Shown piece by piece: positions 1 through 64,000 of a stretch of DNA of 64,000 nucleotides. Where the stretch lies: assembly GCA_963733195.1 (NCBI GenBank), contig CAVTCR010000065.1:32001-96000 (forward strand), in the 5' to 3' direction. Position 1 is the first letter of the stretch. Each line of letters begins with the position of its first letter. Source of the stretch: an uncultured delta proteobacterium (lineage in GTDB: Bacteria > Desulfobacterota > Binatia > Bin18). The notes under the pieces were generated by a model. That model worked only from the letters and a program-made list of their open reading frames with translations. It was not told the origin of the DNA and did no database searches. The position numbers were made by a program, and so were the translations under genes.

Positions 1-888
1 GGCCCATTTGTTATCACCCGGACGTTGCTCAGGATTGTAAGGCGCAGGATTTCCGGTGCCGTAGTACAGCAGGTCGAGTTCCGGATCGTAGGATATTCCT
101 CCCCACACCGGAGCACCGCCGGTCTTCCAGGCCTCGGCTGGCCAGCTCGACTTCCCAAGCTCAACTCCCTTATCGTAGAACGGCTTAAAGGTGTTGGCAT
201 TGATGCGCATGTCAGCGTCGGGACCGAGATTGTGCGCGGTCCAGAGAACCTTGCCGGTCTTCACGTCGAGTCCTTTGACCCAGCCGTAGATGCCAAACTC
301 GCCGCCCGAGGCGCCGACAATCACGCGGTCCTTGACCACCACGGGCGCCATCGGCGTCGTTTCACCCTGGCCGACATCGGCAATCGTGGTGCTCCACACT
401 TCGCGTCCTGTGAACGCATCGACTGCCACGGTGTGTCCGTCCAGAAGATTGTAAATAATTTTGCCATCGGCGAAGAACGCCCCGCGATTGATCACATCAC
501 AGCACGCGATACCAATGGCGTTGGGGCTCACGGCCGGACGGTACTTCCACTTCAGCGGGTAGCCTTCCTTTGTGAGGTCGAAGGCGTAAAGCACGTTCGG
601 ATACGGCGTGACCACGTACATGGTGTTATGGACCACCAGTGGCTGCCCTTCGTGTCCAGCCAGCACTCCCGTGGAAAACGTCCACACCGGGCGAAGCCCT
701 CTGGCATTCGCGGCAGTGATCTGTGCCAACCCGCTATAGCGCGTAGAAGCGTAGTCTTTGGCGGGCATCGTCCACTGGCCGTCTTCTGCTCCCTGCGTCG
801 CCCCACACGCGAAGACAAGCATCATGTGCATCGCAGCCGTCCGGGCGAAAACCCAGGTCAGTCTGTGGGCCAATTGAACGTATTTCAT
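1..888 (-). CDS. PQQ-dependent methanol/ethanol-family dehydrogenase, N-terminal part (runs off window)
   Basis: Manual minus-strand translation: signal peptide then GQWTMPAKDYASTRYSGLAQI, WTFSTGVLAGHEGQPLV, ACCDVINRG (vicinal Cys), GASGGEFG, YDPELDLLYYGTGNPAPYNPEQRPGDNKW; ATG at 888 after GAGGA. Confidence 0.93.
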   Translation of the reverse strand, partial: MKYVQLAHRLTWVFARTAAMHMMLVFACGATQGAEDGQWTMPAKDYASTRYSGLAQITAANARGLRPVWTFSTGVLAGHEGQPLVVHNTMYVVTPYPNVLYAFDLTKEGYPLKWKYRPAVSPNAIGIACCDVINRGAFFADGKIIYNLLDGHTVAVDAFTGREVWSTTIADVGQGETTPMAPVVVKDRVIVGASGGEFGIYGWVKGLDVKTGKVLWTAHNLGPDADMRINANTFKPFYDKGVELGKSSWPAEAWKTGGAPVWGGISYDPELDLLYYGTGNPAPYNPEQRPGDNKWA

Positions 889-1282
889 GTTTTCCTCATG
901 TGCGTTCGGGTAGATGATCGGCGCCTTCTCATGCAACGTGTTGACATATATTTCCTCTGCAACGCACAACGTCACTACTGCACTTCGTGTGATATGTTTG
1001 AGCCCTCACTGTCCCTGAGTCGTGCCTTTCCCTGCCTTGTGGGACTCGATGAACCGAGTAACCTCGACCAGGTTGTTGCGAAACATAGTGAACAACGTGG
1101 AGGAGGGCATGTTTATGAAATATAACGCTAAAGCTCAGCAGCCGGGCCGCCCGACTGGCGCAATACCTCGGAAGGGCGTAATGGCGGCCCGGTCTGCTGT
1201 AGCGGCTTGTTCGGCTTGAATATTTACGATTTCTTCCCTTTTCCGTCCCTTTTCCGCTCTGTCCCCTGTTCCGCTCTCGCAG

Positions 1283-2263
1283 CTACTTGAGCCGCGGGTC
1301 GTCATCCCATAGGACCTGGTAGCCTCCGCCATCATCGACAAATAGAATTGCCCCGCGACCGCCTACCCTTGCATGGGTCACGCCTTCGACCTTCATCCTT
1401 TTGTGGAACCGCACATTCTCGAAGTGACGGACAACCCCTTGAGCATTGCCGTCCCACGAATAGAGTGCGAACGGGGCTTTCGATGCACTGGTCGAATTGC
1501 CGGCGACGATCAGCCATACACCGCGCGAAGGGTCGAACCCGATCGTTCGAATGCCCTGCTCTCCCCGGTCGTCCTTGATTGCAAGGGAAACTGGCGGCAG
1601 CATCTCGAAGTTGCTCAGATGCCACGGACCGTCCACCCGTTTGAGCCGGACCCGCAGGATGAGCGGTTTCCCCTCGATGACGGGTGTGCGCACTCCCAAC
1701 AGCAGCACCTCCTCGGTCGGGCTCCACCCCAGTCCTTCGACGTTCAGCCCACCGTCATCGGGCAGGTACCTCGGAGACTTCCCCAGTTCCGGAGCGTTTT
1801 CAACAATCCATTCTCGAAATGCCGAAAGGACCTCCGCTTCGAGCCGGTCATCCTCTCCGAATGAAATCCTCAAGAGGCAGTTTCTGGCCGTGGATTCTTT
1901 GCCTCGCTTGCTCTTCTTTTTGTGACGTCTTTTTCTCTGCTTCAAGCTGAGCGAGGGGATCACGACAATGAGGCTGCCGCCTTCCGTACGCACATGCGTC
2001 ATTCCTTCAAGATCGTCCACGGTTCCCGGTTCAATCCCTCTGATCGGACGCCTGATGAGCGGGCAGGCCATTTTTCCATCAGCCGCGAGCCGAAGCTCAA
2101 AGAGTGCATCGCCGATGTTGTTATCGCAAAAGAGAAACTTGGAATCGTCAATAGCGACGATTTCGGAAGCGTTGTAGGGCTCAGGGCCGGGTCGCTCGCC
2201 AAAGGCGATCGGCTTGATGCTTGGGTTCTTCTCAGGCTTTTCATCCCTTTGTTTTCGCAACAC
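1283..2263 (-). CDS. DUF3616-like beta-propeller protein
   Basis: 326 aa ORF; DDLEGMT, GGLNVEGLGW, LLLGVRTP, QGIRTI, LIVAG motifs; AGGAG RBS. Confidence 0.6.
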   Translation of the reverse strand: MLRKQRDEKPEKNPSIKPIAFGERPGPEPYNASEIVAIDDSKFLFCDNNIGDALFELRLAADGKMACPLIRRPIRGIEPGTVDDLEGMTHVRTEGGSLIVVIPSLSLKQRKRRHKKKSKRGKESTARNCLLRISFGEDDRLEAEVLSAFREWIVENAPELGKSPRYLPDDGGLNVEGLGWSPTEEVLLLGVRTPVIEGKPLILRVRLKRVDGPWHLSNFEMLPPVSLAIKDDRGEQGIRTIGFDPSRGVWLIVAGNSTSASKAPFALYSWDGNAQGVVRHFENVRFHKRMKVEGVTHARVGGRGAILFVDDGGGYQVLWDDDPRLK

Positions 2264-2609
2264 GAGTATACTCCTCTTGTTCCACCCTGCGATTTGCCTG
2301 CTTGCCTCTTGATCGCCTCAAATTCACGAGACTCTCCGGCGCCGAACGCATGTTAATTGGCCCAAAGAAAATTGGCAAACCTTGTTGTTTCTGCAAAATA
2401 AGCTACCCACGAAATTTTCTGAATCATCTGCCATTCCTTCGTCATTTACAAGAGTTACTGGGCGTATTCTCGAAATACTCTCTAGGTGTTATTTTGCACA
2501 ACCTGCAAAATAACCCGGACATGGCCGATGCTGTTATCGTGCTCAACAGACTCACTCAGCCTTTCACAACGATCCGCTGGACTGTGCATCCCTTGTCCTC
2601 TTCGGTCAT

Positions 2610-2670
2610 CCTTCGACTTCGTTTGCGCGTAGCTTGTCCTAAGCTTAGTCGAAGGGCTTAGGACGAGCAG
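2610..2670. repeat. REP/MITE-like palindrome of the CCT(G/A)AGC-N3-4-GTCGAAGG type
   Basis: ccttcgac...gtcctaagcttagtcgaagggcttaggac; related cores near 4120-4172, 45510-45570 and 59963-60010. Confidence 0.55.
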
Positions 2671-2773
2671 AGAAAAATTCGCGTCCCCCGAGCTTTTGGT
2701 AATGCACCTCGCCGTTGTCTTGCCTGGGCGTGCATGTTAGGGTTCTCGCACTTTTTTCGGGGAGTACTCCACT

Positions 2774-3985
2774 GTGGCTGATGTGAAGAAAGTCGTGCTC
2801 GCCTACAGCGGCGGCTTAGATACCTCGGTCATCCTGCGTTGGTTGATCGATACCTATAAGTGTGAAGTCATTGCCTTCTGTGCTGATCTCGGACAAGGCG
2901 AAGAGCTGGCGCCAGTTGAAGAGAAAGCCAAGAAGGTCGGTGCGAGTAAGATTTACATTGAAGACCTGCGCGAAGAGTTCGTCCGCGATTTCGTCTTCCC
3001 GATGTTGCGGGCCAACACCTTTTACGAAGGTGGTTATCTGCTCGGGACGTCGATCGCGCGACCGCTGATTGCCAAACGGCAAATTGAGATCGCCCGCAAA
3101 GAAGGAGCGAATTCTGTTTCCCATGGTGCGACCGGGAAGGGCAATGATCAGGTGCGCTTCGAGTTGACCTATTATGCACTCGAACCCAACATTCAGATCA
3201 TCGCGCCGTGGCGGACCTGGGACATGCGTTCACGTTCTGACCTCATCGCCTATGCCGAAGCTCGTAACATTCCGATCCCTGTCACCAAAGAGAAACCGTA
3301 CAGTACGGATCGTAACCTCCTGCACATCAGTTACGAAGGTGGCATTCTCGAAGACCCCTGGCGTGAACCGTATGATGACATGTTCGTACTTTCTGTCTCT
3401 CCTGAAAAAGCGCCAGACACGCCTGAGTATGTCGAGATCGATTTCACGGCGGGGAATCCAACTGCCGTAAACGGAGAACCTCTGTCGCCAGCGACCTTAC
3501 TTGCGAAGCTCAATACACTCGGGGGCAAGCACGGGGTTGGTCGCCTTGATCTTGTCGAGAACCGCTATGTCGGGATGAAGTCACGCGGTGTGTACGAAAC
3601 CCCCGGTGGAACAATTCTGCACGCTGCGCATCGTGCGATCGAGTCGATTACCCTTGACCGTGAAGTGATGCATCTGCGTGATTCGCTTATCTCTCAGTAT
3701 GCCGAGATGGTGTACTACGGCTACTGGTTCGCGCCTGAGCGTGAGATGTTGCAGGTCGCAATTGACGAGTCGCAGAAGAATGTCACTGGCACAGTGCGGC
3801 TCAAGCTTTATAAAGGCAACGTAATGGTTGCTGGCCGCAAATCGCAGAAGACACTGTACAATCCCGATGTCGCGACGTTCGAGGCTGGCGGCGATTATCG
3901 TCAAGCCGATGCTGAAGGATTTATTCGTCTCGAATGCGCTGCGTTTGCGATTACGGGCGTTGGCACAGAAATAGCTTTCAGCTGA
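2774..3985 (+). CDS. argG: Argininosuccinate synthase
   Basis: [35 protein letters not shown]; canonical C-terminus [13 protein letters not shown] lies in a shifted frame ending at 3974 (probable indel). Confidence 0.98.
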
Positions 3986-3986
3986 A

Positions 3987-4035
3987 AAGGGGTAAAAGGG
4001 CAAAAGGGGAAATGGGTAAGAGGAAAAAAGGGACG
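3987..4035 (+). repeat. Degenerate purine-rich 8-mer tandem repeat, complementary tract at ~4237-4280
   Basis: gggtaaaa gggcaaaa ggggaaat gggtaaga ggaaaaaa ggg. Confidence 0.55.
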
Positions 4036-4307
4036 GGAGATGGTCGTCAGTTTTTCCAATCAAGCCACGTAGATAGATCTCCAAGGCTGTCCCTGAGTGC
4101 AACGAAGGGTCTTCTAGAGCCTGTCCTGCCATCGAGTGCGAGCCTGAGCGTAGTCGAAGGGCTCAGAATGACAAACGCGAGTAGTCACGTTACCGGTGTA
4201 TATCTGTCATGCGGTTCAATTCAGAGTTAAAAGATCCATTCCGTCATTTTCTCCTTTCACCATTTCCCCTCCGCATTTTCTGAGACGGAAGACTGGTCTT
4301 CCCCCGT

Positions 4308-5687
4308 ATGAAACCGGAACGAACGAAAAAAGCCTGGGCTGGGCGATTCGCCGAGGGAGCGCATCCGCTGATGGAAGCGTTCACTTCCTCGCTGCACTTC
4401 GACAAAAAGCTTGCACCCTACGATATTCGCGGCAGCATCGCCCATTGCCGGATGTTGGTGAAGCAAAAGATTCTAACGCGAGCTGAAGGTGACAAGATCG
4501 TGAAAGGACTCGAAGGGGTTGAACGCGAACTGAACCAAGGGAAATTCGTTTTTCTTTCTTCTGACGAAGATATCCACATGGCGATTGAGCGACGACTGAC
4601 GGAGAAAATTGGTCCAGTTGGCGGAAAGTTGCACACCGCCCGTAGCCGCAATGATCAGGTGTTGCTCGATGTCCGGCTTTATCTGCGCGATGAGATTGCC
4701 AACATTCTCGATCTGTTGAGTGCGTTGCAGCGGCAGCTCGCACGGATGGCAAAGCGGTATAGTAATCTGGTCATACCGGGCTACACCCATCTGCAGCGTG
4801 CACAGCCGGTTACGTTAGCTCACCATCTGTTAGCATATTATGAGATGTTTGGCCGTGATCGTGAACGGTTGCAACAATGCCGTGAGCGTGTGAATGTCCT
4901 TCCCCTCGGAGCAGGAGCGTTGGCAGGGACAACCCTGCCGATCGACCGGCATCACGTGGCACGGTTACTCAACTTCCCGCGCGTGAGTGAGAACAGTCTT
5001 GATACTGTGGCGGACCGTGACTTTCTCATCGAGTTTCTCTCAGTCGGTGCGGTGCTTGGCATGCACCTGAGCCGTATGGCTGAAGAACTGGTGTTATGGT
5101 CAAGCAGCGAGTTTGGCTTCATTGAGTTGCCGGATGCGTTTGCTACCGGCAGTTCGATGATGCCGCAAAAGAAAAATCCCGATGTGGCGGAATTGATTCG
5201 TGGGAAAACCGGGCGGGTCTATGGCAATCTGGTGGCGTTGCTGACGATCCTTAAAGGGCTCCCGCTTTCCTACAACCGCGACTTACAAGAAGACAAAGAG
5301 CCGATGTTTGATACGGTTGACACGATCAAAGGGACGTTAGCGATTCTTGAAGCGATGTTGCCACAACTTGTGTTTCGTGAGGACCGTCTGCGCGACGCCG
5401 CATTGGGTGGGTTTACTCTTGCCACTGATGTCGCTGATTATTTGGTAGAGAAAGGGATGCCGTTTCGTAAAGCGCACGAAGTAGTCGGCGCAGTGGTCCG
5501 TTGGTGCTTAGTGGAAAAGAAGGGACTTGAAGAATTATCTCTGGAACAGTGGAAAGTCTTTTCTCCTGTCATTGAGCAAGATCTTCTTCCTCGTCTTACG
5601 TTGGAATCAGCGGTTGATCGGCGGCGGTCCTATGGCGGCACAGCGCGAACGAATATACAAAAACGATTACGGACAATCGGAATATAA
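4308..5687 (+). CDS. argH: Argininosuccinate lyase
   Basis: WAGRF, LHTARSRNDQV, PGYTHLQRAQP, GSSMMPQKKNPD, YNRDLQEDK. Confidence 0.98.
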   Translation: MKPERTKKAWAGRFAEGAHPLMEAFTSSLHFDKKLAPYDIRGSIAHCRMLVKQKILTRAEGDKIVKGLEGVERELNQGKFVFLSSDEDIHMAIERRLTEKIGPVGGKLHTARSRNDQVLLDVRLYLRDEIANILDLLSALQRQLARMAKRYSNLVIPGYTHLQRAQPVTLAHHLLAYYEMFGRDRERLQQCRERVNVLPLGAGALAGTTLPIDRHHVARLLNFPRVSENSLDTVADRDFLIEFLSVGAVLGMHLSRMAEELVLWSSSEFGFIELPDAFATGSSMMPQKKNPDVAELIRGKTGRVYGNLVALLTILKGLPLSYNRDLQEDKEPMFDTVDTIKGTLAILEAMLPQLVFREDRLRDAALGGFTLATDVADYLVEKGMPFRKAHEVVGAVVRWCLVEKKGLEELSLEQWKVFSPVIEQDLLPRLTLESAVDRRRSYGGTARTNIQKRLRTIGI

Positions 5688-6280
5688 TGCTCAAAGTTCA
5701 AAGTCTTACGTGTTACGTGTTACGTGTTACGTGTTACGTGTTGCGTGTTGCGTTCCAAGCCTCACGCACTCCGTTTCCCCGTTTTCCCATTTCCCCGTTT
5801 TCCCTTCTCGTTTCTGTCTCTCTTCTCTGTCTCTGTCTGGTTTCCTGCGGTCATAAAACCCCGGTCCGTCCGCCGGAATGGGTGGCGCCGGAAGCGATTG
5901 GCGATCTTGCTCTGGACATCGACAGCAAAAAGAATGTTGTCGTACTGAAATGGGGACGACCGCAAGAATACGTTGATGGGAGTGAAATGGATGACCTCGG
6001 CGGATTTGTCGTCCTGCGAGCGACTGAAGAAGGACAGGGCAAGGAAAGTGCATTCACGCAGGTGGCAACAATCACGGTCGCGGACCGAGACCGGTTCCGT
6101 AAAGCCAAGAAATTTAGCTATACGGACACGCAACTCACCGCCGGGGTACTCTACCGATACCGCGTGCAAGCCGTTACCCTCGATGGTTACTCCAGCGGCC
6201 TATCGAACACCGTCGAATTGGTTTGGAAGGATGGACCTGCCGAGGCGCCGGCACCTGCCCAAACTCCGACGAAGCGCTAG
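5687..6280 (+). CDS. Lipoprotein with CGxKxP motif and fibronectin-III-like domain; start uncertain
   Basis: Hydrophobic stretch, lipobox LVSC, CGHKTPVRPPE; FN3-like YTDT...YRYRVQAV...S..SN. Confidence 0.75.
   Translation: MLKVQSLTCYVLRVTCYVLRVAFQASRTPFPRFPISPFSLLVSVSLLCLCLVSCGHKTPVRPPEWVAPEAIGDLALDIDSKKNVVVLKWGRPQEYVDGSEMDDLGGFVVLRATEEGQGKESAFTQVATITVADRDRFRKAKKFSYTDTQLTAGVLYRYRVQAVTLDGYSSGLSNTVELVWKDGPAEAPAPAQTPTKR
5706..5754 (+). repeat. Heptamer tandem repeat (TTACGTG)x5 plus 2 degenerate copies
   Basis: Read directly in the 5' part of the lipoprotein ORF. Confidence 0.95.
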
Positions 6281-6306
6281 TTGACGAAGCTAACGCATGA
6301 GTAAAG

Positions 6307-6430
6307 AATGCAGAATGAAAAACAGAAGTAATGAAGAATTAAAAATGCAAAATGAAGAATGGCGAAAAGAAAAACTGGAAATAATTTTCGTCTTCCTCTG
6401 AAATTTTCATTTTTAACTCTTAATTCTTAA
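6307..6430. repeat. AT-rich degenerate heptamer repeats with a complementary arm
   Basis: aatgcagaatgaaaa...aatgaagaattaaaaatgcaaaatgaagaat followed by ttttcatttttaactcttaattcttaatt. Confidence 0.6.
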
Positions 6431-6440
6431 TTGGTGTTAT

Positions 6441-7271
6441 ATGAGACTTCCTTTCACCAAAATGCACGGTATTAGTAATGACTATGTGTACGTCAACGCC
6501 TTTACAACGAAGGTCACCGATGCACCTACCGTCGCACAGAAAGTGAGTGACCGCCGCACAGGTATTGGTGGAGACGGACTCATTCTGATTTGTCCGTCCG
6601 ATACTGCTCACGCACGTATGGAAATGTACAACGCAGACGGCAGTCGCGGGAAAATGTGTGGCAATGGCATTCGTTGTGTTGGGAAGTACGTGTATGAACA
6701 TGGCTTAGTGCGAGTGAACCCCTTAAAGATTGATACTGACACCGGCGTGAAGACGCTCTTCCTTGAACTCAACGAAGGGAAGGTTTCTCGCGTGACTGTC
6801 GATATGGGCGAGCCGATCCTTGATGGTCCGAGCATTCCGGTGGCTGCGAATGGACAAGTCATCAACCAACCTCTAGAGGTAGGAGGGAAATCCTATCAAG
6901 TGACGTGCGTATCGACAGGGAATCCGCATTGTGTCACTTTTGTCGACGCAGTTGAGCCGTTGGCATTAGAAAAGATTGGACCGAAATTTGAGCACCATCC
7001 GTTCTTTCCTGATCGCGTGAACACTGAGTTTATTCAGGTCGTGAGTCCGACTGAGCTGAATATGCGCGTGTGGGAGCGTGGCTCAGGAGAGACCTGGGCA
7101 TGCGGGACTGGCGCATGTGCTGCTGCGGTTGCCGCTGTGCTCAACAACAAAGCCGAACGACGTGTGACGATCCATCTCCGTGGTGGCGATCTGGAGATTG
7201 AATGGCGAGCCGAGGACAATCACATGTATATGACCGGACCTGCTGAAGAAGTATTTGAGGGAGACGATTGA
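6441..7271 (+). CDS. dapF: Diaminopimelate epimerase
   Basis: FTKMHGISNDY, NADGS..MCGNGIRC, GNPHCV, ERGSGETWACGTGACA. Confidence 0.98.
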   Translation: MRLPFTKMHGISNDYVYVNAFTTKVTDAPTVAQKVSDRRTGIGGDGLILICPSDTAHARMEMYNADGSRGKMCGNGIRCVGKYVYEHGLVRVNPLKIDTDTGVKTLFLELNEGKVSRVTVDMGEPILDGPSIPVAANGQVINQPLEVGGKSYQVTCVSTGNPHCVTFVDAVEPLALEKIGPKFEHHPFFPDRVNTEFIQVVSPTELNMRVWERGSGETWACGTGACAAAVAAVLNNKAERRVTIHLRGGDLEIEWRAEDNHMYMTGPAEEVFEGDD

Positions 7272-7415
7272 GATTTAAGTAACGAGTAATGAGCATTGCT
7301 ACGTCACATCGAAGCAGGAAAAAGTCGGGAGACGGGCCTCAGAGCAGCAGTCGCACTTTCACCTCACCCTCGATCCCTCATCACGCAGTGACAGTGCCTT
7401 CGACTGGAGGAAACT

Positions 7416-8309
7416 ATGGGAACCGCACCGACGAATTTTGCTGGGTCTTTTGTTGCACTCGTGACACCGTTTAAGAACGGCAAAGTGGACGAGAAACGTC
7501 TCGGTGAACTCGTCGAATGGCACATCAAGAGTGGAACCCATGGGATTGTTCCCTGCGGCACAACTGGTGAGTCTGCGACGCTTTCCCACGATGAACATAC
7601 ACAAGTGGTCAAGTTCGTTGTAGAGACGGTCAAGAAACGGGTGCCAGTGGTTGCTGGTACAGGTTCGAACTCGACGGCAGAAGCGATCCGGCTGACGCGT
7701 GAAGCCCAAGAAGTCGGTGCCGACGGTGCGCTGATGATCTCGCCGTATTACAACCGTCCGACGCAAGAAGGGATCTATCAGCATTATAAAGCCGTTGCTC
7801 AGGCGGTGCCGGGGTTTCCGATTATTTTCTACAACATTCCGGGTCGTACCGGTTCGAATATCGAGCCATCAACGATGGCGCGGATGGCTGAGATCAGTAA
7901 CATCGTCGGCGTTAAAGAGGCGACAGGTTCCATCGACCAGGTGATCAACATTCGCCTGGCATGTGGTGAGAAACTCGCGATCCTTTCTGGTGAAGATACG
8001 CTTACCTTTTCGATGATGTCACTAGGTGGCAAAGGTGTGATTAGCACCGTGGCCAATATCGCCCCGCGGGAAATGGCCGAGGTTGCCAACGCGGCGTTAG
8101 CGAAACAGTGGGACAAAGCGGCTCAGCTACAGTTGCAATTGACGCCATTGATCCGTGCCCTGTTTGTCGAAACCAATCCAGGTCCAGTGAAAACAGCGAT
8201 GGCGCTGATGGGCAAATGCGAGCCAGATCTGCGCTTGCCATTAGTGTCGATGTCGGAAGGCAATGCGGCAAAGCTCAAGGAGACGCTCAAGGAGTACCGG
8301 CTGATCTAG
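7416..8309 (+). CDS. dapA: 4-hydroxy-tetrahydrodipicolinate synthase
   Basis: ALVTPF, CGTTGESATL, PYYNRP, YNIPGRTG, GVKEATG, ETNPGPVK. Confidence 0.98.
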   Translation: MGTAPTNFAGSFVALVTPFKNGKVDEKRLGELVEWHIKSGTHGIVPCGTTGESATLSHDEHTQVVKFVVETVKKRVPVVAGTGSNSTAEAIRLTREAQEVGADGALMISPYYNRPTQEGIYQHYKAVAQAVPGFPIIFYNIPGRTGSNIEPSTMARMAEISNIVGVKEATGSIDQVINIRLACGEKLAILSGEDTLTFSMMSLGGKGVISTVANIAPREMAEVANAALAKQWDKAAQLQLQLTPLIRALFVETNPGPVKTAMALMGKCEPDLRLPLVSMSEGNAAKLKETLKEYRLI

Positions 8310-8455
8310 GAGCCAGGGTACAGGGGTCGGAGTTCAAGGTTTTAAGTTCAAGGTTTGGACACGAATCACGCAACACGAATCGCTTGATTCAATGCTCGTT
8401 AGTCGGCGTTGTCCGGTCCTTCTGGTATCCTCTGCAATCTAAAAGGAAGACTCCC

Positions 8456-9259
8456 ATGCCTATTAACGTCATCGTCTGTGGCGCGGCTGGCCGTATGGGG
8501 AAACTCCTGGTGAGTCTCGTGCATGAGAATACCGAGATGCGGCTTGCCGGCGCAGTCGAGGCTTCTGGCCATTGGGCAATCAACAAAGATGCCGGAGAAG
8601 TCGCAGGTGTTGGACCAATTGGCCTCAAAGTATCGGACGACTACGGTGCAGTCGCAACGCCGGACACGGTGACACTTGACTTCACCATCCCCGAAGCCGC
8701 GCTCGATCATCTGCGAACCGCGGCAGAAAAAGGTGCGGCGATTGTTATTGGCACAACTGGATTCTCGGCAGCCCAACGGATCGAAACTGACGCACTTGCT
8801 GCGAAGACGCGAACGATTATCGCTCCGAATATGAGTATTGGTGTGAATGTTCTGCAAAAAGTCGTTGCCGATGTCGCGCGTATTCTCAAAGACGGATTTG
8901 ACCCTGAGATCGTTGAGATTCACCACCGCTTCAAGGCTGATGCGCCGAGTGGTACCGCCCTTGGGCTCGGTCGAGCCATCGCTGCTGCCCAAGGCAAGAA
9001 TTTTGATCAAGTTGCAACGCTTGCGCGTCAAGGGATCACAGGCCAACGCAAAGATGATGAGATTGGGATTGTGGCGTTACGCGGTGGTGACGTGATTGGC
9101 GATCACACTGTTGTGTTTGCCGGTTTTGCTGAGCGGATTGAACTAACGCATCGCGCCCAAAGCCGTGAGTGTCTCGCGCGCGGCGCGCTCCGTGCCGCCT
9201 CGTGGCTACCTTCGCAAAAGCCTGGGTTATATACGATGAAGGACGTGCTCGGATTATAG
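8456..9259 (+). CDS. dapB: 4-hydroxy-tetrahydrodipicolinate reductase
   Basis: GAAGRMG, IGTTG, APNMSIG, EIHHRFKADAPSGTA; ATG at 8456 after AAGGAA. Confidence 0.97.
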   Translation: MPINVIVCGAAGRMGKLLVSLVHENTEMRLAGAVEASGHWAINKDAGEVAGVGPIGLKVSDDYGAVATPDTVTLDFTIPEAALDHLRTAAEKGAAIVIGTTGFSAAQRIETDALAAKTRTIIAPNMSIGVNVLQKVVADVARILKDGFDPEIVEIHHRFKADAPSGTALGLGRAIAAAQGKNFDQVATLARQGITGQRKDDEIGIVALRGGDVIGDHTVVFAGFAERIELTHRAQSRECLARGALRAASWLPSQKPGLYTMKDVLGL

Positions 9260-9277
9260 AGCGAAATGAGGCACGCT

Positions 9278-9303
9278 CTGGGAGCGCGGGCGTCTCGCCC
9301 GCA
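9278..9303. repeat. Short REP-like hairpin
   Basis: ctgggagcgcgggcgtctcgcccgca; gcgggcg/cgcccgc stem just after dapB. Confidence 0.5.
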
Positions 9304-9646
9304 GTCCCAAGAAAGTAATGTCTTATGCAGGCACTTCGGCCTACAGAACCGACAGCACGTTCTTTCGCTTCGCGTGAGCTGCTCGCTGTTGTCTTTCCTG
9401 GCGATCCTTTTGCTGGGAGGCAGCAGCAATAGCCTCCCGCACCCCAAAGCGGCCAGTAGCGCAGAGACCAAGAATAGTTTCAGTGACAGACCGTGGTGAA
9501 AATTTCGCTTTCGTTGCTGTTGTTGTACGCATTTGTTGTTCCTCCACTTCCGCAACCGCTTCCGCTACCCCTCGCCCTACAAGAAAGATCGGCAGTTTCT
9601 TGAATTTCTGATTTCTTGCGAGCGAGCATGCGCTAAATTTTGTTTC

Positions 9647-9760
9647 TTACTATTTCCCCTGAAACTTGGCTGGTTGTTTCTCCAGGAATGCGGTCACCAC
9701 TTCTTTATGATCCTGTGTCTGAAAGAAATAGTCAAGTTCGAAAGTCTCAGTTTGCACCGC
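9647..9760 (-). repeat. Diverged copy of the last ~36 codons of the enoyl-CoA hydratase gene (16950-17063)
   Basis: 114 bp gapless alignment, 11 mismatches by manual count; AVQTETFELDYFFQTQDHKEVVTAFLEKQPAKFQGK** vs AVQTETFGLDYLFQTQDHKEAVAAFLEKRPAKFQGK**. Confidence 0.93.
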
Positions 9761-9804
9761 TCTCATCGATTCTACGGCTTCTTGGGCAAGATCAGTTGCA
9801 AGAG

Positions 9805-9892
9805 CTCAGGACAGCAATATCCCCTATGCTGCGCACACATCAATAGTGTTCGGCCAGCGTGTTTCACATACTCAGGACAGCAATATCCCCTA
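9805..9892 (+). repeat. Perfect 22-bp direct repeat pair separated by 44 bp
   Basis: ctcaggacagcaatatccccta at 9805-9826 and 9871-9892. Confidence 0.9.
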
Positions 9893-10024
9893 GCGGCGAC
9901 AGCCTGAGGAGCATGACGCCACGATTTACGTGTGCACGGAAATAGTCAGGTACCCTCGATCAACGCCGTCTCGCCGGCAGCGCTCTTTCAGTAAGGCAAC
10001 AAAGAGATCGTCTATTTCCGTGTC

Positions 10025-11330
10025 GTTCCGGTGCGCGTGCGTGACAGCGGATGAGCTTGCTCTTCGGCCGTGTTGTTGCTGGTCAACGCATCCGACATCA
10101 CCAGCGGTTTGCTCCCGCTGCGGCTCCCGTTGGGCTAAGAGCGCGTCCAGATTCTCCCCCGCATGCTGCCGCCCGGTATAATAGAAACAGATCCGCCGCT
10201 CTCCGACTTGCACGATCAACGCCGTCGTATACATCCCCGTCCGGGCCGGCTCGGCGCCCCGAGGCTGTCGCTTGCGCGCCGGCCTGCTGGTTCTCCTCGA
10301 TCAAGCGTCAAGACCCGCCCGGGCGTGTCATCTTGAAAGATCACCTCGCCTTGCGCGGCCAATCGCTCCAAGTACTTGAAGATCGGATCGCCACAATCTC
10401 CCACGAGCTCCGCTTGATCCCATTGCGTGGCATCGGGCACGGGCACACCCACCAACGCTTGAAACCCTTCGAGCCGATACCACGGCAGCCCCAGATAATA
10501 GCGCGCCAGGGCGAACACCGCCCGCGCCCGGGCACTGTACTTCTCTGCACCCGGTGCGGCGGGCACGGACGCGGTGAAGATTTGCCCACAGGCGGAGCAC
10601 CGCAACTTCTCCAGCTCATAGCGAAGGGCTGAGAGGAACGCATTGCCGTCGAGCCGCATCTCCACGCCCGGCGATAACTGATATAACCGCCCCCGCCCAC
10701 ACGCTGGACACCGCTCGCCCACCGCTAATTCCTCATGTCGACACGCGACCGTTTGCGCCCCCCGATAGACCTCCGCGCCGTGCCGCCCATGCCCTGCTGG
10801 ACGTTGCTTCCCCACGGTCGACTCCGGCGTAGCACGTCTCCTCCCCTCCCTGTGTGAGGCTTCCGTCTGCCCCCCGTGCCGCCCGTGCTCCCCCACTCGG
10901 GGTCCCGCCCGCCGGCGGGGGCTCGCGCTTCTTGGGCTTCTCACCAAACACCAGGGCCTTTAAACGCTTGAGACTCAGCTTTGCTTCCCGCAGGGCAAAC
11001 AGCAGCCAGAAGTAAAACGTGAGCACCTTCACCAGGACCCGGCGATCCTCCGCGCTCAACGCATTGCGCTCAATCCGCTCAATGAGCGCTTCGCCTTCTT
11101 CGCGACTGAGTGTGACTTCTTCCGGCCGCTTCATCGCACCATTCCTCCGATGCCATTTACCAACCCTGCAGCAGGGGCGTGGCCTTCGACCGCGGCAGTT
11201 ATAGCAGGAAGCGCGGGCGCTCGTGAAGGACGGGACTCCTGCTGTCGGTGTCAAGCGCTCAGCTTGCGTAGTCAAACTGCCGCTCATGCACGATGGAAAA
11301 TGTCAAGCAGCGCCACCGGAAAGACACCCC
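10025..11330 (-). mobile_element. IS66-family transposase remnant (frameshifted, C-terminally truncated) plus upstream end region
   Basis: ATG at 11134; coiled coil LKRLKALVFGEK; zinc ribbon CPACG...CSACG; GLPWYRLE; IFQDDT; FYYTGRQHAGENL; MSDAL. Confidence 0.85.
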
Positions 11331-11768
11331 CAACGGGCTTTCCCCAACGGACCGTCCCGAGGCCCTGGCGCCCGGAAACCCCTGACGCTCTTCCCTCACC
11401 CATCCTGCGCCGCCTGTCCAGGCCGCGCCACGCCTTGCTGCGAGGCGATGCGGCAAACAGCTGCTGCTGGCGGGCGATGTTGGCATGCCCCCAGGGTGTT
11501 TTCGGGGGCTGTGCTCCGGAAGGGGCGGCGCTCAAATAGCGTTTGAACCTCCTATCCTCACAGAAGGCCTACGATGGCGAGCGTTTTCCCAGTTTGACGC
11601 GTATCACCATGTACTCTGGACGACCGCGACGTCTGTGGGCCAGGCCGGCGCCTCTCCATCACAATGTGCTCGTGGCCTGGTGACTCGGCACACACCCCCG
11701 TCAACAGCAAAGCGCGGGCGAACCGCAGAGGGTAGCCCGCGCTTGCTGCAACGGTATTGGTAACGAAC

Positions 11769-14014
<2,246 letters not shown>

Positions 14015-14206
14015 GTCGATCCTTCTCCTTTCTGGCTGATTCGCTGCAACTAATGGCAGATAGCGAGGCCTATCTTGCCGCTGATTTGCGCCGCCCGGGG
14101 CCGCATCGAGGTCCAGCGGCACGGCACTCGCGCATATGCTATACTAGACGCTAACGTTCTATGAACATGAACTGACGCATACAACCGACAGTAAAGAAAG
14201 TCAATT

Positions 14207-14725
14207 CTAGCGGCTCTGGTGCCGAGGTCGGGTGCACTCCTGGTGCTGCGGCCGTCCTGGCTCCGTTGCCGCCCGCCCCCCACCGGCCGCAGTCCCGCCT
14301 GACGTCGGCGGCTCGCGTTTCTTGGGCTTCTCGCCAAACACCAACGTCCTCAGTCGTTTCAGACTTAGCTTCGCCTCGCGTAACGCAAAGAGCAACCAGA
14401 AATAAAACGTCAGCACCTTCACGAGCACCCGCCGATCCTCGGCGGTCAAGGCATCCTTTTCGAGACGCTCGATCAACGCTTCGCCGTCCTCGCGGCTGAG
14501 GGTCACTTCTTCAGGACGTTTCATCGCACCCTCTCCTCCTCCGATTCCGTTCGCCATATCCCAGCAAACGGCTTCCGGCCTGAGACTGCGAAGCTTATAG
14601 CAGGAGGGACGCACACTAGTGAAGGAGGGGGCAAGTGCCCTCAGCCTCAAGTATTCGGCATAAGCCGTCGAGTTGGGACTGCGCCTCAATCGGGAATGTC
14701 AAGCAGGCGTCACCGGAAGGACACT
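14207..14725 (-). mobile_element. Second, shorter IS66 remnant (first ~100 codons from ATG 14524 plus upstream end)
   Basis: MKRPEEVTLSREDGEALIERLEKDALTAEDRRVLVKVLTFYFWLLFALREAKLSLKRL is near-identical to the 11134 copy; shared upstream motif aatgtcaagcag..caccggaa.gacac. Confidence 0.85.
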
Positions 14726-15224
14726 ATTCTCCAAGCATGGTATACCGATCTGAACTGCCCGTTCCTCTCTCAGGGTACTCGTCAAGAGTTAGCAATGACG
14801 GCTCGGCCAGAGACAGACAAACCCGGGATGCGACACAAAAGGTTTGGGAATTACGTTGAACTTGACACCTGCCTCCCAACCGGCGGCTTTGTGGGGGCAA
14901 TACGCTATTGCTGAGGCAGGGAACAGGGCCACAAACCCCGCAAGAGGAGTGGCATACCAGAGAGCTTGTGGGTTCTACAAGGCGGCCCGAAAACGCGGAG
15001 TAAGGCATACAAAAAAGCGTTAGGTCTTGTCAGACATGTCCCCAACTTGCGTCCACGAAGGGGGGTGTCCAGACGCATTCAGCGAGTAGAAGGGCGGCAC
15101 GGAGAAGCAGCGGAGGGCAGAAGAGAGGAGGGAGTGATTAGAGGAATACGCTATCCGCTAGGACGTGTCTAAATCTCATGGGTCTGAGTCAGCCGCTGGA
15201 CAAACTCTTCATGTTCACGGCTTG

Positions 15225-15880
15225 CTATACCTTCCCCGAGGTTTTCAGAACTCCGGCTAAGTCTCCCTGTAACATCGCCGCAGCATCGAGCCAGAGACCA
15301 GGAAATGTCTCGCTTTTGTATATCTCTGTCTCATTCGGAGGTAAGCGATCGTAGCGACCATCACGCAAGACAAACCAATCAATCGCGTTGTCCACTGTCC
15401 GCCAGACGATATACTCACGGACACCGTGGCGACGATAGACATCTAACTTTTGGTGTAAATCATAGGCAACACTACTGGAAGCAACCTCTGCCACCAACTC
15501 AGGGGGGCCTTCGATAAAGCCATCAGCAGCACATGAGACTGGCCGCCGTTAGTGATACGAAGGAGAACGTCTGGTTGCGGGTTCGTTGTCCAAGTCCAAC
15601 CGGACTGTGGTGTTATCGCTAACCGCGACTCCAGGGGTCGATGCCGAGTAGACGACCAACCAGCATTCAACGCGAAATGTTCGCGGCCATGTCCTTCATA
15701 ACGAACAGGGGAAGGCATGTAGACTACTCCTGCGATGAGCTCTGCTTTCTTGAGATGCCGCATGGCTTCATAGCGACGCTCAAACTCCGGGCGTGTCAGT
15801 TGGTCGCCATTTTCAAGCAGAGGAACTTCCCGAACAACTGCTGAGGCTTGAGTTGATGTGGATTGAGATGAAATAGACAT
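15225..15880 (-). CDS. Uma2-family (PD-(D/E)XK) endonuclease, frameshifted
   Basis: [73 protein letters not shown]. Confidence 0.88.
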
Positions 15881-16080
15881 GAGAAAAACTTCTCTCCTCT
15901 ATGAGATATTCTCTTTATTCAATGTTCCCCTCTCAACCTTGGTGAGAGCCTTATAGATTTCTGTTTTCAAGCGCTCGTCAGCTTTGGATGAGCTGCTCAA
16001 TACGAACCAATTAGAGTACGAACGCAGGATTGAACGGCAACTATGGTCTGTTCGATTTCTTTCGGGCTGTTACTGACATC

Positions 16081-16413
16081 ATGATTCGACAGGAGGTGTT
16101 GAGCGCTGAAATCGGTCAGATGATTTACGATGCACGTACGAAAGCTGGCCTTACACAGCAGCAACTTGCCAATCGCCTCGGAACGACCCAATCGGTCATA
16201 TCGCGTCTAGAGAGCGCTAATTATGAGGGTCATTCACTGAGCATGTTACAGCGCATTGCAGAAGTCTTGGGGCAAAAACTGGAATTGAGACTTTCAGCGG
16301 CAGCGGAGGAGGCATCCCCGCTTATTCGGATAGCGAGTCGCGTCGATTGCGATTGCGAGAAAGACCAAGGAGACAACGACCAACAGAACGGCGACAAGCG
16401 TTTCCATGACTAA
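16081..16413 (+). CDS. XRE-family HTH protein (antitoxin-like), copy 1
   Basis: IYDARTKAGLTQQQLANRLGTTQSVISRLESANYEGHSLSMLQRIAEVLG. Confidence 0.75.
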   Translation: MIRQEVLSAEIGQMIYDARTKAGLTQQQLANRLGTTQSVISRLESANYEGHSLSMLQRIAEVLGQKLELRLSAAAEEASPLIRIASRVDCDCEKDQGDNDQQNGDKRFHD

Positions 16414-16444
16414 AGCTTCTGTGATCTTTGGATTGGTCTCTCAA

Positions 16445-16783
16445 ATGGCGACCAAGAAAAAAATGAAATCAGCTGCATTGCAGTTTGTGTACGACCAATA
16501 CATCAAGGGCGATCCGGAACGGGAAGTGTCTTTCGAGAATGAAGTGCTGAACGCCAAGATTGCTCGGGAAATCTATGACCTGCGTACAAAAGCTGGATTG
16601 TCACAACGTCAGCTTGCTAAAGTCGTCGAGACCACGGCTTCCGTGATCTGCCGCCTTGAAGACGCAGACTACGAGGGACATTCTCTTTCAATGCTCCAGC
16701 GGATTGCCGCAGCGCTGGATAGTCGAGTAGAAATTCGTATTGTTCCTCTACGAAAGAAGCCACGGATTAAGAAGGCTGCGTAG
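16445..16783 (+). CDS. XRE-family HTH protein (HigA-like), copy 2
   Basis: IYDLRTKAGLSQRQLAKVVETTASVICRLEDADYEGHSLSMLQRIAAAL. Confidence 0.85.
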   Translation: MATKKKMKSAALQFVYDQYIKGDPEREVSFENEVLNAKIAREIYDLRTKAGLSQRQLAKVVETTASVICRLEDADYEGHSLSMLQRIAAALDSRVEIRIVPLRKKPRIKKAA

Positions 16784-16952
16784 ACTGGCTTCAAGACTAC
16801 GGTTGAAGGCTGAGGAAAATGATGCTCATCACACGTGATCTGGCGCTGAGTGCGCTTGAACACGTCTTCCCCTTTAAAGCATTCTGATCGGGTCTTGCTT
16901 AGACCGTGTGCCAAGCTTCTCCTTCGCTTGCCTTCCCGGTGCTGTTCTATTA

Positions 16953-17763
16953 CTATTTCCCCTGAAACTTGGCTGGTCGTTTCTCCAGGAATGCGGCTAC
17001 CGCTTCTTTATGGTCTTGGGTCTGAAAGAGATAGTCAAGTCCGAAAGTCTCAGTTTGTACTGCGGCATCAAAGTCACTCTCTGCACCTTGGAGCAGTGCA
17101 CGTTTCGAGACGGCAAGTGCCAACGGTGGCAATGACGCGATCTGTGTGGCCATTTCGCGTACCGCAGTCATGAGCCCTTCACCTGGGACGACTTGGTTGA
17201 CGAGCCCGATATCGAGCGCTTCTTTCGCCTTCAACACTTTGGCGGTGTAGGTAAGCTCCAACGCTTTGGCTAGGCCAATGAGCCTCGGCAACATGAAGGT
17301 TGAGCCCTAACTCTGGCATCAGGCCCATACGCGCGAAAATCGCGCCGATCGACGCCTCTTCTGCCATAATACGAATGTCTTGCAGTAAGGTCAGTGTCAG
17401 ACCGATGCCTACTGCCGGACCGTTGATAGCCGCAATTGTCGGCTTGGCGCAATTGTAGAGCGCGTAATGCAAGCCTGAACGTGGATGCACAACTTGTGAG
17501 GTCATGCGAGAAGAAGAGGAGGACTTTCCCTCATCTTTGATCTGCTTCTGGAACACGCCGCCGACATCTGCTCCCGAGCAAAAGCCGCGACCCGCGCCAG
17601 TCATGATGATAACGCGAACGTCGTTATCTTTGCTTAAGGTCGTGTAGGCATGAGTCAACTCATCGCCCATTAATGTAGTGTACGCATTCAATTTCTGCGG
17701 ACGATTGAGTGTTACTGTAGCGATGTAATCTTTGATCTCGACGAGGATTTCTTGGTATTCCAT
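16953..17763 (-). CDS. Enoyl-CoA hydratase/isomerase (crotonase) family, frameshift near 17295
   Basis: TLNRPQKLNA, GRGFCSGADV, KPTIAAINGPAVGIG, LPRLIG, AFLEKRPAKF. Confidence 0.92.
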
Positions 17764-17847
17764 GCGGCCTCCATATCCAGGCTGGTGGCCGAAAGATAAC
17801 GAATCTTGTGCAGATGGGAAAGCCGGTGCATTACAGCAGCCTGACTC

Positions 17848-19405
17848 TTGGTATTTGTAACCGATGTGGTAGACCTGTCGGCGATGTTAACGCAGAGCGA
17901 GACGAATGTAGGACGGTTGACGACTTTGATCGAGGCGACACAGCGTCTTGTGGCGATGGCTGAGCCGGAAGACTTGCTACAAACGATTCTGGAATCGACG
18001 CTCCGTTTATTCGCTGCACAAGCATGCAGCATTGCGTTGGTCGATGAGAGCGCTCAACAGCTGTCCTTTGCCTTTACACTAGGTGGAGCAAAGCTCGAAG
18101 AGATCCATCTGCCTATTGGGCAAGGTATTATCGGGTGGGTCGCAGCAAACGGCGAAGGAGTGATCTGCAACGATGTCTCTGCGGAACCGCGATTCTTCGG
18201 GCAGATCGATCGTCAAACCGGATTCAGAACAAGAACGGTGCTGTGTGCGCCACTCCGCCATGAGGGTCAGCTTGTTGGGGCGATCGAAGTGTTGAATACT
18301 GCTACTGTCAGTGGGTTCCAGCCAGCGGACTTGGAACTGTTGTTGGCATTTGGCGGGTTAGCCACGCCCGCGCTGTATCGGACGAAAGCTACGGCTGCGA
18401 TTCGCAAAGCCAAAGTTGCTTTTGAAGAGGTTGTTCAAGCGCGCTACCGACTGGTTGGGGGTTCAAGTCCCGCGATGCAGGAGGCGTTGCATATCGCCCG
18501 CAGTGCCGCGGCGGCAACTTCCACTGTGCTCCTGCTCGGTGAGAGTGGTACCGGAAAGGAAGTGATCGCACGCACGATTCACCAGTGGAGTCCACGTGCA
18601 GAACAGCCCTTTGTAGCGGTGAATTGCGTTGCTCTGACCCCAGAATTGTTGGAGAGTGAACTCTTCGGCCACGAGAAAGGCGCGTTTACTGGCGCCATCG
18701 CCCAGAAGCGGGGTAAGTTTGAGTTAGCAGACGGAGGGACAATTTTCCTTGACGAAATCGGTGACCTTGCGCCTAATCTGCAAGCGAAACTCCTCCGTGT
18801 TTTGCAAGAGAAAGAGTTCCAGCGGGTTGGCGGGATTAAGGATTTTCGGGTGGACGTTCGCGTGATTGCGGCCACCAATCGAAACCTACGGCAAGCCATG
18901 CAACAGGGTGGATTCCGTGAAGACCTTTACTATCGACTCAATGTTGTGCCGATTGTTCTACCGCCGCTACGAGAGCGTACGGAAGACTTACCTGCGCTGA
19001 TCGAGTATTTCACAGCACGTTACTGCGATGAGATGAAACGCCCGCGGCTGAGGATTGATGCTGCTGCAATGACGGTACCTCCAAGGATATCACTGGCCAG
19101 GAAACGTCCGTGAGTTGCAAAATATCATCGAGCGAGCGGCGGTTTTATCGCCGGGGCCCTTACTAACCGTAGCCGACCTCCCGGCTGAGATGCGGCAACT
19201 GGGCACTCTCGGCGCAGATACCTCTGGGCCTTCCCAACCAACGGGTCAATTCATATCACTTGCAGAAGCTATCGAAGCGTTTAAACGCGAGCAGATTCAA
19301 CGGGCACTGGCAGAGAGCGGCGGCAATCAAACAAAAGCCGCGCTGCGTCTTGGTCTCCCACGCCCGAATCTCTCTCGCTTGATGAAGCAGCTCGGGTTGC
19401 GGTGA
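17848..19405 (+). CDS. GAF-domain sigma54-dependent activator with Fis HTH, frameshift near 19080
   Basis: GAF (GQGIIGWVA...RTVLCAPL); [40 protein letters not shown]; [12 protein letters not shown]. Confidence 0.92.
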
Positions 19406-19449
19406 TTAGTCACTTGTCTGTTTGTATGCAAAACGAGGCTGCCGTCATC

Positions 19450-20046
19450 CTATCGCGGAATCCCATACGCCTCGCCACGCGCTAAGAACGTCGCAACATC
19501 GTTAGCCATGAGCAGGATGTCGTGGGTCTTGCCCGACCGGTCTTTCACTTCATTGCGTAGTAGCGCTTCAGGACGAAAGCCGAGTTCCTCGAACACCGTC
19601 CGTGCTCCGGTTTGATCGGGGGTCATCCGTGCCACGATCTTCTCAATGCCCAGGGTCAGTGCGACGTTAAACGCTTCGCGGGTGAGGAGGCGGCCAAGCC
19701 CAAGATTCCGGGCCTGTGGAGCAACCAAGACCCGCAGCTCCGCTACATGCCGTGACCAATCGAAGTCATTGCGATACAGACTACCGTACCCCAGGATCTG
19801 TGCTTGATCCTCGGCAAGGACAGTATACATGGTTCCGTCGGCGACATTGCGCACCCAGGTATCGATCGTCGACTGCTTCGTGATGTCCCGTCGCAGAAAC
19901 AGGAGATCGTGGTCCGAGAGTTGTTGCGCGAACGTACGCAGACGGGGGCCGTCTGTCGTCGTCATCATCCGTACAGTAATCGTCTGCCCTTTGATTGTCA
20001 CGGTTTTGGGAAAGCCTTCCACAGTATCCTCCTGTCCGTCAGTCAT
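19450..20046 (-). CDS. GNAT-family N-acetyltransferase
   Basis: VLVAPQARNLGLGRLL acetyl-CoA motif; FEELGFRPE. Confidence 0.85.
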   Translation of the reverse strand: MTDGQEDTVEGFPKTVTIKGQTITVRMMTTTDGPRLRTFAQQLSDHDLLFLRRDITKQSTIDTWVRNVADGTMYTVLAEDQAQILGYGSLYRNDFDWSRHVAELRVLVAPQARNLGLGRLLTREAFNVALTLGIEKIVARMTPDQTGARTVFEELGFRPEALLRNEVKDRSGKTHDILLMANDVATFLARGEAYGIPR

Positions 20047-20055
20047 AATCTGTGC

Positions 20056-21138
20056 TTACACGGAGCGTTCAGCGAGCCATCTGTCAAGCTGCGGCCACAG
20101 TCGATGGACGGCATTGGCTCCAGCTACCAGGCTTACGTGTCCACCTTTGAGTATGATCTCGGTCTTGTCCTTGCTACCGATTAAGCCGATCAGATCACGT
20201 GAGGCTTCCGCCGGTACGATATGATCATGCTCAGCGGCAACGTGCAGAAACGGGACACGGATCTGACCGAGGTTGACCTTTCGCCCTGCCAGCGTGAATT
20301 CGTTCCGCACGAGCTTGTTCTCGCGTATAAACTCAGTAATAAACTGCCGAGCCGTCTCTCCTGCAAAGGGAATCTGGTCGGCGGCCCAGCGCTCAAAACG
20401 CAAATGCGCTTTCACGAAGGCGTCATCATGGACGTTATCGAGGAGCTTTAATCGCCCAGCCGTCTTCTGGAATGGGCGCAGCATGTCGAACGACACTTCG
20501 ATCAACTCCGGCGGTATATTCCCCAAGGTTGCGATTAACTGGTCAAGATCGAAGTGTGCGGGGTCGGTCCAGGTGCGATACAGGGACATGCCCTCGGCGT
20601 TAATCGGAGTGGTGAAGCAGACTAAGTTTTTGACCGGACCGTCAGCATGGAGCGCGGCATACATCGACGCTAATTGTCCGCCCATGCAGTAGCCGACCAT
20701 CGACACATCCGGCTCCCCAGAGTCTTCATTTATCACTCGCACGCAGGCGGGGATAAAGTCCAACACGTAGTCTTCGAGGCGGAGAGTTGAATGCTCAGCG
20801 CGCGGGACGCCCCAGTCAATCAGATACACATCAAAACCCTGGCGCAGCAAAAACTCGACTAAACTCTGTCCTTTGGTCAAGTCCAAAATATAGGATCGGC
20901 TCACCAGTGACATGACAAGGACAATTGGGACGCGGTAGATCTCGTCACAGAGGGGGCGATAGCGGTAGAGCTTGAGGGTCCCTTGGCTGTAGATAACATC
21001 TTTGGGTGTCGCTCCAAGCTCACCAGTCAACTCATCAAGCGAACCGAGTCCGGGAATGTGGCGTTGAAGCGCACGATCGACCGCGGCACGCGCCTGGGCT
21101 GCAATCTCTTCGGTTGAAGGACGTTGCTCTTGTTGCAT
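20056..21138 (-). CDS. phaC: Class III/IV polyhydroxyalkanoate synthase catalytic subunit
   Basis: GATPKDVIY, SYILDL, DVYLIDWG, lipase box GYCMGG, AEHDHIVP, GGHVSL; 360 aa. Confidence 0.85.
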   Translation of the reverse strand: MQQEQRPSTEEIAAQARAAVDRALQRHIPGLGSLDELTGELGATPKDVIYSQGTLKLYRYRPLCDEIYRVPIVLVMSLVSRSYILDLTKGQSLVEFLLRQGFDVYLIDWGVPRAEHSTLRLEDYVLDFIPACVRVINEDSGEPDVSMVGYCMGGQLASMYAALHADGPVKNLVCFTTPINAEGMSLYRTWTDPAHFDLDQLIATLGNIPPELIEVSFDMLRPFQKTAGRLKLLDNVHDDAFVKAHLRFERWAADQIPFAGETARQFITEFIRENKLVRNEFTLAGRKVNLGQIRVPFLHVAAEHDHIVPAEASRDLIGLIGSKDKTEIILKGGHVSLVAGANAVHRLWPQLDRWLAERSV

Positions 21139-21141
21139 CGA

Positions 21142-21537
21142 TTACTCCTGCTTAGGTGGCGTTTTTGTCCGCTTGGGACGGGGCGCGTGTAAATCCGTGC
21201 CAGTTGCTAAGTTCTGCTTGGTCAACGCCTGGCGTAGTTGGCGAATCTCAACTTGCAGCCCGGCAATCGTATCTTCGAGTTTGCCCACCCGGTCACTAAG
21301 CGCCAGGACATCTGAGCGTGAAGGGAAGTTGAGGTTGGCTAACCATTTGGCCATCGCTTCAGTGAACATGCGTTGGGCATGCACGGCTTCTTGCAAATAC
21401 TTGCCTGTACTCTTGGCGACACGGTCGTCACCCATGAGCTGCGTGATGCCTTCGTTCCACGACTTCTCTGATTTCTGATACCACTCACGCCACAGTCGGA
21501 CTGGATCGAGATTCACACTCTTGTCACTTTTGGTCAT
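21142..21537 (-). CDS. Small PHA synthase partner subunit (PhaR/short PhaE-like)
   Basis: DPVRLWREWY, LANLNFPSRSDVLALSDRVGKLED coiled coil; directly upstream of phaC. Confidence 0.7.
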   Translation of the reverse strand: MTKSDKSVNLDPVRLWREWYQKSEKSWNEGITQLMGDDRVAKSTGKYLQEAVHAQRMFTEAMAKWLANLNFPSRSDVLALSDRVGKLEDTIAGLQVEIRQLRQALTKQNLATGTDLHAPRPKRTKTPPKQE

Positions 21538-21624
21538 AGTTCATTACTTCCTTTGCCTGACTATTACGCGGCGATTTCCCTTACCGCTGGGGCAGGGCTG
21601 ACGCGACTCCCCACTCTCCATGCC

Positions 21625-22142
21625 TTATCTTTTTACCTTCTTGATCACTGGCTTGCCGTTCTGGAAGGCTGGTTCGTCAACTCCCATACTCCACTTCACT
21701 ACTGGTGTGATGCGCAGGTATTCGCCTTCTCCGAGCAACCCGTACGTTTAACAACCTCCGCTGTGCCATGAATCTTGATGGAGCGAGGCTTCCACGGCGT
21801 GAGCGATTCCCAGTCGTCGAAAACTAGAGCGACTCTGCCGTTGCCTCGCATGACGTTGCGGTACTTCATCGTCGCCGGGTTGTTACGTCCGCCAATATAG
21901 AAGTATGAGCCGTCGAACTCGAAGGATACTGGGGCAACGTCGGGTTGTTGTTTTTTGGAGACGGTCGCAATGCGGGCGAGACGTTGCGCCTTGATATAGG
22001 CAATCTCTTTTTCGGAAAACATCGCTTTGCTTTCTTGTGATGGGGTTGCTTCTGCAGCAGTTGCCCTCTGAGGCACGATTACCACGAGAGTCGCGAGTAG
22101 AAAGCAGCCTCGTATCATTGGCCAGCGACAGTTCCATTGCAT
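21625..22142 (-). CDS. PPOX-class (split-barrel) flavin/F420-dependent oxidoreductase with possible signal peptide; frameshift near 21740
   Basis: FSEKEIAYIKAQRLARIATV..PDVAPV, KYRNV..VALVFDD..PWKPRSIKIHG; C-terminus YLRITPVVKWSMGV in a shifted frame. Confidence 0.8.
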
Positions 22143-22314
22143 CCTACTCCTCCTTTGACATAAGGTCATTATCGCAACGACCTCTACAACACCGCCCGGA
22201 CAGACTACTAGCAAATCCACCTGCTATCGCTAGCTTCGCTTGAATGTACGCTTTGCGCTTGCAATGTCCTCTAATGTCCAATAAAAGAGACAAAAAGATA
22301 ATACGAGGGAGAAA

Positions 22315-23019
22315 ATGCAGCTCGTCGTCCGAGATGTCTCTAAGCTTTTCAATGTGTCGGAAAAGACCATCTATCGATGGATCTCGCAGGGAGTGCTGCC
22401 TGCCTATCGTGTGAATGACCAGTATCGATTCAATCGGGCGGAACTCCTGGAGTGGGCGACCTCGCGGCGCATGAACGTCTCGCCAGACATTTTTGCCGAG
22501 CCAGAGAGTAGTGCGACACCCCTCCCTGGCTTGGTCGATGCCCTCCAAGCCGGTGGCATCTTTTACCGGATCGGCGGTACGGAGAAGGAGTCGGTCCTGC
22601 GTGCGGTGGTCGAGACTTTACGGCTGCCTGAAGAAGTCGATCGCGAGTTCTTGCTGCGAGTGCTGTTAGCCCGTGAAGCGTTAGAATCGACTGGCATCGG
22701 TGATGGGATTGCGATCCCCCACGTGCGCAATCCTGTCGTTCTGCATATAGCCCGGCCTATGATCACCTTATGTTTTCTCGATCATGCGGTCGATTTCGGT
22801 GCACTCGATGGGAAACCGGTCAGTATCGTCTTTTCCTTGATTAGTCCGACCGTCCGCGCCCATCTTCGCCTCTTGTCTCGGTTGTCATTTGCGCTGCAGG
22901 ATCCAGGTTTCAAGGCCGTGATCCATCGCCAGGGAGCCCGTGATGAGATCTTTGCGGAAGCGCACAGGGTCGAGGCGGGACTGAAATACGACCCGACAGC
23001 AACGGAGCGGAGAGGATAG
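22315..23019 (+). CDS. Excisionase-type HTH fused to PTS IIA (Ntr/Fru-like) domain
   Basis: DVSKLFNVSEKTIYRWI..LPAYRVNDQYRF; REALESTGIGDGIAIPH; AHLRLLSRLS. Confidence 0.92.
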   Translation: MQLVVRDVSKLFNVSEKTIYRWISQGVLPAYRVNDQYRFNRAELLEWATSRRMNVSPDIFAEPESSATPLPGLVDALQAGGIFYRIGGTEKESVLRAVVETLRLPEEVDREFLLRVLLAREALESTGIGDGIAIPHVRNPVVLHIARPMITLCFLDHAVDFGALDGKPVSIVFSLISPTVRAHLRLLSRLSFALQDPGFKAVIHRQGARDEIFAEAHRVEAGLKYDPTATERRG

Positions 23020-24993
23020 ATGACACTGGTGATCGTCGCCCTGATGGTCTTCGGCTTCGCTGGTGTTGGTTCCTTGTGTTGCGGAGCCTCGGCACGGTGG
23101 GCAACGATGGTGGGGGCCGGTGGTGCGATCGTCGGCAGTATACTGGGGCTCATCCCTGTCGTGCCCGTTCTGCTTGGCGCGTCTCCTCTTTTTTTGCACC
23201 TGCCGTGGGAGGTGCCGTATGGCTCCTTCATGATTGCGCTTGATGCGCTGTCTGCGTTTTTCTTGCTGCCGATTTTCATCCTGTCCGGTGTCGCCGCGCT
23301 CTATGGCAGTGAGTATCTCCAAATCTACTGGGAGCGGAAATCCCTCGGCTCCTCGTGGTTCTTCTTCAACCTTCTGGTCGCCAGTATGACGTTGGTGGTC
23401 ATTGCGCGGAATGGCGTCTTGTTTCTGGTGGCCTGGGAAGTGATGGCGCTCGCCTCTTTCTTCTTGGTGACATTTGAAGATGAACACGAACAGGTGCGCG
23501 AAGCTGGTTGGGTCTATCTCGTGGCGACCCATCTCGGCACGGCTTTTCTGCTCGTCCTCTTCGTTCTGCTCGGCCATGAGCATGGTTCGCTTGATTTCGA
23601 CCAGTTCACCGCATCCGCTGGCGCGGATGCGGTGTTTCTCCTTGCGGTGATTGGTTTTGGCGCTAAGGCGGGCTTTATGCCGCTCCATGTGTGGCTGCCA
23701 GAGGCGCATCCCGCGGCGCCGACCCACGTCTCTGCGTTGATGTCCGGTGTCATGATCAAGACGGGCATTTATGGGCTTGTCCGTATACTCACCTTCCTCG
23801 GACCACCGCCGTTGTGGTGGGGATGGGTGCTCTGCGGCATTGGTCTCTCATCGGGCGTCCTTGGTGTGCTGTACGCGCTAGCCCAACATGACCTCAAGCG
23901 TTTGCTGGCGTACCATAGCGTGGAAAACATCGGCATTATCGCGCTAGGTCTTGGGGTAGGGCTTATTGGTCTTAGCAGTGGATCTTCTACCCTGGCGGTG
24001 CTTGGGTTCGCCGGTGGATTGCTCCACGTGCTGAATCACGCCTTGTTTAAGGGACTCCTCTTCCTGGGCGCCGGCGCAGTTATGCATGGTGCAGGTACGC
24101 GGGAGATTGACCATCTCGGTGGTCTCCTCAAACGGATGCCCTGGACAGGGTTGTCCTTCCTTATCGGTGCGGTTGCCATCTCAGGATTGCCGCCGCTCAA
24201 CGGGTTCGTGAGCGAGTTGCTCATCTATGTCAGCGCCTTTCAGGGGGCAACCACACTTGAGAACACAGCGGCTGTTCCTGCGCTTGCAGTGATCGCGGGA
24301 CTCGCTCTTATTGGAGGTCTCGCTGCCGCCTGTTTTGCCAAAGCCTTTGGCATCGTCTTTCTTGGCGAGCCTCGCAGTGACCACGCCGCGCACGCCCACG
24401 AGGCTGGCATGGCTGTACGACTGTCGTTGTTGGTGCTCGCGGCGAGTTGTGTGCTGATTGGGCTCTGTGCGCCGTGGGTCGTAGAGGCGCTGGCTCCCGC
24501 GCTCACGAACGCAACCGGTCTGCCGGCAGACAGTGTGAATACCTTACTGATGTCTGTGCGCAGCACTTTCTCCGCGACTGTCTTAGCCAGCCTAGTGCTG
24601 CTGGTGTTGCTGGCGCTGCTGGCCAGCCTCCGTCACCGCTTGCTCGTGCGACGATCGGTAGAGGAGCACGTCACCTGGGATTGCGGGTATGCTCGTCCCA
24701 CCTCGCGTATGCAGTACACGGCGTCGTCTTTTGCCCAACCGTTGACGAGCCTGTTCCGTTTTTTGCTCCGCACGCGTTTCCATCACGTCATGATGCCAGG
24801 TCTGTTTCCGCGCGCGGCGTCCCTGACGACGGAGACGGAGGATCTCTCGCGCGTACGTCTGTACCAGCCGCTGTTCATCAGTATTGGGCGCGGTCTGTCC
24901 TCGTTGCGGTGGGTACAACATGGACAAGTACATCTGTACGTGTTGTACATCGCGCTCACCCTTCTCGTGCTGTTGGTGTGGAAATTAGGCTGA
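23020..24993 (+). CDS. hyfB: Ehr/hydrogenase-4 antiporter-like membrane subunit (HyfB-like)
   Basis: FLVAWEVM, KAGFMPLHVWLPEAHPAAP, KRLLAYHSVENIG, LNHALFKGLLF, TWDCGY..RMQYTASSF. Confidence 0.9.
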   Translation: MTLVIVALMVFGFAGVGSLCCGASARWATMVGAGGAIVGSILGLIPVVPVLLGASPLFLHLPWEVPYGSFMIALDALSAFFLLPIFILSGVAALYGSEYLQIYWERKSLGSSWFFFNLLVASMTLVVIARNGVLFLVAWEVMALASFFLVTFEDEHEQVREAGWVYLVATHLGTAFLLVLFVLLGHEHGSLDFDQFTASAGADAVFLLAVIGFGAKAGFMPLHVWLPEAHPAAPTHVSALMSGVMIKTGIYGLVRILTFLGPPPLWWGWVLCGIGLSSGVLGVLYALAQHDLKRLLAYHSVENIGIIALGLGVGLIGLSSGSSTLAVLGFAGGLLHVLNHALFKGLLFLGAGAVMHGAGTREIDHLGGLLKRMPWTGLSFLIGAVAISGLPPLNGFVSELLIYVSAFQGATTLENTAAVPALAVIAGLALIGGLAAACFAKAFGIVFLGEPRSDHAAHAHEAGMAVRLSLLVLAASCVLIGLCAPWVVEALAPALTNATGLPADSVNTLLMSVRSTFSATVLASLVLLVLLALLASLRHRLLVRRSVEEHVTWDCGYARPTSRMQYTASSFAQPLTSLFRFLLRTRFHHVMMPGLFPRAASLTTETEDLSRVRLYQPLFISIGRGLSSLRWVQHGQVHLYVLYIALTLLVLLVWKLG

Positions 24994-24997
24994 CGCC

Positions 24998-25909
24998 ATG
25001 TTAATTGCACGACTTCTCCTTCCACTGCTCGCCCTTGTCTTTGCTCCACTGTTGCTGGGAATTATCAGTCGCACGAAGGCGGTCGTTGCTGGCCGTGTAG
25101 GACAACCGCTCCTGCAACCGTATTACGATATATGGAAGCTCTTACAGAAAGGCGCGGTGTACAGCAGTACGACCACCTGGGTGTTCCGTGCGGGACCGAT
25201 GGTCGGCTTGAGCACCATTCTAGTGGCGCTGGCGCTTCTCCCATTCGGTGGGATCCCAGCGCTCCTTGCATTTCCTGGAGATCTCGTCTTGTTTGCCTAC
25301 CTGCTTGGGCTCATGCGCTTTTTCACTGTTCTGGCGGCGCTGGATACCGGCTCCAGTTTCGAGGGTATGGGGGCAAGCCGAGAAGTGACCTTCTCGGCAC
25401 TAGCTGAGCCTGCTCTCTTCTTAGGACTCGCGGCACTCGCACGACAGACCGGAACCTTTTCCCTGTCATCGATGTTTGAGAACGTCACGATCGAAAGCTG
25501 GGCGCAGGCTGGTCCGGCGTTCGTCTTGCTCGCGGCGGCATTCTTGATGGTGTTCTTGACCGAGAATGCGCGCATTCCGGTTGATGATCCAACCACACAT
25601 CTGGAACTCACTATGATCCACGAAGTGATGGTATTAGATCATAGCGGCCCGGACTTTGCCTTCATTCTGTACAGTAGCGCGTTGAAACTGTGGCTACTGG
25701 GAACACTCGTAGTGAGCATTCTTGTGCCTGTGCACCAGAGTGCGGTGTGGCTAAACATTGCCGCGGCGCTGGCAGGAATGGTCGGACTTGCCGTGCTCAC
25801 TGGTCTCATTGAGTCGGCAATGGCGCGGCTGCGACTGCTCCATGTCCCACAACTGCTGGTTGGCGCGAGTGTGCTTGCGATCTTAGCGCTCGTGCTGGTC
25901 TTGAGGTGA
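24998..25909 (+). CDS. hyfC: Ehr NuoH-like membrane subunit (HyfC-like)
   Basis: GRVGQPLLQPYYDIWKLLQK, GSSFEGMGASRE, ENARIPVDDPTTHLELTMIHEVM. Confidence 0.9.
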   Translation: MLIARLLLPLLALVFAPLLLGIISRTKAVVAGRVGQPLLQPYYDIWKLLQKGAVYSSTTTWVFRAGPMVGLSTILVALALLPFGGIPALLAFPGDLVLFAYLLGLMRFFTVLAALDTGSSFEGMGASREVTFSALAEPALFLGLAALARQTGTFSLSSMFENVTIESWAQAGPAFVLLAAAFLMVFLTENARIPVDDPTTHLELTMIHEVMVLDHSGPDFAFILYSSALKLWLLGTLVVSILVPVHQSAVWLNIAAALAGMVGLAVLTGLIESAMARLRLLHVPQLLVGASVLAILALVLVLR

Positions 25910-25913
25910 TCGG

Positions 25914-26558
25914 GTGCTACTCGGGATTGATGCAATTCTGGTCGTTGTTGTCTTGACAAACTTACTGGTGCTGGGCTCCAGTCGCTTAGCAACCTGCATC
26001 CGCAGCGTGGCCCTCCAGGGTGTCCTGCTCGGGGTGATGACGTTCGTGGCGCACGACAGCGCCTCTCCGCTGCGGACCACCATCTTGGCGATCGCGAGTA
26101 TCAGCATAAAGGGCATTGCCTTCCCGGCGTTGTTATTTCGTGCACTTCGCGAGGCGGAAATCCGGCGAGAGATTGAACCGTACGTGGGTTACAATCTCTC
26201 CATTCTCATTGGCTTGGCGATGTTGCTGTTCTCGCTGTGGCTGAGTGAGCGGCTGCCGTTGCCGCAGGTGCCTATCTCGTCCCTGATTGTTCCAGTTGCC
26301 CTGTGTACGAGTTTGATCGGCCTCTTCGTCATTATCAGCCGGAAAAAAGCGATCACCCAGGTCCTGGGCTATCTCGTGCTTGAGAATGGCATCTATGCCT
26401 TTGGCGTCGGTGTGGTGCCGCACTCTCCGCTGTTGGTCGAACTCGGTGTGCTCCTTGATGTTTTTGTCGCCGTTTTCGTTATGGGGATCACGATTTTCCA
26501 CATCAGCCGACAGTTCGACCACATCGATACCGACCGGATGGTACTCCTCAAGGATTGA
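25914..26558 (+). CDS. hyfE: Ehr membrane subunit (HyfE-like)
   Basis: ALQGVLL, RREIEPY, QVLGYLVLENGI, VELGVLLDVF. Confidence 0.88.
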   Translation: MLLGIDAILVVVVLTNLLVLGSSRLATCIRSVALQGVLLGVMTFVAHDSASPLRTTILAIASISIKGIAFPALLFRALREAEIRREIEPYVGYNLSILIGLAMLLFSLWLSERLPLPQVPISSLIVPVALCTSLIGLFVIISRKKAITQVLGYLVLENGIYAFGVGVVPHSPLLVELGVLLDVFVAVFVMGITIFHISRQFDHIDTDRMVLLKD

Positions 26559-26563
26559 CTGCT

Positions 26564-28036
26564 ATGTTGCTTGGGCTTTTACTTACTCCTACTGTCGCTG
26601 GCCTCCTCGCCTTCGCCATTCGCCCCGATGGGCTGCGCCGTGGGCTGCTCTTCATCACGGCGTTGTTGCACACCGGCCTTCTTATCGCGGCCTGGATGAC
26701 ACCGCCAGCACCACTGTTGGGTGGGTGGTTGTGGCTCGATGCCGTCGGTCGAGTGTTCCTTGGTATTACGAGTGTCTTGTTCTTCACGGTCGCAGTGTAC
26801 GGACTGTCCTATCTGCAACGCGAGCATCAAACGACCCATGCGGACTTTGAAGAAGGGTTTCTTTTTGTTGACGCACCAGAGGCGCGCTTCACTGGGTGTT
26901 TGCTGCTCTTCCTGGCAGCTATGACCTTAGTCACAGTGAGTCAACACTTCGGCATTCTCTGGGTTGCCATTGAAGCGACGACGCTGGCGAGCGCGCCGCT
27001 GATTTTCTTTCATCGCCATCATCGGTCGCTGGAGGCGACGTGGAAATATCTGCTGATCTGTTCTGTGGGGATCGCGCTGGCGCTGCTCGGCACCTTTTTT
27101 CTCGCCATCGCCGCGACGCAAGCTGACGGATCGATGTTACCTCTTGCCGTTCCTACGCTGGTACAGGAAGCTGCGCGGCTCCACGATACCTGGTTGGCAG
27201 CCGCGTTTTTGCTCTTGCTGGTCGGCTATGGCACCAAGATGGGTCTTGCGCCGCTACACACCTGGTTGCCAGACGCCCATAGTGAAGCACCCTCGCATGG
27301 TCTCGGCACTGCTCTCTGGCACGCTCTTGAACTGTGCCTTTCTGGGTCTCTTCCGGGTACAGCAGGTGTGCGCTGCTGCTGGCGCTGCTGCATTTGGTCA
27401 AGAACTCTTCATCGGATTTGGTCTACTGTCGATGGCTCGTCGCCGCCGTATTTCTCCAAGGACAAACGGACTATAAACGGTTACTGGCCTACTCAAGTGT
27501 GGAACATATGGGGATCTTGGCATTGGGTGTTGGTCTCGGCGGTAGTGGGACGTTTGGGGCGTTGCTGCACGCCGTTAATCACTCATTAACCAAAGCGATG
27601 CTCTTTCTGGTGGCAGGGAATATTTTGACAGCCTATAAGTCAAAGTCGACGGCTGACGTCCGTGGGGTACTGCGGGTATTACCCATCTCCGGCGTGTTGT
27701 GGGTCGCTGGGTTTCTCGCCATTACTGGCTCGCCTCCCTTCGGTCCATTCCTCAGCGAGTTCACCATCCTGAAAGCCGCATTGGATCAAGGACGAAATGG
27801 GGTCGCGTTCGTCTATCTGCTTCTCTTAGCTGCAATTTTCGTCGGTATGGCCTCGGCAGTGCTCGGGATGGCCCAGGGAACTCCTGGGACAACTGCGGTC
27901 ACGATCAGGTTACTCTGAGTCAGCGCTGACCATCGTGTCACCCGCTGTTTTGGGAACTCTCGTTCTTATTCTTGGACTCTATCTCCCACCACCGTTACGA
28001 GAGACCCTTGAAGAGGCGGCCCGAATGTTGAGGTAA
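26564..28036 (+). CDS. hyfF: Ehr antiporter-like subunit (HyfF-like), frameshifted
   Basis: WVAIEATTLAS, SLEATWKYLLICSVG, GYGTKMGLAPLHTWLPDAHSEAP, KRLLAYSSVEHMG, GSPPFGPFLSEF. Confidence 0.88.
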
Positions 28037-29558
28037 TGAGTATGGTATCCACACGTGAGATGCGGCCAAATGAACTCATTCCTCTGCGAGAGGTTCCACT
28101 CCTCACCATGAGTGAATTCCGTACAACAGTGCTTACTGGTGTGGCGGCTGGTGCCCGGCTGGCTGCGCTCTTCGGGCGACCGCTCGAACGTGACACGGTG
28201 CAACTCATGGCGGTGCTTGCGGACGGGCATACTGGCAGTTTGGCTGTGTTCGCAACGGTCGTAGGTGATGCCTATCCTGCGCTGACGCCAGAGTGTCCGC
28301 AGGCGCACTGGTTTGAACGGGAAATCGCCGAACAGTGGGGGGTGCGACCAGAAGGACATCCGTGGCTCAAACCGATCCGTTTTCATAGATCATATCGGCC
28401 TGGCATGAGGTCTGGCCTGAAAGGAGATGGAACGCAGTTACCAAGTGTCACCGATTTTTTCCAGGTGCAAGGTGAAGAGGTGCATGAAGTTGCGTCGGCC
28501 CGGTGCATGCTGGCATTATCGAACCCGGTCATTTTCGCTTTCAGTGTCACGGCGAGCAAGTGTTCCACCTGGAAATCTCCCTTGGCTATCAACATCGTGG
28601 GGTAGAACGGGTGCTGGTCGGTGGACCAGGAAAACGCACGATCCACCACATGGAAACCCTGGCGGGTGATACCTCGGTCGGTCATGCTACTGCATACTGC
28701 CAAGTTACTTGAGACATTTGCGCGATGCTCGTGTGCCCGCCCGCGCCCAAGCATTGCGAGGGATCGCGCTAGAACTGGAACGGCTCGCCAATCACACCGG
28801 TGATCTGGGCGCACTGGCGGGCGATGTTGGGTATCTGCCAACGGCTTCCTACTGTGGCCGCATTCGTGGCGACTTTCTCAATATGACGGCACTCATCTGT
28901 GGGAGTCGTTTTGGACGAGGCCTCATCCGACCAGGTGGGGTCGGGTTCGATGTCGACGGGCACGTGTCGACCAGTTACTGAGTCCGTCTGGAAAGCGCAT
29001 TCGATGATGTCACGAACGCCGTCAACTTGCTGTGGGACACGTCCTCTGTGCAGGCGCGGTTTGCGGAGACCGGGGTCATCACTCGTGACAACTGCGAGGC
29101 GTTTGGACTCGTGGGACCCGCAGCCCGAGCCTGTGGCGTGGAACGAGATGCGCGTCATGAATTCCCCGCGGGTATCTTTCAGTTTGCCCACATCCCGGTC
29201 TCCACGTGGCATAGTGGCGATGTCTTCGCCCGCGCCTATGTGCGGTGGTTGGAAATCCAGCGTTCCATTGCTTTTGTCGGTGAACAACTGTCGGCGCTAC
29301 CTGACGGACCGTGTCGGACTACGCCTGAGGGACTCGCTCCGGACCATCTTGTTGTCTCCTTGGTCGAAGGCTGGCGCGGGGAAATCTGCCATGTCGCAGG
29401 AACGGATAGCTGAGGGGCGTTTTGCCTTCTATAAAGTCATCGATCCCTCGTTTCACAATTGGATGGGGCTGGCGATGGCGCTGCGCAATCAGCAGATTTC
29501 GGATTTTCCGTTGTGTAACAAGAGTTTCAATCTATCCTATTGCGGACACGATTTATAA
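28036..29558 (+). CDS. hyfG: Ehr large subunit (NuoC+D/HyfG-like) lacking Ni-binding CxxC motifs; several frameshifts
   Basis: WFEREIAEQWG, HAGIIEPGHFRF, LGYQHRGVE, ETLAGDTSVGH in place of RxCGxC, LELERLANHTGD, VEGWRGE, SDFPLCNKSFNLSYCGHDL. Confidence 0.87.
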
Positions 29559-29570
29559 GGCACCGTTTTT

Positions 29571-30378
29571 ATGTTGAACCTCCTCCGTGCGCGCTCCAGC
29601 AAGGACATCGACACTATCGATATCCACGAGCACTCACGGGTACTGCCGGACCGGTTTCGTGGCCGGCCAGAGATCGATGCGACGCTGCGTGCTCAGGAGT
29701 GCCGCGTGTGTGTGGACGCCTGTCCGACTGACGCGATCGACACGAGACACACATGGATGGCGGCTGGATCTGGGGCGCTGTCTATTCTGCACGGACATGT
29801 GAAGAGGCGTGCCCGACCGACGCCATTCATTTCACCCAGGATCATCGACTGGGCACGAGAACACGGGATGATCCTGATTATGCGCACTTCTGCGCTCCCG
29901 CTGGCGCAAGCGCTTGAGGAGACAGACGCGTCGCCTGTTTGGTCGCTCGCTCAAGCTGCGCCAAGTCAGCGCTGGCGGCTGCAACGCCTGCGAGGCGGAT
30001 GTCAATGTGCTCAATACGGTGGTGTTCGATCTGGGGCGCTTCGGCATCCAGTTTGTGGCTTCTCCTCGGCACGCTGATGGATTGCTGATCACGGGACCCG
30101 TGACCGAAAATATGCGCCTCGCCCTGCAGAAGACGTACGATGCGGTTCCTGCGCCGAAGATCGTCATTGCGGTGGGTGCTTGCGCTATTTCCGGTGGTCC
30201 GTTTCGTGATCATCCGGAAGTCCACAACGGAGCTGACGCGGTGGTCCCGGTCGATCTGTACGTGCCCGGCTGTCCACCGCATCCAGTCACGATTCTCGAT
30301 GCGCTCTTACGACTACTGGGAAGAATACCCAACGAGCGTCTGCCCTTCGGCGCCGTAACGGGGAGAATCCATGAGTGA
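29571..30378 (+). CDS. hyfI: Ehr small subunit: ferredoxin domain fused to NuoB/HyfI-like domain, frameshifted
   Basis: CRVCVDACPTDAI, DLGRCLFCT; SAGGCNACEAD, SPRHADGLLITGPV, VGACAISGG, VPGCPPHP. Confidence 0.87.
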
Positions 30379-31431
30379 TGACGAAATGCGCGGTGCACAG
30401 AAACCTCGGCATAGTGACGTTCGATCAGTGAGCCGTTCCCGACCGGCGTACTCGCCTTCGGTGGGGCGGTCATTCGCTCGACCCTCATGCGTGAAGTGCT
30501 CGACCTTGTAGTGCGCATCGCGCCGTCAGACGCGAGCGTCTTGCTGACCGGGGAAAGCGGCGTAGGGAAAGAGGTGGTCGCGCGGGCGATTCATCAACTG
30601 AGTCCACGGGCGTCCCACGAGTTTGTCGCCATCAACTGCGCCTCGCTCTCGGGGGAAACCTTGGAGAACGAACTTTTCGGCCATGAAAAAGGAGCGTTTA
30701 CCAGCGCCGATGAGCGGAAGGTCGGCGTGTTTGAACTGGCCGACAGCGGCACGCTCTTTCTTGATGAAGTCAATGAGATGGGGGCTGCCTGTCAGGCAAA
30801 AGTGCTGCGAGCCCTAGAGCGGCGAGAATTTCGCCGCCTAGGCGGCACCCGGAAAATCAAAGTCGACGTGCGCCTCGTGACCGCCGCCAATGTGGACTTA
30901 CACGAGGCGGTGCGGACGCGCCGGTTTCGCGAAGATCTCTTCTATCGGCTGAACGTAGTGCATATCCACATTCCCCCGTTGCGCGAACGGCGGGAGGCAA
31001 TCGCGCTCATGACGCAGCAGTTTCTGCAGGAATTCTGCGAGAAATATCACAAGCGGGGACGTCACTTCACGGACGACGTCGTAGAACGCTTCGTCCAATA
31101 CCCCTGGCCAGGCAACGTGCGCGAGTTGCGCAATGTGATCGAGAGTCTGGTGCTCACCACGCGCGGGGAGCAGATTGGGCCCAAAGATCTGCCTGCGAAT
31201 ATTCGCGCGGTGGCGCCGTCGCGCGAAATCCACCTGCCGATTGGGGTGACGCTCCAAGATGCTGAGAAGGAAATTTTGCGCTGTTATCTTGAGATCTATC
31301 CCACGCGGAAGGAAGTGGCGCGGGTGCTCAATATTGGCCTGCGCACTTTGCACGCCAAGATCAAAGCCTATGGCCTTCCTCTCCGCCGCGCTGGTAACGA
31401 AGCATCCTCACGTGCCAAATCGGCACGTTGA
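30371..31431 (+). CDS. Sigma54 enhancer-binding protein without a sensory domain (AAA+ plus HTH); start 30371 via frameshift, or 30487
   Basis: [63 protein letters not shown]; no room for a receiver/GAF domain after hyfI. Confidence 0.9.
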
Positions 31432-31511
31432 ACGGCTCCTATTTCTACAAAACGTGCCAAATCGGCATGTTTTTACAAGTACTGAAAGGCAAACCTGCCA
31501 TTTTGGCACAT
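31410..31511. promoter_or_regulatory. Three TGCC-N5-GGCA palindromes (putative activator binding sites)
   Basis: acgtgccaaatcggcacgt, acgtgccaaatcggcatgt, acctgccattttggcacat; TGCC at 31413, 31455, 31496. Confidence 0.7.
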
Positions 31512-31594
31512 TGTTGGCCTCAGCTCAGCGGCAGCGCCGATAGCGAGCGGCTAACCGAATAAACTTTTCGCAGCATTGTCATATCCTGACCGCA

Positions 31595-31610
31595 CGGCAT
31601 TTCTTTTGCT
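31595..31610 (+). promoter_or_regulatory. Putative sigma54 -24/-12 promoter
   Basis: CGGCATTTCTTTTGCT (GG-N10-GC), about 90 bp downstream of the palindromes. Confidence 0.6.
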
Positions 31611-31966
31611 CTACCCATTACCCATGAGTGAGGACGGCGACGAATCGCATCGGTATCGTGGCAAGGAGGGGGCTCAGCGTCGGTTCCTGTTCTCCTGTAA
31701 TGAGTGACGAACGCCGAAAACACGCTGAGAGGCATCCCTGGACTGCATCGCCATACTGATAGTAGAGGCAGAAGGGATGAGGGTACGATGCCGATCGGAT
31801 TCTACTGTGGGTGCTGTCCTCACAAGATGGGAGCAGGTGGGTACAGCTAGTTCGCTCGGTCTCCCTCGCGGTACCTGCCACCCCCTACCCACTCGTGCAG
31901 GAGAGACAACGCCCCGTCTTCTCTGGGACAGGGTGCCAGGAGGAGAGGGTCCGACGGCAGGTGAAG

Positions 31967-32721
31967 ATGCGCATTGCAGAAACGAGTGACCATGCCACGA
32001 ACATCCGTGCGACAGGAGCCATCACTGCTGCGCCCATGACACCGGGCGGCGCGTGGGCCGACGACGGGCCGGCGTTGCTGCGCCTCTGGCCATGTGGCTC
32101 GACCTCACGCTGCTCAATCGCACGGGACTCACCCAGGTGTTGGAGCGCTATGCGCTGCCGCTGGAGGTGACCACGTACTTTCAGCTCAAGTTTCAATCAC
32201 CAAAAGTGATTGCGGTGGATCGTGCCGTGTTTCTGGTCACCGCTGTCGTTGCACCGTCGCCGCGCCAGCTCTTTGTTCTCCATGAGCTGAAGCTCTGTGT
32301 CACGCCGACCCTGGTTGCCGGGCTCTATGCGCATGTCCTACGTACCCAGTCGCCGATCGGGTCGATTCTCAGTCAACCTGTAGACTTGTCATCAGGAGGG
32401 GTGGCTCGATTTGTGTGGGAGGTGCTGGACGGCGTCGTGGCGTCATACGAGGCTGTGGCCACAACGATCTCCAACCATGGACTAGCGCGGAAAGGAACCG
32501 AGGACCTGGGCGTGTGGCAGCAACGCGTAGCGGCATTGGTGGAGGTGATCGGGCAGCAACAGGTGTTTCTCTACAACGTGGCGCGCGCAGGACGTAAGGT
32601 TGGCGTAGATGCACAGCAGGAGAAGCGCGCAGCGTTGGACACCCGTCTTGAGCGGCTGATGGGGATCATCAGTGATGTGAGGCAAACAGAACGGGATATG
32701 CTCCCGCGTTTCGACACGTGA
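31967..32721 (+). CDS. CorA/ZntB-like cytoplasmic domain without transmembrane helices; start uncertain
   Basis: MWLDL..LERYALP..QSPKVIAVDRAVFLV..ELKLCV..FVWEVLDGVVASY then helical stalk; stops with no GMN motif or TM helices. Confidence 0.55.
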
Positions 32722-32998
32722 AATCAACCAACGAGGAGCACACCAGTGAAAGCGTGGGCGGATGCGGTAGCGCGGTTGGACATCCAATGTACCGATTGCC
32801 GATCCGGATTGTGCGGAGCGAATCGCTTGTCTATGACGAGAAGCACCATATCGAACAGCATGTGACGCAGTACGCGTGAGGTCGTTGCGCGTGCGTAAAC
32901 GGGCACCACGCAAGCATGCTTACGGGTGGTGCGAGAGCGGTGGAGAGCGCGATCACGAAGAAAACACGGTTGTCATAAGCGGCAACGCAAGAGAGGGA

Positions 32999-33473
32999 GT
33001 GGAATCGTTATTGCAGCAGGTGGTGTACGTCAAAGAGTTGCTCGAACATGCGTTCGAGGAGTTTGCGCTGAAAGCGCATCATCACCGTGTCACCCTCCGT
33101 TTTATCGCTGGCTGAGACCTTGCCGACCATCATCGTGGATCGCATCCTTCTTATCCGGACACTCCACGTTGCTGATTGATCGCGCATTGGAGGTGACGGC
33201 AGTGGGTGGCGTCGTCGTCCGCGCGAAACGCACAGCGGGTGAGGTCGTGATTGGAGTTGATGATGGTGGGCCGTGGGTGTCGCCACGCGATGTCCCACGG
33301 CTCTTTCTCCCGGGCTCGGCAGAAACAGACCTGCTCGCGGCGGCTGACCTGGCGCGGCAGTTAGGTGGCAGGCTGAGTGCGTCAGGCGGACGGAAACAAC
33401 TCGGCCTACGGGTCAGGCTGCTCGTGCCAACTGCTGCCCGCGCGTGGCGCAGCGCCGGCACGAGAGAGCGTAG
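32999..33473 (+). CDS. Degenerate histidine-kinase-like ATPase (HATPase_c) domain, interrupted
   Basis: Joined frames: VYVKELLEHAFEEF..DLPTIIVDRILLIRTLHVLIDRALEVTAVGGVVV..VIGVDDGGPWVS..RLFLP..LARQLGGRL; N-box Asn replaced by Arg. Confidence 0.6.
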
Positions 33474-33546
33474 GCGATGCCGAAACGCAAGGACAATAAG
33501 TCGCCACGGTGACGCGCAGGCGAGAGACATGACCGCAAGAATGACC

Positions 33547-33735
33547 ATGCACTGGCTGGATGTGCTTTGCCAACATTGGGACCAGCTCTCTGAAGAGACC
33601 CGAGCGCAGGTCCAGCAGTATGACTTTTGGTGTCTGATAGCCGAGCAGCAGAGCAGGAACGAAGTCCCGGACCTCGCGCGTCAGCTTGAGGACACATTGC
33701 AACGACACGCCCGGACATTCGGGTGGAAACCATAA
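33547..33735 (+). CDS. 62-aa Trp-motif microprotein, paralog 1
   Basis: MHWLDVLCQHWDQLSEETRAQV...FGWKP; 25/62 gapless identity with 37416-37604. Confidence 0.75.
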   Translation: MHWLDVLCQHWDQLSEETRAQVQQYDFWCLIAEQQSRNEVPDLARQLEDTLQRHARTFGWKP

Positions 33736-33742
33736 GGACACA

Positions 33743-34027
33743 ATGATGGACAGAGTCGTACGCTTTCCGGCGCAGGGACGCAGCCGCGCCACACTATCAA
33801 CGTCCCAACACGAGCAACTGCGGCTCAAAGACTCTGCAAACCTGCTTCAGGCCCTCACCATTGTCACAGAGGCCCGCGACGCGTTCTTGACGTTTGCCGA
33901 AGGGACGCAGAAGCCAGCGGTCTTCGCAACGTTTATTCATCTGGCCCATGCCATGGACCAGGCCGGGGCAGAGATTTACAGGATGCTGCATCAGGAGGGA
34001 GATAACGATCCTCCGTGTTGTGCGTGA
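33743..34027 (+). CDS. Small helical hypothetical protein
   Basis: TAAGGA RBS, 7 bp after paralog 1 stop; amphipathic helices including FIHLAHAMDQAGAEI. Confidence 0.55.
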   Translation: MMDRVVRFPAQGRSRATLSTSQHEQLRLKDSANLLQALTIVTEARDAFLTFAEGTQKPAVFATFIHLAHAMDQAGAEIYRMLHQEGDNDPPCCA

Positions 34028-34146
34028 GGAGAGAGCTGCATGCATCTCTGTATCTATCGTTCGCCGTCATGTCTGATGTGGGTGTCTACATTCATGGCCG
34101 TCACGGGCCGCAGTACTGAGTACACAACGGCAAGCTCCGACCAATG

Positions 34147-34341
34147 TGCCAGAATGGCAGTTTTTTAGCAGAAAACAGTACCAAAGTGCAGAAGTGGCAG
34201 TACGTGTTGAGGTTGCTATTCATAACATGCTGAAAATGTCACTGTCGGCAGGATACGCAACCCGCGTAGCCACCGTTGCGCACGGCATTTGTTGATGCGG
34301 CAGGATCTCCGCCCGCTGCTGCCACTGGCACGGTGTATGCT
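34147..34341 (+). promoter_or_regulatory. Second palindrome pair plus sigma54 promoter
   Basis: TGCCagaatGGCA (34147), TGCAgaagtGGCA (34187); TGGCACGGTGTATGCT at 34326-34341. Confidence 0.65.
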
Positions 34342-34477
34342 CTCGTTACTGAATATGGCGAGGACGTATGGTAATCCACTGATCAGATCTGACCCAGGAT
34401 GCGGCGACAGGACGTACATGAGTGAACACGAACACAGAACATCGACACCTCGGATATGGAAAAGCATGGAGAAGCTC

Positions 34478-35844
34478 ATGAATAACAATCAGGGAGATCG
34501 GGTGATCAAACAGATCCGCCTTTCGCTGCCGAACGCGACTGGGGCGCTCTCGACGGTCACCACAGCCGTGAGTGGTGCCGGGGGGATCGTCGGCGAGGTG
34601 CGCACCCTGCACAACCATGCACAGCGGCGCGTGGTGCAACTGAACATCCTTGCTGACAAGCGAGCAACAATGGGCGGCAATTAGGCAGGCACTCATGAGG
34701 CTGGAGCACGTACAGGTTGACGCGGAAACCGATCCGATGCTCGATGCGCATCGCGGTGGTCTCATTGGCGTCCAGTCTATCGTCCCGTTTCGTAGTGAAG
34801 AGGACTTCACTACATTCTACACCTCGGGCGCGATAAGCACGGCACGAACGATTGCCCAGTCGCCGCACTTGGTGCCGTGGTACACCGCGATTCCATGCTT
34901 GGTGGCGCTAGTCACCAATGGTGAGAATGTCCCGCACCTCGGGGAGATTGATCCACGTGCGATGATGCCGCTGTTGGAAGGCAAAGCCGTGCTTCTTAAT
35001 ACCATGCTCATGTTGTCGGGGGTGCCGATTCTGCTGGACACACGAGATCCGCACGAGATCGTACGCACGCTTGCCCATATTGCACCGACCTTTGCGGCGA
35101 TCTCCATGGAAGGGATCGCCGCGCCGGCCTGTTTAGCGGTGGAGGAGGCGCTCGTGGCACAGTTACGGCAACCGGTCTGGCACGATGATCAGCATGGGGT
35201 AGCCGTGGTTGTCCTTGCGGCACTGCTCACGCTGGCGAAGCACTCGCAACAGCCACACACACGGATACACGTAGGCGTGGTAGGCTTGGGTGCTTCTGGC
35301 ATTGGCATTGCCAGGCTGCTGCGCGTGGCAGGCGTCCGACAGAGTATGGGGCACTGATCCGCACGAAGACGGGTGCCAACGTTTGACGGAGCTTGGCGGC
35401 AATGCCACCACCGTAGAGGAGATCATGCGCGAAGCGGACGTGATAGTTGTCACCAGCGGGGCTCCGGGTTTCCTCCGAGCCGGAGCTGGTGCGGAGAGGG
35501 CAAACGCTCATTGCCCTCTCTTCTTTCACCCCGAGCTCGCAGAGGCAGAGTGCGCTGCCGAGGCACAGTACATCGCAGATGACCAGCGGCTCATCAGTGC
35601 ACTCGTCTTTCCGGGACTCATACGCGGCGCTCTTGATGCCCGCAGTACCCGCATCACGGATGCGATGAAAATTGCGGCGGCAGTGGCGATTACCCATCAC
35701 AGCCGAGGCGCTGATCTCCTGCCCTCGGTGTTGGACCCGGCTCTGCATCTCCACGTGGCACACGCTGTCCAGGACTGCGCCGCACGAGAACAAATAGAGC
35801 CAGACCGTAGTCCGACAACTGGCCTGCCTCTGGAGAAGGAGTAA
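34478..35844 (+). CDS. Divergent ACT-domain malic-enzyme homolog, frameshifted
   Basis: N-terminal ACT-like segment; HRGGLI, FYTSG, MPLLEGKA, PVWHDDQHG, GLGASGIGIA, FPGLIRGALD. Confidence 0.78.
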
Positions 35845-35848
35845 CACC

Positions 35849-36007
35849 ATGTCACACGATGACGACTGGCTCAAACAACTGCTGAGGCAATGGACGACGC
35901 TCTCTCTGGATGTGCGCGAGCAACTGCACCTGTCTATGCAGCTTGCTCTGGGCGACCGTAAAAATCAGTGTCGCTTGGAGCAGAAACGGAAACTGGCTCG
36001 CGGATAG
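35849..36007 (+). CDS. 52-aa Trp-motif microprotein, more distant paralog (not in ORF track)
   Basis: AAGGAG RBS; MSHDDDWLKQLLRQWTTLSLDVREQL shares the W..L...W..LS pattern. Confidence 0.6.
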   Translation: MSHDDDWLKQLLRQWTTLSLDVREQLHLSMQLALGDRKNQCRLEQKRKLARG

Positions 36008-36128
36008 CCCAACGCCTGTTCACTGATGCAGCAAATAGCAATGCCCACTGCTGAACAAGCAAGCGTAAGACGACAACATTAGTGCGTAAGAGAGGAAACT
36101 CGTTAGTGCCCGTACGACGGAGGGATAT

Positions 36129-36461
36129 ATGGCACACGATCTGCGTGTGATCTTGACAAGGACGGAAAGGCGGACCGCACTGATTGGGAAATGGTTTTGC
36201 GGGGTGCGATTTACCAAGGTGGATCTGGCGGAAGCGGTCTTCAATAAGGCCGACCTGGAAGGGACGACCTTTGTCCTGACGGATTTATATGGCGCAGATT
36301 TCTGTCACACCAATCTGCGCCAGGCAACATTCTGCTTATGTGACCTACATGGTGTGGACTTGACCGATGCGTGTTTGGCAGGAACGACGTTTCGTGGCTG
36401 CCTCGGTCTCTCGCCAGCTACCTGTGCCTACATTCATGCGCACGGCGGCCTGGTACTGTAA
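36129..36461 (+). CDS. Pentapeptide-repeat protein
   Basis: VRFTK VDLAE AVFNK ADLEG TTFVL TDLYG ADFCH TNLRQ ATFCL CDLHG VDLTD ACLAG; GAGGG RBS. Confidence 0.88.
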   Translation: MAHDLRVILTRTERRTALIGKWFCGVRFTKVDLAEAVFNKADLEGTTFVLTDLYGADFCHTNLRQATFCLCDLHGVDLTDACLAGTTFRGCLGLSPATCAYIHAHGGLVL

Positions 36462-36532
36462 GACCCAGGGAGAAGGGGGTACCCGGGAGAGGATTGGCTG
36501 TACGTCCGCTCAGAGAAAGGAAACCCGTTGCT

Positions 36533-37313
36533 ATGACTCCAGCACTTTTGCAACCCACGATGGTTCAGGATAACGACGGTGGAGACGCAGCTCACTGCCC
36601 TGGTGCAGGGGAGACATAACGTCCATCGTTTGTTGCAACATACCTGCCTGTTGGAACGGCGGCTGCGGGGCGGTGGAGAGCCGACCGATCTGCTACTGCT
36701 TGTGCCAGACATAAAGTTTGCGGTTGAAGAACTCCAAACACTCCTCCAATTTGCTGAGCAAGCAGTATTGCCAGCGCGTCGTAGCGGAGCGCGTACGGCA
36801 GATAAACGAGAACCCCATCCTCCTACTCGGCGACGGCGTGTCGAACTTGGGCCATTGCTCACTCGCTGTGTTTCGGCAGCACGACAGCGATTGCACGGCA
36901 ACGGCGCGTCCGTGCTCTTCCACATTGCTGTTGACCTTCCAGTCTTGACTACCAATCCGGAGACAGTGAGGCACATCCTTTCTTTGCTGTTCGAGCACGC
37001 AATCACGGCGAGTGGAAGAGAAGAGCGAGAAGTGCACGTGCAGTGGACCAACGAGACGTTAGTCGTCGACATCGACGACGCTGGACGAGGGCTCGCTCAA
37101 GAGACCTATACGAGGACTGCGTCAGTTGGTCGAGCAATTAGACGGGACGTTCAGAGTCTCCCACGAACTCGGACAACGGTCGCGTGTAGAACTCACCTTC
37201 GCTCCAGCTGCCCCGAGCGGAAGTGCGGTGGGTCCGGTGGTTCCCCTCCACCGGAAGGGACACGGATGCTGAACAAGAGAGTGGTTATTAATTGGACTGC
37301 TCCTGCCTGGTAG
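36533..37313 (+). CDS. Degenerate histidine kinase (HisKA-like helices plus HATPase_c), frameshifted at both ends
   Basis: RVELGPLLTRCVSAA..VDLPVLTTNPETVRHILSLLFEHAI..LVVDIDDAGRGL; shifted frame QLVEQLDGTFRVSHELGQRSRVELTF; N-box Asn absent. Confidence 0.65.
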
Positions 37314-37415
37314 TGGAGATATGGAACAGCGCAACGGGCCGAAGCCGCGGTCCAAAAAATGGAAGAGCGGGTTACTAAACGGATGAGGAAATAGCCGTAA
37401 GCAAGAGGAACCGCT

Positions 37416-37604
37416 ATGACGTGGTTTGATGTGCTCCTTGAGCACTGGTCGGATCTGTCTGTTGAGGTGCAAAAGAAAGTGCACGAGTATCACGAGTTGC
37501 ACGCTGCGGCGGGGCAGTTCGGCAGATGGTTTCTACCGGAGCGAGTGTGGCAGCTTGAGCAGGAATTACAAGTGGAAGCCCGCAAACTCGGCTGGCGCTG
37601 GTAA
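37416..37604 (+). CDS. 62-aa Trp-motif microprotein, paralog 2
   Basis: GAGGA RBS; MTWFDVLLEHWSDLSVEVQKKV...LGWRW. Confidence 0.78.
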   Translation: MTWFDVLLEHWSDLSVEVQKKVHEYHELHAAAGQFGRWFLPERVWQLEQELQVEARKLGWRW

Positions 37605-37626
37605 CAACGGGTCCCTGTGACAGTGT

Positions 37627-37986
37627 GTGATGTTACCAAGAAGGCGTCCAGAGAAGGTCAAGGCTATAAACGACGAGGAAGCACTATTGTTTGAGATCAA
37701 ACCGGTTGCCATGTTTGTGGATCGGGGGACGGTCGTGTCGCGGGAATTTATGTCTCACGATGGCCGTGTGATAGCCGGTTATCGTGCGCGTCCAGGCGTG
37801 GTTGGATTTCCCGCTTGGACGCGTTTAGGTGACTTGGTGACTGGACATCGCGAGACGGGCCGTCAGTGGTTCTCTACAGGGGTAGCCGCTTACCTCTGGG
37901 TTTTGTCGCGCGTGAACGGCTGGCACGAATTGTCACCGGTTCCTACGGCTATCTCCGGTGGCACACAATCAACGTGGCAGAAGTAG
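37627..37986 (+). CDS. Hypothetical protein
   Basis: 119 aa ORF co-oriented with the cluster; no recognised motif. Confidence 0.4.
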   Translation: MMLPRRRPEKVKAINDEEALLFEIKPVAMFVDRGTVVSREFMSHDGRVIAGYRARPGVVGFPAWTRLGDLVTGHRETGRQWFSTGVAAYLWVLSRVNGWHELSPVPTAISGGTQSTWQK

Positions 37987-38109
37987 CGTGAGCGAACACA
38001 GAGAGCTTCAGAGGCAAGGATGCTTGTCTTTCAAGGCGTTTCATGTCGTGAGGTCGAGCACAAAGCGCCATAAATTGAATAGTGTCTCGCCTGAGAAAGG
38101 AGTCGACTG

Positions 38110-38937
38110 ATGACTGAAACATTACCCCGCCTGTTGACGCTACAAGCCTGTGACCAGCGCATCCGAGAGGCGTTGCATACCCTCGAGAGCCTACGAGCCT
38201 CGCTGGCTGTCCTAACAGAGCAAGCAGTTGCCAACGCGCAAGATATGCAAGCCTGCCACGATACAATCCTGGAGGCCACACAGGCGCGTGACGCGCTCGC
38301 CACGCAGCGTGATCAGATCAAAGATCAATTGCGAGAGAAAAAGCGTAGCGAGCATCGTCGCGGTGCTGGAAAGGTGAAAGAGTTCATCCAACAAGAGATT
38401 GCGCTTCTGGACGCGCAGAAGGCTGCCATAGAGGAGGAACTGCGTACCGTGGAGGTGCAGATCACTGAAGACAGCGCCACACTCCACCAGGCTGAAGAAG
38501 CTGCTCCGACGCAGGCGGAGGAACGGCAACGTACTACCGCTGCACTGCTCGATCAGATTGCCGCTACACAAGAAGTGCTCCGCGCGGCGCAAGAGGAGCG
38601 TAGCGCACTGACCTCAGGCATCATGCCGTTCGTTCTCTATAAATATGAGCGGATCTCCGCCCATCGCGGTGGCGTCGCCGTGGTGGCGATCGCACATGAG
38701 ACGTGTCAAGGGTGTCACCTGCACGTGCCAGCGCACCTCTGTCTTGAACTGCAGAAAACCCTCAGACTCGCGTTTTGTCCCAATTGTCATCGTATTGTCT
38801 TTGTGGCGAACGAGGCTCCGATTGCATCGCCGCCCTCCCACCGACCTGCCGCGACCAAACGCCGCACGCCCCGTCCACAACGCTACACGCGGGCGGCAGC
38901 GTGCAACAGCGAAACGATCCCAGCGACAAGTAGCTGA
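38110..38937 (+). CDS. Coiled-coil C4 zinc-ribbon protein (DUF164; HP0958/FlgZ, CT398/CdsZ family)
   Basis: LLTLQACDQRI, long coiled coil, YERI..GGVAVVAI..CQGCHLHVP..FCPNCHRIVF; AAGGAG RBS. Confidence 0.85.
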   Translation: MTETLPRLLTLQACDQRIREALHTLESLRASLAVLTEQAVANAQDMQACHDTILEATQARDALATQRDQIKDQLREKKRSEHRRGAGKVKEFIQQEIALLDAQKAAIEEELRTVEVQITEDSATLHQAEEAAPTQAEERQRTTAALLDQIAATQEVLRAAQEERSALTSGIMPFVLYKYERISAHRGGVAVVAIAHETCQGCHLHVPAHLCLELQKTLRLAFCPNCHRIVFVANEAPIASPPSHRPAATKRRTPRPQRYTRAAACNSETIPATSS

Positions 38938-38992
38938 ATTGAACAAGTTTGCCGTGAGTGTAGCGAGAGAACACTGCGATGGAAAATTGCGA

Positions 38993-39670
38993 TTATCCCC
39001 ACTTCCCGCGTCGGGTTGGGAATGCCAGCGCGTGCTCTAGGCGCTGCAAAAATTCTTTTCGTGATATCTCGTGACTCCCTAAGCGCTGCAAGTGTGGGTT
39101 GGTGATTTGGCAGTCGATGAGTGTGAACTCCCATGCCTGTAGTTGTTGGGACAACGTCGCAAAGGCAACTTTTGAAGCGTTGGTCTCATGTTTGAACATC
39201 GACTCACCAAAGAACGCGCGCCCCAGGCTGACACCATACATGCCCCCAGCGAGTTGCCCATCCAGCCATGCCTCGACCGAATGAGCAAACCCCGCTTCAT
39301 GTAACGCACAGTAGGCTTCGATCATTTCTGAGACGATCCAGGTTCCTTGTCCTTGCTCAATACGCGTTTCGGCACAGGCACGGATAACCTCGGGGAAGGC
39401 TTCATCGAATGACACGACAAAACGCCCTTGCCGTAAGAGGCGTTGTAAACTGCGTGAGACATGAAACTCGGCGGGTTTCATGATGCAGCGCTGTGGCGGA
39501 CTCCACCATAAGATCGGTGTGTCGTCTTCGTACCAGGGAAAGATTCCTAATTGATAAGCAAGTAAGAGACGTTCAACACTGAGATCACCACCGATAGCAA
39601 GTAAACCATCAGGATTTGCCCGTTCTGGATGGGGAAAGCGGAGGGCATTAGTCAGTCGGTATACTGTCAT
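38993..39670 (-). CDS. aat: Leucyl/phenylalanyl-tRNA--protein transferase
   Basis: GLLAIGGDLS, AYQLGIFPWY, WWSP, GFAHSVEAW, FFGESMF, ASKVAF, LIDCQ. Confidence 0.96.
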   Translation of the reverse strand: MTVYRLTNALRFPHPERANPDGLLAIGGDLSVERLLLAYQLGIFPWYEDDTPILWWSPPQRCIMKPAEFHVSRSLQRLLRQGRFVVSFDEAFPEVIRACAETRIEQGQGTWIVSEMIEAYCALHEAGFAHSVEAWLDGQLAGGMYGVSLGRAFFGESMFKHETNASKVAFATLSQQLQAWEFTLIDCQITNPHLQRLGSHEISRKEFLQRLEHALAFPTRRGKWG

Positions 39671-39819
39671 GGTGTTCGCACAGGGTGTTTGGAAATGGCT
39701 TTGTCAAACAGTGATGATCATAGTACTGTATCATGACATCTTATCCCATCGTCGGGAAATCCGGTTACACTGTCAATCACTGTCTCAGTAGAGACGCAAG
39801 TGTTGCATCCACCGGTAGG

Positions 39820-40020
39820 TTAGGCACGGTCGAGGGCGCGGTTGAAAAGTTCGAGTTGCTCTTCTGGAGAGAGTGCAGGAGCTTCCGGTTGTACACTCGT
39901 TTGTGGAGGTGGAGTTAGTGGTACGTTGGACGTGCGTCCCAGCGTAGCGCATTGGGTTGTCAAAAAAAGGAAGGGAAGTAAGAGCAGGGAGGAGGAAAAA
40001 TATCGACCGCTCGTATTCAC
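39820..40020 (-). CDS. Short lipoprotein-like ORF or fragment
   Basis: Hydrophobic stretch then TTQCAT and Pro-rich linker. Confidence 0.3.
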   Translation of the reverse strand: MNTSGRYFSSSLLLLPFLFLTTQCATLGRTSNVPLTPPPQTSVQPEAPALSPEEQLELFNRALDRA

Positions 40021-40091
40021 GGTGTTTTCATTTTCCGCTTATTGTAGGTAAGGATAACGGTAAAAAAACCAGAGAGCAGAAAACCTCCTTA

Positions 40092-40349
40092 TTACTCTCT
40101 CGTCTTTTCCTCTTTTGTTTTCAGTTCAGCGTCGTGTTCATGAATAAAGGACCGAATATCCTCGGCCATATCCAGCAACTTGGTCCATTGTTCCTTGTAC
40201 AACGTCACAGGAAAACGTCCCAAGCCGTAGACGGAGACTCCACCTTTTTCGCTGACTTTCATCGAAACCCCTTTTGACCCACGCGATTTTAAGGCAGCGT
40301 TTTCTGCTTTGAGTCTTTCAAGTTCAGCACGCAAATCATCCTCTGCCAT
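40092..40349 (-). CDS. Small hypothetical protein (KVSEKGGVSVYGLGRFPVTLY type)
   Basis: AAGGAGG RBS; coiled coil then KVSEKGGVSVYGLGRFPVTLYKEQW. Confidence 0.8.
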   Translation of the reverse strand: MAEDDLRAELERLKAENAALKSRGSKGVSMKVSEKGGVSVYGLGRFPVTLYKEQWTKLLDMAEDIRSFIHEHDAELKTKEEKTRE

Positions 40350-40377
40350 AGGAACCTCCTTCTTGCTGTTGTCGTTT

Positions 40378-41463
40378 CTACAAAGAGGACCGTTGTGCGA
40401 CTTCCTGAGCGGTTTCCGCGAGAAAGACCGCTCGTTGGCTAAAGTCACTCAAGAGTTCGTCCTGGAGTTGACCGTTTTGATAGAGCACAAAGAGTTGCAT
40501 ACACACAGTTGCAGTTTTCCACAAGGCGAACGTTTCATAAAAAGAAATAGCGCTGACATCGCGCCCACTCTGTTTGGCATAACGCTCAATGACCTCTGCG
40601 CGGGTGTAAAATCCCGGCAGATCGTTTGGCGCCCGCGACAAGTATTTTCGTGCGGGTGGGTCGTTGGGCTCGGTCCAATAGTTGAGCAGTAAGCCAAGAT
40701 CGACCAGAGGGTCACCAAGGGTGCATTGATCCCAATCAAATATGGCAATGATCCGGGCAATATCGTTGGGATCGACCATCATATTGTCGAGCTTATAGTC
40801 GTTGTGGAGGAGCGTCGGTGCAGACGAGCGTGGGATACGGTTTAACAACCAACGGCTCAGTTCGTCCATGAGCGGAATCTCTCTGGCGGTTTTCACACGC
40901 TCCCAGCGTTTGCTCCAACTGTTGACTTGCCGTTCGACGAAGCCCTCAGGTTTCCCTAGCGTTTCTAAGCCCACGGTTTTGTAATCTATAGCGTGAAAGG
41001 CGACGAGGGTGTCGATCATCGCCTCACTCAGACGGCGATACAGCACAGGCTGGTTAAGGTAGACTGGCGGCATCTCTTTATGGATGACCAGGCCTCGTCG
41101 CCGCTCCATGACAAAGAACGGAGCCCCTAAGACACTGACATCATCACAGAAAAAGAACGGTCGAGAGGCAGGAGAAAAGACCGGAGACAGCGCTGACAGT
41201 ACGCGAAACTCTCGGGCCATGTCATACGCACCCGGCGCGAGCGGGCCACTTGGAGGACGTCGCAAGACGTATTCGTGAGGCCCGAAGTTAATGAGATAGG
41301 TGAGATTGGCGCGACCACCAGCAAATTGCACGACTTCGAGCGGGCCATCTGTATATGGCAACCGCTCGCGTAAAAAGGGCTCAAGGATGTGAAGGTCAAG
41401 AACCGCTTCTGGTCGCACTGCGACTGTCTCTGGTTCTGTCCATCCTGTAGGCGTATGTGTCAT
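40378..41463 (-). CDS. APH-family phosphotransferase (ACAD10/11 kinase-like)
   Basis: GGRANLTY, VLRRPP, LGAPFFVME, LLHNDYKLDN, IFDWD..LGDPLVDLG. Confidence 0.9.
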   Translation of the reverse strand: MTHTPTGWTEPETVAVRPEAVLDLHILEPFLRERLPYTDGPLEVVQFAGGRANLTYLINFGPHEYVLRRPPSGPLAPGAYDMAREFRVLSALSPVFSPASRPFFFCDDVSVLGAPFFVMERRRGLVIHKEMPPVYLNQPVLYRRLSEAMIDTLVAFHAIDYKTVGLETLGKPEGFVERQVNSWSKRWERVKTAREIPLMDELSRWLLNRIPRSSAPTLLHNDYKLDNMMVDPNDIARIIAIFDWDQCTLGDPLVDLGLLLNYWTEPNDPPARKYLSRAPNDLPGFYTRAEVIERYAKQSGRDVSAISFYETFALWKTATVCMQLFVLYQNGQLQDELLSDFSQRAVFLAETAQEVAQRSSL

Positions 41464-41578
41464 CCGAATACGTTCCTCAATCGGACGTGCTCTTTATCAT
41501 GGCAAGAACGGAGAATCCAGGAGTCGGAGCATAGAAGAAAACAGCCCGTACTCTACCAGTCACACAGCATACAAGTAT

Positions 41579-41962
41579 TCATGTTGCTAGAAACCTTCCC
41601 AGCCACACGCCCAGGATGACTCCTACAAGTCCCAGAACAACACTACCTGTAATGTTCAGCAGTGCCGCGACAACACTCTGGTCTTGCGCGAGCCGCAACG
41701 TTTCGTAGCTGAAAGTCGAGAAAGTAGTATAAGCTCCAAGGAATCCAACAGCAAAGAAGAGGTGGTAATGAGGAGAGGCCAGTGGTCGAGTATTGAGGCT
41801 CGCCACAAGCAGTCCTAAGAGAAAGCTGCCACTGATGTTAATGACAAAAGTGCCCCAGGGAAATTGCGCGCCCCACAGTTGGGTGAGCCAGCCTCCCACC
41901 AGGTAACGGACATTGGCACCAAGAAAACCGCCGATGCCAATCATTATATATTCCATGCTCAT
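41579..41962 (-). CDS. crcB: Fluoride channel Fluc
   Basis: GGFLGANVRY, FPWGTFVINISGSF, GFLGAYTTFSTF. Confidence 0.95.
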   Translation of the reverse strand: MSMEYIMIGIGGFLGANVRYLVGGWLTQLWGAQFPWGTFVINISGSFLLGLLVASLNTRPLASPHYHLFFAVGFLGAYTTFSTFSYETLRLAQDQSVVAALLNITGSVVLGLVGVILGVWLGRFLAT

Positions 41963-42022
41963 GTGTCATACTGCAGCCGTCCGTTATGGTCTACGTTGTT
42001 CTCTGTGGAGAGAAGAGGGGGA

Positions 42023-42073
42023 TTGACACTTTGTCGTATAGCTTTAGTCTTTAATAGGAATTATTCCTATTAA
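42023..42073 (+). promoter_or_regulatory. Sigma70-type promoter with Fur/PerR-type operator
   Basis: TTGACA (42023) and TAGTCT (42045); perfect inverted repeat TTAATAGGAA-tta-TTCCTATTAA at 42051-42073 abutting the RBS. Confidence 0.7.
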
Positions 42074-42086
42074 GGAGGATGTGGAT

Positions 42087-42512
42087 ATGACGAAGTCTTT
42101 GCAAGGTACAAAGACGCACGACAACCTTAAACACGCCTTTGCGGGCGAATCCCAGGCGAACCGCCGATACCTCTATTTTGCCCGCCGCGCTGACATCGAA
42201 GGGTATCCTGATGTTGGTGGATTGTTCCGCGATACGTCAGAAGCGGAAACCGGTCATGCCTTTGGCCATCTCGATTTCCTGAAAGAGGTGGGCGACCCGG
42301 CAACTGGTAAGCCGATTGGCGACACGGAGAAGAACCTGCAAGCGGCTGAGGCCGGCGAAACCTACGAGTATACGGAAATGTATCCAGGGTTTGCGAAAAC
42401 TGCGCGGGACGAAGGTTTTGTCGAAGTCGCCGAATGGTTTGAGACCTTGGCCCGTGCGGAGAAATCGCACGCAGGTCGATTCAGAAAAGGCTTGGATGGC
42501 TTAAAGGCGTAG
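42087..42512 (+). CDS. Short rubrerythrin without rubredoxin domain
   Basis: [40 protein letters not shown]. Confidence 0.95.
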
Positions 42513-42526
42513 TGGATGGTGATATG

Positions 42527-42561
42527 TTCGTAGAGACGCCCTGGCAGGGCGTCTCTACGAA
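42527..42561. repeat. GTAG-type REP hairpin
   Basis: ttcgtagagacgccctg-g-cagggcgtctctacgaa. Confidence 0.8.
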
Positions 42562-42599
42562 AGATCATATTCCGAGAGGACAATGATAAGGAGCCGTTG

Positions 42600-43175
42600 A
42601 TGCAGAAGGTGACGCTAGACGAGATTATAGGCTCTGAGCGCTATGAGAAAATCCGTGATGACTTTCGTCATCGCATCATCGAGTTAAAGAAACACCGACG
42701 CCTCTCAATTGGTGATCGTATTACTGTGGTATTTGAGAATCATGAGACTGTGCTGTTCCAGATTCAAGAGATGCTGCGTGCAGAACGCATCACCGACATT
42801 GATAAGATTCGCTTTGAAGTCGACACCTATAACGAACTCATTCCTGGCGACGGTGAGCTATCAACAACATTGCTGATTGAAATCACTGAACAAGAACAGA
42901 TCCGGCCAGAACTGGTGAAACTGATCGGTCTCGACAAAGCCGTGTCTTTACAGATCGGTCAACGCTTCACAGTTCCAGGGGTTTTTGAAGGTGGACGAAG
43001 TACAGAAGACAACCTTAGTGCAGTTCAATACGTACGTTTTCCCTTGTCGCCTGAGGCGCGTGCGGCGTTTTGCGATGAGAAAGAAGAGGTGCGATTGGTC
43101 GTTATGCACCCCAATTACCAAGCTCAGGCGCAGTTGCCGACGGCAACACGACAATCCTTAGCGGCTGAGCTATAA
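42600..43175 (+). CDS. DUF3501 family protein
   Basis: [41 protein letters not shown]; next to rubrerythrin. Confidence 0.88.
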
Positions 43176-43218
43176 AGGCAAGCGAAGAGAACGTACACTG
43201 GTTGCGAAAAGGTCGTGT

Positions 43219-43662
43219 ATGGCAAAGGATATCCGCAAGCGAACAACCCGACAATTGACTGCGGTGTATGAAGCACTCCAGGGTGATCACTCCCACCCGA
43301 GCGCCGAAGAAATCCACCGACGAGTGCAGAAAATCTCACCGCACGTGAGTCTTGGCACGGTCTATCGTAATTTGCAGCGGCTGACAGAAGAGGGGAAAAT
43401 CCGTACCGTCCATGTCGGTGACCGCAGCGCTCGCTATGATCCAACACTCGAAGGCCATGATCATTTTATCTGCCAACAATGTGGACGCGTAGACGATGTG
43501 TGGCTTAATCGAGATCGACGGATTAACCTCGCCCCGCTCGTTGCTAAAGGGTTCACGATTATTGACCAGAGCTTAGCGATTCACGGGCTTTGCCAACAGT
43601 GCGGACAACAACCCGCACCGCAACGACGTGCTATTGGGGAGCGACACGTGAACGGGCGTTAG
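43219..43662 (+). CDS. Fur-family regulator (PerR-like)
   Basis: HPSAEEI, SLGTVYRNL, RYD..HDHFICQQCG, HGLCQQC. Confidence 0.92.
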   Translation: MAKDIRKRTTRQLTAVYEALQGDHSHPSAEEIHRRVQKISPHVSLGTVYRNLQRLTEEGKIRTVHVGDRSARYDPTLEGHDHFICQQCGRVDDVWLNRDRRINLAPLVAKGFTIIDQSLAIHGLCQQCGQQPAPQRRAIGERHVNGR

Positions 43663-43844
43663 GATGGCTGCTGGTGCAAAGCGTTTGGCAGAGGAGGGGG
43701 AACGAGATGATAGCACCTTAAGAGGCAGAGACCTTACGAGGGTTCGGCACTCATTACGCACGGTTATAGGTCCCTTCGCCCCGAATGGGAGAAAGAGGAC
43801 AAGGTAGGAGTCGGAGAGTAACGCTTGGGAGGAGGTTTGTTTCT

Positions 43845-44474
43845 ATGATCGTCGATATGCACGATGTGTTGCAGGCTCTGTTGCGGTGGATTCATCTTGT
43901 TGCGGGAATTATCTGGATTGGCATGTTGCTCTTTTTTAATCTGGTGAATGCGCACGTGACGAGTGTGCTCCAAGCCTCGACACGGAGGGAGGTTGTTCCG
44001 CAACTTATGCCTCGCGCTTTGTTTTGGTTTCGGTGGGGGGCGATGTTTACGTTCCTGTCTGGATGGCTGATGATCGTCTGGAAGTACAACGTCCTCGGGA
44101 GTGGTATGCATGGGGACGCCGGCTTGTTGGGATCTGAGGCTGGCTATTGGATCACATTTGGTGCGCTTCTCGGGAGCATCATGTGGTTCAACGTGTGGTT
44201 TGTCATCTGGCCGGCGCAGCAAAAGCTCATTACCTGGGTCAAAGAAGGACAGACGCCCCCAGAGCAGCCGTATGTGGCAAAGACCGCACTCTATGCGTCG
44301 CGGATCAACACGTTTCTATCGGTGCCGATGCTCTTTGGCATGTTTGCTGGCGCGGGGCACTATCCTAGCATTACCTTTTTTCCCTGGTCTTTGATCGTCA
44401 TTGCTGTGGGGGCAGCGGCTGCCTATGTGATGCTGTTCAATCTGGGACCGAAGGTGGCTAAGACCTGGCCGTGA
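43845..44474 (+). CDS. PuuD/urate-oxidase N-terminal-like membrane protein, no cytochrome c domain
   Basis: LRWIHLVAGIIWIG, RALFWFRWGAM, IMWFNVWFVIWPAQQ, SRINTFLSVPMLF; GGAGG RBS. Confidence 0.8.
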   Translation: MIVDMHDVLQALLRWIHLVAGIIWIGMLLFFNLVNAHVTSVLQASTRREVVPQLMPRALFWFRWGAMFTFLSGWLMIVWKYNVLGSGMHGDAGLLGSEAGYWITFGALLGSIMWFNVWFVIWPAQQKLITWVKEGQTPPEQPYVAKTALYASRINTFLSVPMLFGMFAGAGHYPSITFFPWSLIVIAVGAAAAYVMLFNLGPKVAKTWP

Positions 44475-44572
44475 CGGGAAGCGAAGGCGAACCGGTGATA
44501 GGGCGAAAAGGTGAATCGGAGACCCCTCCTCGCCGATTCACCCATTCTTCCGCTCTCCGTTTCTTCCTTGTT

Positions 44573-45337
44573 TTAACTCCCGCCGAACTTTACTTCGACT
44601 TCTTTCGTTTCCTTTGCATTGAGAGAAACTTTTTGTGATCTCGTGCCGAAGCGTTCATGCCAGGCTTCGAGAGCATACTCCCCTGGTGGGAGATTACGGA
44701 GCGTAAAGGATCCATCAGTTCCACTCACAGCAAAATAGGGATGAGAGAACACTCCGACATATGCCCGCATCCACGGATGAATGTCGCACTTCACTTCGAT
44801 CACTGCTTCAGGTTTGTCGACTTTAATCGTGCGGGTCATACCTTTAACACTGAGGCTGACATTCCATGGTTTGGCTGTCTGAGCAAAGCCGTGGACGTTA
44901 TGGGCGAGTGCATCGCTGTTTAAAAATTTGAGAGGTTGATCGACTTGTACGCCAACAACGCGAGGGAGAAAGATACAACCTTTCTGATCGATACTGATTG
45001 GCTCGGGAGAAACCGCAAACACTCGGTTACCCAATCCATCTTTTATATACACGAGAGCATTCTGCACCTTCCCATCGCTGACCAAGATATCACCGGAGCG
45101 TGGATTTCCTTGTGGATGTTGGGACGCGCATTCCGCCCAGCCACTTAACTGGGCAATGGACTGCTCGGGTGCGGTTCCCTCAAAGCGAACGACTCCAGAA
45201 ATCGTTCCGACGGTAGACATGTCGAGTGGTGTGGGTTGTTGTGCGGGTTTTGCTGACTCTTGTCCACTTCCACCGCAGGCGGAAAATAGCACAAAAAGAC
45301 AGACGCTGATGAATACATAGAAATACCATTGTTTCAT
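44573..45337 (-). CDS. Lipoprotein with cupredoxin-like and carboxypeptidase-regulatory-like domains
   Basis: Lipobox FSAC; DQKGCIFLP, HNVH, CDIHPWM, LPPGEY..WHE. Confidence 0.8.
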   Translation of the reverse strand: MKQWYFYVFISVCLFVLFSACGGSGQESAKPAQQPTPLDMSTVGTISGVVRFEGTAPEQSIAQLSGWAECASQHPQGNPRSGDILVSDGKVQNALVYIKDGLGNRVFAVSPEPISIDQKGCIFLPRVVGVQVDQPLKFLNSDALAHNVHGFAQTAKPWNVSLSVKGMTRTIKVDKPEAVIEVKCDIHPWMRAYVGVFSHPYFAVSGTDGSFTLRNLPPGEYALEAWHERFGTRSQKVSLNAKETKEVEVKFGGS

Positions 45338-45420
45338 AAGGACAGCTTGCCAGAGAGGAAGCCAAGATCAAGGACGGGAACACTCCAGCTTCAATTCCTG
45401 CCAGACAATCGTAGCAGCCC

Positions 45421-45570
45421 GTCATTCCGGCAAGGCCGTAGGCCGCGACCCGGAATCCAGGAAGATTCATTATCGGTCTGTAGCAGTGCCCCTTGGATTC
45501 CCGCCGAAGCCTGTCCTGCCTGCGCCAGTGCCGTAGGCACAGGTGAGTCTGTCGAAGGGCGGGAATGACG
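45421..45570. repeat. GTCATTCC...GGAATGAC palindromic element with nested GTCGAAGG-type unit
   Basis: gtcattccggc..ggaatccagg..ttggattcccgccgaagcctgtcc..gtcgaagggcgggaatgac. Confidence 0.7.
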
Positions 45571-45596
45571 CCTCCTCTGTCCACCTCTCAGAGTTA

Positions 45597-46595
45597 TTAC
45601 GACGGGCCTCTAGTGTCTCTGACTTCCCGCTGTACCGCTTCAACCTCACTCCGATTCACACAATTGATCAGTGGCTCACCGGCTCGTAATCGATTCACAT
45701 TGGCAGCCAGCCCGCGTGCAATACTATTGTAGGAGAGGTCGGTGACACCGGCGGTATGAGGGGTAGCGAGAACATTGTAAGCAAAAAGGGGATCGTTAGG
45801 ATCTGCCGGTTCATCCCAGAATACATCCAACCCAGCTCCGGCAAGAGTTCCCTGCGCGAGCGCGGAGACGAGCGCGTCATGCTCGATCACTGGGCCACGT
45901 CCAACGTTGATGAGAAAGGCCGACTTTTTCATCTGCGACAACACAGTCGTGTTGATGAGTCCACGAGTTGTCGGTGTCACTGGCAGTGCAAGAACAACAA
46001 AATCTGCCTCGGCGAGAACTTGAGGCAGGTCCTGTATCCCGCCGAGGAATGCTAACCCCAACTGTTGGCGTAACGTTTCTGACGGATGTTGTTTGATGCC
46101 GAGCAGCCGCATGCCAAAATGATGTAAGCGTTTTACGATTTCGGTACCGATACTGCCGACGCCAAGAATTGCGACAGTCTTGCCCTGTAACGCAGTGCTC
46201 AACGGAGCGCCGAAGAGGCGCTTCTTTACGTTTGCCAATGCAAGGGGAAATTTGCGTGCCAAAGCGAGCATGAGAAAAATGGTGTGTTCAGCAACCGATT
46301 CAGCATTACCAGCCCCTTCGTGTCCTGGAACGTTGGCAACGTAGATCCCACGACGAGTTGCGGCGGGAATATCGACTCCTTCAAGGCCCACTCCAAACTG
46401 GTGGATAATCGTTGCTGACGTTTTGGCTATGACCTTGGCATCAACACGAAACATAGCTGGAATAAGGACATCGACACGTGCTGCCTCTTCCTGGACCTGT
46501 TCTGCCGGGCAAGCGCGAATGTTGTCATGCGGAAGATGCTGGCGCAAAATTTCCGCGCAATGCGGGAAATGAGTGGTGCAGATCAAAATTTCCAT
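45597..46595 (-). CDS. D-isomer-specific 2-hydroxyacid dehydrogenase
   Basis: GVGSIG, INVGRG, GAGLDVFWDEP, ATPHTAG. Confidence 0.92.
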   Translation of the reverse strand: MEILICTTHFPHCAEILRQHLPHDNIRACPAEQVQEEAARVDVLIPAMFRVDAKVIAKTSATIIHQFGVGLEGVDIPAATRRGIYVANVPGHEGAGNAESVAEHTIFLMLALARKFPLALANVKKRLFGAPLSTALQGKTVAILGVGSIGTEIVKRLHHFGMRLLGIKQHPSETLRQQLGLAFLGGIQDLPQVLAEADFVVLALPVTPTTRGLINTTVLSQMKKSAFLINVGRGPVIEHDALVSALAQGTLAGAGLDVFWDEPADPNDPLFAYNVLATPHTAGVTDLSYNSIARGLAANVNRLRAGEPLINCVNRSEVEAVQREVRDTRGPS

Positions 46596-46686
46596 AGTAA
46601 TAGCTGGGTTATTTTTTGCTCGCAGTGAGAATGAGAGACAACCAGGGGGTACGTCTCTTTTCTTTGTTTCTCATCTCTAAACCTAT

Positions 46687-47574
46687 CTAAAAGTGCTGCG
46701 GCTCGCCTGCTTGCCGATCCTGCGGTTCAAGTTGAATCGTAATGTGGTCAATACCAAAGCGCTCGTAAATCGTCTTCTCAAGAGAATCCAGGAGGGCATG
46801 TTGATCATGGTTGCCGTTGACGACCGCGTGCGCTGTCAGAGTGAACAAATTAGAAGTGAGTGTCCACACGTGTAGGTCATGGATTCGCTTGACACCTTCG
46901 ACTGCTTCCAAGGTGCGCTGCACTTCCGCAAGGTTAATGTGGCGTGGTGTGGCTTGCATGAGGACGTCTACAGACTCTCGGACAAGCTCAAACGAGCTCA
47001 CTAAGATGAGAATTCCGATGAGCACACTGGTCAGAGGGTCCACCCAATACCAGCCAGTCCACATAATGAGAACACCCGCGACGATTGCCCCGATTGAACC
47101 CAGCACATCGCTGAGTACATGTAAAAAAACTCCGCGCAGGTTCAAGTTGGTGTGATGAGAATCGTAGAGTAGCCAAACAGAGACCAAATTGATGACGAGG
47201 CCAACGCTAGCAATGAGGACCATGCCCTGTCCATACACGTCAGATGGCGAGAAGAGTCGGTAGTATGCCTCACGAAAAATCACCCCAGCGATCAGCCAAA
47301 GGGCAAGACCATTGAAGAAAGCTGCTAAAATCTCAGCACGATAGTAGCCAAAAGTTTTTTGTGAATTGACCGGCAGCGTCGCGATATACGCAGCGAAGAG
47401 GGACAACCCCATTGCCGTGACATCGGACAGCATGTGTCCGGCATCAGAAAAGAGGGCAAGACTATTGGTCAGCCAACCGCCAATAAACTCGACCACACAG
47501 TAACCGCCCGTAAGGATGAGCGCGAGTGTTAGCGGTCGGCGGCCGTGGGAATGTTCGTGATCGTGCGCCATCAT
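46687..47574 (-). CDS. Cation diffusion facilitator (CzcD/ZitB-like)
   Basis: SLALFSDAGHMLSD, TFGYYRAE, LHVLSDVLGS, HDLHVW, HITIQLE. Confidence 0.93.
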   Translation of the reverse strand: MMAHDHEHSHGRRPLTLALILTGGYCVVEFIGGWLTNSLALFSDAGHMLSDVTAMGLSLFAAYIATLPVNSQKTFGYYRAEILAAFFNGLALWLIAGVIFREAYYRLFSPSDVYGQGMVLIASVGLVINLVSVWLLYDSHHTNLNLRGVFLHVLSDVLGSIGAIVAGVLIMWTGWYWVDPLTSVLIGILILVSSFELVRESVDVLMQATPRHINLAEVQRTLEAVEGVKRIHDLHVWTLTSNLFTLTAHAVVNGNHDQHALLDSLEKTIYERFGIDHITIQLEPQDRQAGEPQHF

Positions 47575-47599
47575 CTCTCCTCAGTGTCCCCTCTCCAAT

Positions 47600-49129
47600 C
47601 TAATGAGCCCACGGTGGGAGCGTATCAAGGGAAATACCAAAGACAAAAATGCCGATAAGATACACGAGTGCTGTTAAGAGCAGCGCACCAATGATGTCAA
47701 GGCCAATACCGGCACGTACCATCTGTGGGACGGTGACATGGCCACTAGTAAACACAATCGCATTCGGTCCCGTCGCTGATGGTAACATGAAGTTACAGAC
47801 TGAGGCGGCGAACGTTGCTGGAACCATCAGCAACAAAGGGTCCATACCCATGGCGGGGGCAGTTGCGGCGAGTATGGGCATCATCAACGTTGTCGTTGCG
47901 GTGTTACTGGCGAACTCAGTCACCCAAGCAGTGAGTAGAGTGACGAGAAAAATGACGCTCAGTGGGGACAGATGACCAAAGGAAGAGAGTTGCGATCCCA
48001 ACCAGGAGGCGAGGCCAGTTTTCTCAACGCCTTCGGCGAGGGCAAGTCCGCCACCGAGCAGGATGAGCACTCCCCAGGGCAGACGTTCGGCAGATTGCCA
48101 ATCCATCAAAAATTTTCCACTTTGCCGATTGGCAGGAATAAAGAATAACAGCAATGCCATGACCATCGCGACAGTGGAATCCTGTATCGTGACGGGCATA
48201 GGGAGAAGGCGTGACCACCCTGGGAGAGTCACACTCCCTAACGGCAGATCCGCTCGGAAGATCCATAATAATGCTGTCGTAGCCGCAAGTAGCGCAACTT
48301 TTTTCTCCTCTCGACTCATAGGGCCGAGGGCTTGGAGGCGAGTTTGCAGAAAGTGTTTATCTGCCTGCCATCCCTCAGTGGGATAGGGAAACGAGAGGTA
48401 GGTGAGGTATACCCAGGTCACAAGGGTTAGGAGTACGGCAGCTGGGACCCCGAATAGCATCCACTGCAAAAAGCCGATGGGCGGAGCGTCGGGAAAGAGT
48501 TTGCTGAAAGCCCCAAGAAAAATCACATTTGGTGGTGTTCCGACTGGAGTCCCGATGCCACCGATAGAAGCTCCGTAGGCGATCATTAGCATTAAGGCGG
48601 TCCCAAAGCCCTTCTTGGTGTCGTAGCCTTGAGACGCAGCATGATCAAGAATCGCCAGCGCGATTGGCAGCATGATCAGCGTCGTTGCCACGTTTGAAAC
48701 CCACATCGATATCGCAGCGGTGGTCGCCATGATGCCGAGGGTTAGCGATTGCGGTGATGCGCCAACTCGGTTGAGCACCTGAAGGGCGATGCGATGATGG
48801 AGATGACATTTCTCTATCGCCAGCGCGATAATGAAACCGCCGAGAAAAAGGAAAATGACCTGATCGGCGTAGGCTTGGGAGACCTCCTGTGGTGTCAGAA
48901 TGTGAAGAAACGGGAATAACGCCAGCGGCACGAGTGCCGTCACCGATGGATGTACAGCCTCGCTCACCCACCACACTGCCATCAGCGCGGTGGCTGCGGC
49001 CATGCGCCATGCCTTGGTTTCCATACCAGCAGGTGGAGGGAGAAGAAGAAGGAGAAAGAAAACCCCCAGGCCGAGAAACAAACCAATCAATTGGCGACGC
49101 TCGTAGTGAGGAGAACTCGTATCACTCAT
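47600..49129 (-). CDS. DASS/SLC13 sodium:dicarboxylate or sulfate symporter
   Basis: SMWVSNVATT, GTPVGTPPN, LLGGGLAL, TEFASNTAT, ATGPNAI. Confidence 0.92.
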   Translation of the reverse strand: MSDTSSPHYERRQLIGLFLGLGVFFLLLLLPPPAGMETKAWRMAAATALMAVWWVSEAVHPSVTALVPLALFPFLHILTPQEVSQAYADQVIFLFLGGFIIALAIEKCHLHHRIALQVLNRVGASPQSLTLGIMATTAAISMWVSNVATTLIMLPIALAILDHAASQGYDTKKGFGTALMLMIAYGASIGGIGTPVGTPPNVIFLGAFSKLFPDAPPIGFLQWMLFGVPAAVLLTLVTWVYLTYLSFPYPTEGWQADKHFLQTRLQALGPMSREEKKVALLAATTALLWIFRADLPLGSVTLPGWSRLLPMPVTIQDSTVAMVMALLLFFIPANRQSGKFLMDWQSAERLPWGVLILLGGGLALAEGVEKTGLASWLGSQLSSFGHLSPLSVIFLVTLLTAWVTEFASNTATTTLMMPILAATAPAMGMDPLLLMVPATFAASVCNFMLPSATGPNAIVFTSGHVTVPQMVRAGIGLDIIGALLLTALVYLIGIFVFGISLDTLPPWAH

Positions 49130-49144
49130 TGAGGCGCGTCATTG

Positions 49145-50146
49145 CTAGCGTTCTGCTTTCGCCAAGGCAGGAAGGGCAGTCGCCAACAGGCGCGCCATCG
49201 CGTCAGCAAACAGTCGTGGTAGTTCCTTAGGACGACAGCCTGCGGCCGCCGGATGTCCTCCGCCGCCAAAGGTTTGTGCGAGTATGGACAAATCCGCCTG
49301 GCAATCGGGCGAACGCCGAAGACTGACACCCTCTCCAGTCAGATCAAAGAACGCGAATACGGTCTGTGTTGCCTGTTTTCCCCACGCGTCGCCAATTTCA
49401 CTCGCATATCCGTCGCACACCGCAGTCACTAGGGTGTAGGGGGTACCAGAAACAGGAATACTCACACGGCTGCGTTCGGCTAAAGCAAAACTGTCACGCA
49501 GCTCCCCTGCAACTTTCTCATAGGCGGCTTGCATGGCTGGCGTATAAGTGACGGCGGCATCAATGTTGAGCATGGCATCATAGCCGTCCAAGCTGTCGTG
49601 CTCGCCTAGCTTACGGAGGGTCCACGCAAGTTCACGAGAGCCGGCAATGGCATGAATCCAACGGTCGGTGTCGTCGGCCATCGCCACTGCCTGAGCAAAG
49701 TCAGCAAAGTGGTCATTTTGTTGTTGCGCGGTGGCGAGCTTACGAGCCAAGTATTCATAGGTAAGACGTGAGGCAGCAAACTCTTCACTGATGACTTTGT
49801 CGGCGAAAGGCACGTTGATGGTCCCCGCTGCATAGCGCTTAATCGCTGTGCGATGGTGGTCGATCCAGTAAATTTTCACTCCTTGTGCAGCAAGCTGGCA
49901 CAAGTGATCATCTGTGGCTTGTTCTGTCCAAGAAATATCGGTGATCCACACTTCGCTCCCAGCGGGTGCAGCTTCTGGAGTGATGGAGCGAATAACTTCG
50001 TTAATCCGTTCGTTCCCGGAGAAGTGCGGGACCACGGTGGTATCCGCATAATAGCGAGCGACGGCGACGGCGGCGGCGACGCCATCAAGACAATAGGGGC
50101 CGTGGCTAACGACATGAACGATGGCAGGGCGCGTAGACTTTTCCAT
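49145..50146 (-). CDS. DHH/DHHA1 phosphoesterase
   Basis: CLDG, ITDIS, IDHH, SLRRS, GGGGHPAAAG. Confidence 0.88.
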   Translation of the reverse strand: MEKSTRPAIVHVVSHGPYCLDGVAAAVAVARYYADTTVVPHFSGNERINEVIRSITPEAAPAGSEVWITDISWTEQATDDHLCQLAAQGVKIYWIDHHRTAIKRYAAGTINVPFADKVISEEFAASRLTYEYLARKLATAQQQNDHFADFAQAVAMADDTDRWIHAIAGSRELAWTLRKLGEHDSLDGYDAMLNIDAAVTYTPAMQAAYEKVAGELRDSFALAERSRVSIPVSGTPYTLVTAVCDGYASEIGDAWGKQATQTVFAFFDLTGEGVSLRRSPDCQADLSILAQTFGGGGHPAAAGCRPKELPRLFADAMARLLATALPALAKAER

Positions 50147-50269
50147 AAAATGTTGAACTTTACTTTCTTAATCTGCAAACAAAAGAATCATTATAGAAAA
50201 GTGCGTACCGTTCGGCAAACCGGGGAATGAGATTCGGGGGTTCCTAAGGGATGGGTTGTATCTCTGAGG

Positions 50270-51244
50270 TTACACCATCTGCCGTGCGGCATCCATAACT
50301 TTTTCGATGTCGAGCACGCGCGGGCCATCCCACGACCACTCGATTTCCCAACGATCTTCGGCACTAATCGAAAGTTCTCGTTCGCCATCGAGAGCCAAAA
50401 CTGATGGACTGAAACCCACAGGTATTCGCGTTCTCTGCTGCATGAGGACATGGTGCTGGATACCGACTTGAACAACAAGCCCTGGGGCGATGGCTGCCGT
50501 AATGGATCGGCCATGCTCACTGAGTTGTAAATAGAGCCCCCCTGCCTCCTGCGGATGGATGGGGTGCACCATACCGCCAATTGAAGCCATACCAATGTTG
50601 GTTGGTCGCCCCTGCGTGAGAAACAGTTCTTTCAGGCGGTGGACCTCCCACAGGGCACGGGCACCGATGAACTGATAGTCACAGACTGCTACATCCACCA
50701 AGGCAACATCTTCGAGGGTACCGTTACGATAGATATTCAACCGCTTGGTTGGCTGAGTAAATGCATCAAGAGACAGGCGACGAGTGGCGTAATGTCCTGC
50801 CGCGAGCCCTGCCAAGGTCGATTCGAGAAAACGTGGGAACGCATTATTCGTTCCTGTCGACAAAGGAACAAGCGGCATACTTCCGCAGCCTTTGGCGACA
50901 ACTCGACTCGTACCATCGCCGCCGATGACAATGACACACGCGACCCCTTGTTCATGCATGAGTTGCGCAGCGCGGGTGGAGTCGGCAGCCTCATCGTATA
51001 CCGACATTTCCAAGAAACGGGTTGTGAGGCGTAGCGGCATATTGATCCCGGATAAGGCTTTATTGCAGATGTTCGCAGGATCGGGAAAGAGTACGACCTC
51101 GTCTGCCCCTGCGCTATCAATTCCGAGGACGGCACGACGGACAATGTACACTTTCTCTTGCGTATCGAGCACCGAGCCGTGCGCAACTAAACGACGGATG
51201 TCTTTGCCTGCGCGGGGATTGGCGATGATTCCTACGGAAGTCAT
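50270..51244 (-). CDS. acoX: AcoX-like NAD-kinase-fold protein
   Basis: GIIANPRAGKDIRRLVA, GGDGTSR, STGTNNAFP, ALDGERE. Confidence 0.88.
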   Translation of the reverse strand: MTSVGIIANPRAGKDIRRLVAHGSVLDTQEKVYIVRRAVLGIDSAGADEVVLFPDPANICNKALSGINMPLRLTTRFLEMSVYDEAADSTRAAQLMHEQGVACVIVIGGDGTSRVVAKGCGSMPLVPLSTGTNNAFPRFLESTLAGLAAGHYATRRLSLDAFTQPTKRLNIYRNGTLEDVALVDVAVCDYQFIGARALWEVHRLKELFLTQGRPTNIGMASIGGMVHPIHPQEAGGLYLQLSEHGRSITAAIAPGLVVQVGIQHHVLMQQRTRIPVGFSPSVLALDGERELSISAEDRWEIEWSWDGPRVLDIEKVMDAARQMV

Positions 51245-51245
51245 A

Positions 51246-51320
51246 GGGGTTAGGGGTTGGGGGTTAGGGGTTAGGGGGCTAGGGGAAAAACCAGATTCCC
51301 AGCACCCAACCCCTAGCCCC
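51246..51320. repeat. G-rich heptamer repeats with C-rich complementary arm
   Basis: ggggttaggggttgggggttaggggttagggggctagggg ... cccaacccctagcccc. Confidence 0.85.
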
Positions 51321-52333
51321 TAAAAGAGCGAAAGTGCTGCTGCGGTAATTTTCTGCGCGTTTGGGAGGTAGTGATCTTCCAGCGGTGGACTGAAAGGTAC
51401 GGGGGTATGCGGTGCCGTCACCATCTTGATCGGCCCGTTGAGATAATCAAAGCCTTTGTCTGCCACAAGTGCTGCAATGTCTGTGGCCATACTGCACCGT
51501 GGATGAGACTCATCGACTACTACTAAGCGTCCGGTCTTTTTGACTGATCCCAGAACAGTTTCTTCATCAAATGGAGAAAGTGTGCGTGGGTCGATGACTT
51601 CGGTGCTCCTTCCCTGTTTTTGCAAATCATCGGCAGCCTTGAGCGCATGATGGACCATCTTGCCGATCGCAACGATGGTCAGATCATCTCCTGGACGCTT
51701 GATGTCAGCTTTGCCGAGCGGAATAGTATACGGTTCTTCTGGCACCGGCCCTTTCATCGCTCCCAGAGTGATATCTTCAAAGAAAATGACCAGATCGTCG
51801 TCGCGAATCGATGAGATGAGAAGTCCTTTGGCATCGTAGGGCGTTGAAGGGACGACTGTCTTCAAGCCTGGGATGTGGGTAAATAGTGAATATAACACTT
51901 GCGAATGTTGGGCGGCAGCACGATAGCCACCACCGCAGATGGTACGAATGACGACCGGCACTTTGGCTTTGCCACCAAACATGTAACGGAGCTTCGCACC
52001 TTGATTGAGCAGTTGATCGAAGCACACACCCATAAAACCGACGAACATCATCTCCGCAATCGGCCGCAGGCCGGTTACTGCGGCACCGACAGCAGCGCCG
52101 ATAAAGCCCGACTCACTAATTGGCGTATCGATGATGCGCTCACGGCCAAATTCTTTGACCAACCCTTTAGTGACACCCAAAACACCACCCCATGCCTCGT
52201 CACCCTGGAGATGATCAACGTCGGCTCCGCCCGCGACATCTTCACCCATCAAGATGACCTTGGGATCACGTTGCATCTCTTGGCGCATGGCTTCGTTGAG
52301 TGCTTGTCCGAAGTTTAATTCTCGCTCAGCCAT
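51320..52333 (-). CDS. acoB: TPP-dependent acetoin dehydrogenase E1 beta
   Basis: GEDVAGG, DTPISESG, AAAQHSQ, DAKGLL, HTPVPFSP. Confidence 0.88.
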   Translation of the reverse strand: MAERELNFGQALNEAMRQEMQRDPKVILMGEDVAGGADVDHLQGDEAWGGVLGVTKGLVKEFGRERIIDTPISESGFIGAAVGAAVTGLRPIAEMMFVGFMGVCFDQLLNQGAKLRYMFGGKAKVPVVIRTICGGGYRAAAQHSQVLYSLFTHIPGLKTVVPSTPYDAKGLLISSIRDDDLVIFFEDITLGAMKGPVPEEPYTIPLGKADIKRPGDDLTIVAIGKMVHHALKAADDLQKQGRSTEVIDPRTLSPFDEETVLGSVKKTGRLVVVDESHPRCSMATDIAALVADKGFDYLNGPIKMVTAPHTPVPFSPPLEDHYLPNAQKITAAALSLF

Positions 52334-52360
52334 TTTTCCCCCTCTCCAAGCTCCCCACCT

Positions 52361-52433
52361 GGGGGTTGGGGATTAGGGGCTAGGGGTTGGTGGGGATTTT
52401 TTACTAACCCCTAACCCCCAGCCCCTAGCCCCT
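52361..52433. repeat. Second G-rich heptamer hairpin
   Basis: gggggttggggattaggggctaggggttgg ... ctaacccctaacccccagcccctagcccc. Confidence 0.85.
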
Positions 52434-53400
52434 AGTAGTTGACGTAGACATCCGTGAACGTCTCTTTCACATCCGGGAACGGGCTTTCCTCGGCGAATTT
52501 TACGGCATCGTTGATTTGTGTGGCGACACGATCGTCGATCGCTTGCAAGGCGGACTCGCTCACTATACCACGCGCAATGACACTATCCTTAAAAAGTTTG
52601 ATTGGGTCCCGCTCTTTCTGGAATTTTTCCTGATCAGCAGCGATTTTGTAAGTCTGGGCGTCGCCCTCGAAGTGCCCGTTGAAACGATAGGTCTTACATT
52701 CCAATAATGTTGGACCTTGTCCTGCCCGTGCTCGTCTGATGGCCTCACCAGCGGCTTCATACACCGCGAAGATGTCATTCCCGTCGATAGTTACACCCGG
52801 CATGTTATAGGCTGCAGCCCGGTCAGCAATGTTCTCGACGCTGCAGTGATAATGAGCTGGGGTGGATTCGGCGTATCCGTTGTTCTCGGCGACAAAAACG
52901 ATGGGCAACTTCCAAATCGCCGCGAGGTTAAGACTTTCGTGCAAAGTTCCTTGTTCAGAGGCACCGTCGCCGAAGAAACAGATAGTGACTTGATCGGTTT
53001 TGTTGAGTTTAGCCGTCAGGCCAGAACCGCAAGCAAGGGGAGGGCCCCCGCCGACAATGCCATTAGCACCGAGCATTCCTTTATCCATATCGGCAATATG
53101 CATGGAACCGCCTTTGCCTTTGCACGTGCCTGTCGCCTTTCCAAAGAGTTCCGCCATCATTCCGCGTGGGTCCACACCTTTAGCGACGCAATGGCCGTGG
53201 CCGCGATGCGTCGAGGTCATGTAATCAGCATCGGTCAGATGCGCGCAGATACCGACTGCAATCGCCTCTTCCCCGGCGTAGAGATGCACGAAACCGGGAA
53301 TCTTGGCTTTGCCAAACTCCACTTTAACGCGATTCTCGAAGGTTCGTATGAGCTGCATCCGCTCATAGATCCACAGCAGTTTGTCCTTACTGATGTCCAT
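52432..53400 (-). CDS. acoA: TPP-dependent acetoin dehydrogenase E1 alpha
   Basis: IPGFVHLYAGEEA, STHRGHGH, GKGGSMH, FGDGA..ENN, GHFEGDAQTY. Confidence 0.9.
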   Translation of the reverse strand: MDISKDKLLWIYERMQLIRTFENRVKVEFGKAKIPGFVHLYAGEEAIAVGICAHLTDADYMTSTHRGHGHCVAKGVDPRGMMAELFGKATGTCKGKGGSMHIADMDKGMLGANGIVGGGPPLACGSGLTAKLNKTDQVTICFFGDGASEQGTLHESLNLAAIWKLPIVFVAENNGYAESTPAHYHCSVENIADRAAAYNMPGVTIDGNDIFAVYEAAGEAIRRARAGQGPTLLECKTYRFNGHFEGDAQTYKIAADQEKFQKERDPIKLFKDSVIARGIVSESALQAIDDRVATQINDAVKFAEESPFPDVKETFTDVYVNY

Positions 53401-53542
53401 GCGTGGTCCCTCCTTCACGGACAGCCAAGTGAGAAACTGTCGCGGTTCATAGCATGAAAGTGAGCGAAGGGTCTACCTGCGTTCGGTAGATCGGCCAAAT
53501 ATTAGCTTTTTCACGTAGGGCAGTCATGCTAGGGTCGCACGT

Positions 53543-54112
53543 ATGAATACCGCACGACGTCGAGCGACGTATGAAGATTTACTGAAAGTCCCTGACATCC
53601 TCATCGCTGAGATTTTTGATGGAGAGTTGGTGACATCTCCACGCCCTGCGTTTCCTCACGCTCGTGCGACCTCTGTCATCAGAGTAGATATTGATCCCTT
53701 TGATCGGCGGTCTGGCGGTCCTGGCGGACCGGGTGGCTGGTGGATTCTCTTTGAGCCCGAGTTGCATCTGGGGGCAGACATCCTTGTTCCCGATCTTGCT
53801 GGTTGGCGCCGAGAGCGTATGCCTGTTCTCGCAGACGAGCCATATAGTAAACTCGCACCAGATTGGGTATGTGAAGTGGTGTCACCTGGTACTGCGCGTA
53901 TCGATCGGGTGCGCAAGATGCCTATCTACGCGCGTGAACGTGTCGGCTATCTCTGGCTGGTTCATCCCGGCTTGCAAACGTTAGAGGTCTATCGCTTAGA
54001 AGGCCAACGGTGGATGGTCGCAAGTTCCCATGTCGGAGCTGAAGGCGCACGCGCGGAGCCATTCGAGGCGATTGAGCTTGACATGAGCCGTTGGTGGCTG
54101 GAAGAAGCCTAA
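53543..54112 (+). CDS. Uma2-family endonuclease
   Basis: AEIFDGEL..PRP, EPELHL..VPDLAGW, APDWVCEVVSP, DRVRKMPIYA. Confidence 0.92.
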   Translation: MNTARRRATYEDLLKVPDILIAEIFDGELVTSPRPAFPHARATSVIRVDIDPFDRRSGGPGGPGGWWILFEPELHLGADILVPDLAGWRRERMPVLADEPYSKLAPDWVCEVVSPGTARIDRVRKMPIYARERVGYLWLVHPGLQTLEVYRLEGQRWMVASSHVGAEGARAEPFEAIELDMSRWWLEEA

Positions 54113-54306
54113 GCCTAATACCCCAATTCTTCGCTCCACATTTCGGTTTCTTGCCAGGCTTCGGCATTGATGAGTAAGAACGGGACCACATTGGATAACC
54201 TAATTCCCAGGATGACCCAGGCCCAATTTCATCAGAGGGAAAAAAGCGCAACGTGTGACTTCGCAAACTATAACGGTTGGGCGAAGTAGGGATACAGCAG
54301 GAAACT

Positions 54307-54801
54307 ATGCAGATCTCACTAATTGACGCGAGAACATCCGCGGTTGACCGCGCGTGGCTGACGAACGTGTATCCATTGTATCTCCACGATTTATCAGAGT
54401 TTGACGAGGAGTATTATCGACTGACCGACCACGGCCTGTGGGAACCTGACTATCTACCTTCTTGGCTCGACGAACAGGATGATTGGCCACTGCTGATTAT
54501 GGCCGACAGGCAACGGATCGGCTTTGCGTTGGTGAACCAGGCCCCAAGTCCCCACCTGACACCGGGCATGGATTACCGGATGAGCGAATTCTTCATTCTT
54601 CGTCGTTATCGCAGGGGTGGCGTTGGAAAACGTGCGGCTTTTGCGGTCTTCGATCGGTTTCCGGGGCAATGGGAGTTGAGTGAGTTACCGCGGAACACAG
54701 GAGCCATCGCTTTCTGGCGGCGGATCATCGCGGAGTACACCGGCGGACACTATACTGAACAGCGCATTAACGGCGCAGTGCAGCAGTGTTTTCACACCTG
54801 A
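54307..54801 (+). CDS. GNAT-family acetyltransferase
   Basis: LYLHDLSEF, SEFFILRRYRRGGVGK, NTGAIAFW. Confidence 0.88.
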   Translation: MQISLIDARTSAVDRAWLTNVYPLYLHDLSEFDEEYYRLTDHGLWEPDYLPSWLDEQDDWPLLIMADRQRIGFALVNQAPSPHLTPGMDYRMSEFFILRRYRRGGVGKRAAFAVFDRFPGQWELSELPRNTGAIAFWRRIIAEYTGGHYTEQRINGAVQQCFHT

Positions 54802-54827
54802 CAATATCCATATTTAAGGAAGTCACC

Positions 54828-56230
54828 ATGCTGAAATTTTCGGGAGGGTTGTGGGGGTTTGCCTTGGTGCTCTTTTGTCTGATGGGTTGGGAGGGACAAG
54901 CGATGGGCCAAGTGAAAGGAACCGCTACGTACCGGGAGCGTATGGCGCTGCCGCCCGATGCGGTGTTTGAAGCTACGCTGGAAGATGTCTCAAAAGCCGA
55001 TGCCCCGGCTGACGTGATTGGCCAAGCCCGCCTCGACCGGCCCGGCAATCCGCCGTTTCGGTTCGAGATTCCCTATGACCCTTCACGTATCAATCCGCGC
55101 CACCGGTACGTAGTGCGGGCTCGTATCCTGGTTAGTGGAAAGCTGTTCTTCACCACCGACCAGAGTTACCCCGTGCTCACCGGGGGGCACGGCAATGAGG
55201 TGGCGCTGCTGTTGCGCCGGGCGGGCTCTTCGGGTCCGGTTGGTAAAGGTGCTGAGCCTTTGGGGACTCTGCCCGCGACCTTTGTCGGTGATCTGCCCTG
55301 TGCCGATTGCTCGGGCATTCGCCATCAACTGGAACTGTTTCCGGACCAGGCTTTCTTCCTGACGAATGACGTACCTTGGCAAGGGCGAGGACGCTCTCTT
55401 CGATGACATCGGCAGCTGGATGGTTGCGAGCGATCAGCGCACCTTGGTGCTCTTCGGCGGCCGAGAGGCACCGCTGAAGTTTGCTATTAAGGATGCCAAT
55501 ACGCTGCGCAAGCTGGACCTGGAGGGACGCGAGATCGCTTCGTCACTTAACTACGACTTGAGAAAGACTCAGGACCTAGCAGCCCCTGGAACCGCGGTTG
55601 CGGATGCGTGGGATGTACAAGTACTTCGCTGATGCCGGGCGGTTTACCGAATGCCTGACCCGTCAGAACTGGCCGGTAGCCCAGGAACAGGACAATGCGG
55701 CGTTGGAGTCCGCCTATGCCAAGGCCCGGCGCCAGCCAGGCGAGGAACTACTCGTGAACGTGGAAGGGCGTGTGGCGCTGCGGCCCAAGATGGAAGGCGC
55801 AGGGCAGCAATCTACGCTGGTGGTCGAGCGGTTCAGTGGCATCTGGCCTGGAGAAACCTGCGGGACGCGCTTCGCCACCGAGCCACTGGAAAACACCTAC
55901 TGGAAACTGACCCGCCTGGGCGATGCAGCCGGTCATGGTGGGCGAGAAGCAACGGGAACCGCATTTCATTCTCAATTCGGAGACTCGGCGCGTCGGTGGC
56001 TCGGGGGGCTGCAACCGGCTGGTGGGCAGCTACGAGTTAAAGGGCGACAAGCTGACCTTCGGCCAGATGGCGGGCACCATGATGGCCTGTCTGGAAGGCG
56101 GCGACACTGAGAAGGCATTCCTGGGGGCGCTGGGGCAAGTGAGCAATGGAAGATCGTGGGACAACACCTCGAGTTGTTTGACGCCGCTGGCACCCTGCTG
56201 GCCCGCTTTGAAGCCCGTCACATGAAGTGA
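54828..56230 (+). CDS. Exported YbaY + NlpE N + NlpE C + META fusion protein, frameshifted
   Basis: GTATYRERMALPP..DVSKADAPA (YbaY); GDLPCADCSGI (NlpE N); GMYKYFADAGRFTEC..LESAY (NlpE C); LENTYWKL, GSGGCNR, TMMAC (META). Confidence 0.85.
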
Positions 56231-56370
56231 TCTAGTCGCCATAGTTTCTGGAGAATCCCTCAGCCGAAATGCTAAGAGTCACTCCTGCCGGGGGCATCGA
56301 CAGGTACCGTCGCTACTACATGAGTCAAAGTAACAAGGCCGACCTGGCCGGTTAGCGTCTTCCTGCGTTC

Positions 56371-59300
56371 TCATGTACGTAGCGCCTCAAGGAGCGCCTT
56401 CGCCTCTTGCAGATCGGTCGTATCAAACCCTTCGGTGAACCAGCCATAGATTTCTGCCAGAAGTTCTCTGGCTTTTTTCTCTTTCCTTGTTGCTGCCATA
56501 ACCGACTCAGGCTCATCGCTGCCCGTAACTCTAACGATTTTGCGTCTTGCTGGCGAGCAATCTCGATCGCTTTGTGAAAACACGCTTCGGCCTCCGCCTG
56601 CGCGGAACGATGAACGATGAATGATGAGGGATGAATAGGGGAAGCTGCTCGTCCCTTTTTCTTGGTTTTCCGTTCATCATTCTGCATTCTGCGTTCTGCG
56701 TTCAGAAGTAGCTCACCCTTGAGGCGGTACACCTCTGCTGCCCAAAAGGCAGTGGCACTCGTCTCAGTCGTGTGCAACGCTTCCGCTATTGTGGCCAGCC
56801 CCTCCTCGACGCGATCCACTTGCTGATAGGCGTCCGCCAGAGAAGAGAGATGTAGGGGAAACAAGTGCAATATCTCAGCTCTACGATACTGCGCTACCAT
56901 TTCCGCAAGCAGGGAGATCCCTCCTTCAGGCTCTCCACGCCGCACTCGGATACAGGCGAGAAGAATATCTCCCGCCCTGATAAACTCCACGACGCCGTCT
57001 TCACGCGCTAAACTCGCACCTTCCTCAGCAAACCGCTCTGCGTCATTGACTTCACCGCACCAGAGGTGAACCCGCGCCGCATGAATAACGGCTAGGATGA
57101 GCGAGAAGCGATGATCCAGCTCCCTGGCCTGGTGACACGCTTGGTGCGCACGGGCGCGCGCTTGATCAGGCCATCCTGCCAACCACAAGCTCCAGCACGA
57201 GACGGCACCAGCCGTCACCGCTGGATCTATACCAAAGCGTATCACGAGCTCTTGGTGCCACTGGGGATTGTACAGTTCCAACACCCGGGCATGATACTCT
57301 AGGGCTTGTCTCAATGCTCCGCGCGCCATGCTGCTTGTACCCAGATGGGTGTGCAGTTGAATCGCTAACATAGGCTCCTGGATACGTCCCAGCAGACGAA
57401 GTTCTTCACCCATGAGCTGCTCGATGGCTTCGCGGTCCGCCCGTCGATCGTAAAAGCGGCCCAGGCCCACCAGCACGGACACCAACGTCGCGTCGTCGTT
57501 GAGCGCCTGACAGAGTTCGCGGGCACGCGCGAGATTCTGTACTAACTCGTCCGTCCCAAAACCTCGGCTTGCGGTGAGGGTCGCAGAGAGAATCATGCGT
57601 AGCGCCAGCTCCTGCCGCTGACGCTCGGGTGTGTCGGGCAATCGCTCCAGCAGGGCGAGCCCTTCGAGACAATGGTCGGTCGCTTGCTGATAGGCACTGC
57701 GTCGGAGTGCACTCTCTGCGGCCTGGCCATGATACTGCGCTGCCCGCCGGTAATCCCGCCCCTCGGTGAAATGGGCTGCCAATTCACTGGCACTCTCCGC
57801 TGCCCGCGCCCCATAATGTTCCTCTTTCCACTCCCCCAACTGCCGGTGCAACCGTATCCGCTGCCCCTGCCCCAGCTGCTCATACACCACCTGCTGATAC
57901 AAAGCATGCCGAAACTCGTACCGCACCGTCACTATCCCCTCTACCTCCTCAGCAAGCCCGACCTCCGTAATGAGCTGTTCCTGGCTGGGCTAAGCGGTCA
58001 TACCCCGCTTCCACTTCTTCGAGGGGCCGTTCCAGCACGCCCGCCATCTCGGCCGCCGTGAACGTCATCCCGCCCACACTCGCCACTCTTATAGCTGTTG
58101 CTCGTCCCCCGCTAAGCGCTCGAGCTGCCGCAGAATCACTTTCTGCAGTTGGTGGGCACGAGCCGTTTGAGGGTGCTGCGGTCCGCTGTATCTTTACCTG
58201 CCGTCACCTTCACTGAGTACCTCCTGCTGCAGCAGCGCGTCCACAAAACTCACCAGAATAAGGCATTGCCTGGTCGGCGGTAGAGCAGCTGGCTGAGCTC
58301 TGTGAGCGCGGCACTCCGACCAAAGCGCTGCACCAGATACTCCTCCGCTTCTGCTTCGGTGAAAGGGTCGAGCCCTAGTTCCTCACATTGCCGCCGTCCA
58401 GCTAGTTCCTGCACGACCTGCCGCAACGGATGTACTCTCACCACCACGTCTGCGGACCGATACGTTCCCAAAATGTACACCTGCACCGACCGCCGTCGCT
58501 GCGCCAAATACTCTATGGCCGCCAGGGTGGCGCCATCACTCCACTGTAAGTCCTCTAGGACCAGCACCAGGACGGAGTCAGCGGCGAGTGCCTCCACCGC
58601 CTCGGCGAATTCTCGTAACATGCGCTCCTGCCCGCTGCTCTGTACCTGACGCTGTACCGCTTCCTGCTCATCCGCTGGCAACAGGCCAGCGAACTGCACC
58701 AGCCATAGCGGTGCATAGCGGCGCAGCACGGCCAGGATCTCCTCACCATGCGGCCCCTTACACAACTGCCCTAACGCCTCCAGCAGCGGTAAATAGGCTT
58801 CGCCCGGCCCATAGTGTTCAATACATTGCCCGCGGCCAATCCGCACCTGTCCGTCTCCCCGTACTTGATCAAGCAAGCGATCGACCAAGGTGGTCTTGCC
58901 GATCCCGGGCTCGCCGAAGAGGAACACCGTCTGGCGCTCGCCTCGTCGCACACGTTCGAATAACTCACGCAACCGGGCCAGTTCCCGCTCGCGGCCCACA
59001 AAATAAGTTGTCCGTTGCCCGTTCGCAGTTCGCAGTTGTTGAGAGGGAGAGTGCGGCGGTGGGCTACTGGCGACTGGGTACTGACTATTGACTTCTGGCT
59101 GGGTAGTCGTGAGCGAGGCGATGAAGCGATACCCCTGTCTGCCCACTGTCTCGATAAACCGTGGGACAATTGGGTCCTCCTCCAACGCTTGCCGCAACTC
59201 CCGCACACAGACTCTGAGGACCGTCTTGGTGACGTAGATGTCAGGCCATATGCGTTTGAGCAACTCCTTGCTGGTAATGATCTGGCCCGGCCGCTCGGCA

Positions 59301-59449
59301 AGGTAGCGCAAGACGGTTAAGGGCCGCGGCCGCACGGCCATCAAACGGTCTCCCTGCCACAGCCGCTGGGTTCCTTCTACGCGAAAGGGCCCGAAGTACA
59401 GGTCAGCCGCAGTCTGCGTCTGGGTCGGCAGTTGTCTCCTCTGCGCCAT
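56371..59449 (-). CDS. Winged-helix + STAND-type ATPase + TPR regulator; several indels at ~57930-58260 and near the 3' end
   Basis: w[20 protein letters not shown]; [26 protein letters not shown]; FRHALYQ; [25 protein letters not shown]. Confidence 0.88.
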
Positions 59450-59625
59450 CACGACTTTCTTCTTGTCCTCCTTTGCCCCTTCCTGTGTACCCAATCTGAA
59501 CCGAAATCTGAACGATAACCCGAACTATAGCTACTACTCCTGAACCATAGCCAGACATAAAGTATCCGCCAGGAAAGGGCAACTCTTGCGTGCGGCGATG
59601 AAGCAACAGGGATGAAGGCAGGACT

Positions 59626-59652
59626 GCTGGCACGCGGTAACCGCGTGCCAGC
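59626..59652. other. Perfect 12-bp stem hairpin
   Basis: gctggcacgcgg-taa-ccgcgtgccagc, no U tract. Confidence 0.6.
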
Positions 59653-60043
59653 GACTTATGGCGCTCGAAACTGACAACGGAGGAGAAACCGTGAACGACA
59701 GGAGATTGTCTCAAGCGAGGCCAAAGGCGGTTCGGCGGTCTCGAGCGGAGGGAAGACCATTATGACCATAGCCGAACTCATATCCTTATGCCGCTTGGAG
59801 GAGACGCCAGCACGGTGAGATCGCCGGTGGAGTAACAGTGGAGCGATGAAGAGGCCCTGGCAGGGCAGTACACCATCAAGAGAAAGAGGAGTCTAAGATG
59901 TCGAAAAGAGATCCCCCTACGAACACGCTGCACACGGTCACAATCGCCTGCAACGGGACAACCCGTTCGTGCTGAGTCCTGAGCCCAGTCGAAGGATCGA
60001 AGCACGAACGACTGAGAACAACTAAAATTAAAAGGAGACTCCT

Positions 60044-61558
60044 ATGGCAGAGCAAACACAAAAGAAGCCGAACATTCTCGTTATCTGGGGCGATGACATC
60101 GGCGTCCACAACATCAGCGCCTACAACCACGGCGTCATGGGTTACCGCACGCCCAACATCGATCGCATCGCAAGGAGGGCGCGCTCTTCACCGACGCCTA
60201 CGCGCAGCAGAGCTGCACCGCCGGCCGGGCGTCGTTCATCCTCGGGCAGCACCCGTTCCGAACCGGACTTCTCACCATTGGGATGCCGGGATCGGAGCAC
60301 GGGATCCCGGACTGGTCGCCGACCATCGCCGACCTGCTCAAGGAGCAGGGCTATGTCTGCGGCCAGTTCGGCAAGAACCACCTCGGCGACCGTGACAAAC
60401 ACCTGCCGACCGCGCACGGCTTCGACGAGTTCTTCGGCAATCTCTATCACCTCAATGCCGAGGAAGAACCCGAGACCTACTACTACCCGAAGAATCCCGA
60501 GTTCAAGAAGAAGTACGGGCCGCGCGGCGTGCTCCACTCATTTGCTGGCGGCAAGATCGAAGATACCGGCCCGCTCACGACGAAGCGCATGGAGACAATC
60601 GACGACGAGATCCACGGCGCCGCCAAGTCCTTCATCGATCGCTCGGTCAAAGATGGCAAGCCGTTCTTCGTGTGGTTCAACACGACGCGCATGCACGTCT
60701 GGACCCACCTGAAGAAAGAGACCTATGGCCGTACCGGCGTCGGCATCTACGCCGACGGCATGTGCGAGCTCGACGACAAGGTCGGCGCTCTGCTCAAGCA
60801 GCTCGATGACCTGAAGATCGCCGACAACACCATCGTGGTGTTCTCGACCGACAACGGCGCCGAGACATTTTCCTGGCCCGATGGCGGGACGACTCCTTTC
60901 CACGGCGAGAAGGGCACCACCTGGGAAGGAGGTTTCCGCGTGCCGCTGGTCGTGCGCTGGCCGGGCGTCATCAAGCCCGGCACGATCTACAACGACATCA
61001 TCTCGCAGGAAGACTGGATGCCAACGCTGCTCGCGGCGGCAGGCGAGCCGGACATCGTCGAGAAATTGAAGAAGGGGTACAAGGCCAACGGGAAGACCTT
61101 CAAGATTCACGCCGACGGCTACAACTTCCTGCCCTATTTCAAAGGAGAGGTGAAGACGGGGCCACGCCAGGAGATCTACTACTTTAGTCAGGGCGGGGAG
61201 TTGAACGCCATTCGCGTCCTAAACTGGAAGATTCATTTCGCCACCCAGGTCGGCAACATCGCGACCGGGACGCGCTCGACACCTGGCTGGCCGCTGCTCG
61301 TCAACCTGCGCGCAGACCCCTACGAGAAGGGTCCCGAACGAGGCGGACCTTGGGGTACCTCCGTTGGTACGGGGACAACCTGTGGACCTTTGTTCCCGCC
61401 CAGGAGTACATCAAGAAATTCCTGGCGACCATCCCGACTACCCATTCCAGGAAGGCAGCAGCCTGAACGCCGCGGGAATCAACTACCAGACCTTGAAGGC
61501 GGGCGCGGCCCTGAAACGCCTGCACGAACTCGAGACGCTCTCGCTTCCGGCAGCCTGA
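60044..61558 (+). CDS. Cys-type arylsulfatase family protein, frameshifted
   Basis: [23 protein letters not shown] (CxAxR), [39 protein letters not shown]. Confidence 0.92.
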
Positions 61559-61724
61559 GCGATTCTGTGTACAGAGGCGGACGTACTCGGCGTGGGTCTC
61601 CTGATCCCGCCGAAAACGCCGACCGTAGGTCTCTGGTGCACCCAGTGGAACGGTCAAGAGACCGAGCTGCAGGTCATCAGGCAGCGGCGGTACATGGTTC
61701 CGTCGCTGCCCCAAGGAGCACAAC

Positions 61725-62597
61725 GTGGAAAATCTCCCGGCTTATGTCAAACTCCTCTCCTTCCTCTTCATCATCATTTATATGATCTCGGTCATGTTAG
61801 AGACGACCCGCAGGGACCTGATCGAAACGCTCGGGGATTGGAGCCTGACGGGCCGGGCGCTGGTGGCCAACGTCGTGCTGGTCCCACTGCTCGGCCTTGG
61901 CCTGGCACAACTGTTCGAGTTGCGCCCGGAAGTGCGCCTCGGCTTCCTCTTGCTCGCCCTCACCCCGGGGGGGCCCTTTGCCCTGCAATTCGCCCGTGTC
62001 TCCAAAGGCAATCGTGTCCTTGCCGTAGCACTCTTAATTCTCCTGTCCATCGTCGCTGTTTTATTTACGCCGACGCTCTCCGAGTGGCTCTTTCCCCCGG
62101 GAACAGGTAGGGTGCCGTTCGTGTGGCTGCTCATGCTGTTGCTAGTGCTGATTATCGCGCCGCTGCTAGTGGGGCGGGCGCTGCAGCGACTCATGCCCGA
62201 GATTGCGCCAAAACTCGGCCGCTTCCTAGGCACGTTGTCGATCGTGATCTTCATCATCGGGGCAGTGAGTACCGGGAGGTACAAAACGCCGGCCGTCAAG
62301 TCAATGGGCGTGGAGGGGCTCGTGGCGATTATCGCCTTGACCGCCGGCGCATGGATTATCGGCTGGCTGCTGGGTGGGCCGGAGATCAGAAATCGCAAGG
62401 TGTTCGCGATCAGCACGAGTATGCGGAACGTCGGAGTGTGTTTCCCGATCGCGGTCAACTACTTTCCCGGCACGGAGGTCGTTGCCCCCATCCTGGCCTT
62501 CAGTGGTATTTCGATCCCGATGAATATGCTATTCGCGCTCATCACGGGCCGTACGTTGCGTGACCCGGAGGCAAGCGCCAGACCGGTCAAGGCGTGA
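61725..62597 (+). CDS. Bile acid:sodium symporter (BASS) family transporter
   Basis: ALVANVVLVPL, TPGGPF..KGN, TSMRNVG; multiple TM segments. Confidence 0.85.
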   Translation: MENLPAYVKLLSFLFIIIYMISVMLETTRRDLIETLGDWSLTGRALVANVVLVPLLGLGLAQLFELRPEVRLGFLLLALTPGGPFALQFARVSKGNRVLAVALLILLSIVAVLFTPTLSEWLFPPGTGRVPFVWLLMLLLVLIIAPLLVGRALQRLMPEIAPKLGRFLGTLSIVIFIIGAVSTGRYKTPAVKSMGVEGLVAIIALTAGAWIIGWLLGGPEIRNRKVFAISTSMRNVGVCFPIAVNYFPGTEVVAPILAFSGISIPMNMLFALITGRTLRDPEASARPVKA

Positions 62598-62662
62598 ATT
62601 CAAGAGTCGTCAGGATAAACAAAAAGAAGATAAAAGGCGCAGCGGTACGGGAGGAGACACTG

Positions 62663-63112
62663 ATGGGAGAGCCAGGAGCGCAGACCGGTGAAGCCACCGT
62701 CACTGCGATCACGAGGTGGGTGGAACACGCCGCGACGGGGATCGAGTTACTCGCCGTCGTGATCATCGTGGCGGTGATCCTCACAGCGACCGTCCTGTAT
62801 GTGTCCCAGGTCCTGGCCCAGCAGGCGGACGTACTCACCTACAAGAACTACCGTCAGCAGGTCGCACGCGCCTTGCTCCTGGGGCTGGAAATCCTGGTGG
62901 CCGCCGATGTCATCCGCACCGTCGCTCTGGAGCCGACATTACAGAACGTGCTTGTCCTGGGTCTACTGGTGCTGATCCGCACTTTCTTGGGATGGTCACT
63001 CGTGGTTGAGATTGAGGAACGCTGGCCTTGGCAGCCGTTACGAGTGGAAACAGAAGGTAGTCACGCTGGCAGCAAAGGGGCACGCGAGGCTCGCAGTGAA
63101 GAGCGCGGGTGA
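62663..63112 (+). CDS. DUF1622 membrane protein
   Basis: RALLLGLEILVAADVIRTV..PTL..VLIRTFLGWSL..WPW. Confidence 0.88.
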   Translation: MGEPGAQTGEATVTAITRWVEHAATGIELLAVVIIVAVILTATVLYVSQVLAQQADVLTYKNYRQQVARALLLGLEILVAADVIRTVALEPTLQNVLVLGLLVLIRTFLGWSLVVEIEERWPWQPLRVETEGSHAGSKGAREARSEERG

Positions 63113-63342
63113 AGGCGGCAGTCGAGAGAACAAGAACAACAGTTTGAGTGAAAGTGGCTTCATCTGTAAAAGTCAAGACTTGATCTGACAAAGTGTGAGA
63201 TTTCTCTTCGTTGTCAGGTTGATCACAGTGTCCGCTCGACTACGCCGCTTCGCAGCGTAGAGGGTGCTTCAGAAGCGCACAATTTTGGCATAGAGACACT
63301 AGTAGGAAATGACTTACTCGCCGTGCAGCCCCGGCGACAAAG

Positions 63343-64000
63343 ATGGCACCAGGTATGAGAATGTTTCTTGGTCATTGTCCTGATAAGCGTGCTGACAACG
63401 GCTTGCCGCTTAACTGGCGTCCAACCCCTTGTTGCCGCTCACCGTCGAGCAACAGTCGCTTCCCCCCGCATCACCATCGTCAGTTGGAACGTTCACAAAC
63501 AGCGCGACACGCGCCTGCAAGCGGATCTCCACGCCCTCCTTCGTCAGCAGCGTCCAGCGTTGGTGTTTCTCCAGGAAGCTACGGCGGCGTTGCTAGACTC
63601 AACGCCTATGCCTGGCCACTTCGCTCCCAGTTGGCAATACCCATTGCTTGATGGGTCTGCGTCTGGGGTGCTGACCTTCTCGCAGGTCGCTCCGACCCGG
63701 AACGAGGTGATACCGACGCGCTGGCGGGAACTCTTTCTCGCCACGCCCAAGGTGGCCTTGGCCACGGAGTATCTCCTGCCCGATGGCGCCCGGTTGCTGA
63801 CTGTCAACGTGCATTGCCTGAATTTCGAGCGTTGGGGGACGTTGAAGTTCCGCTCGCAGCTCACTGCGCTCCAGGGGCTGATGGCCAAGCATACGGGCCC
63901 GATTCTTCTGGTCGGGGATTTCAACACCTGGAATCAGCGGCGGCTGCGGCTCGTGACGGCCCTGGCGCGGGACCTCCAGCTGATGGAAGTGAGAGGGTTT
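63343..64000 (+). CDS. Endonuclease/exonuclease/phosphatase family protein (YafD-like), partial; 5' frame uncertain
   Basis: Manual translation: ITIVSWNVHK, LVFLQEA, SGVLTFS, TPKVAL, VNVHCLNF, LLVGDFNTWN. Confidence 0.85.

Follow-up and report, generated by a model that had tools for sequence, protein, structure and literature searches.

Behind an Ehr operon in the DNA of an uncultured delta proteobacterium, a series of small genes at 30371–38937 raises the question of whether they form a functional unit or are the remains of one. The window, i.e. the whole 64,000-nucleotide stretch analysed, had been described in an earlier note as harbouring a sigma-54-driven cluster of pseudo-proteins and microproteins, with a decaying island as the alternative. 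All elements listed there were found in place (Table 1). The region is a real, conserved and so far uncharacterised gene module beside the Ehr operon, not a decayed island; what is demonstrated below is its conservation, the purifying selection on its genes, its promoter design, the folds assigned to its products and their degenerate motifs.

Activator, promoters and gene products

The core of the module comprises a soluble CorA-like domain, a DHp–CA pseudokinase (HK2) and a dedicated DUF164 paralogue. A second pseudokinase (HK1), 62-aa Trp microproteins, an ACT–malic-like protein, a pentapeptide protein and a pseudo-receiver are accessories. The unit of promoter, CorA-like, HK-like and microprotein genes occurs twice in the window, as in G011 and L040. 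As predicted from their sequences, nearly all products are domains of signalling type whose active sites are disabled.

Table 1 Features of the Ehr operon and the adjoining module, in window coordinates
Feature	Position	Strand	Size and state	Evidence
HTH_17 + PTS_EIIA_2 fusion protein, first Ehr-operon gene	22315–23019	+	234 aa, intact	Pfam PTS_EIIA_2 E = 2e-23, HTH_17 E = 1e-14
Ehr membrane subunits NuoL-, NuoH- and NuoJK-like, first half of NuoM/N-like	23020–27294	+	657, 303 and 214 aa, all intact; half gene	Pfam
Indel-dense tract: NuoM/N-like, Ehr large subunit (NuoCD-like), Fer4 + NuoB-like small subunit	27295–29925	+	large ~505 aa, small 255 aa; split	Three-way alignment with G010 and G005; tblastn frame jumps
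Sigma-54 activator (EBP), no sensory domain	30371–31431	+	long ORF 30487–31431	Pfam Sigma54_activat E = 7e-65, AAA lid, HTH_8
Three phased enhancer-like palindromes TGCC-N5-GGCA	31413–31508		spacing 42 and 41 bases	Motif scan
P1, sigma-54 type –24/–12 promoter	31596–31610	+	GGCATTTCTTTTGCT	Like element 3' of activator gene in all other 9 loci examined
Possible degraded remnant of stand-alone pseudo-receiver gene	31740–31990	+	weak, not significant	Best tblastn E ~0.04–0.5; three-frame translation
CorA-like soluble domain protein A	32053–32721	+	222 aa, apparently intact	AlphaFold2 and Foldseek
HK1, HATPase_c only	32990–33432	+	~150 aa, split by single-base insertions at 33107, 33167	Comparison with intact orthologues
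Microprotein 1, W-x7-W ... GW motif	33547–33735	+	62 aa	dN/dS 0.17–0.40
Second enhancer and P2	34147–34341	+	TGCCAGAATGGCA, TGCAGAAGTGGCA, half-site near 34230, then GGCACGGTGTATGCT at 34327	Motif scan
ACT + malic-enzyme-like protein	34478–35859	+	460–467 aa when intact, split by indels at 34656, 35342, 35478, 35529	Comparison with intact orthologues
Microprotein 2	35849–36007	+	52 aa here, 68 aa in relatives	Sequence comparison
Pentapeptide-repeat protein	36129–36461	+	110 aa	Pfam E = 2e-16
HK2, DHp + CA core	36533–37272	+	246 aa, split by single-base insertions at 36586, 37116	Comparison with intact orthologues
Microprotein 3	37416–37604	+	62 aa	Homologues
Small conserved protein	37627–37986	+	~91 aa in relatives, conserved part 37660–37962	dN/dS 0.20–0.26
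Cluster-specific DUF164/Zn_ribbon_9 paralogue	38110–38937	+	275 aa, intact	Pfam

The sigma-54 activator closing the Ehr operon is sensor-less, as claimed: in seven intact orthologues the AAA+ core begins after no more than about 40 variable residues. A one-base deletion near 30419 shifts the frame of the window copy, which has 95% identity over residues 54–385 to the G011 protein, itself intact. Walker A, GAFTSA and HTH are visible in the alignment, dN/dS amounts to 0.05–0.11, and rpoN is encoded in the genome.

The two similarly built promoters proposed downstream of the activator are also present, and their –24/–12 elements at 31596 and 34327 are the only two matches to GGCAY-N6-TGCT in the window. 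Palindromes of the type TGCC-N5-GGCA lie near them at 31413, 31455, 31496 and 34147; the window contains eight such matches versus 1.73 expected, a number reached in none of 100 shuffles. The shared design, a GGCAC-N6-TGCT –24/–12 element preceded at distances of approximately 183, 141 and 99 bases by TGC-N7-GCA, is kept in all loci that include the promoter region, and the P2 sequence type recurs in L017, L018, L025, L040 and G011. Among 392 promoter-pattern sites in this genome (G000), P1 and P2 alone have TGC-N7-GCA sites 60–220 bases upstream when at least two exact sites are required. A strict composite pattern gave five matches in four of the five genomes searched, all inside the cluster, against one for the reversed control.

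The AlphaFold2 model of CorA-like protein A (pLDDT 76) supports the suggested TM-less CorA domain, its best Foldseek matches being the cytoplasmic domains of CorA/ZntB (TM 0.55–0.70). The fold is that of CorA/ZntB, whereas the GMN region and the transmembrane helices are missing; no membrane segment was found in the protein. A weak Pfam CorA match (profile positions 2–208 of 292) scores under the cut-off, and the family is small and separate, with 54 representatives at E ≤ 1e-3 among 1.84 billion proteins, mostly of 190–255 aa. The expected pentapeptide-repeat and DUF164 zinc-ribbon proteins were both matched by Pfam. In L022 and L037 the former makes up a fusion protein with a CorA-like domain. 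The latter is 25–31% identical to the family's housekeeping DUF164, a copy of which lies on contig C42 of this genome, and reaches 52.7 bits against the NCBIfam CdsZ model (cut-off 275).

Both histidine-kinase folds lack the N-box Asn, in line with the earlier description, as HK1 carries Arg in five of five sequences and HK2 carries His, together with a deleted ATP lid. HK2 has the DHp + CA fold of HK853, ZraS and DivL, with ZraS as closest solved sequence match (E = 4e-9); helix 1 of its DHp contains a His that hardly varies. Nucleotide binding by HK2 is doubtful because N-box Asn and ATP lid are absent. The altered metal motif of the ACT–malic protein, which matches a malic enzyme of solved structure with E = 1e-57, was likewise recovered, with EG for ED in four of four sequences. 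Judged from these alignments, the degenerate catalytic motifs of HK1, HK2 and the malic-like protein are conserved features of their families and not decay. The term "pseudo-proteins" holds with regard to these conserved dead sites; conversely, several of the ORFs so described are fragments, since HK1, malic-like, HK2 and activator genes are split by one-base indels relative to intact orthologues.

The three paralogous Trp-motif microproteins are present with 52–62 aa. Microprotein 3 has 14 homologues of 46–62 aa in public data, none of which (0/14) contains a Pfam domain; the small conserved protein gave no Pfam match either.

Frame-breaking indels in this copy

Approximately 28 small indels between 27295 and 37116 break seven genes: those for the activator, HK1, HK2, the malic-like protein and three Ehr proteins. 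Such damage would be expected if the same conserved module were truly dying here, with real frameshifts gathered after loss of function by the activator, by four genes of the cluster and by the distal genes of Ehr, a reading that we regard as unlikely, albeit the strongest of the alternatives. Consistent with it, the pseudo-receiver gene, which elsewhere follows the promoter with intact or recognisable homologues (L022, L037, L025, L039 and G011), is an insignificant remnant in the window, and this copy also lacks CorA-like B and the 124-aa gene that follows DUF164. Moreover, real lesions occur in the cluster of other lineages: G011 has an in-frame deletion in its malic gene and only a remnant of Ehr, L017 keeps a remnant of HK1, and in G001 HK2 and DUF164 form one fusion ORF. 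True decay is therefore not far-fetched. The same-genus genome G002 (100% complete) was matched in activator-like stretches only; both Ehr and cluster are thus absent there, and the module is dispensable.

The pattern of the indels argues against decay. Window-specific substitution rates are 0.053–0.080 in the broken part compared to 0.056–0.093 in the intact part, and the codon-position bias, including that of the third position, is unchanged between the parts (0.030/0.023/0.126 vs 0.060/0.021/0.154). The left edge of the tract is sharp and lies inside one operon gene: 18 window-specific frame-breaking indels fall within 27295–29925, as compared to one non-disruptive event in the preceding 5 kb. 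Sixteen of 19 single-base insertions copy neither neighbouring base and are not of the slippage type, and the NuoM/N-like gene, read in its shifted frames, keeps 82–94% amino-acid identity to orthologues. An intact HK2, about 96% identical according to the alignment, is found in another assembly (P0015), and the genome overall has normal long ORFs, 62 of them of at least 1000 aa. Because substitutions are not in excess, codon bias is unchanged and 16/19 insertions are non-copying, the indels most probably stem from errors of assembly or sequencing and do not reflect decay. The decaying-island alternative fails for the family in view of synteny and dN/dS (see below), and in this copy the breaks appear to be technical. 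Speaking against this, at least one further frameshifted gene, katG, lies in the window near 13.5 kb.

Distribution and link to Ehr

The operon is assigned to Ehr and not to a hydrogenase because the large subunits of its orthologues are without a CxxC motif. Its part at 23020–27294 is collinear with the intact Ehr operons of G005 and G010 and has zero frame-breaking indels. Among 11 cluster loci with visible upstream DNA, eight are Ehr-linked and three (L022, L025 and L037) have activator and cluster without Ehr; G010 has an intact Ehr and no cluster, and in G011 the cluster adjoins an Ehr remnant only. The claimed attachment to Ehr is frequent, not obligatory.

The module products could act mainly on the Ehr complex (assembly, gating or metabolite coupling) instead of on the activator, which would couple their synthesis to Ehr transcription. 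The Ehr-linked loci fit this view, as does the start codon of the activator gene, which overlaps the stop codon of the Ehr small-subunit gene at the end of the operon. Normally the CorA-like fold forms the funnel of an ion channel on its cytoplasmic side, and one 139-aa accessory protein has a hydrophobic N-terminal stretch. The three loci without Ehr, the intact Ehr of G010 and the remnant of G011 speak against it, and we consider it improbable, somewhat more so than a dying copy.

Of 55 species genomes in the same family, seven carry intact syntenic versions of the cluster, adjoining the sensor-less activator, as do 24 metagenome contigs. Intact versions stand in G011, G003, G013, G456 and G457. 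HK2 is present in 7/55 family genomes (4/10 genera), and a search of 401 phylum genomes returned it in G000 only, plus four weak matches (E ~1e-11) to much longer proteins. The module is confined to few genera of one family. A DUF164 match is seen in 54/55 family genomes, whereas the close cluster paralogue occurs only in the seven cluster-bearing genomes, the same seven as HK2. Pairwise dN/dS of the cluster genes is 0.11–0.61, not near 1, and every gene is under purifying selection, those of 52–62 aa included.

As all loci stem from one family, the conserved synteny is partly due to shared descent. With most proteins lacking a curated family, one might suppose unrelated or junk ORFs held together only by recent common descent. 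This is very improbable given the selection on even the smallest genes, the shared distribution of the DUF164 paralogue and HK2, and a core and promoter design that persist while gene order and content differ among loci. Least probable of all is an anti-phage defence or mobile island using a sigma-54 activator by chance: distribution is patchy, content variable, and the activator matches PADLOC RtcR/PspF-type models via its AAA+ domain, but none of nine other tested proteins matches any PADLOC model, ORF lists and Pfam scans showed no integrase, transposase or repeat boundary where the cluster begins or ends, and the insertion site adjoining Ehr is common to several genera. Synteny, dN/dS, promoter design and conserved dead motifs uphold one part of the earlier interpretation, a functional module, without an obligatory tie to Ehr.

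A candidate sigma-54 circuit

PspF consists of an AAA+ core and HTH only and forms the phage-shock circuit with PspA. The activator described here has the same composition, its regulon is apparently limited to the neighbouring operon, and a regulator of the operon would be expected among the operon's own products. The products differ, being CorA-like, pseudokinase and DUF164 proteins, and Pfam scans of the cluster yielded no PspA/IM30-like protein. With 256.7 bits against the NCBIfam pspF model, i.e. under the cut-off of 443.55, the activator is not a PspF equivalog. In NifL–NifA, a non-phosphorylating DHp + GHKL protein controls the sigma-54 activator through direct binding. Similar control by HK2 is conceivable considering its DHp + CA architecture, although HK2 lacks PAS domains, N-box Asn and ATP lid, and the activator lacks a GAF domain. 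DivL-type pseudokinases and the ZraS/HK853 core share the DHp hairpin and CA fold; HK2 differs in being soluble, only 246 aa long, Asn-to-His substituted and devoid of the ATP lid.

HyfR/FhlA, encoded with group-4 hydrogenase operons, sense formate through their N-terminal domains and switch on that same operon. A sigma-54 activator gene ends a group-4 hydrogenase-like operon here too, but the target sites lie downstream of it, and no cluster-type promoter or enhancer was found upstream of Ehr. HrpR/HrpS with HrpV are described as sensor-less activators controlled in trans by small partner proteins (PMC3105312). The present locus has one activator gene, and no sequence relation of the cluster partner proteins to Hrp proteins was found. 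FlgZ is described as protecting RpoN from turnover (PMC3372290). The cluster paralogue resembles FlgZ/HP0958 and CdsZ/CT398 in its coiled coil and C4 zinc ribbon and, as a dedicated DUF164 protein, travels with a sigma-54 module; it differs in its 25–31% identity to the housekeeping DUF164 and in a score under the CdsZ equivalog cut-off.

By analogy, the most likely mechanism would be a closed sigma-54 circuit like Psp or NifL–NifA. The sensor-less activator, last gene of the Ehr operon, is predicted to bind three phased TGC-N7-GCA sites and would drive one or two adjacent sigma-54 promoters; no output gene outside the module itself was identified. We hold at about even the joint reading of a real conserved accessory module, such a circuit, and indels here that are assembly or sequencing errors. 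The operon's own products would then bind the activator, or sigma-54 via DUF164, and set the activity in trans, in response to inputs that may include a divalent cation, a dicarboxylate or NAD(P), and a nucleotide.

The activator behind the Ehr operon and its two promoters

The forward strand carries an operon for an energy-converting hydrogenase-related (Ehr) complex, followed by the cluster of small regulatory-type genes (see table). Downstream of a first gene with HTH_17 and PTS_EIIA_2 domains, the operon encodes NuoL-, NuoH-, NuoJK- and NuoM/N-like subunits, a NuoCD-like large subunit and a Fer4 plus NuoB-like small subunit. EIIA-Ntr proteins, to which the PTS domain of the first gene is related (PtsN-like), are classically tied to rpoN; the fusion is conserved in the genomes G005 and G010. 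The rpoN gene of the source genome is located on contig C62. The large-subunit orthologues from G010 and G005, both intact, have no CxxC motif. The Ehr assignment is based on these subunit families and CxxC-less large subunits, which fit the definition in PMC10284858 (group-4-like subunits, with a large subunit lacking the NiFe-binding CxxC pairs). The same paper describes the function of Ehr complexes as unknown.

The last gene of the operon, whose start overlaps the stop of the small-subunit gene, encodes the activator. Pfam identified an AAA+ sigma-54 domain (PF00158 Sigma54_activat, E = 7e-65) with AAA lid and a C-terminal Fis-type HTH (HTH_8, E = 6e-5), but neither a sensor nor a receiver domain at the N-terminus; at most about 40 non-conserved residues precede the AAA+ core in the seven intact orthologues. 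Walker A, the HTH and the GAFTGA-type loop, in which Ser replaces the second Gly (GAFTSA), are invariant in an alignment of eight sequences. The sensor-less activator that the earlier note had placed at the end of the Ehr operon is thus confirmed, and its features (AAA+, HTH, no sensor, and cognate promoters as judged at the sequence level) are those of the class of enhancer-binding proteins without a regulatory domain.

The palindrome TGCC-N5-GGCA occurs eight times in the window versus 1.73 expected, a count of at least eight being reached in 0 of 100 shuffles. The promoter pattern alone matches the window only at P1 and P2, which is not significant (at least two matches in 45 of 100 shuffles). 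Among the 392 promoter-pattern sites of the genome, two have at least two TGC-N7-GCA sites 60–220 bases upstream, and these are P1 and P2, the pair of similarly built promoters (phased palindromes, then a -24/-12 site) previously noticed by eye. Enhancer sites at about -183, -141 and -99 and a promoter were present downstream of the activator gene in 9/9 other loci examined, and a further promoter/enhancer set stands before the second block of genes in genome G011 and locus L040. A strict composite pattern gave five matches in four of five cluster-bearing genomes, all within the cluster (one match for the reversed control); G457 had none, owing to a deviating second site. No such design was seen upstream of the Ehr operon. 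As far as sequence patterns can tell, this arrangement of promoter and enhancer sites is conserved between loci and confined to the cluster.

Features of the Ehr operon and the adjoining cluster (+ strand, positions in the window, in gene order)
Feature	Position	Remark
Ehr-type operon, then cluster	22315–38937	
HTH_17 + PTS EIIA-2 fusion	22315–23019	first Ehr gene
Activator	start at 30371	frame break: deletion near 30419
TGCC-N5-GGCA palindromes, P1 set	31413, 31455, 31496	spacing 42 and 41 bases
P1 promoter	31596	GGCATTTCTTTTGCT; downstream of three palindromes
Possible pseudo-receiver remnant		not significant
CorA-like A	32053–32721	
HK1		frame breaks: insertions at 33107, 33167
Microprotein 1		
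P2 enhancer set	34147, 34188, half-site near 34230	upstream of P2
P2 promoter	34327	GGCACGGTGTATGCT; downstream of second enhancer set
ACT-malic-like		frame breaks at 34656, 35342, 35478, 35529
Microprotein 2		
Pentapeptide		
HK2		frame breaks at 36586, 37116
Microprotein 3		
~91-aa protein		
DUF164		

Signalling and enzyme folds with altered motifs

The products of the cluster were compared with known families by profile, structure and alignment, and the domain readings of the earlier note hold throughout. Its TM-less CorA domain belongs to a family of 222–268 aa proteins that end after the third long helix and have no membrane part; the two C-terminal TM helices and the GMN motif of CorA/ZntB are absent. 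The Pfam CorA match covers profile positions 2–208 of 292, and the model (pLDDT 76) finds its best Foldseek matches in CorA/ZntB cytoplasmic domains (probability 1.0, TM 0.55–0.70). Among 1.84 billion proteins, the family has 54 representatives at E ≤ 1e-3.

In two-component histidine kinases, the N-box Asn binds Mg-ATP. Both kinase-like proteins of the cluster lack this residue, as had been read from the sequence. HK1 comprises nothing but a CA domain, and in 5/5 sequences its N-box Asn position is occupied by Arg. HK2 combines a predicted DHp hairpin (H15–46 and H51–79) with a CA domain (pLDDT 76; nearest HK853, ZraS and DivL). Aligned with ZraS, it has His at the N-box Asn, with E155-H156 nearly invariant, and is devoid of the ~20-residue ATP lid including G2, while a G1-like DDAGRG is retained. 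DHp helix 1 contains an almost fully conserved His37 (one Tyr exception), which may or may not correspond to the phospho-acceptor His.

Malic enzymes carry an NAD(P)-binding GxGxxG motif, a catalytic Tyr and Lys, and Glu-Asp ... Asp as divalent-metal ligands. The ACT-malic-like protein, with an N-terminal ACT domain, matches the solved small malic enzyme 2a9f at E = 1e-57. The altered metal motif claimed for it is present in 4/4 sequences (ED to EG, LEDI of the solved enzyme aligning to VEGI); GLGxxG and HDDQHG are kept in 4/4 and FYTSG and EGK in 3/4.

The zinc-ribbon protein of the DUF164 family matches Zn_ribbon_9 (E = 1.6e-8), with two CxxC motifs (CQGC, CPNC) in its translation and a weak CT398_CC match; at 52.7 bits versus a cut-off of 275 for NCBIfam Zn_ribbon_CdsZ, it falls short of the CdsZ equivalog level. 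The three paralogous Trp-motif microproteins fall into three groups with 14 close homologues and share M-x-W-[FL]-D-V-L-L-x-H-W ... G-W. They match no Pfam family, and an ESM Atlas look-up of microprotein 3 returned a best score of 0.75, below the usable level. A pseudo-receiver encoded at other loci matches Response_reg at E = 0.001–0.1 only, and its DD and acceptor Asp are replaced, as read from the sequences; in the 440-base leader of the window, no recognisable pseudo-receiver gene was found at significant E. A complex prediction for the activator and HK2 (score 0.00, mark 0.32) neither supports nor opposes binding.

With PADLOC models, only the activator matched, via its AAA+ domain, and none of the nine other cluster proteins tested. 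Rfam gave no matches at E ≤ 0.1 between 21 and 40 kb and, with gathering thresholds, none in the entire window either; no tRNA was found. Elsewhere, positions 14000–17200 form a stretch of about 3 kb without ORF ≥150 aa, Rfam match or tRNA.

Frame breaks, selection and distribution

Comparison of the window with locus L009 (G011:C11) and the intact loci L017, L025, L039 and L040 showed that four cluster genes switch frame in the window; the compared orthologues are all single-frame. The disruption extends upstream. A three-way alignment with G010 and G005 revealed 18 window-specific frame-breaking indels within 27295–29925 and a single, non-disruptive one in the 5 kb before 27295. The left edge of the tract cuts through a single gene of an operon that is otherwise intact. 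Matching frame jumps were found with tblastn in the NuoM/N-like, large and small Ehr subunits. Coverage by ORFs of at least 150–200 aa failed to mark out the broken region.

The earlier note had named a decaying island as the alternative to a functional module. Window-specific substitutions amount to 0.053–0.080 per site in the broken tract vs 0.056–0.093 in the intact part, and their ratio to G010-specific changes is 0.58–0.74 vs 0.53–0.78. Rates at codon positions 1/2/3 are 0.030/0.023/0.126 and 0.060/0.021/0.154, respectively; the third-position bias is kept. Natural +1 frameshifts arise mostly via slippage in base runs, and the insertions are unlike slippage mutations since 16 of 19 single-base insertions match neither adjacent base. 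Moreover, an intact HK2 from another assembly (P0015) is about 96% identical to that of the window, as counted from the alignment. Evolutionary decay is argued against by the substitution rate, the third-position bias, the non-slippage insertions, the sharp left edge and intact P0015; it is rejected for the family and unlikely for the window copy. The broken tract is probably a place where the assembly was left unpolished or had low coverage. The genome overall is not indel-ridden: 62 of its ORFs reach 1000 aa or more. When a near-identical intact version of the broken Ehr large subunit was sought, the closest was 86% identical. With about 28 probably spurious indels in 10 kb of assembly (the 18 upstream ones, one at 30364 and those listed in the table), pseudogene calls in this tract need read checks.

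Two further reading-frame anomalies were seen in the window. A katG-like peroxidase at 11769–13977 (- strand) occupies two frames, split near 13530, in a 64% G+C stretch (10–14 kb) that also contains IS66 transposase fragments (10216–11287). The Pfam match of a sulfatase ORF at 60044–61785 starts only at model position 75, and nothing was matched by the ORF that overlaps it upstream in a different frame; the cause may be a further frameshift or a misplaced start.

Pairwise dN/dS, a check proposed earlier, is 0.11–0.61 across all cluster genes including the microproteins, and 0.05–0.11 for the activator. HK2 has 27 homologues with 51–93% identity to the G011 query, mostly of 245–246 aa, and a pattern scan recovered 24 metagenome and 4 genome loci with the cluster. 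Of the 55 species genomes of the family, seven carry HK2, spread over 4 of 10 genera; a phylum sample of 401 genomes yielded only the source genome and four weak matches (E ~1e-11) in far longer open frames. DUF164 matches are found in 54/55 family genomes, the housekeeping copies at 25–31% identity, and the cluster-type paralogue (48–88% identity) is limited to the seven HK2 genomes. It should be noted that these seven are kin, and their co-occurrence is not an independent statistic. A literature search of limited scope found no description of the cluster.

Mapping of the families on the loci showed a content that varies but recurs. The minimal cluster comprises activator, CorA-like, HK2 and DUF164 (L013), to which L025 adds HK1; richer clusters also have ACT-malic, microproteins, pentapeptide, 91-aa protein, 139-aa protein and pseudo-receiver. 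The block of promoter, CorA-like, HK-like and microprotein is present twice in the window, G011 and L040. In several loci, the gene after DUF164 codes for a conserved ~124-aa protein (no Pfam match), and beyond it comes a true receiver domain (L013, L039) or a P-II protein (L041); the stretches concerned are L013 121–863, L039 ~9773–10500 and L041 7078–7416. The ~124-aa protein and the receiver are missing from the window, in which a convergent aat gene occupies that position. In L022 (4477–5622) and L037 (5232–6377), CorA-like and pentapeptide are fused in a single 381-aa ORF, and two CorA-like representatives in the 1.84-billion-protein library have the length of this fusion (379–383 aa). 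The fusion suggests that the separate CorA-like and pentapeptide proteins interact.

Several loci have a history of their own. L010 (G001:C1240), from the same genus as the window, lacks the malic-like, microprotein 3 and 91-aa genes; its 301-aa ORF at 1384–2289 starts as HK2 (N-terminal part) and continues as DUF164 (residues 32–273), and is either a natural deletion/fusion or an assembly chimera. In L009 (reverse strand), ACT-malic is reduced to an in-frame 104-aa remnant (N-terminal 51 and C-terminal 53 aa), and the G011 activator is 95% identical to that of the window. Similarity of window 36129–37604 to L017 is mosaic, with dS of 0.05 for microprotein 3, 1.28 for pentapeptide and 0.40 for DUF164, which suggests recombination among cluster variants. 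Submitter taxonomy of related MAG records with cluster or Ehr genes is inconsistent (Binatia, Methylomirabilota, Deltaproteobacteria, even Enterobacteriaceae).

The link to Ehr and a proposed feedback loop

Upstream DNA of the activator is visible in 11 loci, and eight of these are Ehr-linked: the window, L039, L040, L041 (=G003), L017, L011 (=G005), G013 and G011, the last with no more than a remnant, a 208-aa ORF in which fragments of the large and small subunits are fused. No link was found in L037 and L022, which have an unrelated upstream ORF of 388 or 307 aa, nor in the 281 upstream bases of L025. G010 has an intact Ehr operon and no activator or cluster, and G002 (same genus, 100% complete) has neither Ehr nor cluster. 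From these three loci, and from G010 and G002, the unit is therefore the activator with its cluster, usually docked behind Ehr. The synteny that the earlier note proposed to test was retrieved for cluster and activator, and only in part for Ehr. Its interpretation as a regulatory module is partly supported, by the recurring cluster, selection and promoter design, but not by a universal Ehr link.

On the proposed mechanism, the activator would be produced together with Ehr and, having no input domain, act on the two adjacent promoters as its only recognisable targets. The products made from these promoters, binding-type domains apparently without catalytic residues plus a private DUF164 paralogue, would close a ligand-gated feedback loop onto the activator. 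In PspF-PspA, NifA-NifL and HrpS-HrpV, a protein from the regulon itself restrains the sensor-less or partner-controlled activator, and the GHKL domain of NifL is non-phosphorylating. We favor the closed loop because these precedents, in which the activator is held by its own regulon, appear to fit best by analogy. The likeness has limits, as Psp has PspA/IM30 in the regulated operon whereas the window cluster ORFs gave no PspA-like Pfam match. A DUF164 family member stabilizes RpoN, according to PMC3372290.

A rival reading, which does not exclude the feedback loop, is that the target of the cluster products is the Ehr complex, next to whose genes the cluster stands in most loci and from which it is separate in three. 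A more specific version of the feedback loop is put forward tentatively and with considerable doubt. The cluster would be a self-contained sigma-54 module of a kind not described before, consisting almost wholly of disabled signalling domains, namely the sensor-less activator, a stand-alone pseudo-receiver, lid-less DHp-CA pseudokinases, a channel-less CorA sensor, an ACT-malic pseudoenzyme, a DUF164 sigma-54 chaperone of its own and Trp microproteins of 62 aa; transcription would be gated purely by ligand-dependent protein sequestration, and in most hosts the circuit would report which ionic or redox state Ehr establishes.

The module would add a narrowly distributed form to the known cases of partner-controlled sigma-54 regulation. 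To our knowledge, sensor-less sigma-54 activators are known in few systems (e.g. Psp and Hrp), each with distinct trans control. The module would be a compact third example, in which enhancer and promoter are defined, the regulon is tiny and candidate partners are at hand. It offers a first approach to Ehr complexes from the side of regulation, and provides natural pseudokinase, pseudo-receiver and pseudoenzyme domains retained under purifying selection.

Follow-up and report, generated by a model that had tools for sequence, protein, structure and literature searches.

The window analyzed here, a 64,000-nucleotide stretch of DNA from an uncultured member of the Binatia, carries small open reading frames with recurring tryptophans that a sequence-only reading had grouped into a three-member microprotein family, two members of which would each follow a degenerate kinase-like gene. 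The question raised by this locus is what these proteins (W1, W2, and W3) are and with which of their neighbors they might act.

Organization of the locus

The features are listed below in window coordinates.

22315..30378, + strand: Ehr (energy-converting-hydrogenase-related) operon, with a first gene tentatively labeled HTH/PTS-IIA-like from its motif, followed by hyfB/C/E/F-like genes, EhrL, and EhrS
30487..31431, + strand: σ54-dependent activator, AAA+ and HTH, no N-terminal sensor domain
31448..31612, + strand: promoter P1, two palindromic TGC-N-GC enhancer-like boxes and a σ54 -24/-12 core, GG at 31596
32053..32721, + strand: CorA-like gene for the soluble domain alone; in relatives the Pfam match stops short of the membrane part
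32749..32880, + strand: frameshifted remnant, read by eye, of an orphan CxxC gene of about 70 aa, intact there in L069 and L070
32993..33432, + strand: HATP_A, stand-alone HATPase_c, in three frames here and intact at about 150 aa in relatives
33529..33735, + strand: W1 microprotein, 68 aa from ATG 33529 or 62 aa from 33547
33746..34027, + strand: orphan gene of 93 aa, conserved in the island
34181..34343, + strand: promoter P2, second copy of the enhancer and σ54 layout, GG at 34327
34478..35844, + strand: ACT and malic-enzyme-like gene, with EG in place of the metal-ligand ED, in three frames here
35849..36007, + strand: W3, half-homologue of W with the N-terminal WxxxLxxxWxxL part and a C-terminus of its own, 52 aa here and 68 aa in relatives
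36129..36461, + strand: pentapeptide-repeat protein
36579..37272, + strand: HK_B, kinase-like, helical N-terminal part and HATPase, one frameshift here
37317..37394, + strand: 3' end left over from an Ala-zipper lipoprotein gene of the Lpp/OprI type that relatives have whole
37416..37604, + strand: W2 microprotein, 62 aa, Shine-Dalgarno-like GAGGA upstream
37627..37986, + strand: orphan small gene 'FEIKP', conserved in the island
38110..38937, + strand: CdsZ/FlgZ-like coiled-coil and C4 zinc-ribbon protein (family match E 2e-17, below cut-off)

The Ehr operon encodes group-4-hydrogenase-like subunits, and three of its genes carry frameshifts in this genome: hyfF, ehrL, and ehrS. When the EhrL orthologue of a relative (G020) was aligned with HycE, both NiFe CxxC motifs were missing (cgicgfah vs lagdtsvgh; ldpcy vs fnlsy).

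A family of small tryptophan-bearing proteins

As had been proposed, the 62-aa forms of W1 (33547-33735) and W2 align without gaps, with 25 of 61 positions identical (BLAST E 2e-13). The score was reached by 0 of 5000 shuffles, and genome-wide tblastn recovered the match (E 2e-9) and no further W copy in the same genome. The third open reading frame, singled out earlier for its shared N-terminal pattern, also proved to be a real relative: W3 matched in profile-profile comparison (95% probability, E 1.8e-8), mostly over the N-terminal half, and has orthologues of its own in other genomes; its pairwise likeness is weaker, with 2 and 45 of 5000 shuffles equaling the score. The start of W1 is most likely ATG 33529, giving 68 aa, rather than 33547, because the equivalent ATG is retained in L027, L069, and L070, whereas the codon equivalent to 33547 is CTC/ATA in L069/L070. 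In the window, the end of the HATPase gene is also read in the same frame as W1 (open frame 32926-33735); a stop between the two genes is present in relatives, so this read-through is local.

Codon statistics indicate that the W family is real coding sequence under selection, as its conserved length and tryptophans had suggested. None of 25 homologues has an in-frame stop and all 25 have stops in the two other forward frames, the third-position bias is 0.47 vs 0.30/0.25, and the median dN/dS is 0.19-0.28 across W types. The invariant residues are hydrophobic (tryptophan W3, L7, W11, L14, and A55); the alignment contains no invariant His, Cys, or Asp, and a phospho-accepting His, judged by the DHp/HPt criterion, is not conserved (of 51 sequences, 26 have His10 and 22 have His29). 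The monomer model has three helices (residues 3-9, 16-35, and 41-57; pLDDT 82), and W1, W2, and W3 are predicted to be small helical-hairpin proteins. Natural fusions suggest that W likely dimerises, as homo- or heterodimers: 18 clusters of 122-132 aa among 44 matches are two-domain W-W fusions, and in G003 the same pair is adjacent and unfused. The model of a tandem fusion reached a pTM of 0.51, at which the orientation of the domains is not fixed.

The family had not been recognised from its letters, and the databases agreed. For 58 W members, the best matches were E 0.0011 in Pfam (below cut-off), 0.0019 in NCBIfam, and 0.014 in PHROGs (none above cut-off), and the sub-threshold matches were scattered, with at most 6 of the 58 members per family. 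The W profile against PDB sequences gave a best E of 0.64, PADLOC reported nothing for four W proteins, no sequence match to Sda was seen among the 58 members, and neither W nor the scanned island orphans matched PspA/IM30 or HrpV. Foldseek with the monomer found no match with E under 0.001 in the PDB and viral sets and nothing for the fusion, and the ESM Atlas gave no usable match for W2 or the fusion. A wide PDB fold search returned generic hairpins for the monomer (best Z 6.5, rmsd 2.1, 56 aligned) and a match to one half only for the fusion (best Z 7.6). Among the candidates discarded, WXG100/EsxA proteins are hairpins of about 100 aa with a central W-x-G, whereas W is a 62-aa unit with an N-terminal Trp pair and a C-terminal GW, and the EsxA rows in Foldseek had E over 6 and rmsd 9.7; possible likenesses to GvpK, DUF3106, and the HMG-box had no Pfam support. 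In a search of longer proteins, the one W match was an HK_B-fragment/W read-through created by deletion, and two long proteins from a representative search were unrelated repeat proteins with a common WxxLS motif. The literature covered, with subscription papers and supplements outside its scope, held no description of the island or of the W family.

The island, its activator, and its pseudo-enzymes

Within one Binatia family, 6 of 55 genomes carry W; none of 346 genomes from other families of the class has it, and in a sample of 401 genomes from the phylum the one carrier was this genome itself. Two partial Klebsiella matches from a GTDB scan (E 1e-4) were taken as chance. The same island surrounds every one of the 38 W loci, so no homologue was seen away from the σ54 and kinase-like genes to which the sequence-only reading had tied the family. 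The usual order is the Ehr operon, the sensor-less σ54 activator, one or more σ54 promoters with two enhancer boxes, and then the island genes. These encode paralogues of kinase, HATPase, CorA, malic-enzyme, and receiver proteins that look dead, together with a lipoprotein, a CdsZ-like protein, and, in several loci (L026, L040, L055, and L056), PII. Each locus has 2-4 paralogous W copies. The activator is included in all nine W loci that reach far enough upstream, and eight of these nine follow ehrS. Gene content is highly variable, with deletions and gene fusions setting many loci apart.

The activator has only AAA+ and HTH domains, with no GAF (Sigma54_activat starts at residue 33 of 354 in G020); its Walker A/B motifs, GAFTSA loop, and R-finger are conserved, and its dN/dS is 0.09. 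The promoter layout of enhancer boxes and σ54 core recurs at fixed spacing in 12 of 12 regions, a scan of the genome gave two forward matches, both at this locus (P1 and P2), and rpoN is present in the genome. The motif suggests that the activator likely drives both P1 and P2. A promoter candidate at 31504 was set aside in favor of the conserved core at 31596, and a DNA search with P2, which is too diverged for BLAST, found no relative.

The kinase-like neighbors are degenerate, as had been noted, and are conserved pseudo-kinases, intact in relatives, rather than merely local debris. HATP_A has the N-box Asn replaced by Arg and has lost the G2 box; in HK_B, this Asn is replaced by His, the ATP lid/G2 region is deleted, and HATPase_c is the only domain match, with neither HisKA nor PAS. 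Their dN/dS values (0.20 and 0.24, respectively) are similar to those of the W types. Different genera have identical 'dead' substitutions in fixed form (dS close to 1 or higher, dN/dS about 0.2), so the loss of catalysis is old and maintained.

The earlier picture of a repeated kinase plus microprotein module was upheld in part. The pseudo-kinases are conserved and lie near the W genes, but they do not form a dedicated repeat: among 51 W domains, the gene directly upstream was a lipoprotein in 17, another W in 11, a small orphan gene in 9, HATP_A in 9, and HK_B in 4, and in the window itself the lipoprotein remnant separates W2 from HK_B. Several loci are ordered HK_B, HATPase, lipoprotein, W, and this order, together with the two promoter copies, suggests that the twofold pattern likely arose by duplication of promoter and cassette followed by reciprocal gene loss. 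The nucleotide tree supports this history (UFBoot 100); the protein tree leaves it undecided (AU p 0.40 and 0.31 for two groupings).

This genome's copy of the island is likely decaying. The Ehr operon and island contain 12 frameshifts in about 4,684 codons, compared with 4 in 14,235 elsewhere in the genome (p 3e-5), a density about nine times higher in which, as read from the assembly, errors and true mutations are not directly separable. Two DNA read sets with a low share of this genome did not reach the frameshifts, and no RNA set containing it was listed. The whole island might then be a formerly functional operon in slow decay throughout the lineage, with W genes as passengers and dN/dS reflecting past selection, and the deletions and fusions at many loci and the patchy presence in 6 of 55 genomes fit such a history. 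We consider it decidedly unlikely, given the inactivating substitutions fixed across genera, the W frames open in all 25 homologues, and the promoter boxes kept in all 12 regions.

Possible roles of the W proteins

One possible role, in line with the kinase plus microprotein module of the sequence-only reading, is a dedicated partnership with the pseudo-kinases: as a hairpin resembling Sda or imitating a DHp, W would dock on the HK_B helices or complete the stand-alone HATPase. Thirteen W domains directly follow HATP_A or HK_B, lipoprotein-type loci usually have a kinase-like gene one position further upstream, all four family genomes with HATP_A also carry W, and HATP_A lacks dimerisation helices of its own. 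Sda of Bacillus subtilis, according to the relevant part of PMC10730256, is a 46-aa hairpin that binds a DHp; like the predicted form of W, it is a small helical hairpin associated with histidine-kinase folds. W, however, has no sequence match to Sda and has an extra Trp-bearing N-terminal helix, and with the neighboring kinases apparently dead there would be no autophosphorylation for it to block. Further, a kinase-like gene is not the direct upstream neighbor of 38 of the 51 domains, W occurs without HATP_A in G003 and G070, HK_B occurs without W in G013, the W and HK_B profiles show no similarity (probability 1%), and W has no conserved His. Such a partnership seems unlikely.

The lipoprotein as commonest upstream neighbor could instead indicate an envelope or assembly role. 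The island would then be a multi-protein assembly or stress-induced scaffold for Ehr or the envelope, built with the lipoprotein, coiled-coil, pentapeptide, and CorA-domain proteins, and the W proteins would be repeated structural or chaperone subunits rather than regulators. Several W paralogues with tandem fusions, island genes that are likely activator outputs, and the position of ehrS are in keeping with this. On the other hand, no island was found behind the Ehr operons of G010, G022, and G024 or the second Ehr operon of G011, L061 has an island with no Ehr directly upstream, gene content varies greatly, and many members derive from signaling domains (HK, receiver, PII); we regard the proposal as rather doubtful.

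The reading toward which we lean, tentatively and with less than even confidence, is that W proteins are dimerising, non-enzymatic, trans-acting partners in a NifL/PspA-like switch of the sensor-less σ54 activator. The activator is encoded by the last gene of the Ehr operon and has no sensory domain, so by analogy with PspF and HrpR/S it would be active once made unless restrained in trans. It would turn on both island promoters; the catalysis-deficient HK_B, HATP_A, CorA domain, ACT-malic protein, and receivers would serve as ligand sensors or scaffolds, joined by PII and the CdsZ-like protein as sensor or scaffold partners, as NifL and GlnK are. Homo- or heterodimers of W would connect these proteins to the activator or to one another, both being candidate targets. 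Several points count against this switch. W appears dispensable in at least one island, that of G013, an incomplete MAG (88% complete, in the 84-88% class) with the order activator, CorA, HK_B, ZnR and no W on the contig or elsewhere in the genome; 2-4 W paralogues per locus would be unusual for a feedback inhibitor; in neither sequence nor fold does W appear to resemble PspA, HrpV, or Sda; and a tightly wired circuit would poorly tolerate the many deletions and fusions. Complex prediction for the activator AAA domain, HATP_A, and W1, run twice with alignments on the G011 copies and with no control runs, gave an ipSAE of 0.00 and is weighed neither for nor against the switch.

Known systems offer partial parallels. 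In the portion of PMC12998190 concerned, NifL of Azotobacter vinelandii is a kinase-dead HK homologue that acts with GlnK and regulates NifA by binding, not phosphorylation, and the same would apply to the island, which likewise has a σ54 activator, a catalysis-deficient HK homologue, and, in several loci, PII. Unlike NifL-NifA, the activator has no GAF, HK_B has no PAS and has lost the lid/G2, two pseudo-kinases and many other dead domains are present, and NifL systems have no W equivalent. For activators with no regulatory domain, such as PspF and HrpR/S, PspA or HrpV provides control in trans, as summarized in a section of PMC7057263; the island activator is of this type, but W matches neither regulator, is 62 aa long and multi-copy, and the activator follows an Ehr operon. 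FlgZ/HP0958 protects RpoN in Helicobacter, as stated in an excerpt of PMC3372290, and the coiled-coil zinc-ribbon gene, a W neighbor and not W, matches the FlgZ/HP0958 and CdsZ/CT398 family as a divergent paralogue within a σ54-driven island. Ehr complexes of Geobacter and comammox Nitrospira have the same subunits as the upstream operon and also lack the NiFe CxxC motifs; the passages on them in PMC10284858 and PMC7894505 give their function as unknown and mention neither a σ54 activator nor an island downstream. Most of the Ehr operons checked in the family that had no activator also had no island.

W represents an undescribed microprotein family, although its range is narrow, its partner is inferred, and this genome probably has a broken copy. 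More important is the conserved σ54 regulon of these uncultured Binatia, which is linked to the respiratory-type Ehr complex and consists for the most part of pseudo-enzymes that are under purifying selection. One speculative and, taken as a whole, improbable extension is a phosphorylation-free hub in which the sensor-less activator, turned on together with Ehr, would transcribe about ten dead domains as ligand sensors, taken over from enzymes and transporters that are unrelated to one another (kinase, HATPase, CorA, malic enzyme, receivers, and bifunctional nuclease), with W dimers as interchangeable adaptors to the activator; if true, it would provide a handle on the signal to which Ehr complexes respond. 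With the activator, enhancer boxes, and promoters located to the base, the circuit could be rebuilt in E. coli gene by gene.

Coding status, fold and range of the W family

The sequence-only reading had described three open reading frames for a Trp-motif microprotein (W), and the translations of all three were reproduced:

33547-33735, copy W1
35849-36007, copy W3
37416-37604, copy W2

W1 and W2 aligned without gaps as claimed, with 25/61 identical positions and a score reached by 0/5000 shuffles. The kinship of W3 held clearly when profiles were compared (95%, E 1.8e-8) but was weak in pairwise alignment, W3 being a half-homologue. A search of the whole genome revealed no further copy. Close relatives keep the upstream ATG, which makes 33529 the probable start of W1 (68 aa).

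Judged from their coding signatures, the W frames are true genes. No in-frame stop occurred in 25 gap-free homologues, both other forward frames were interrupted in 25/25, and codon variation was greatest at third positions (0.47 vs 0.30 and 0.25). We computed dN/dS for pairs of sequences by Nei-Gojobori, leaving out pairs that were saturated or nearly identical; the pairs are not independent of one another. The median was 0.20 for W2-type (51/55 pairs kept), 0.19 for W1-type (29/36), 0.28 for the further type Wc (16/21), and 0.28 for W3 (13/15), compared with 0.09 for the σ54 activator and 0.14-0.28 for the remaining genes of the surrounding cluster. The proposed selection on the family is therefore supported, both by these ratios and by the open frames.

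Searches of curated families, solved sequences, and folds gave no match to W, in agreement with the earlier failure to recognise it. In the AlphaFold2 model (pLDDT 82, pTM 0.61), a short helix bearing Trp precedes a hairpin of two helices. Among 51 sequences, residues W3, L7, W11, L14, and A55 were invariant, Y25, L47, E48, L51, and G59 were conserved in more than 90%, and no invariant catalytic or metal-binding residue was found. A role of W as a structural subunit is considered somewhat unlikely.

The family was present in 6/55 genomes of its own taxonomic family (3/10 genera), and in 0/346 sampled genomes from other families of the class and 0/400 others from the phylum. When 1.84 billion representatives were scanned in full with HMMER, 18 matched, and two of these were unrelated repeat proteins and were rejected; the 44 clusters from a word-indexed search included 18 two-domain fusions of 122-132 aa. 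W was taken to belong to Binatia, since 'Candidatus Binatia bacterium' is the source label of a protein with the same sequence as the G070 copy; other records are labelled more loosely.

The σ54-promoter island

W was found in 38 of 39 mapped loci, always (38/38) within one common gene set, the island. The σ54 activator was reached in 9/9 W loci extending far enough upstream and was preceded by ehrS in 8/9, L061 having a different gene at that place. The activator retains intact AAA+ motifs and lacks a sensor domain. The upstream operon is of the Ehr type, and neither NiFe CxxC motif is present in its large subunit; no island accompanied four of the family's Ehr operons. Ehr complexes are reported to be of unknown function, perhaps linked to formate (PMC10284858, PMC7894505). 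All aligned intergenic regions (12/12) contained a GG-N10-GC core preceded by two palindromic boxes, one 141-144 and the other 99-102 bp upstream. The genome carries rpoN, and the promoter profile found two forward sites in its 6.9 Mb, both in the window (31448-31612, 34181-34343). Downstream of an island-free Ehr operon (L097, genome G010) lies what we take by eye to be a soluble di-iron monooxygenase-like cluster. Other window features, with putative labels except for the second activator, are:

14207-16783, transposase-like fragment, Uma2-like fragment, two adjacent HTH antitoxin-like genes
17848-19192 (+), second σ54 activator, its long N-terminal region GAF-like by eye, with a frameshift near the C-terminus, converging on the next genes
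19450-21537 (-), GNAT-like protein, PHA-synthase-like hydrolase, small coiled-coil protein
22315-23019, first gene of the Ehr operon, HTH + PTS-IIA-like, a candidate controller of Ehr expression and, through it, of the island activator
41579-43662, fluoride-channel-like, rubrerythrin-like, and Fur-like genes

The sequence-only reading had proposed a repeated kinase-like plus microprotein module. After leaving out seven near-duplicate loci (L042, L044, L053, L054, L058, L061, L066), 51 W domains remained, whose immediate upstream neighbour was the stand-alone HATPase gene HATP_A in 9 and the kinase-like HK_B in 4, but in most cases a lipoprotein (17), another W domain (11, one a frameshift-split gene), or the FEIKP orphan (9); one was of unknown type. 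The module thus stands for a minority of copies. W occurred without HATP_A in G003 and G070, and HK_B without W in G013. That W is a dedicated, Sda-like kinase partner accordingly has a low probability in our ranking.

The order HK_B, HATP_A, lipoprotein, W was observed in L049, L050, and L060. In the window, G011, and G020, one promoter precedes HATP_A and W1 and a second precedes HK_B, the lipoprotein, and W2; the window lipoprotein gene is reduced to its last 25 codons. The simplest history is a duplication of promoter and cassette followed by reciprocal loss. The nucleotide tree united W1 and W2 (UFBoot 100), nested among lipoprotein-linked copies; the protein tree left this grouping unsettled and AU tests rejected neither alternative (p 0.40 and 0.31), so the duplication is regarded as likely only.

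Pseudo-enzymes, fusions and probable decay

Most island genes are paralogues that look dead. HATP_A, a HATPase domain standing alone, has Arg in place of the N-box Asn and lacks the G2 box; HK_B has His at that Asn and a deleted lid, and a domain scan found no HisKA in it. Aligned by eye with the H-box consensus, it would have Gln at the phospho-His site. In the CorA-like proteins the match is confined to the soluble part, and the ACT-malic protein has a metal-site ED to EG change. Since such substitutions are common to several genera, in genes that are still under selection, the "pseudo-kinase" label proved right for the whole family, beyond the window copy. Relatives add receiver-like, bifunctional-nuclease-like, PII, Ala-zipper lipoprotein, and CdsZ-like genes. 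No Pfam or NCBIfam match was found for the orphans FEIKP (above), VMLVF (STAS-like by eye), CxxC, KRQLL, or a membrane-anchored small protein; receivers occur with and without the acceptor Asp.

L040:7673-10852, L055:1462-2825, L061:6425-6658, further conserved orphans, divergent bifunctional-nuclease domain, receivers
L057:155-553, L051:1050-1448, L056:137-535 and others, two-domain W-W fusions, 132 aa
L027:1384-2289, L022 (ACT-malic), L093:898-1449, P0035, in-frame deletions fusing island genes (HK_B-ZnR, ACT-malic tail, HK_B-W)

The paralogues fused in W-W proteins are separate adjacent genes in G003. Because in-frame deletions joining island genes recur, the island appears deletion-prone.

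A hand count gave 12 frame changes over the roughly 4,684 codons of Ehr plus island in the window; 35 genes elsewhere in the genome, with 14,235 codons, had 4 (one poor and one duplicate row dropped; binomial p 3e-5). The broken genes are those for three Ehr subunits, the malic-like gene, and both kinase-like genes, whereas W and the core of the activator have open frames. These counts make local decay more likely than genome-wide assembly error, and the island copy of this genome is probably broken. That W itself is a decaying passenger is the least probable reading.

A possible role for W

W combines real small genes, a predicted helical fold, and frequent W-W fusion with a fixed home in the island, beside a sensor-less activator and dead kinase-fold neighbours. 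W would dimerise and act through binding. Our tentative first choice is that it serves as adaptor or feedback regulator of a partner switch working without phosphorylation, ahead of structural subunit, Sda-like partner, and passenger in that order. Enhancer-binding proteins without a regulatory domain are reported to be controlled in trans, PspF by PspA and HrpS by HrpV (PMC7057263); NifL, a kinase-dead histidine kinase homologue, blocks NifA together with GlnK (PMC12998190); and FlgZ protects RpoN (PMC3372290). The adaptor or feedback role is favoured because the island holds analogues of all the trans-control and NifL parts and encodes a relative of FlgZ. The likeness would lie in the working of the circuit; unlike the NifL/NifA/GlnK system the island has no PAS/GAF, and unlike the PspF/PspA system no PspA/HrpV.

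A literature search at listing level found no description of the island, which is itself more surprising than W, bringing together, behind a single type of promoter, selected pseudo-enzymes of unrelated families. The W island is new and open to direct test, yet narrow in range and with a partner role that is only predicted.
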